Positions 1 to 24,532 of a DNA stretch of 24,532 nucleotides are shown one piece after another (the first letter of the stretch is position 1; the number at the start of each line of letters is the position of its first letter). A program made the translations under genes and the position numbers. The notes under the pieces are model-generated. The model saw only the letters and a program-made list of their open reading frames with translations, was not told where the DNA came from and searched no databases. The stretch comes from Thermoproteota archaeon (GTDB lineage: Archaea; Korarchaeota; Korarchaeia; Korarchaeales; Korarchaeaceae), in contig JAOZFH010000044.1 in NCBI GenBank assembly GCA_027491415.1, positions 1-24,532 on the forward strand, given 5' to 3'.

Positions 1-200
1 GCACCGACATAACCCTTTTTCCTCCCACATAGTTGTTGGGGCGCGCTGGTTTCGGGGCGCCCCCCACCCGGCCCCCCACGAAGGGATCGGAAGGGATTGA
101 ATCGAGTTCGACTGCCCCCAGCCTGGAGTAGTGGTAATGACTTTCCTGTAAAGAGCTTGAAGAAGAAGCTCGATGCTGACTTAACTCGCCTCTTGTGTGG

Positions 201-214
201 CGAAGTTTTTATTT
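201..214 (+). promoter_or_regulatory. BRE/TATA promoter of the pilin gene (probably leaderless)
   Basis: CGAAG-TTTTTATTT lies about 27-35 nt upstream of GTG 241, the usual archaeal spacing. Confidence 0.6.
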
Positions 215-240
215 GAGCGACGGAGCTTGATTTTCACCGG

Positions 241-708
241 GTGGAACCCTTGAGGGCAGGCATATCAAGGGTGGCTGTAGAGGTCATACTGCTCGTGCTA
301 GCGGTGGCCCTAGCTCTGCTGATATTCTCCCCCGTCGGGAGCTTCATCTTTAGCGCCTTGGGCAGGACCCAGCTCGTCGGCGGCACCACGACCCTTGAGA
401 TAATCAGCGTGGACACAGCTAACTCTCAGATATATATCAAGAACCAAGGGCCCAACACGCTTACCAACGCGCTGGGTGCGAGTGCTACCGGGTGGACCGT
501 CACCTTCAAGACCAAGTCTGGTGAAACTACTCTCTCAGCTAGCGCTGCTGAGTCTTCTGGAAATGGCGATAGCAACTTTGATCCAGGGGAAACGGCAGTG
601 TTGACGATCTCTTCGGGCTGGCCATCTGACGCAACCCAGACGGACACCTTCACCGTGATCGTCTACGGTCCGGAAGGCACTAGGGCGGAGTACATATACA
701 GGCCCTAA
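241..708 (+). CDS. Archaeal type IV pilin, putative major pilin with class III signal peptide
   Basis: MEPLRAG|ISRVAVEVILLVLAVALALLIF has a basic residue plus Gly followed by a hydrophobic helix. The beta-rich domain has YIKNQG and FDPGET motifs typical of archaeal pilins/archaellins. It has its own promoter and terminator and lies upstream of the ATPase and platform genes. Confidence 0.85.
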   Translation: MEPLRAGISRVAVEVILLVLAVALALLIFSPVGSFIFSALGRTQLVGGTTTLEIISVDTANSQIYIKNQGPNTLTNALGASATGWTVTFKTKSGETTLSASAAESSGNGDSNFDPGETAVLTISSGWPSDATQTDTFTVIVYGPEGTRAEYIYRP

Positions 709-730
709 GGGCTGAGACCCCTGGTCAGGC

Positions 731-758
731 CTTTTGGTTTTTTATTTTTTCTTCTTCT
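731..758 (+). terminator. Oligo-T archaeal terminator after the pilin gene
   Basis: CTTTTGGTTTTTTATTTTTTCTTCTTCT begins about 23 nt after TAA 708. Confidence 0.7.
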
Positions 759-948
759 ATTGACCCCTTGTCTGATCAGAACTTCTACCTGCACTGGTCA
801 GGCAGCTCCAAAGATTGGTGATCAGGTTCTAGTCGAGTGCTGAAAGGCTGTTCGTGGCGCCGCTCTCCTTCGCTCACCGGCCCTTCTATCAGCCTAACGA
901 TTCATGTTATAACTACGCGACGCTCTTATTGGTTGAGGTCGATCGGCC

Positions 949-1440
949 GTGGAAGCTTCGATAGAGGCTGCCGTTGGTATCCTCCTTGGCCTCGTGATAA
1001 TCCTAGTTGCCTATACGTTGTTCTTTCCAATGATAGAGGAAAGGCAGAGGGAGGCCAACTTCGTCCAAGCTAGGAATATTGCCCTGGAGCTTCACGACGC
1101 GATAGAGAGTGTTGCGTCGGCTGGAAGGGGGGCCAAGACCACGATTAGGTTTGAGGTGCCCACAGAGGTAGTGGTGATGGCTGGCCGCGGTGCGGGGGTG
1201 AATAAGAGCATCTGGGTCATTCTCAAGAACCCACCTGAATTCTCTGGATCCGTTATCTTGGCTACCGGAGCCGTTTCTGTGGTTAATCAGACCGTCGAGG
1301 GATCGCAACTGGTTTTCAAGGTGGAGGCGGTGGGGGGTTGGAACCTCACACTCTCCGGCGCCGTACCGTCTGGCACGGACATCCCGCTGGTCGTCGAGAA
1401 TGCCGGAAGCAAGACGATTAGGGTGGTGGTAGGGGGGTGA
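949..1440 (+). CDS. Minor pilin-like protein
   Basis: N-terminal EASIEA resembles the pilin QxSxE motif and is followed by a TM helix, an amphipathic helix (ARNIALELHDAIESVASAG) and a beta domain. SD GAGGT at 935-939; TATA-like TTATAA near 907-912. Confidence 0.75.
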   Translation: MEASIEAAVGILLGLVIILVAYTLFFPMIEERQREANFVQARNIALELHDAIESVASAGRGAKTTIRFEVPTEVVVMAGRGAGVNKSIWVILKNPPEFSGSVILATGAVSVVNQTVEGSQLVFKVEAVGGWNLTLSGAVPSGTDIPLVVENAGSKTIRVVVGG

Positions 1441-1444
1441 GCGG

Positions 1445-1960
1445 TTGAGGAAGGCGCTTGTGTTCCTGGCATCGATGGTTCCGGTCCTCATGTTTGGTGG
1501 CTACGCCATCAACATCCTCAGGAGCCACTATGCCTCCAGTCCTCAGGCTCTGGAAACCGCGCTTGAGCTAGCCACGGTCCAACTATTTGAGAACCCCGGG
1601 GACTGGAACTCCACCCCACCATCCGTTGGGCTGGCTTTGGAGGAGAGGGGATCAAACTTCACAACTATATGGCCCTACGTCGTTGACCCACAAAAGCTAG
1701 GGAACCTCTCGCAGATGAGCTACGAGGATCTAAGGAGGTCCGTCGTCGCATCGGGGATCGATATCAGGCTGGCATTCTTCGAGTACAACGCGACAGCTGG
1801 CAGATTCGAGGATGAGCCAATTCTAACCATTGGTACTCCGGTGCTTAGGGAGAGCGTTTTGACCTCAACGCTGGTGATATACCTCGCCGGAGACGTCTCG
1901 TTGGGGACCACAAACTTGCCCGAAGGCCTCTACAAGGTGACAATAACTGTATCGGGGTGA
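1445..1960 (+). CDS. Minor pilin-like protein
   Basis: MRKA|LVFL is a possible class III signal followed by a hydrophobic helix. NPGDW..VGLA and VVDPQKL..L..MSYEDLR resemble motifs of archaeal pilus-locus proteins. Several N-x-S/T sequons; SD GGGGGTGA. Confidence 0.75.
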   Translation: MRKALVFLASMVPVLMFGGYAINILRSHYASSPQALETALELATVQLFENPGDWNSTPPSVGLALEERGSNFTTIWPYVVDPQKLGNLSQMSYEDLRRSVVASGIDIRLAFFEYNATAGRFEDEPILTIGTPVLRESVLTSTLVIYLAGDVSLGTTNLPEGLYKVTITVSG

Positions 1961-1964
1961 TGAC

Positions 1965-3236
1965 ATGGATGTGGAACCTCTAGAGGCCGTCCTCGGCATC
2001 GTTCTGATAGGCATGGCCCTTACGAGCGTTCTAGCGCTCAGGCCGAGAGTTCACCTAAGCTCGGAGCTGTACAGGAGGCAGGTGGCCAGAAGCCTGGCCT
2101 CGGTGGTGGCCTACTACTACGTGCACGAGTTCGCCTACGGGCCGCTCAACGGCACCCAGCTCAACGCGACGCTCTACAATTGGTCCCGCGCCGTGGCCGA
2201 CGACACAGGCCTGCGCCTTGTGGTCCAGCTGGGGATAAGTAACGGAACTGAAATGGCGGGATCTTACTACGTGATTAACCAGACTCTAATTGGAGACGTG
2301 ACCGTCGTCGAGAAGCCGGCCCCAGTCTACCTGCCCCCCAACGGTACGATCAGGGGATACGTAGTTCCGGCGAGGGACGTTTATAGATACGGCACAGAGG
2401 ACCTGAAAATGGATGAGATAAGGGCCTTTGCCGCGTTTGTCTACCTACCAAGCGGAGTGTCCGTCGAGAACAGAACGGTAGACGTTGAGGTAGATCTCCC
2501 CTTTAGGGACTGCGGCAGCTGCGTCGGCGAGGAGAACTGTACTAGTCAGACAGTAAACTGCATCCTAGAACCTGACAATCCGTTCTGCGACCTGTGTGAC
2601 TGCGTACTCTGCACCGTGGAGATCAACAGTTGCACTATCTGCTCCGGATGTCCACCAGATCATACGCTTTCAGGGACCGCTGAGGAAGAGAACCTGACTT
2701 ATCAATTCTCCTCAAAGCTAGATCCCATCGAGCACTGTTATCAAGATATCGAATATTGCTGCAATTATTTGTTCGGCTCACCCAGCTGTGGTAATACTAC
2801 TGGCTCAACTTGCGTCACTTCACCATATAAAAGTTCTGAAGACGACACAATCTTGATTAAATTTGTCTACGACCCCGGCGCCGGGGGGCTCAATATCTTG
2901 GCCGAGGTCGCGGCCCCCGTCAGGGAGAAACAGACGGTGCCGAACAGACCCTGGTTGGATATCGACAAGCACCTGGCGTTCGTTGGAGAGTCCATCGAGA
3001 TCACCTACGGTTCCGTGGGGGACCTGGAGGTCAGATCCGCAATAACGGGGAAGGTCCTGTTCCGACTCAACGGGGTGGGCTCGGTCACTTGGGAACTCAC
3101 CGATCCCCTCTTGGTGTCCCCCGGTCCCTGGATCATCCACATGTCCCACATGGACGACGAGTACAACTCAGCGAACTTAGTGTTAATAGCACCGTACGTA
3201 CTCTTCGTGAAGGTCTACGCCGCAGGGGGTGTGTAG
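1965..3236 (+). CDS. Large pilin-like/adhesin protein with Cys-rich insert
   Basis: N-terminal hydrophobic helix (PLEAVLGIVLIGMALTSVLAL), 10 N-x-S/T sequons, 16 Cys in codons 2511-2813; tightly packed in the pilus operon. Confidence 0.75.
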   Translation: MDVEPLEAVLGIVLIGMALTSVLALRPRVHLSSELYRRQVARSLASVVAYYYVHEFAYGPLNGTQLNATLYNWSRAVADDTGLRLVVQLGISNGTEMAGSYYVINQTLIGDVTVVEKPAPVYLPPNGTIRGYVVPARDVYRYGTEDLKMDEIRAFAAFVYLPSGVSVENRTVDVEVDLPFRDCGSCVGEENCTSQTVNCILEPDNPFCDLCDCVLCTVEINSCTICSGCPPDHTLSGTAEEENLTYQFSSKLDPIEHCYQDIEYCCNYLFGSPSCGNTTGSTCVTSPYKSSEDDTILIKFVYDPGAGGLNILAEVAAPVREKQTVPNRPWLDIDKHLAFVGESIEITYGSVGDLEVRSAITGKVLFRLNGVGSVTWELTDPLLVSPGPWIIHMSHMDDEYNSANLVLIAPYVLFVKVYAAGGV

Positions 3237-3701
3237 TTGGAGCAGGCGGTGACGTGGGGGGCCATTATCCTGGTGGCACTCATAATCTCAGCGTACATCG
3301 TGGCGATAAGGCCGGCGGTCGTCTCATACAAGCTGGAGCGAGAGGCCAGGGATCTTGCGACTACCCTAGCCACCGAGATCACGTTCGTGGCCAGGGCCTA
3401 TGAGTCCGGCGTGCTGTCCCAGGTAGCCGTGGTGGAGGCGCCCGAATCACCGAACAAGTACTATGAGGTGCACGTGGACGAGAACAGGTCTGTTGTGGAG
3501 GTCTGGGTGGTGGCAGAGACCCTGACGGGCGAGATCAGGGTAAAGGCGGAGGCCCCGTTCTACTCCTCGATAAACGTCACATCGCCGCCCAAGCTGTACA
3601 GCGGCAAGATATTCATCGTCCTGACCTACGACGAGGGAACCGACTCGTACCTGATCAAGGTGGCCAATATCGTCGCGCAGCTTCCCACGGCGGGAGGGTG
3701 A
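3237..3701 (+). CDS. Minor pilin-like protein
   Basis: N-terminal TM helix, amphipathic helix (LEREARDLATTLATEI) and beta-rich C-terminus; TTG start abuts the previous stop codon. Confidence 0.7.
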   Translation: MEQAVTWGAIILVALIISAYIVAIRPAVVSYKLEREARDLATTLATEITFVARAYESGVLSQVAVVEAPESPNKYYEVHVDENRSVVEVWVVAETLTGEIRVKAEAPFYSSINVTSPPKLYSGKIFIVLTYDEGTDSYLIKVANIVAQLPTAGG

Positions 3702-3767
3702 CCGCCGCGCGGGGGATTGAAAAAAGGTAAAGGTAAAGGGAACTCTCCGTCAGGCTGAGGGATTCCC

Positions 3768-5204
3768 GTGCTTGGTCGTGGCAAGAAGAAGGAGGATCCC
3801 CTGAAGTTCGTCGACACGTGGGATGAGCACTACTCTCTCCTAGACGGACTCGGAGACCTCCTGGAGATAGAAGAGGGCCTGACCTGGCGGGGAGTTATAG
3901 AGGACAAGTACGTGGTCATTGAGCCACCGGAGCCGCCTAAGGAGCTTCTTGAGGAGGCCAAGGAGTTCGTGCTGTCGAGGATAACCCTAGAGGAGATGGA
4001 GAAACTAGAGGACCTCTACAAGGAGGCAGCCGCGAGGGTCCTGAAGATCAAGCTGAAGAAGGGAAAGCCGCCCGACGAGAGGGCCCAGAGGGCGCTCAAG
4101 GCCTTCACCTACTACCTGAGGAGGGACATCCAAGGGCTCGGGAAGCTCGACCCGATACTGAAGGATGAGGAGGTAGAGGATCTGACGCTGCCGGCCAGAG
4201 GGTCCAGGAAGATCTACGTGTTCCTATCAGGCCGGCCTAGCTGGCTAGAAAGCAACGTCGAGATGTCAGAGGAGGAGGCTAGGTTTGTCGTCCTCAAGCT
4301 GGCGGAGATGGTCGGAAGGCAAGTCTCCCTGGCTAGGCCGAGGCTGGAGGGAAGGCTCCCCGACGGAAGTAGGGTGCACGCCCTCTTCGGACCTGCGGCA
4401 AGCGAGGGAGGGACAACCTTCACTATTAGGAAGTTTGTAAGAAGGCCGGGAATAGAGGAGCTGATCATCTACGGCACTATCACGGTGGAGGCAGCGGCGT
4501 ACCTCTGGATGGTCGCGGAGCACGGGATGTCGGGTTTCATAGTCGGCGAGACAGGGAGCGGGAAGACCACATTCCTGAACGCCCTGCTCTCCCTGCTGCC
4601 AAAGGACAGGCACATCGTCACCGTGGAGGACACGCCGGAGATATACCTTCCCGAGCACGGGAACTGGACCTCGCTCATCGGGCAGCCCCCTGGGGTCTCG
4701 GCGGCCGGCCTGACGATAGCCGACCTCATGAGAGACGTTCTCAGGATGCGACCCGACTACGTGGTTGTCGGAGAGAGCAGGGGCGCGGAGACAAGGCTCC
4801 TCGTCCAGTTCATCCACCTGGGCCACACGGCGCTGACCACCTTCCACTCGGACACCCTCGAGGGCGTGCTCGCCAGGCTGACGAGCGATCCAATCAACCT
4901 CCCAGAGGAGAGGGTGGCAGACTTCAGGGTGGCCGTACTCCTAAGGAGGGAGGGCAAAAAGAGGAGAGTCGTGAGGATAGCCGAGATCCTCTACGAGAAC
5001 GGCGAGCTGAGGTTGAACGACGTGTTCACCCTGAAGTACGACGAGCTGGTGGGTGACCCGCTGAGGAACAGCGTGCTCTTCAGAGAGATAGCGAAGAAGG
5101 AGGGACGCCCGCTCAACGACGTGATAGACGAGTACCTGAGAAGGGTCGATGAGCTGGCGGCGAGGGTCGCCAAGTTCAGGGCGAAGATGGCCCTGGCCAG
5201 GTGA
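3768..5204 (+). CDS. Type IV pilus assembly ATPase (VirB11/ArlI/PilB family)
   Basis: Walker A GETGSGKT, Asp box VEDTPE, Walker B RMRPDYVVVGE, His box GHTALTTFHS, and a GRLPDGSRV motif. Confidence 0.95.
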   Translation: MLGRGKKKEDPLKFVDTWDEHYSLLDGLGDLLEIEEGLTWRGVIEDKYVVIEPPEPPKELLEEAKEFVLSRITLEEMEKLEDLYKEAAARVLKIKLKKGKPPDERAQRALKAFTYYLRRDIQGLGKLDPILKDEEVEDLTLPARGSRKIYVFLSGRPSWLESNVEMSEEEARFVVLKLAEMVGRQVSLARPRLEGRLPDGSRVHALFGPAASEGGTTFTIRKFVRRPGIEELIIYGTITVEAAAYLWMVAEHGMSGFIVGETGSGKTTFLNALLSLLPKDRHIVTVEDTPEIYLPEHGNWTSLIGQPPGVSAAGLTIADLMRDVLRMRPDYVVVGESRGAETRLLVQFIHLGHTALTTFHSDTLEGVLARLTSDPINLPEERVADFRVAVLLRREGKKRRVVRIAEILYENGELRLNDVFTLKYDELVGDPLRNSVLFREIAKKEGRPLNDVIDEYLRRVDELAARVAKFRAKMALAR

Positions 5205-5210
5205 TGGCCT

Positions 5211-6773
5211 TTGATCTCCAACGAGATGCTGGTAAAGGCTGGAATGTATGACGTCAGACCGGAGGACTTCAGGAAGCGGCTTATCCTAACAGCTACAGTA
5301 TCTGCGATCCTCTCCGCGGTTGCCGCTTACTTCGGGGTGCTCAAGAACCCCTACTACGCTATTCCCCTTGCGCTAATTCCGCCGGTCATCTACCTGATCA
5401 CCCCTTTTCTAGGGATCCTGAGCCTGGCCAGCAGCATTGAGGAGGACTTCTGGGCCTACCTGGCCTCCCTCTGGATACTCCAGAGGGTTGGGAGGGCGCT
5501 GAGCGACTGCTTCAGGGTCGCGGCCAACATAGCCCCGCGGAAGGAAGCCGCCGAGTACTTCAAGAGGGTGGCGAGCAGGATAGCCGCGGCAGGCTCCCTA
5601 GCGGGGCTCGAGATAAACAGGAGGCTCTCTCCAAGCCAGGCCTGGTCGCGGGTCTACGCGAGGCTCCACGACTACCTGGCCACGAGGGGAGAGGCGGTAA
5701 GCGAGATGCTGAAGGTCGAGCTGGAGGACTCAATCAACAGGACCCTGATAGCGCTCAGGGAGAGGACCGAGAGACTGATGATGGTACTGATCATCTACAC
5801 GCTCACCGCCACCATATTCCCCTTCGTCATGATCATGATCTTCTCCTTCCAGGCGCTGGCCCAGGAGGGGGCCGTCAGCTCGGGCCCGCTGGTGGCCACG
5901 ATAGCGACCACGGTAGTTCCCTCCCCGATATTCGTCTTCCTCTTCAAGGTGTTCAGCACCAGGCTCTTCTACTTCAAGCAAGACACCGTTATCCACGCGT
6001 GGGCCAGATCGCTCGGCGTGACCGCCATCGTGTTCTCGGCAATGACCTACCTAGAGGGAAAGGGGATGAGCCCCCTCCCAGTGGAACTCGGCACCACGAG
6101 GATCGCCATGCTCGCCGTGGGAGTCGGTGGGATCATTGGCTGGCTCACCATAAGGAGGGAGGAGTGGGTCCTGAGGGGCCAGGCCTTCGACTTTCCAATG
6201 CTGCTCCAAGACATATTCGCAGAACTCAGGGGCGGCAGACCCTTCTCAGAAGCCGTTCTGTCAGCTAAAGCACCATACAAGCCGCTCAAGGAGCTGGTAT
6301 CCAAGATGAAGGCCTGGGCGAAGCTCAGGCTCCCGTACATGGTCATCCTGGAGAGCGTCGCGAGGGAGGTCAGGTACAGCGTCTCTCGCCTGATCAGCCT
6401 CCTGATCATCAACGCGCTCAACGCGGGCGCGGACCTGGAGGAGACCTTTGAGACCATCTCCGAGTTCACCGGTCGCATCAGGGAGCTTTGGATGGACACC
6501 GAGGGTCAGAAGATGGCGAACTATCTGACGGCACTGCTGGCGTTCTTCCTGGTGGTGGGATCGTACGTGCTGATGTTCCGGATACTGAACGTGGAGGCTA
6601 TCTCTAAGGTGGCTTCCGAAACCGTCCGGAGCGCCATCCTGTTCCAGGCCTTCGCACAAACTACGGTTATAGCCCTGAGCCTCGGCACGGTGAGGACGGG
6701 GCACTTCACCTCGGGGCTGAGAGAGTTGGGCTTCATGTCCCTGGTGACTCTGGCCGTCATGATGTTCATCTAG
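5211..6773 (+). CDS. Pilus membrane platform protein (TadC/ArlJ, T2SS-F family)
   Basis: Multiple TM helices with two helical cytoplasmic domains, directly after the ATPase; SD AGGTGA 6 nt before TTG. Confidence 0.88.
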   Translation: MISNEMLVKAGMYDVRPEDFRKRLILTATVSAILSAVAAYFGVLKNPYYAIPLALIPPVIYLITPFLGILSLASSIEEDFWAYLASLWILQRVGRALSDCFRVAANIAPRKEAAEYFKRVASRIAAAGSLAGLEINRRLSPSQAWSRVYARLHDYLATRGEAVSEMLKVELEDSINRTLIALRERTERLMMVLIIYTLTATIFPFVMIMIFSFQALAQEGAVSSGPLVATIATTVVPSPIFVFLFKVFSTRLFYFKQDTVIHAWARSLGVTAIVFSAMTYLEGKGMSPLPVELGTTRIAMLAVGVGGIIGWLTIRREEWVLRGQAFDFPMLLQDIFAELRGGRPFSEAVLSAKAPYKPLKELVSKMKAWAKLRLPYMVILESVAREVRYSVSRLISLLIINALNAGADLEETFETISEFTGRIRELWMDTEGQKMANYLTALLAFFLVVGSYVLMFRILNVEAISKVASETVRSAILFQAFAQTTVIALSLGTVRTGHFTSGLRELGFMSLVTLAVMMFI

Positions 6774-6917
6774 CTGGAGACCGCTCATCTGGGAGAAGGG
6801 CCTTGCTCACGGAATCGCCGACCCCTTCTACGTGTCCCGCCCCATGCTCGAAAGTTTTAAGCAGAGTTGGCGTTGGGCGAAGAAGCGTTATATTCTCCGC
6901 CCATCTCCCGTACCCCC

Positions 6918-7442
6918 GTGAAGAGGAGGATCGTCATATCCGGGCCCAGGGTTCACGGGGTGGGGTACCGCGCGCTGGTGTTCGACCTCGCCCTCCGGCA
7001 GGGCCTAGACAAGCTCCTCGTCTACAACGCGGAGTCCGAGGGGGTCCAGCAGGTCGTGATCCTCGTCGAGGGTGAGGAGGACCAGGTGGAGGGGTTCCTC
7101 AGATCCCTGGAGGAGAGGAGGCCAGCTGGCGCTGAGGTCGAGTCCATGTCGGTGGAGGAGTACGTGGGCGGCGTTCCCCCCATCGAGAGGACACTCCTGG
7201 CGTTTCAGGCCGAGCAGTGGGCCCTCGGAATACCGATCCTGCTGGAAGTAGCCGAGAACACGAGGCTGATCCCGGAGATAGCCGAGAACACGAGGCTGAT
7301 CCTTGGAAAGCTCGACAGGCTTGACGACATCGCCAGGGGTATCGAGGAGCTCGGCTCGAGGATGGAGGAGAGGGTGAGCAGGCTCGAGGAGGAGCTTCAC
7401 TCGTTGAAGGAGGAGCTTAGGCGCTCTGGAGTGATCTCCTAA
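6918..7442 (+). CDS. Acylphosphatase domain fused to C-terminal coiled coil/repeat
   Basis: RVHGVGYR (cf. VQGVGFR) and the downstream Asn (VYN) are present, with a heptad-rich C-terminus. Start moved from 6867 to GTG 6918 because TTATAT at 6888-6893 sits about 25-30 nt upstream. Confidence 0.85.
   Translation: MKRRIVISGPRVHGVGYRALVFDLALRQGLDKLLVYNAESEGVQQVVILVEGEEDQVEGFLRSLEERRPAGAEVESMSVEEYVGGVPPIERTLLAFQAEQWALGIPILLEVAENTRLIPEIAENTRLILGKLDRLDDIARGIEELGSRMEERVSRLEEELHSLKEELRRSGVIS
7249..7302 (+). repeat. Intragenic direct repeat, 24 nt identical, period 30 nt
   Basis: TAGCCGAGAACACGAGGCTGATCC at 7249-7272 and 7279-7302; encodes (V/I)AENTRLI twice. Confidence 0.95.
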
Positions 7443-7567
7443 AAACTTGGGGGCGTTGCTCTCGGGCATTTCGGCTCGGTAGGTCCGGCCGCCGCTCGCT
7501 CGGCCCCCTCCGTGGCCGCCCGGCGCCCCGCCCCACGCCTTCACCCCCACCCGCGGGCCGCTCTAGC

Positions 7568-8326
7568 CTAGAGGTCGGCCGGGATTCCCTGGACCCTCCG
7601 GAGCTGGGAGACCGTCCCCATCCTGACTACCCCGGCCTCTGAATCCGTGGCAATCACCTCAAACCGACCCAGGTCGAGCTGGGAGAGGATGGGGCTGAGG
7701 AGGCCACTCCTGGGGGCCGAGAGGATGTCCGTGCCAGGCGCCAGGGGGGAGATCGCCGGGAGGACTAGGATCTTGACGTCGTCCAGGCCTCCCAGTAGGG
7801 CGCACTTGAACTTCCGCTTGACTCCGAGCTCGTCCCTGAGCCCTATGGCCGGGTGCTCGTGACCCATGATCACCGCCTCCGCCCTCTCGGGGAGGGCCTC
7901 CAGGGGCTTGTGCCCGTGAACAAGGTAGTATCGGCCCATCTCCACCCCGGGATCGTGGAAGGGAATGTCTTCCCTCCTCAATATTGGGATCAGGAAGTTG
8001 TCGTGGTTTCCGCGAACGACTTGAACGTCGACCGACCCCTTCAGGGACCTCATCAGGTCCAGGACCTCAACCCACTCCTGCCTGGTGGCCCCGCCGAACT
8101 CGTGCTTCACGTCGCCCAAGAGCACCAGGAGGTCCGGGTCGAACCTCTCCAGCGCTTCGAGTATGGCGAGCTTGATCCTGCCGTACTGACTACGGGGGAG
8201 GTGGATCCCGCTCTCCAAGAGAACCTCCTCGTACCCTATGTGCAGATCGGCCACCAGGAGCGCCCCCAAGTCGTGTAGGAAGGCCCCGTGGGGGAAGATC
8301 GTGACCTCTCCCACCCTGACGGACAA
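7568..8326 (-). CDS. Metallophosphoesterase (calcineurin-like, Lhr-associated MPE type)
   Basis: ADLHIG, GDVKH, RGNHD, HGH and GHEHP motifs. Start moved to TTG 8326, which follows SD GGGGGTGA at the end of lhr. Confidence 0.9.
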   Translation of the reverse strand: MSVRVGEVTIFPHGAFLHDLGALLVADLHIGYEEVLLESGIHLPRSQYGRIKLAILEALERFDPDLLVLLGDVKHEFGGATRQEWVEVLDLMRSLKGSVDVQVVRGNHDNFLIPILRREDIPFHDPGVEMGRYYLVHGHKPLEALPERAEAVIMGHEHPAIGLRDELGVKRKFKCALLGGLDDVKILVLPAISPLAPGTDILSAPRSGLLSPILSQLDLGRFEVIATDSEAGVVRMGTVSQLRRVQGIPADL

Positions 8327-8330
8327 TGGC

Positions 8331-10985
8331 TCACCCCCCTCCGGCGCGCTGGCCGGCCTCCACGAGCTCCAGGACCATTCGGTGGAACCTCTCCAGCATG
8401 GCCCTCCTGTCCTCCATGAGGACCACGTCGCTGAGGCCCTGCAGTACAATCCCGTGGGAGAAGGGTGATGGAACGTTCAGTGGAGGCAGCTCGACCTCCC
8501 TGGCCCTCCCCTCCCTCAGGGACCTCAGGACCAGCTCGGCGGTCTCCACGTCCATGAAGTCCTCCATGATCTCGCGGTACGTCTCCCTCAGGAGGGGGAA
8601 GCCCTCTATGTCCGAGACCGCCTTGAGGAGCGTCTCCGCGCTGGCCTGTTGTCTGCTGACCCTTATCTCGTGCCCCTTGTAGTTCCTCAGGATCATCAGG
8701 CCGCGGGCGGCGACGTGCCGAAACCTCCTCTTGAGGAGTTCCGTGTTCGCCAGGGCCGAGCGGAGGGTGGCCCTCAGCCCGTCGGGGTCCAGCTCGCTCA
8801 GCAGCCCCTGGGGCTCGACCCCCCTCGGAAAGACCAGGGCGAAGCCGTTGTCGGCGACGACCACACCCAGGTTCCTGCCCACCCTCCGCCCGACCAGGTA
8901 GGCCAGCGCCCTCGAGAGCGCGTCGTTCGCCCTCCTGCCCACGAGCGTGTGGAACACGCGGTAGGAGTTCCCGTCCTCTGATAGGTAGGTCTCCACCAGG
9001 ATGACCTCGTCCGACGGAAATTCCTCCAGCCCCAGGGACCGCAGGAAGACCAGCTGCTCCCGGATGTACTCGAATATCGCTCGGGCGGCCTTCTCGTCGG
9101 TCGAGCACTCCCTCGCGATCTCGGCCACGATCTCCCCTTGATCTCGCCCCTCCTCTATCTCTCCGGCTATTCGGGCCCTGAACCTGGCGATCTGAACGGC
9201 GAGATCGTAGCTCAGGGGGAGCATCTCGCTGAACCAGGATGGAACGGTGGGCTTCTGATCGAACGCCGGCCTGACGTACACCTTGAGGCCCTTGGCCCTC
9301 ACGAACTCGTACACCCTCCCGGCCAGAACGAACCTGTCGCCCGGCGAGAGGCGCTCCACGAACTCCTCCTCCAGGTTGCCGATGTACCTGTTGTTCTCGA
9401 CGTTGTAGACCCTGGCCGCCACCTCGTCGGGTATCGTCCCGATGTTGGTGGCGTAGATGACCCTGGCGTACCTCCCCCTCCTCCCGAAGGCCCCCCCGCC
9501 CGGGTCGTACCAGATCTTCCCGTACACCTTGTAGGTCTCCAGCTCCGAGTACCCGCCGGAGAGGTACCTCAGGACGGACTCGAACTCCTCCCACGTCAGG
9601 TTCCTGTACGGGTAGGCCCTCCTGACGAGTTCGAAGGCCTCCCTGGCGTCCCACTTCCTCTCCACCGCCATGCCAGCCAGGTGCTGGGCCAGGACGTCTA
9701 GGGCCTTCTGAGGGATTCTGGCCCTGTCAAGGTGGCCGCTGAGGGCCTCCCTCACCATGACCGCGACCTCGACCGCGTCGTCCCTGTCCACCACGACGAA
9801 CCTCCCCTTGCTGACCTCGTGGAGCCTGTGGCCGGCCCTGCCGACCCTCTGGAGGGCCCTCGTGACGGACTTCGGCGACCCTACCTGGGCCACGAGGTCG
9901 ATGTACCCTATGTCTATGCCCAGCTCCAGGCTTGTGCTCGACACTATCGCCCTCAGCTCGCCCCTCTTCAGACGCTCCTCGACGTCGTGTCTCACGTGCC
10001 TCGACAGCGAGCTGTGGTGCGCGGCTATGGACTCGTCCGCGTCCAAGTCCTCGACCCCCTCATTCAGGAGTTTCTTGAGGTGGAACACGACCCTCTCGGT
10101 CCCACTCCTGGTGTTGGTGAAGATCAGCGTGGTCCTGTGTCTCCTGACGAGGTCCGCCAGGAGCTCGTACATTCTCTGGCTCACGACCGCCGAGGGGGTG
10201 TGTACCAAGTCGTCGACCGGGCACAGGACCTTCAGGTCCAGCGGCTTGGCGTACCTGGCGTCGACTATCAAGCAGTCCCTCGGGCGGCCGTTCTCGTATC
10301 CAACGAGGAACTCGGCCACCACCTCGAGCGGGTTGATCGTCGCCGACAGGCCTATCCTCACGGGCGATCGTCCTGCCAACTCCTCCAGCCTCTCCAGGGA
10401 GAGGCTCAGGTGAACGCCTCGCTTGTTCTCAACCAGGCTGTGGATCTCGTCGACTATGACCCACTCCACCCCCTCGAGGTGCCGCCTGAACTTCGGGGCG
10501 ACCAGGACTATGGCGAGGGTCTCTGGCGTGGTTATCAAGATGTGGGGCGGCCTCCTCAGCTGCCTCTGCCTCTCGCTGGGCGGGGTGTCCCCCGTCCGAA
10601 CGGCGTGCCTGATCTCCTGGGCCTCGATCCCCCTCTCCCGGGCCAGCTGGTAGATCCCCCTGAGGGGAACCTCGAGGTTCCTGTAGACGTCGTTGTTCAG
10701 CGCGCGCAGGGGAGATACGTAGACCGCGTAGATTCTGTCCTCCAGTTCCCCCCTGCTCGCCAGGGAGAAGAGCCTGCTCACGATCCCGAGGAAGGCGGCG
10801 AGGGTCTTCCCGGTGCCCGTGGGGCTGGAGACCAGGACGTTCTTCCCCTCGAGTATCGGGACTACCGCGTACTCCTGTGGGGGAGAGAGCGAGCTGAAGT
10901 TGGCGGAGAACCACTCGGCCACCGTCGGGTCGAGCCTCGATAGCACCTCCTCGTAGCTGTACCTCCTCTCGGCCCAGGAGATCAT
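8331..10985 (-). CDS. lhr: Lhr-family ATP-dependent SF2 helicase
   Basis: SPTGTGKT, RTGDT, LITTPE, DEIH, SAT, HHSSLS, LELGIDIG, QRVGRAGH, NIGTIPD and PSWFSE motifs; 884 aa fits Lhr-core size. Confidence 0.95.
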   Translation of the reverse strand: MISWAERRYSYEEVLSRLDPTVAEWFSANFSSLSPPQEYAVVPILEGKNVLVSSPTGTGKTLAAFLGIVSRLFSLASRGELEDRIYAVYVSPLRALNNDVYRNLEVPLRGIYQLARERGIEAQEIRHAVRTGDTPPSERQRQLRRPPHILITTPETLAIVLVAPKFRRHLEGVEWVIVDEIHSLVENKRGVHLSLSLERLEELAGRSPVRIGLSATINPLEVVAEFLVGYENGRPRDCLIVDARYAKPLDLKVLCPVDDLVHTPSAVVSQRMYELLADLVRRHRTTLIFTNTRSGTERVVFHLKKLLNEGVEDLDADESIAAHHSSLSRHVRHDVEERLKRGELRAIVSSTSLELGIDIGYIDLVAQVGSPKSVTRALQRVGRAGHRLHEVSKGRFVVVDRDDAVEVAVMVREALSGHLDRARIPQKALDVLAQHLAGMAVERKWDAREAFELVRRAYPYRNLTWEEFESVLRYLSGGYSELETYKVYGKIWYDPGGGAFGRRGRYARVIYATNIGTIPDEVAARVYNVENNRYIGNLEEEFVERLSPGDRFVLAGRVYEFVRAKGLKVYVRPAFDQKPTVPSWFSEMLPLSYDLAVQIARFRARIAGEIEEGRDQGEIVAEIARECSTDEKAARAIFEYIREQLVFLRSLGLEEFPSDEVILVETYLSEDGNSYRVFHTLVGRRANDALSRALAYLVGRRVGRNLGVVVADNGFALVFPRGVEPQGLLSELDPDGLRATLRSALANTELLKRRFRHVAARGLMILRNYKGHEIRVSRQQASAETLLKAVSDIEGFPLLRETYREIMEDFMDVETAELVLRSLREGRAREVELPPLNVPSPFSHGIVLQGLSDVVLMEDRRAMLERFHRMVLELVEAGQRAGGG

Positions 10986-11071
10986 TCAAGCCGTCACCCG
11001 CCGCGGGGTATATTGAGGTTGGCGGCGGGCGGCGCCGCTCGGTCCGGCGGTCTCCCCGTCAAGGGGGCGTC

Positions 11072-11815
11072 TCAGCCACGCAGTCGAATCAGGGCCTTCT
11101 CCGAGTAGGGCCTCAGGTCTCTCGTGCCGCCTCCTTCGGCCACCACCCTCATGGCGGAGTGGGGATCCGTGAACCTGACGCCGGCGAGCGCGGTGACCCC
11201 CCTCGCCTGGAAGGGCTCCGGGACCAGTGGGACGCTCGGGCCGACTACGACCCTCTCCCTGGCGTCGGAGGAGAGTTCCAGAGCCCTCTCGAGGGTCTTG
11301 TTGGGGATCGTGGAGCCGGTCGCGAGGAGGACGGTGCACCTGGGGGCCAGCTCCTCCACGGCCCAGTCGGGGAGTACCCCGCGGGAGATCTTAGGCGGCC
11401 TCTCCAGCACCCACAGCTCGGCCACGGCGGCCCTTATCCTGTCGAGGTAGGGCTGTGGGAAGCCGCCGAGGACGCACACCCGATCGTCTTGCCTCAGGTC
11501 AACCTCGTCGAGGGGGTCGGCTCGCCGGTACTCCCCGGGATCGGCGGCGGCGGAGAGGGTGGCAACCCCGATGGAGGACTCGACCCCGGTCGGAGAGAAC
11601 GCCAGCCTCGCCAACTCGTCGGCGCGGCGGCCCCTGGCCCCGCCCGGCGGGGGAGTCCTCTCTGCGCTCCTCCCCTCCAGGACCGTGTAGCACACTCCCA
11701 GCCTGTCTCGATCGAGGAGGACGCCCGTGTAGGGGAAGCTCACCGCGAGGTCGCTGATCGTTGACTCCCGGAGTTCACCCTCCAGCACGCCGTATATCTC
11801 CCTGAGCAGGTCCAC
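11072..11815 (-). CDS. DUF364/Rossmann-like domain protein (putative metal handling)
   Basis: ESSIGVAT..A, LATGSTIPNKT and VVGPSVP..P match the DUF364 pattern as I recall it. Start moved to GTG 11815 on the basis of a TATA-like TTTATT at about 11840-11845 on the minus strand. Confidence 0.75.
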   Translation of the reverse strand: MDLLREIYGVLEGELRESTISDLAVSFPYTGVLLDRDRLGVCYTVLEGRSAERTPPPGGARGRRADELARLAFSPTGVESSIGVATLSAAADPGEYRRADPLDEVDLRQDDRVCVLGGFPQPYLDRIRAAVAELWVLERPPKISRGVLPDWAVEELAPRCTVLLATGSTIPNKTLERALELSSDARERVVVGPSVPLVPEPFQARGVTALAGVRFTDPHSAMRVVAEGGGTRDLRPYSEKALIRLRG

Positions 11816-11837
11816 GCCGCCTCGGTGCCGTGGAGAT

Positions 11838-11880
11838 CCAATAAATCGAGGCGCCTGTGGGACGCCCACACTTTTTACGA
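11838..11880. promoter_or_regulatory. Divergent TATA boxes for the DUF364-like gene (-) and moeA (+)
   Basis: AATAAAT (minus ATTTATT) at about 11840-11846 and CTTTTTA at 11871-11877, each about 25-30 nt from its start codon. Confidence 0.55.
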
Positions 11881-11906
11881 CCCAGCTCGGGAGCGGTCCG
11901 AGGCCG

Positions 11907-13184
11907 ATGAGCCACGTCTGGAGGGGATTTCAGAGGCTCACGAGGGTCGATGCGGCCAGAGACTCATTCTTCCGCTCAGTAAAGCTTGAGCCGACTGAGC
12001 CAGAGGAGGTCGCGCTCTCAGAGGCCCTCTGGAGGGTGCTCGCGGAGGACGTGAGCGCCCCGGCTGACGTCCCTCCCAGGGCGAGGGCCGCCCTCGACGG
12101 ATACGCGGTGAGGTCCACGGACACCCTCGGAGCCTCTCCAGAGTCTCCCATAGTGCTAAGGGTCGTGGGCGAGGTCAGGGCCGGGCACCCGCCAGACTTC
12201 GGCCTCTCCGCGGGGGAGGCCGCCAGGATATTCACGGGCGCATACCTTCCGGAAGGCGCGGACGCGGTGGTCCCGGTGGAGGACGCCGAGGAGCTGGGGG
12301 AGTCCGTGGAGATCTACACACAGGTTCCAGCGTGGAAGAACGTCGCCAGGCCGGGAGAGGACGTGAAGAGGGGAGAACTCGTTCTGAAAGCTGGGACGCC
12401 CCTGGGCCCGTACGAGATCGGCCTGCTGGCCGAGCTGAACATCCCCAGGGTTCCGGTGAGGAGGAGGCCGAGGGTCGCTCTGGCCTGCACGGGAGACGAG
12501 ATAGTCGAGGTCGGCGGGGATGTCCCCTTGGGGAAGGTCCCAAACTCCCTCAGGTTCATCGTGGAGGCGATGATCAGGCAGGCGGGCGGGGAGCCCACCT
12601 ACCTCGGGATGGTCGAGGATGAGCCGGACGAACTCATCCGAGCCGTAGAGTCGGCGAGGGACGCCGACCTGATCCTGACGACGGGAGGCACCAGCGTGGG
12701 AAAGGCCGACATGGTGTACAGGGCCGTCCTGGAGGCCGGCGGTGAGATGGTTGTGCACGGGGTCGCCGCCATGCCCGGGCGTCCAGCCCTCTTGGCGAAG
12801 CTCCCCGACGGGAGGCCGTGGATCGGTCTGCCGGGTTACCCGGTCGCCGCCGTGGTGGACTTCAGGCTGTTCGCCGCACCGGCAATCTGGAGGCTCCTGG
12901 GCCTCAGGTGGAGGCCCCTGGCCCCCGGGGTGAGGGCCAGGCTGGTCGCGCCGATCCCCTCATCTCCGGGCGTCAGGCACTTCGCCAGGGTCAGGCTGAC
13001 GCTGTCTGAGGCCGGGGACCTGCTGGCGGAGCCCGTCAGGGTGAGCGGGTCCGGGATACTCAGCTCCCTCGTGAGGGCCGACGGCTTCGTGGAGGTTCCG
13101 GAGGATGTGGAGGGATACCCGGAGGGCTCGGTGGTCTGGGTCGAACTGCTGACCCCATACGAGAGGTGGAGGGAATGGATCTGA
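11907..13184 (+). CDS. moeA: Molybdopterin molybdotransferase MoeA
   Basis: DGYAV, IFTGAYLPEGADAVV, GEDV, TGDEI, TGGTSVG, PGRP, GLPGYP and SSLVRADG motifs. Confidence 0.95.
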   Translation: MSHVWRGFQRLTRVDAARDSFFRSVKLEPTEPEEVALSEALWRVLAEDVSAPADVPPRARAALDGYAVRSTDTLGASPESPIVLRVVGEVRAGHPPDFGLSAGEAARIFTGAYLPEGADAVVPVEDAEELGESVEIYTQVPAWKNVARPGEDVKRGELVLKAGTPLGPYEIGLLAELNIPRVPVRRRPRVALACTGDEIVEVGGDVPLGKVPNSLRFIVEAMIRQAGGEPTYLGMVEDEPDELIRAVESARDADLILTTGGTSVGKADMVYRAVLEAGGEMVVHGVAAMPGRPALLAKLPDGRPWIGLPGYPVAAVVDFRLFAAPAIWRLLGLRWRPLAPGVRARLVAPIPSSPGVRHFARVRLTLSEAGDLLAEPVRVSGSGILSSLVRADGFVEVPEDVEGYPEGSVVWVELLTPYERWREWI

Positions 13185-13933
13185 GGGTCCTGCTGGCAGC
13201 GATGGGGGGCCTGGGGATAGGGGCTGTGAGCGCGATGACGGGGACGGGAGGGGGCACCCTCCTCGTGCCTCTCTACACACTCGTACTCGGCATGGAAATG
13301 AAGTCGGCCGTCGCGACCAGCCTGATGACGATGCCGCTCACGGCGCTGAGTTCCATACTCGTCTACCGAGAGATAATCGACTACAAGCTGGGTCTAGCCC
13401 TCGAGGCCACGACGACCGTGGGGGCATACCTCGGAGCCAAGGCGGTGACATCCATCCCGGAGGGGGCTCTCAGGATGGCGTTCGCCGTCGTCCTGGGATT
13501 CGTGGCCTTCAACATGCTTCGCAAGAGGGAGTCATCCGACGATGCTGGGCTCAGGCGAGGCTGCTCGCGGCTATTCACCGCCATGGGCGTGTCATTTCTG
13601 GCGGGGGCCTTCAGCGGGATGCTGGGGATAGGGGGAGGAACGATCAAGGTCCCCATACTCGTGCTCGTATGCGGCACCGGCGCCAAGACGGCCGTCGCGA
13701 CATCCATGTTCATGATAGCGATCACCTCCACGGTGGGAGCGTCGACCCACTACCTGGAGGGGAGGGGGCACCCGCTGATCGCGCTGATCACGGCCACCGG
13801 GCTCGTGGTGGGCGCCAGGGCGGGGGCGAAGAAGGCGATGGGACTTAGAGGGACCACGGTCAGGAGGATATTCGCGGCGTTTCTCATGCTGGTGGCCCTG
13901 AGGATGGCCCTACAGGCGTGGGGGATAATATGA
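13175..13933 (+). CDS. TauE/SafE (TSUP) family sulfur-compound transporter
   Basis: Duplicated GxGGGx..VP motifs (GTGGGTLLVP, GIGGGTIKVP), AVATS twice, about 8 TM helices; ATG 13175 follows GGAGGG. Confidence 0.9.
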   Translation: MDLRVLLAAMGGLGIGAVSAMTGTGGGTLLVPLYTLVLGMEMKSAVATSLMTMPLTALSSILVYREIIDYKLGLALEATTTVGAYLGAKAVTSIPEGALRMAFAVVLGFVAFNMLRKRESSDDAGLRRGCSRLFTAMGVSFLAGAFSGMLGIGGGTIKVPILVLVCGTGAKTAVATSMFMIAITSTVGASTHYLEGRGHPLIALITATGLVVGARAGAKKAMGLRGTTVRRIFAAFLMLVALRMALQAWGII

Positions 13934-15933
13934 GAGATGGAAGGAGGATCTTTCGGAGCCTCAGCTCGGTTGACCAGGTGAGATCGGAGATCTGGGCTCG
14001 GCTTAGGGGGTTCGAGAGGAAGGTCGAGGAGATCCCCCTCGCAGAGGCTCTGGGAAGGGTGCTGGCCAAGGACATCGTCTCGCCGGTGGACATACCGGGG
14101 TTTGACAGATCCACAAAAGACGGATACGCGGTTCGGGCCGAGGATACCTTCGGAGCCGATCAGGAGAATCCCGTCTCCCTCAGAATCTTGGGCGTTGCCT
14201 CGGCCGGGCACCCGTACCGCGGGACGGTGGGTGAGGGAGAGGCCGTGGAGATAGCGACGGGGGCGCCCGTCCCCCCCGGCGCCGACGCCGTCGTCATGGT
14301 GGAGTACACCCGCCGGCTGGGGGATGTGGTTCAGGTGTATCGGGCCGTGGCGCCCGGGGAGAACGTTCAGTCGGCCGGAAGGGACATCAACCTCGGAGAG
14401 ACCCTGGTCTGGAGTGGGGACGTAATCGGGCCGAGGGAGATCGGGGTACTCGCGGCCGCGGGGATCGATCGGGTCAAGGTCTACTCACGCCCCCGGGTCG
14501 CGGTGATCAGCACTGGAGACGAGCTGACGCCGCAGGGGGTGGGCCTAGAGTACGGGAAGATCTACGACATCAACGGTCCCGCGCTTTGCGCCTCGATAAG
14601 GGAGGACGGCGGAGAGCCTGTATACATGGGGATAGCCGGGGATGAGGAGTCGGAGATCGCGAGGCTGATAGAGGAAGGTATTTCCAAGGCCGATCTGCTG
14701 GTGGTGTCGGGGAGCACAAGCGCCGGCGCCGGAGACGTGATCTACAGGGTACTTGACGGGATCGGAGAGCCGGGGGTGTTCGTCCACGGGGTGGCGATGC
14801 ACCCCGGGAAGCCGACGGTCGTGGCTCAGATTGGTCGAAAGCTTGCGTTCGGCCTTCCCGGAAACCCCACCAGCGCCATGACTGCGTACAGGATCTTTGT
14901 GGGTCCCGTGATCAGGTACCTAGCGGGGCTCGAGCCGGAGCCCGAGTCGATGAGGATCAGGGCCACCTTGGCCGAGCGGACGAGGGCCGCTAGGGGGAGG
15001 CGCGACTTCCTGCCCGTCCACCTAGTCAGGGATGCAGAGGGGAACGTCCTGGCGTTTCGCGTTCCCGGCGGGTCCGAGGCGATAACCACCTTCTCTCGCG
15101 CCGACGGGATACTGGAGGTTCCGGAGGAGGTGGAGTATCTGGAGCAGGGGGAGCCCGTGATTGTGACACTCTTAGATCCCGAGAGGGGGCCCGCCGATCT
15201 GTCCATCGTGGGGAGTCACTGCCTAGGCCTGGAGGAGCTCCTCAGGGTGGCGAGGCCAGGGCTCGGGGGGAGTCGAGTTAAAGTCGTCAGCGTGGGCTCG
15301 ACAGGCGGCTTCCTCGCGGTGAGGAAGGGGGAGGCGGACGTGGCGGGCGTGCACGCGCTGGACCCTTCCACTGGAGAGTACAACGTCCCCTTCCTGAGGT
15401 CGATGGGCGTCTCCGAGGTCGCGATCCTCGTGAGGGGGTACGTCAGGGTGCAAGGCCTGATTGTAGCGCCGGGCAACCCCAAGGGGATCAGGGGTGTGGA
15501 GGACCTGCTGAGGCCCGACGTCCGGATGCTGAACAGGAACCCCGGGTCCGGCACCAGGATCCTGATGGACTGGCTGACCGAGGAGCTGGCCAGGGAGCGG
15601 GGCGTCGACGTGGAGGAACTCAGGTCCTCCATCCGGGGGTATCGGAGCGCGGCCAAGTCCCACGCCGCCGTGGCCTCGGCGGTCAAGGCCGGGCTCGTTG
15701 ACGTCGGCCCAGGTATAGAGGCCGCCGCGAGGCTGCGGGGGCTGGACTTCATTCCGCTCTGGAGGGAGCGGTACGACTTCCTAGTGAGGATTGACCGCCT
15801 GCCCAAGCGCGAGGTCCAGGCGCTCCTAGAGACCCTGAGGTCCGTCGCGTTCCGGAAAGCCCTGGACCGGCTCCCCGGCATAGAAGCCGACGAGAGGACC
15901 GGTGAAGTGATCCACGATCCGCGGCGGACCTAA
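13930..15933 (+). CDS. moeA: MoeA fused to C-terminal periplasmic-binding-protein-like domain (archaeal MoeA-PBP)
   Basis: MoeA motifs (FDRSTKDGYAV, STGDEL, GLPGNPTSA) followed by GSHC, VGSTGG, GNPKGI and NRNPGSGTR of the PBP domain; ATGA overlap with the upstream gene. Confidence 0.93.
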   Translation: MRDGRRIFRSLSSVDQVRSEIWARLRGFERKVEEIPLAEALGRVLAKDIVSPVDIPGFDRSTKDGYAVRAEDTFGADQENPVSLRILGVASAGHPYRGTVGEGEAVEIATGAPVPPGADAVVMVEYTRRLGDVVQVYRAVAPGENVQSAGRDINLGETLVWSGDVIGPREIGVLAAAGIDRVKVYSRPRVAVISTGDELTPQGVGLEYGKIYDINGPALCASIREDGGEPVYMGIAGDEESEIARLIEEGISKADLLVVSGSTSAGAGDVIYRVLDGIGEPGVFVHGVAMHPGKPTVVAQIGRKLAFGLPGNPTSAMTAYRIFVGPVIRYLAGLEPEPESMRIRATLAERTRAARGRRDFLPVHLVRDAEGNVLAFRVPGGSEAITTFSRADGILEVPEEVEYLEQGEPVIVTLLDPERGPADLSIVGSHCLGLEELLRVARPGLGGSRVKVVSVGSTGGFLAVRKGEADVAGVHALDPSTGEYNVPFLRSMGVSEVAILVRGYVRVQGLIVAPGNPKGIRGVEDLLRPDVRMLNRNPGSGTRILMDWLTEELARERGVDVEELRSSIRGYRSAAKSHAAVASAVKAGLVDVGPGIEAAARLRGLDFIPLWRERYDFLVRIDRLPKREVQALLETLRSVAFRKALDRLPGIEADERTGEVIHDPRRT

Positions 15934-15947
15934 TGGGAAACGGAGGC

Positions 15948-16508
15948 TCACCCACCGCTTCCGTGGCCGTCGGCGTGCTTGTGCCTGTACCCTCTCGCGA
16001 CCCACACTGCGTGCTCGGCTTCCGGGAGGATGAGCCTCTCCAAGGCGAGCCGGATCCCGTCTGGAGATCCCGGGAGGCAGAACACCACTGAACCGCCGAT
16101 CACCCCGGCTGTGGCCCTTGAGAGGAACGCTGCGGGTCCCACCTGCTCGTAGCTGAGCATCCGAAAGAGCTCTCCGAATCCGGGGAGCTCCTTTGTAAAA
16201 GCTGGCCGCACGGCCTCTACCGTGACGTCATTCGGGTGGGGACCGGTGCCTCCAAGGAAGAGCACCACGTCGACCTTGCCTGCGGCCGCCCTGAGCGCCT
16301 CACCTATTTCCTCCAGCGAGTCTGGCAGCACGTCCCTCTCGACGACCCGGTGACCGGCCGACTCGACGAGGCTAACCGCGAGGTCTCCGCTCTCGTCTAC
16401 GAAGGCCTCTCCACGCGACTTGGCGGCGTGTCTCGAGGAGCTGACCACGAAGACGGCGAAGGTGAGCTCAGACCTGGCGCGCTCCCTGTGGCGATCTACG
16501 GACCTCAC
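15948..16508 (-). CDS. moaB: Molybdenum cofactor biosynthesis protein MoaB/MogA
   Basis: DESG, GGTG...DVTVEA, PGFGELFR, SRATAG and LPGSP motifs. Confidence 0.93.
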   Translation of the reverse strand: MRSVDRHRERARSELTFAVFVVSSSRHAAKSRGEAFVDESGDLAVSLVESAGHRVVERDVLPDSLEEIGEALRAAAGKVDVVLFLGGTGPHPNDVTVEAVRPAFTKELPGFGELFRMLSYEQVGPAAFLSRATAGVIGGSVVFCLPGSPDGIRLALERLILPEAEHAVWVARGYRHKHADGHGSGG

Positions 16509-16581
16509 GGCCGGCGCTCCTAGGAGGGTAGGTATTCAACTTATCGTGCGTCGATCCGGAGTGGTCAGGGGGGTCTCAGCG

Positions 16582-16657
16582 AGGGGCGGGCTCAGCGTGA
16601 GCTGGGATTCACATCCCTCGTTCGAATGATGTTCGCTCCAATCATCGCCGCGCCCCT
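16582..16657 (-). ncRNA. Box C/D-like methylation guide sRNA, predicted target 23S rRNA domain V
   Basis: Minus strand reads AGGGGCGCGGC-G-AUGAUU...AUGUGA-AUCCCAGCUCACG-CUGA-GCCCGCCCCU: terminal stem, variant C box, exact D box. The 11-nt guide is complementary to the conserved rRNA sequence CGUGAGCUGGG. TATA-like TTAAAAAG at 16685-16678. Confidence 0.75.
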
Positions 16658-16708
16658 ATCGGTCGGCCCATCTCGGGCTTTTTAATTCGAGTCGGGCAAC
16701 CCGTCGCG

Positions 16709-17443
16709 ATGGCCGCCGACGGGCTGAGCCTAGAAATCCGGGAAGTGGATCGGGCGGAGGGCATCGGCCTCATCGAGTATCTGCTGTCGCCAGTCAAGGA
16801 TCCGTGGAGCGTCTTCAGAAAGGCCACGAGGCGGCCCAGCCTGAGGCTGTTCCTGCTGGCGGCCCTGATAGTGTCCGCCATGGGAGCTGCTGGCGGCGTC
16901 ATCTCGGCCTCCAGGACTGAGTACAGATTCGTCAACCTCCCCGAGGGCGTCGACCCAGCGCAGATCCAGGCCGCAGCGAGGGTGTTCAGCGGACCGGCCT
17001 TCGTGGGCGCGACGTCGTTCGTCTCTGGGATGGTGGTCGCCCTACTGGCGGGCGGACTCGCCCACGTCGTCGCGAGGCTGGCCGGAGGAGAACCCGTGAA
17101 CCTATCCACCACGCTGACCTGCTTCGGGGCGGTGTACCTGACGGAGGGCGTGAAGTCACTGATAGATGTGGTCGGCCTGCTTCAGACCCTGCCCGGGAGG
17201 ATCGTCATCACGATAGACCTCGCCAACCCCTACTCGGCGCGCGCGGGCGACGTAGCGAAGCAGTTCCAAGCCACGCCCGTGTCGCTCGCCATGTCGGGTC
17301 TGGTGGCTGTGTGGCAGTGGTTCCTCCTCACAGAGCTGATGAGGACGGTATTTGGCCTGGGCCGGGGCGAGTCGGCGGCCGCCGCCGCGGTTCTGGTCCT
17401 GCTGAAGTTCATCCCGCTGTTCGCCGACCTCGCGCTGTGGTGA
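16709..17443 (+). CDS. Yip1-domain membrane protein
   Basis: LSPVKDPWSVFRK N-terminal pattern, about 5 TM helices, AHVVARLAGG motif; first gene of the operon with tmcA. Confidence 0.7.
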   Translation: MAADGLSLEIREVDRAEGIGLIEYLLSPVKDPWSVFRKATRRPSLRLFLLAALIVSAMGAAGGVISASRTEYRFVNLPEGVDPAQIQAAARVFSGPAFVGATSFVSGMVVALLAGGLAHVVARLAGGEPVNLSTTLTCFGAVYLTEGVKSLIDVVGLLQTLPGRIVITIDLANPYSARAGDVAKQFQATPVSLAMSGLVAVWQWFLLTELMRTVFGLGRGESAAAAAVLVLLKFIPLFADLALW

Positions 17444-17461
17444 CACGCTGGGGGATCTCAA

Positions 17462-19732
17462 TTGACGGATCTAGTGGAGGCAGTGGCCGAGGGACTGGCA
17501 AGGGAGGCCCTGGAGAGCGGCGAGCGGAGGCTCCTCCTGGTATCGTGCGAGGACAGGCTGGGGGCCCTGGCTAAGGTGGCCAGGGTCTACAGGAGGGTCG
17601 CGGGTGAGGGGGTCAGCGCCCTCTACTCCAACGTCTGGAACGGAGAGGAGGTCCTGGGGAGCCGGAGGTTGGCGAGCCAGATCCCGAGAGACGTTCGCCT
17701 GACGTCCCTGGACTTCGACCGCAGCGAGGAGGCCATGGGGGGAACCTGGGACATTCTCCTCGCGGACTTCTCCGTGCAGATGAGGGCAAACGACATAGGG
17801 AGGCTGGTCGAGACTGTCAGAGGAGGCGGCCTAGTCGTCATGGCCATCCCGCCCGTGGAGGAGTGGCTGAGGACCCTCACGGACTTTCAGAGGCGGCTAG
17901 CCTCGCCGCCGTACCGAGAGTCCGACGTGAGGGCCGAGTTCAAGAAGCGGCTCCTCAAGACCGTGAAGAGCGCCGAGGGCGCCAGGTTCGTGGATCTCGA
18001 GTCTGGCGACGTTACAGGCGCCCCGAGAGTGATTCAGAGGAGGGAGCGTCAGCCCCCCCAAGTGGACGACCCCCTGATGAGCCTGGCCCTGACCCCAGAG
18101 CAGGTGCGAGTGGTGGAGGCAATCGACAGGCTGTCTCGGGCCCCCAACAAGTCCGCACTGCTCGTAGTGGCCAACAGGGGACGGGGCAAGTCGGCCGCCC
18201 TGGGACTGGGAATAGCCCACCTGATGGGGAGGAGGGGCGTTAGGGGTGTGGCGGTTACGGCCCCAGCGGTAGCGGGAGTTCAGACCCTCTTCAGGTTCGT
18301 CTCCAAGGGGCTCGAGGCGCTGGGGATACGCGGAAGGGCCGTCGTGAAGGACGGGAAGACGATGGCCGTCACGGCCAAGGGGAGGTCCGCGTTCTACCTG
18401 ACCCCGATGAGCCTCGTCGACTCCAACGTCAAGGTGAAGGTCGTCGACGAGGCCGCCGGGATCCCGACGCACCTGCTGTTCAAGGTGCTGGGATCGAGCA
18501 GGCTGGCCATCTTCTCCAGCACGATTCACGGGTATGAGGGCGCCGGGAGAGGATTCTCCCAGCGATTCATGGCCAGGCTCGAGACCGCGAGCGGGGTGAT
18601 GGTGGAGAAGGTGGAGATGCGGACCCCGATACGGTACCCCGAGGGCGACCCAGTCGAGAGGTGGCTCTACGACTTCCTGCTGCTCGACGCGGAGCCTGGA
18701 GACCCGCCCGAAGGCGCCTCCCCGGAGGCTGGGGAGTACGTGAAGGTGGACCTGTCCGCCAGCGACGAGGAGTTCCTCAAGAAGTTCTACGGGATCTACG
18801 TCTTGGCCCACTACAGGAATAGACCCAACGACCTCGCCACGCTCCTGGACGCGCCTCACCACTCCGCGCGGGCCCTGTTGATTGAAGGGGAGCCAGTGGT
18901 CTCGGTCCAAATCTGCGAGGAGGGCAGGCTCACCCGGAGATACATCGAGGGCATCCTGAAGAGGACGGAGAACCCGCCCGGGCACATGATACCCTCGAGG
19001 CTGCTGGCGCACTACGGGCACAAGGGGTTCCCCAAGCTCTGGGGCTGGAGGATCGTTCGCATAGCGACCCACCCGGCGCTCCAGCGCAGGGGCCTCGGCA
19101 CGAGGGTCCTGCAGGAGATAGTGAGAGAGGCGCGGGCGGCCGGGGTTGACTGGGTGGGCGCCGGCTTCGGGGTGAGCGAGGATCTCCTCAGGTTCTGGGT
19201 CAGGGCCGGCTTCCTGCCGGTTCACATAAGCCCCCAGAGGAACCCGGTCTCCGGAGAGTACAGCGTCTTCGTCGTCCTCCCCCTCAGCAGGCAGGCCGAG
19301 GACATGTTGAGGGAGATAGTTGGAGAGTTCAAGAGGAGGCTGATCGACTCCCTGCACGATGTCTACTTCGACCTCTCTCCTCGCGTGGGCAGGATGCTCC
19401 TCTCGCCACGTTGGGGGGAGACCAGGCCCAGGCTCAGGTTCAGCCAGAAACTGAGGCTGAAGGACTACCTGACGGGCTACAACACCTACGAGATGGCCTC
19501 AGACGCGGTTTGGGAGATCGCCAGGGCTTACTTCCTCTCTCCCCCCGACGAGAGGCCGCTCACGGAAGAGGAGGAGGTCGCGCTGCTCGCGCGAACCCTG
19601 CAGGGCCGTGGTTGGGGCATGGTCGCCGGACTCCTGAAGGTTAAGAAGGTCGTCAAAGTTATGGACATCCTCAGGGGGGCCGTTAAGAAGCTGGTGATGC
19701 TCTATGGGGAGAAAGAAATCGCTGAGGTTTGA
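17462..19732 (+). CDS. tmcA: RNA cytidine acetyltransferase TmcA/Nat10 (ac4C writer)
   Basis: N-terminal ETVRGGG, helicase-like ANRGRGKSAALG, DEAAGIP, STIHGYEGAGRGF, PIRY..GDP.E.WL, AHYRNRPNDL, and GNAT RIVRIATHP..QRRGLG. Confidence 0.95.
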   Translation: MTDLVEAVAEGLAREALESGERRLLLVSCEDRLGALAKVARVYRRVAGEGVSALYSNVWNGEEVLGSRRLASQIPRDVRLTSLDFDRSEEAMGGTWDILLADFSVQMRANDIGRLVETVRGGGLVVMAIPPVEEWLRTLTDFQRRLASPPYRESDVRAEFKKRLLKTVKSAEGARFVDLESGDVTGAPRVIQRRERQPPQVDDPLMSLALTPEQVRVVEAIDRLSRAPNKSALLVVANRGRGKSAALGLGIAHLMGRRGVRGVAVTAPAVAGVQTLFRFVSKGLEALGIRGRAVVKDGKTMAVTAKGRSAFYLTPMSLVDSNVKVKVVDEAAGIPTHLLFKVLGSSRLAIFSSTIHGYEGAGRGFSQRFMARLETASGVMVEKVEMRTPIRYPEGDPVERWLYDFLLLDAEPGDPPEGASPEAGEYVKVDLSASDEEFLKKFYGIYVLAHYRNRPNDLATLLDAPHHSARALLIEGEPVVSVQICEEGRLTRRYIEGILKRTENPPGHMIPSRLLAHYGHKGFPKLWGWRIVRIATHPALQRRGLGTRVLQEIVREARAAGVDWVGAGFGVSEDLLRFWVRAGFLPVHISPQRNPVSGEYSVFVVLPLSRQAEDMLREIVGEFKRRLIDSLHDVYFDLSPRVGRMLLSPRWGETRPRLRFSQKLRLKDYLTGYNTYEMASDAVWEIARAYFLSPPDERPLTEEEEVALLARTLQGRGWGMVAGLLKVKKVVKVMDILRGAVKKLVMLYGEKEIAEV

Positions 19733-20057
19733 CAGGAGGTACGTGGACAGCATACTCAGGGGAGAGAAGGTCACCACGATCAGGAGGACGACGAGGCTCA
19801 AGCCGGGGGACGTGGTGGACTTGGTGGCCGGGGAAGAGGTGTTTGGCGAGGCCCTCGTGAAGGACGTGAGGAAGGTGAGCCTCTCCGGGCTCACGGACGA
19901 GGAAGCCCGGCGGGACGGGTTCGAGTCCAAGGAGGGGCTGGTGAAGGCCCTGAAGAGGTACTACGGCAGGAGAGTGCTCGAGGATGATCAGCTCTGGATG
20001 ATCGAATTTCAGCTCTTAGAGGGCAGCGACAAAAACTTCGAAGGTGAAAGAGGTTGA
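19704..20057 (+). CDS. ASCH domain protein
   Basis: ILRGEKVTTIR matches the GxKxxTxR signature; LTDEEARRDGF and terminal W.IEF also fit. SD GGTGA at 19693-19697; overlaps tmcA by 29 nt. Confidence 0.9.
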   Translation: MGRKKSLRFDRRYVDSILRGEKVTTIRRTTRLKPGDVVDLVAGEEVFGEALVKDVRKVSLSGLTDEEARRDGFESKEGLVKALKRYYGRRVLEDDQLWMIEFQLLEGSDKNFEGERG

Positions 20058-20067
20058 AGCAGGCGGA

Positions 20068-20136
20068 GGGGGCCTCAGGAGGGATCCAGGATCCTCATCA
20101 ATCGGCGGGCCTAGCGAACTTCCTTCATCGGCCCCC
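20068..20136 (-). ncRNA. Box C/D methylation guide sRNA, predicted target 23S rRNA
   Basis: Minus strand reads GGGGGCC-G-AUGAAGG-AAGUUCGCUAGGCCCG-CCGA(D')-U-UGAUGA(C')-GGAUCCUGGAUCCCUC-CUGA(D)-GGCCCCC: perfect 7-bp terminal stem, exact C' and D boxes. The D' guide is complementary to CGGGCCUAGCGAAC. Confidence 0.85.
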
Positions 20137-20194
20137 CTGAGGGGGGGTCCAAGCCTCCAAAAGAGTTTGCGCCACTGAACGCACTCTGGGGCGA

Positions 20195-21412
20195 TCACTC
20201 CACTATAACGGCCAGAGCCTGACCAGGCCAGTCTTCGGGTATGTAGCCCCACTCGGCTATTTGAATCAGGCCGGTGCTCGCCAGCTCCACGAAGTCAGGC
20301 TTCAAGAGGAGGTTCTTCCTGACGGTCAGCGTCACGAGGCTGGAGCCAATCATCGTCCTATCCTCGGCCAGCTCTCGAACCCTCGACGTCAGAGCGTCGC
20401 CCCACCCCCTGGGCTCTAGTGGAACGGCGCGTCCCCCGAACAGCCTCCTGAGCTTTGACCCCAGCCCAGGCTCCGTGAGCTTTGATGGTGGTAACAGCTC
20501 GAGCCTCGTCCTCTTCCCCTCTCCGAAGATCACAACCCCGAGTGGAACCTTAACCCGTGAGCACGACTCAAAATCTTCCTCCCCCAGCGCGGTCAGTAGG
20601 CTTCTAGACTTCACCTCGCTCTCTAGCTCCCTCTTAAGATTATCCAGAGCCTCTATCGGCTGACCATACCTCGCGTCTACCCCCTGAAGTTCCCTGGACC
20701 TTTCTTCCTCCAGCTGCGCCCTCCTAATCTCGAACTCCTCGCCCTCTAGGTGAAGTTGGGCTTCAGAGATTCTCGCAGCATAGGCCCTTGAGATGGCGGC
20801 CCTCTCTGACTCCGCTAGGGACCTGATCGAGTTGGTTAGAGCCTCCAGCTTATTCAGATAACTCTCGAGGATCTCAACATCTCTTTTGGACCTCACGCTG
20901 ATCTCTTTTAGGGCCGAATAGGAGCTGGTTGCCTTCTCTTGCGTTAGTGAAGGTGGCAAAGTGCCGCCAGGAAGTCCCGAATCTTCTACCGCTTCAGAGA
21001 GGGCCCACCTAATTAGCCGGGGGTCTACCAACCCGGAGAGTTCAACGTCTCTCCTCGCAGACCTTATGCTGGAGTAGGCAAACTCAGCCGACCTCGTCAG
21101 CTGCTCCAGGTCTGGTATGGAGGGCCTATCCAAGAAGGCAAGGGCCGAAGACAGCGCGTCGCGATCCGTTAGGCCGAGTCGGAGGGAGAGTAATCCAGAT
21201 GGGTCCCAAAGGGTGCACCTGCCGTCTACCCTCATCGGCTCTAGGGTGAATTCCACCACTCCAAGCCCGACGGGCTTCTCAGTTTTGGACCATGGAAACC
21301 TGCCTCTCTTGGCCTTGCTCCACGCGAATAGGGTGATGGCCCCGGCCTCCAGCTCGGGTGACGGTGGGGCATTTGGAGCCGCGATAAGGGGGACCCTCAA
21401 GCAGCGCGACAC
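20195..21412 (-). CDS. Hypothetical protein with central coiled coil
   Basis: 405-aa ORF filling the gap, with a charged heptad-rich middle and an AT-rich promoter-like tract at about 21438-21455; no catalytic motif recognised. Confidence 0.75.
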   Translation of the reverse strand: MSRCLRVPLIAAPNAPPSPELEAGAITLFAWSKAKRGRFPWSKTEKPVGLGVVEFTLEPMRVDGRCTLWDPSGLLSLRLGLTDRDALSSALAFLDRPSIPDLEQLTRSAEFAYSSIRSARRDVELSGLVDPRLIRWALSEAVEDSGLPGGTLPPSLTQEKATSSYSALKEISVRSKRDVEILESYLNKLEALTNSIRSLAESERAAISRAYAARISEAQLHLEGEEFEIRRAQLEEERSRELQGVDARYGQPIEALDNLKRELESEVKSRSLLTALGEEDFESCSRVKVPLGVVIFGEGKRTRLELLPPSKLTEPGLGSKLRRLFGGRAVPLEPRGWGDALTSRVRELAEDRTMIGSSLVTLTVRKNLLLKPDFVELASTGLIQIAEWGYIPEDWPGQALAVIVE

Positions 21413-21645
21413 CGGATGTCTAGGCGTGAAGAGATGAGATTAACCTAACTTTTTAGGGGGAACTCCTCAAGCAGCTCTTGGTAGCCGAAATACCGGCTAA
21501 GTTAGAGCAGTTGAACGAGGACTCAAGGAACAGTTCCCTGTAAGCTAAAATCAAGCGTAGGAAGACTCTGTTTATTATTATGTCAATCTTTTTAATGAAA
21601 ACTCAGTGCCCACTCATTGCGGGCGCGGCCCGCAGGGTGACCACT

Positions 21646-22968
21646 ATGGGGACCGTGATTCCGTCTGCTGAGGAGATGTTCCGGATTACGGGAGGGGCCG
21701 CCCCCTCGGAGATGAACCCCTGGTTCAACTTCCTGAAGCTGCTGGAGAGGTCCGCGAAGGTCATGGGTCTCGACACGGGCTACTACAAGATACTCGCCAC
21801 CCCGAAGAGGATCCTCGAGGTTCAGCTGCCCGTCAAGATGGACGACGGCAGAATTGAGGTCTTCGTCGGGTGGAGGGTCCAGCACAACGACGCCAGGGGC
21901 CCGTGCAAGGGAGGCATCAGGTACCACCCCGCCGTCAATGAGGACGAGGTCAAGGCCCTCGCCGCCTGGATGAGCATCAAGACCGCCGTGGTCGACATCC
22001 CCTACGGCGGAGCCAAGGGCGGCATCAGGGTTGACCCGCACAAGCTCAGCCCCAACGAACTCGAGAGGCTCACTAGAAGGTTCGCCTGGGCGATCGCCCC
22101 CATCATAGGCGTCGACAGAGACATCCCCGCCCCTGACGTCTACACCAGCCCAAGGGAGATGGCCTGGATCTACGACACCTACAGCCAGATCGTCGGCTAC
22201 CCCGAGCCCGGCGTTATCACGGGCAAGCCGCTGGAGCTGGGCGGCAGCGAGGGCAGGAAGGAGGCGACCGCCAGGGGCCTGCAGTACACCGTCGAGGAGG
22301 CCATCAAGGTCCTGAACATCGACCCGAAGAAGGCGACCGCCGCCGTGCAGGGCTACGGCAACGCCGGCTACTTCTCGGCCAAGTTCATGCACGAACTCGG
22401 CATGAAGGTGGTGGCCGTCAGCGACAGCAGGGGCGCCATCTACAACCCCGACGGCCTCGACCCCGACGCGGTGCTCAAGCACAAGAAGGAGACCGGCAGC
22501 GTTAAGGACTTCCCTGGAGCCACCAACATCGATCCCGACCCGAGAGTCGGCAACGCCAAGCTCCTGGAGCTCGACGTCGACGTGCTCATCCCCGCCGCCA
22601 TTGAGAACGTGATCACCAAGGAGAACGTGGACAAGATCAAGGCCAAGATCGTGGCCGAGGCTGCCAACGGGCCCACCACGCCGGAGGCCGACCTCGTGCT
22701 CCACGAGAAGGGCATCCTCGTCATACCCGACGTGCTGGCCAACGCCGGCGGCGTGACCGTCAGCTACTTCGAGTGGGTGCAGGCTAGGACCAGGGAGTGG
22801 TGGGACATCGAGACCGTCAGGCAGAAGCTCAGGGTCAGGATGACCAAGTCCTTCAGGGACATCTACAACCTCCACAGGGAGAAGAACATCGACATGAGGA
22901 CCGCCGCCTACTGGCTGGCCATCGACAGGATCGTGGCTGCCATGAGGCTCCGCGGCATCTGGCCGTGA
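21646..22968 (+). CDS. gdhA: Glutamate dehydrogenase (Glu/Leu/Phe/Val family)
   Basis: KGGIRYHP, GGAKGG, DIPAPDV, ITGKP, QGYGNAG, EAANGP and NAGGV motifs; strong GC3 bias. Start moved to ATG 21646 (SD GGGTGA 21635-21640, TATA CTTTTTAA about 21588-21595). Confidence 0.96.
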   Translation: MGTVIPSAEEMFRITGGAAPSEMNPWFNFLKLLERSAKVMGLDTGYYKILATPKRILEVQLPVKMDDGRIEVFVGWRVQHNDARGPCKGGIRYHPAVNEDEVKALAAWMSIKTAVVDIPYGGAKGGIRVDPHKLSPNELERLTRRFAWAIAPIIGVDRDIPAPDVYTSPREMAWIYDTYSQIVGYPEPGVITGKPLELGGSEGRKEATARGLQYTVEEAIKVLNIDPKKATAAVQGYGNAGYFSAKFMHELGMKVVAVSDSRGAIYNPDGLDPDAVLKHKKETGSVKDFPGATNIDPDPRVGNAKLLELDVDVLIPAAIENVITKENVDKIKAKIVAEAANGPTTPEADLVLHEKGILVIPDVLANAGGVTVSYFEWVQARTREWWDIETVRQKLRVRMTKSFRDIYNLHREKNIDMRTAAYWLAIDRIVAAMRLRGIWP

Positions 22969-22970
22969 GC

Positions 22971-23002
22971 CTCCCATCTTTTCCTCTCCCCTCTTTCTCC
23001 TC
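22971..23002 (+). terminator. Pyrimidine-rich terminator after gdhA
   Basis: CTCCCATCTTTTCCTCTCCCCTCTTTCTCCTC immediately after the stop codon. Confidence 0.55.
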
Positions 23003-23060
23003 GTCCGCCGTTGCCTTGACGCGCGATCAACTTTTTTCGGAGGAGGCCCCCGGCAGCTAG

Positions 23061-23666
23061 GTGAGCCTGGTAGATCCAAGAGAGGAGATCGCGAGGGTAT
23101 CCAAACTGCTCTACCTCAGGAGGCTCATCACCGCGGCCGGTGGAAACGTGAGCGTGAGGGCGTCGGAGGACACGTTCTGGATAACGCCCTCAGGGCCCCA
23201 CAAGGGCGTCCTGTCCCCTTCTGACATCGTGCTGATGAGCACCTCCGGCGAGGTGATAGAATCCACGGGTAGGAGACCCTCGTCGGAGTGGAGGATGCAC
23301 GCAGCGGTCTATAAAGTTCGAGGGGATGTGAGGGCCATCGTTCACATACACGGACCGACGTCAACCACTCTCGGGACGCTATCCGGAGTCTTGAGACCCC
23401 TCTCGGAGGAAGGGCTAATCTACCTCGGCGGCGCCGTCAGGTGCATACCCTGGCGCAGGGCTGGGACGTGGGAGCTCGCAGAGGCCGTTGCCGACGCCCT
23501 TCGAGGTGCTGACGTCGTGATAATCGAGCGCCACGGGTCCGTGGCCCTGGGCCCGACGCTCAACATCGCCGCCGCAAGGGCTGAGGCCCTCGAGGAGGCC
23601 GCAGAACTCTACGCCTGGGCCGTAGGATCACCACGGAGGGATTGGAGGTCAGTTCTCTGGCTCTAG
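23061..23666 (+). CDS. Class II aldolase/adducin family protein (FucA/MtnB-like)
   Basis: GGNVS, ITPSG, PSSE..MH, HIH and HG zinc-ligand pattern. Confidence 0.9.
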   Translation: MSLVDPREEIARVSKLLYLRRLITAAGGNVSVRASEDTFWITPSGPHKGVLSPSDIVLMSTSGEVIESTGRRPSSEWRMHAAVYKVRGDVRAIVHIHGPTSTTLGTLSGVLRPLSEEGLIYLGGAVRCIPWRRAGTWELAEAVADALRGADVVIIERHGSVALGPTLNIAAARAEALEEAAELYAWAVGSPRRDWRSVLWL

Positions 23667-24293
23667 AACGACCACCTCGCAGCCCTCTACGAGTTCCGCA
23701 AAGTGTCTCGCGTCCCTCTCTGAGCCCACGATGGAGCCGTAGTGCATCGGGATGACCACCCTGGGTCTGAGCGCCGCGGCCGCCCTTGCGGCCTCCTCTG
23801 CGTCCATGACGTAGGTGCCGCTCACCGGGAGCAGCGCCACGTCGACCTCCAAGTCGGCCATCTCTGGAATGAAGTCGGTGTCCCCGGCGTGATAGATCCT
23901 GATCCCGTCGAGCTCGAAGACGTATCCGACGTATCCCTTGTCCCTCGGGTGAAACTTTCTCCTCTCGGGGCGAACGTTGTAGGCCGGAACGGCCCGCACC
24001 TTCACGCCCGAGACTTCGACCTCTCGTCCGGGAGAGATCTCGATCTTTTCTCCCGGAACAGATTCGAGCTTTTTCAGGCATAAGGACGTTCCTAATATTC
24101 TGGTGCCTGTGTGGGCGACCTTGGCCGCATCGTCGGGGGAGCAGTGGTCGAAGTGATCGTGTGTGATCAGGATCAGGTCGGCCTCCTCTCCCCCCGCGAT
24201 CTCGTAAGGATCAACGTAGATTACCACCGAATCCCGAACTCGAAAGGCCGCGTGGCCGAGCCAATAGATCTTGACGGGACCGATCTCGAACAT
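23649..24293 (-). CDS. Metallo-beta-lactamase fold hydrolase (UlaG/UPF0173-like)
   Basis: WLGHA, IYVDP, THDHFDH, YHAGDT and IPMHYG motifs; ATG 24293 preferred as start; 18-nt convergent overlap with the aldolase gene. Confidence 0.92.
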   Translation of the reverse strand: MFEIGPVKIYWLGHAAFRVRDSVVIYVDPYEIAGGEEADLILITHDHFDHCSPDDAAKVAHTGTRILGTSLCLKKLESVPGEKIEISPGREVEVSGVKVRAVPAYNVRPERRKFHPRDKGYVGYVFELDGIRIYHAGDTDFIPEMADLEVDVALLPVSGTYVMDAEEAARAAAALRPRVVIPMHYGSIVGSERDARHFAELVEGCEVVVLEPEN

Positions 24294-24339
24294 GGTCCCC
24301 ACATGTGGGTCTGGAGACGGGCCCTAATCAACCTTTAGG

Positions 24340-24410
24340 GGGGGCGGTCCCCTGAAGCCAGGCAGCTCATTCGGAGCCTCACCGCCGGGAGCACTGGTCA
24401 CCCCGCCCCC
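24340..24410 (-). ncRNA. Candidate K-turn/K-loop small RNA (C/D- or H/ACA-like)
   Basis: Minus strand reads GGGGGCGG-G-GUGACC...GGCGGUGA-GGCUCCGAAU-GAGCUGCC...GGGA-CCGCCCCC: 8-bp terminal stem and two tandem G-A/A-G motifs. TATA-like TATATA at 24442-24437. Confidence 0.5.
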
Positions 24411-24532
24411 GACATCACCGTCTAGTGTAACTTAGGTATATAGTGATCCCTACGCCCCCCTGGCTCTAACTCAATTGATCCTTGGGGAGAGCCCACACAC
24501 CCAGCCTACGCTGTCAATCTCGCGCGCGAAAG

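Follow-up and report, generated by a model that had tools for sequence, protein, structure and literature searches.

An ASCH gene overlapping the 3' end of tmcA in a korarchaeal genome: a probable YqfB-clade amidohydrolase of N4-acetylcytidine

In a heat-loving korarchaeon, a gene for a small stand-alone ASCH protein lies partly inside the gene for TmcA, the writer of N4-acetylcytidine (ac4C). With a probability that we put at roughly 0.7, the ASCH protein is a YqfB-clade amidohydrolase that takes the N4-acetyl group off cytidines modified by TmcA, being expressed from one mRNA with tmcA and acting on both RNA and nucleoside substrates. This reading draws on gene structure, family, fold, residue conservation and synteny, from which we reason to a likely chemistry and substrate. 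The pairing of tmcA with an ASCH gene is itself already in print (two 2026 preprints), and the locus, found in a window of 24,532 nucleotides (the whole stretch of DNA that was analysed), is a further korarchaeal member. The taxon spread of the pair, its overlap pattern and its losses are counts of the present analysis.

Introduction

To our knowledge, ac4C is the only acetylation known in RNA, and it may or may not be reversible. The ASCH superfamily paper of Iyer, Burroughs and Aravind (2006) may, reportedly, already mention an acetyltransferase neighbourhood, while our literature search on tmcA–ASCH linkage returned nothing bearing on it beyond the two preprints.

In February 2026, Statkeviciute et al. 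reported that ASCH proteins of A. fulgidus and P. kukulkanii strip ac4C from tRNA (bioRxiv 10.64898/2026.02.27.708502). According to these authors, archaeal ASCH proteins of the GKTR type hydrolyse ac4C and remove it from tRNA in vitro, and every ASCH protein assayed, the archaeal ones included, was active on tRNA ac4C in vitro; Afu2ASCH brought ac4C hydrolysis to completion within 4 h and removed ac4C from both E. coli and wheat-germ tRNA (10.64898/2026.02.27.708502). The first-pass annotation of the locus, which knew of no described archaeal ac4C eraser, is outdated on this point. Gene neighbourhood goes unmentioned in the text of that preprint. In August 2026, Relier et al. described a conserved operon that joins ASCH genes of the YqfB clade to TmcA/Nat10 and took the linkage as support for the clade acting on the product of TmcA (bioRxiv 10.64898/2026.08.01.741249); their wording is “several prokaryotes”, with the data placed in Fig. 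S1a, and the word “archaea” does not occur in the main text.

Organization of the locus

The features of the locus all lie on the forward strand (Table 1). Because the ASCH gene starts 29 nt inside tmcA behind a Shine-Dalgarno-like site of its own, translational coupling of the two genes is probable, as the overlap suggests. The open reading frame coordinates and the GGTGAT string bear out what the first-pass annotation had noted on both counts; GGTGAT is presumably complementary to the 3' end of 16S rRNA, and a comparison of upstream strings placed GGTG-type sites at the equivalent position in the relatives.

Table 1. Features of the korarchaeal tmcA–ASCH locus, in window coordinates
Feature	Position	Strand	Details and basis
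TATA-box-like element TTTTTAATT	16679..16687	+	about 26 nt 5' of the ATG of the Yip1-domain gene; sequence inspection
Yip1-domain membrane protein gene	16709..17443	+	244 aa; Pfam Yip1, E 2.3e-8; stop 18 nt before tmcA
GGGGGAT, Shine-Dalgarno-like	17450..17456	+	5 nt 5' of the tmcA TTG; sequence inspection
tmcA, archaeal Nat10 homologue	17462..19732	+	756 aa, TTG start; RNA cytidine N4-acetyltransferase (ac4C writer); Pfam and orthologues
GGTGAT, Shine-Dalgarno-like, within the coding end of tmcA	19693..19698	+	5 nt 5' of the ASCH ATG; sequence inspection
Overlap of tmcA 3' end and ASCH 5' end	19704..19732	+	29 nt, different frames; open reading frame list
YqfB-clade stand-alone ASCH gene	19704..20057	+	117 aa, ATG start; predicted ac4C amidohydrolase; Pfam ASCH, YqfB sequence and fold match

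The writer presents the Pfam domains TmcA_N (residues 12–178, E 7.6e-28), NAT10/TmcA helicase (NAT10_TmcA; residues 235–409, E 2.5e-50) and GNAT_acetyltr_2 (residues 443–554, E 1.4e-38) in this order, and its translation contains GRGKS, which we take to be the P-loop, and QRRGLG, presumably the GNAT motif. It aligns over its full length (residues 8–754) with the NCBIfam model NF041296 at 475.7 bits, below the cut-off of 700, which does not weigh against its identity as TmcA since the model is a lineage-specific equivalog built for haloarchaeal TmcA. TmcA orthologues occur in 32 of the 41 related genomes.

The Yip1-domain gene and tmcA probably share one transcript, and the element TTTTTAATT, placed by the geometry of archaeal promoters, is a possible promoter of a Yip1–tmcA–ASCH transcription unit. 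A wider conserved operon was rejected: among 80 tmcA loci, the upstream Yip1 gene, which is thus no conserved partner, and the downstream gene for a 405-aa protein have counterparts in no locus other than the near-identical L031. A search of sequencing runs for positions 16600–20300 listed 18 matching runs, every one of DNA, with shares of 0.19 or less. Scans of the window for tRNAs (ARAGORN) and Rfam families gave no matches, and ARAGORN ruled out as a tRNA a T-loop-like string at about 16600–16630.

The ASCH protein and its match to YqfB

E. coli YqfB is the nearest solved relative of the ASCH protein by both sequence and fold. The protein gives the sole match to the Pfam ASCH family (PF04266) in the genome (54.8 bits, cut-off 21.2, E 1.7e-14), over positions 1–102 of the 103 in the profile, and a single-protein homologue search returned just 4 close relatives that are 74–97% identical to it, one of them named as Korarchaeota. 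A profile built from 33 archaeal ASCH relatives retrieved YqfB (9KYF/1TE7) over its full length at E 2e-10, with the next ASCH structure at 2.7e-4, and hhalign aligned the protein with YqfB over 96 columns at 97.3% probability. The NCBIfam YqfB equivalog NF003443, a model built on enterobacterial-type YqfB, gave 28.2 bits, short of its cut-off of 93.

The AF2 model of the protein (pLDDT 84.7) leads to the same relative. Foldseek placed three YqfB chains at the top (E 5e-9, TM 0.73–0.84), the next ASCH structure following at 1e-5, and of the 18 PDB matches at E ≤0.001, those among the matches listed are all ASCH structures. The superposition on YqfB that the first-pass annotation had proposed yielded, with VIA-align, a Z of 15.5 and an rmsd of 1.4 Å over 97 of 101 residues, the best among ASCH structures, other ASCH proteins reaching a Z of at most 12; across ASCH structures Z ranged from 8 to 15.5, as expected of the PUA-like beta-barrel fold. 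In the model there are no helices beyond the strand at residues 96–104 and no C-terminal HTH of the AAAD_HTH kind (about 80 residues), and the tail at about residues 106–117 is short (12 residues), acidic and disordered or of low confidence, following a basic core.

The two motifs picked out in the first reading of the sequence were located at residues 20–27 (GEKVTTIR) and 67–73 (EARRDGF). The former follows the G-x-K-x-x-T/S-x-R pattern of the YqfB clade, with Thr/Ser and not Glu two residues before the Arg. Both HMMER and hhalign pair K22, T25, R27 and D71 with K21, T24, R26 and E74 of YqfB, and Y87 maps onto Y89, such that the acidic residue and Tyr89 of the clade have their counterparts in Asp71, a conservative change, and Tyr87. 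In YqfB, alanine mutants of K21, T24 and R26 are reported to be inactive and E74A to be 100-1000-fold slower (PMC6972931). K22, T25, R27 and Y87 are invariant in all 33 archaeal ASCH relatives, among which position 71 is Asp in 27, Glu in 4 and Ala in 2. The two proteins with Ala (L023 and L033) are TmcA-linked ASCH orthologues of another genus, and the acid is therefore not indispensable to the role of the clade, whatever that role may be. Asp27 and His70, described as 100% conserved among close YqfB homologues (PMC6972931), are not kept in the korarchaeal protein, which has Arg28 and Glu67 in their places; His stands at the Glu67 position in 5 of the 33 relatives.

Linkage of tmcA and ASCH across archaea

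Same-strand adjacency of tmcA followed by ASCH was found in 16 of the 27 ASCH-bearing related genomes, spread over 7 genera. A contig scan with an alignment of the TmcA C-terminus gathered 80 archaeal tmcA loci, of which 25 show the same adjacency (22 of 75 when only loci whose downstream flank spans at least 350 nt are counted). Given this recurrence, the pairing is no chance association, and the arrangement first noticed in one genome is not confined to it. The lineages represented among the 25 linked loci are Korarchaeota-like archaea, Bathyarchaeia, Nezhaarchaeota, Archaeoglobales, Alkanophaga, Thermoplasmata and DHVE2, and in 23 of these loci the ASCH gene overlaps the 3' end of tmcA, by a median of 26 nt with the start codons chosen in this analysis. 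All 27 ASCH-bearing genomes have a TmcA match, while none of the 9 genomes without a TmcA match carries this ASCH gene. The pairwise identities of TmcA and ASCH co-vary (Mantel r 0.82, with 0 of 5000 permutations as high), a figure inflated by relatedness.

One entire genus has lost the linkage (0 of 10 genomes); another, in which TmcA is present, yielded the ASCH gene in none of 4 genomes. The pairing is therefore dispensable. The reference to Thermococcales by which the first-pass annotation framed the ac4C writer does not fit: the host is Korarchaeota-like, and the flanks of the 4 Thermococcus/Thermococci tmcA loci that were examined do not contain the ASCH gene.

The TmcA-linked archaeal ASCH proteins are predominantly basic, with a median pI of 9.6 and values of at least 9 in 26 of 33. 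The korarchaeal protein has a pI of 8.9 overall and of 9.5 for residues 1–105, against 4.7 for YqfB. In a sister family within the same phylum, two TmcA-linked orthologues (L025 and L027) end in a C-terminal extension of 4 predicted helices resembling the tRNA-binding HTH tail described by Statkeviciute et al. (10.64898/2026.02.27.708502); in the C-terminal extension of such long forms, Pfam gave only sub-threshold matches to Sigma70_r4_2 and HTH_50. Both this basic charge and the existence of sister forms with helical tails make us lean towards RNA, and not the free nucleoside alone, as a substrate.

Proposed function and alternatives

The initial suggestion of an ac4C-directed ASCH deacetylase coupled to TmcA is well supported by homology, fold, catalytic residues and synteny. 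Both proteins would be made from one mRNA, probably with translational coupling, and the supply of deacetylase would therefore scale with that of the writer. By analogy with YqfB, Lys22 would serve as the base, Thr25 as the nucleophile, Arg27 as the oxyanion stabiliser and Asp71 as the acid in place of Glu74, while Tyr87 may help to hold the base of the substrate. That substrate would be ac4C that is exposed by flipping out of an RNA, be it tRNA, another RNA or a fragment, together with the free nucleoside, such that acetylated cytidines would be trimmed or recycled instead of accumulating in the cell. On the other side of the deacetylase reading stand the score below the NF003443 cut-off, the replacement of Asp27 and His70, the Ala71 of L023 and L033 and the dispensability of the pairing.

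Less probable, though still a serious contender, is a role restricted to salvage, in which, as has been proposed for YqfB and EOLA1, the ASCH protein would deacetylate ac4C that RNA turnover sets free as nucleoside or nucleotide and never intact RNA, the operon scaling this clean-up to the amount of ac4C made. YqfB, the closest solved relative, is described as a nucleoside amidohydrolase (PMC6972931), and deletion of yqfB is reported to leave tRNA ac4C unchanged in E. coli (10.64898/2026.02.27.708502). For EOLA1, Relier et al. describe activity on free ac4C and a shielding of ac4C by structured RNA; they also report unchanged cellular RNA ac4C in human EOLA1/2 knock-outs and a narrow pocket in YqfB (10.64898/2026.08.01.741249). 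The unchanged RNA ac4C in the yqfB and EOLA1/2 knock-outs is what makes free-ac4C salvage a live alternative; together with the shielding by structured RNA it speaks against RNA as a substrate, and the “reversible RNA-acetylation module” that had been envisaged for the locus is a hypothesis. Salvage would also involve no futile cycle with the co-expressed writer, whereas co-production of writer and eraser for one substrate would amount to such a cycle unless their targets differ. On the other hand, the TmcA-linked archaeal clade is basic where YqfB is acidic, helical-tailed orthologues linked to TmcA occur in the sister family, and archaeal GKTR proteins are reported to deacetylate tRNA in vitro (10.64898/2026.02.27.708502). 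A weak argument of the same direction comes from the 96%-complete genome, which was searched for two families and yielded neither a tetrameric cytidine deaminase (TIGR01354) nor a uridine/cytidine kinase (PF00485) above the cut-off, the one PF00485 match reaching 20 bits.

A more elaborate form of the proposed deacetylase function, which we regard as a long shot, is that TmcA and the ASCH protein form a physical writer–deacetylase unit in fixed proportion, in which the latter proofreads exposed, misplaced or transient ac4C while buried sites are protected by RNA structure. If this were so, a promiscuous archaeal Nat10 would gain its final site pattern in this way, or the pattern would be reset when the temperature falls.

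Slightly more doubtful again is a non-catalytic partnership, in which the ASCH protein would bind ac4C or RNA as a reader for TmcA, a product-release factor or a substrate adaptor, a role that may be likened to that of Tan1/THUMPD1, the adaptor of eukaryotic Nat10. The PUA-like fold is one that binds RNA or bases, with the TruB PUA domain and TRIP4–DNA among the fold matches at Z of about 5–6; the gene overlap suggests roughly stoichiometric co-production, the surface is basic, and in two orthologues position 71 is not acidic. Yet the full Lys/Thr/Arg/Tyr set for YqfB catalysis is invariant (33/33), TmcA works in lineages in which the ASCH gene is absent or lies elsewhere, and all ASCH proteins assayed by Statkeviciute et al. 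were active on tRNA ac4C in vitro (10.64898/2026.02.27.708502). It is highly improbable that the protein is a ribonuclease or an enzyme of another modified base, with the tmcA neighbourhood reflecting general RNA metabolism: Zymomonas ZmASCH, cited in the introduction of the same preprint as a metal-dependent ssRNA ribonuclease, has structures among the fold matches (Z 9.4–9.8), but it belongs to the GKER group as against the GKTR motif of the korarchaeal protein, YqfB is the better match (Z 15.5 vs 9.8, identity 30% vs 10%), and the ASCH gene occurs only in genomes that also have TmcA (27/27).

An ac4C amidohydrolase thus remains the reading that we prefer, and the coupling of a deacetylase gene to that of the writer in many lineages of archaea would be the strongest genomic hint of managed ac4C turnover.

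Comparison with known systems

E. coli YqfB (PDB 1TE7, 9KYF-9KYH; PMC6972931) is, like the korarchaeal protein, a stand-alone ASCH beta-barrel of about 100 residues with a G-x-K-x-x-T-x-R motif and with Lys, Thr, Arg and Tyr at equivalent positions. The two differ in that they are about 29–30% identical, in that Asp71, Arg28 and Glu67 replace Glu74, Asp27 and His70, and in charge, the acidic YqfB standing against a basic korarchaeal protein. Their genes also differ in setting: yqfB is flanked by trhA and bglA, and the 20 kb examined around it contains no tmcA, whereas the korarchaeal ASCH gene overlaps tmcA.

Likenesses are also found among archaea. Afu2ASCH of Archaeoglobus fulgidus and the archaeal GKTR ASCH proteins are likewise stand-alone, of the GKTR type and basic in pI (10.64898/2026.02.27.708502). 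In Archaeoglobus, Ferroglobus and Archaeoglobales loci (L051, L107 and L085), GKTR ASCH genes encoding 103–106 aa overlap tmcA as in the korarchaeon, whose protein is about 38% identical to those of Archaeoglobales; from type and length, we infer that Afu2ASCH is the tmcA-linked gene of A. fulgidus. Afu3ASCH and Pku4ASCH, which carry a C-terminal HTH (AAAD_HTH), have the GKTR ASCH core in common with the korarchaeal protein, which lacks the HTH and ends in its 12-residue acidic tail.

The operon of YqfB-clade ASCH genes with TmcA described by Relier et al. (10.64898/2026.08.01.741249) has the same arrangement as the korarchaeal locus. To it, the present locus adds a korarchaeal example, together with the spread of the pair across phyla, gene overlap as the rule, the secondary loss of linkage in one genus and a basic TmcA-linked clade set against the acidic YqfB.

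Organization of the tmcA-ASCH locus

The ac4C writer gene of the window, tmcA, encodes a 756-aa RNA cytidine N4-acetyltransferase in which Pfam places TmcA_N, then the NAT10/TmcA helicase domain, and then GNAT_acetyltr_2. In the ORF listing, its end overlaps by 29 nt, in a different frame, a gene whose 117-aa product matches ASCH (PF04266, 54.8 bits against a cut-off of 21.2). ORFs, Pfam, and the sequence itself bear out the first-pass annotation's description of the locus in every particular, from the 29-nt overlap and the upstream site to the domains. Judging from sequence, TTTTTAATT could be a promoter of a three-gene Yip1-tmcA-ASCH unit; since the next gene downstream lies on the opposite strand, the ASCH gene would be the last of this unit.

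Features of the window, with coordinates on the whole stretch
Feature	Coordinates	Strand	Description
tmcA	17462..19732	+	756-aa ORF, TTG start
ASCH gene	19704..20057	+	117-aa ORF, ATG start
GGTGAT upstream of ASCH	19693-19698	+	5 nt before ASCH ATG
GGGGGAT upstream of tmcA		+	5 nt before tmcA TTG
TTTTTAATT	16679-16687		~26 nt before ATG of upstream Yip1-domain gene
Acidic C-terminal tail, EGSDKNFEGERG	20019-20054		ASCH residues 106-117
Convergent ORF	20195..21412	-	405 aa, without Pfam family
Type IV pilus or archaellum-like cluster	1-6773		GC 0.55-0.61
Five ORFs at start of cluster	241-3701		154-423 aa, without Pfam match
T2SSE-type ATPase	3768-5204		After the five ORFs
T2SSF-type membrane protein	5211-6773		After the ATPase
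Molybdenum-cofactor neighbourhood	11072-16508		DUF364/DUF4213, two MoeA paralogues
MoeA paralogue fused to PBP-like domain	13918-15933		671 aa

The ASCH gene converges with a 405-aa ORF whose strongest match, at a faint 18 bits, is to part of the DISARM helicase DrmD; this ORF lies in a lower-GC stretch (0.57-0.58) and recurs, among the loci of the best 80 of 568 TmcA relatives, in the near-identical locus L031 only. Elsewhere, the GC content of the pilus or archaellum-like cluster is below that of the window middle (~0.65), and the molybdenum-cofactor neighbourhood includes, in addition, a TauE exporter and a gene resembling MoaB/MogA on the opposite strand.

Fold and active site of the ASCH protein

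The 117-aa protein is the single ASCH match of its genome (1.78 Mb, 96% complete). In a single-sequence search its best solved relative is YqfB, the ASCH-fold ac4C amidohydrolase of E. coli, at a weak E of 0.011, and the NCBIfam YqfB equivalog model gives it 28.2 bits, below the cut-off of 93. A profile of 33 archaeal relatives matches YqfB over its full length at E 2.1e-10, with the second-ranked ASCH structure at E 2.7e-4, and hhalign assigns YqfB a probability of 97.3% over 96 columns with 29% identity. When an AlphaFold2 model built from the same alignment (mean pLDDT 84.7) was compared with the PDB by Foldseek, the top three hits were YqfB chains, with the ac4C complex 9KYH among them (E ~5e-9, TM 0.73-0.84, rmsd 1.9-2.4 Å), and the ASCH protein ranked next stood at E 1e-5. 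Superposition on YqfB, which the first-pass annotation had suggested, gives a close fit in VIA-align (Z 15.5, rmsd 1.4 Å over 97/101 residues), with Z of at most 12 for other ASCH proteins. The acidic C-terminal tail is predicted to be disordered (pLDDT ~49-76); it is Glu/Gly-rich in the same-genus loci L004, L005, and L006 and absent from other lineages, being genus-specific.

Three alignments, hhalign and the archaeal profile among them, pair Lys22, Thr25, Arg27, Asp71, and Tyr87 of the window protein with Lys21, Thr24, Arg26, Glu74, and Tyr89 of YqfB, respectively. According to the available portion of the YqfB study, K21A, T24A, and R26A are inactive and E74A is 100-1000-fold slower, the proposed roles being base for Lys, nucleophile for Thr, acid for Glu, and oxyanion hole for Arg (PMC6972931). 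K22, T25, R27, and Y87 are invariant across the 33 archaeal relatives, while position 71 carries Asp in 27 of them, Glu in four, and Ala in two. Two YqfB residues conserved among its close homologues differ in the window protein, Asp27 being replaced by Arg28 and His70 by Glu67. The two Ala-bearing proteins, both TmcA-linked and from another genus (L023:1495-1818 and L033:5000-5347), read AEKAGYP locally, against ARRDGF; in these, either the acid comes from elsewhere or the mode of action differs.

Conservation of the gene pair

Both proteins were searched in 41 genomes, the window's own and 40 relatives, and adjacency was taken from coordinate comparison and checked by tblastn on fetched loci. 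ASCH matches occur in 27 and TmcA matches in 32; all 27 ASCH-bearing genomes have a TmcA match (two of them mere fragments), and ASCH was found in none of the nine genomes without one, counts that, the genomes being kin, describe patterns rather than statistics. Four TmcA-bearing genomes of another genus (completeness 72-98%) gave no ASCH match. In 16 of these 27 ASCH-bearing genomes, tmcA is immediately followed by the ASCH gene in the same orientation: 5/5 in the window's genus, 5/5 in a second, 1/1 and 2/2 in two further genera, and 3/3 in two families farther away within the phylum. The unlinked cases are ten genomes of one genus, g3, and an outgroup genome with two long ASCH forms. In g3, complete assemblies included, ASCH and tmcA lie ~800 kb apart on one contig, and the ASCH gene is tightly flanked by a DUF711 gene and a thioredoxin-reductase-like gene (e.g., L014:132-2811). 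This genus belongs to the window's family, and two of its four sequences examined are acidic (pI 5.1-5.2).

For a wider survey, a TmcA C-terminal alignment was scanned against 185,579 species genomes, and an ASCH HMM was run on all ORFs of the best 80 of 568 loci, a sample skewed towards the query's relatives since the most query-like were kept. An ASCH gene is present in 27 of these 80 loci and directly downstream on the same strand in 25 (22 of the 75 whose flank beyond tmcA spans 350 nt or more, and three truncated by a contig end). The other two are L071, where the gene is upstream and divergent, and L074, an Undinarchaeota record in which a ~200-aa form with a predicted four-helix C-terminal extension lies 2 kb downstream (L074:7025-7618). 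Record titles of the 25 comprise Thermoproteota (Korarchaeota-like), Bathyarchaeia, Nezhaarchaeota, Archaeoglobus, Ferroglobus, Archaeoglobales, Alkanophaga, Thermoplasmata, Thermoplasmatales, and DHVE2, together with 'uncultured archaeon' or 'uncultured bacterium' (L038, L044, L049). Among the best 80 of 568, the HMM found no ASCH in the flanks of four Thermococcus/Thermococci tmcA loci or of the Desulfurococcales, Sulfolobales, Thermofilaceae, Thermoproteaceae, and Methanodesulfokora loci. With analyst-chosen start codons, the genes overlap in 23 of the 25 linked loci (median 26 nt), the value for L038 being unreliable owing to a stop within its tmcA frame. The adjacency that had been noted in a single sequence recurs, both among related genomes and in the wider sample.

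Pairwise identities of TmcA and ASCH co-vary across 17 linked loci (Mantel r 0.82, 0/5000 permutations as high), which would fit inheritance of the pair as a unit, although shared descent inflates r. A 39-row tree (the 33 relatives, five long forms trimmed to the ASCH part, and YqfB, with partial and near-identical sequences excluded) unites the four unlinked g3 sequences in a supported clade (95/89), nested in a weakly resolved group together with linked sequences, a placement suggesting that linkage was lost secondarily. Because the YqfB branch is very long, where it attaches is hardly informative.

Substrate and relation to known systems

We consider the ASCH protein to be an ac4C amidohydrolase coupled to TmcA, with a probability of roughly 0.7. 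The archaeal linked ASCH proteins are basic (median pI 9.6, at least 9 in 26 of 33), with a pI of 8.9 for the window protein (9.5 minus its acidic tail) and 4.7 for YqfB. The ~200-aa forms encoded immediately after tmcA in a sister family within the phylum (L025:1237-1830, L027:1222-1830) continue beyond the ASCH part into a predicted set of four helices (L025 model, pLDDT 85.3). This C-terminal extension matches no Pfam family above cut-off, with sub-threshold HTH hints, and is reminiscent of the tRNA-binding HTH tail that the available text of Statkeviciute et al. describes for archaea. The window's genome yielded no tetrameric cytidine deaminase and no uridine/cytidine kinase above cut-off. 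The basic charge against acidic YqfB, the tailed TmcA-linked orthologues, and, weakly, the missing deaminase and kinase lean towards RNA and away from salvage with free ac4C as sole substrate. Such salvage would agree with the unchanged RNA ac4C after deletion of yqfB or of the human ASCH genes EOLA1/2, as given in the accessible parts of two preprints (10.64898/2026.02.27.708502, 10.64898/2026.08.01.741249), which counts against the RNA reading, and with the narrow mononucleotide pocket and protection by RNA structure argued in the available text of Relier et al. (10.64898/2026.08.01.741249); moreover, co-expressing a writer and an eraser would be futile if both acted on identical sites. Within the amidohydrolase reading, we regard nucleoside-only salvage as the less likely of two live alternatives and rate exposed RNA-borne ac4C being among the substrates somewhat higher.

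The first-pass annotation had proposed a deacetylase or reader coupled to the writer and knew of no described archaeal eraser. Its functional reading is supported in kind by homology to YqfB, the active-site residues, and the conserved pairing, but is unproven for the window protein, and its novelty has been superseded by the preprints of Statkeviciute et al. and Relier et al. As far as its available text goes, the former reports that 19 ASCH proteins, of which A. fulgidus contributes three and P. kukulkanii six, strip ac4C from tRNA in vitro, and defines GKTR and GKER groups and the archaeal HTH tail (10.64898/2026.02.27.708502). Gene neighbourhood is not discussed in that text, where 'neighbo', 'adjacent', and 'genomic context' have no occurrences and 'operon' appears once, on another enzyme (10.64898/2026.02.27.708502). 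The latter, in a passage citing its Fig. S1a, states that YqfB-clade ASCH genes are linked to TmcA/Nat10 in an operon (10.64898/2026.08.01.741249). The tmcA-ASCH pair of the window is a korarchaeal member of this known writer-deacetylase gene pair. Unlike E. coli YqfB, its ASCH protein is basic, has Asp instead of Glu at the acid position, and is encoded by a gene physically coupled to tmcA.
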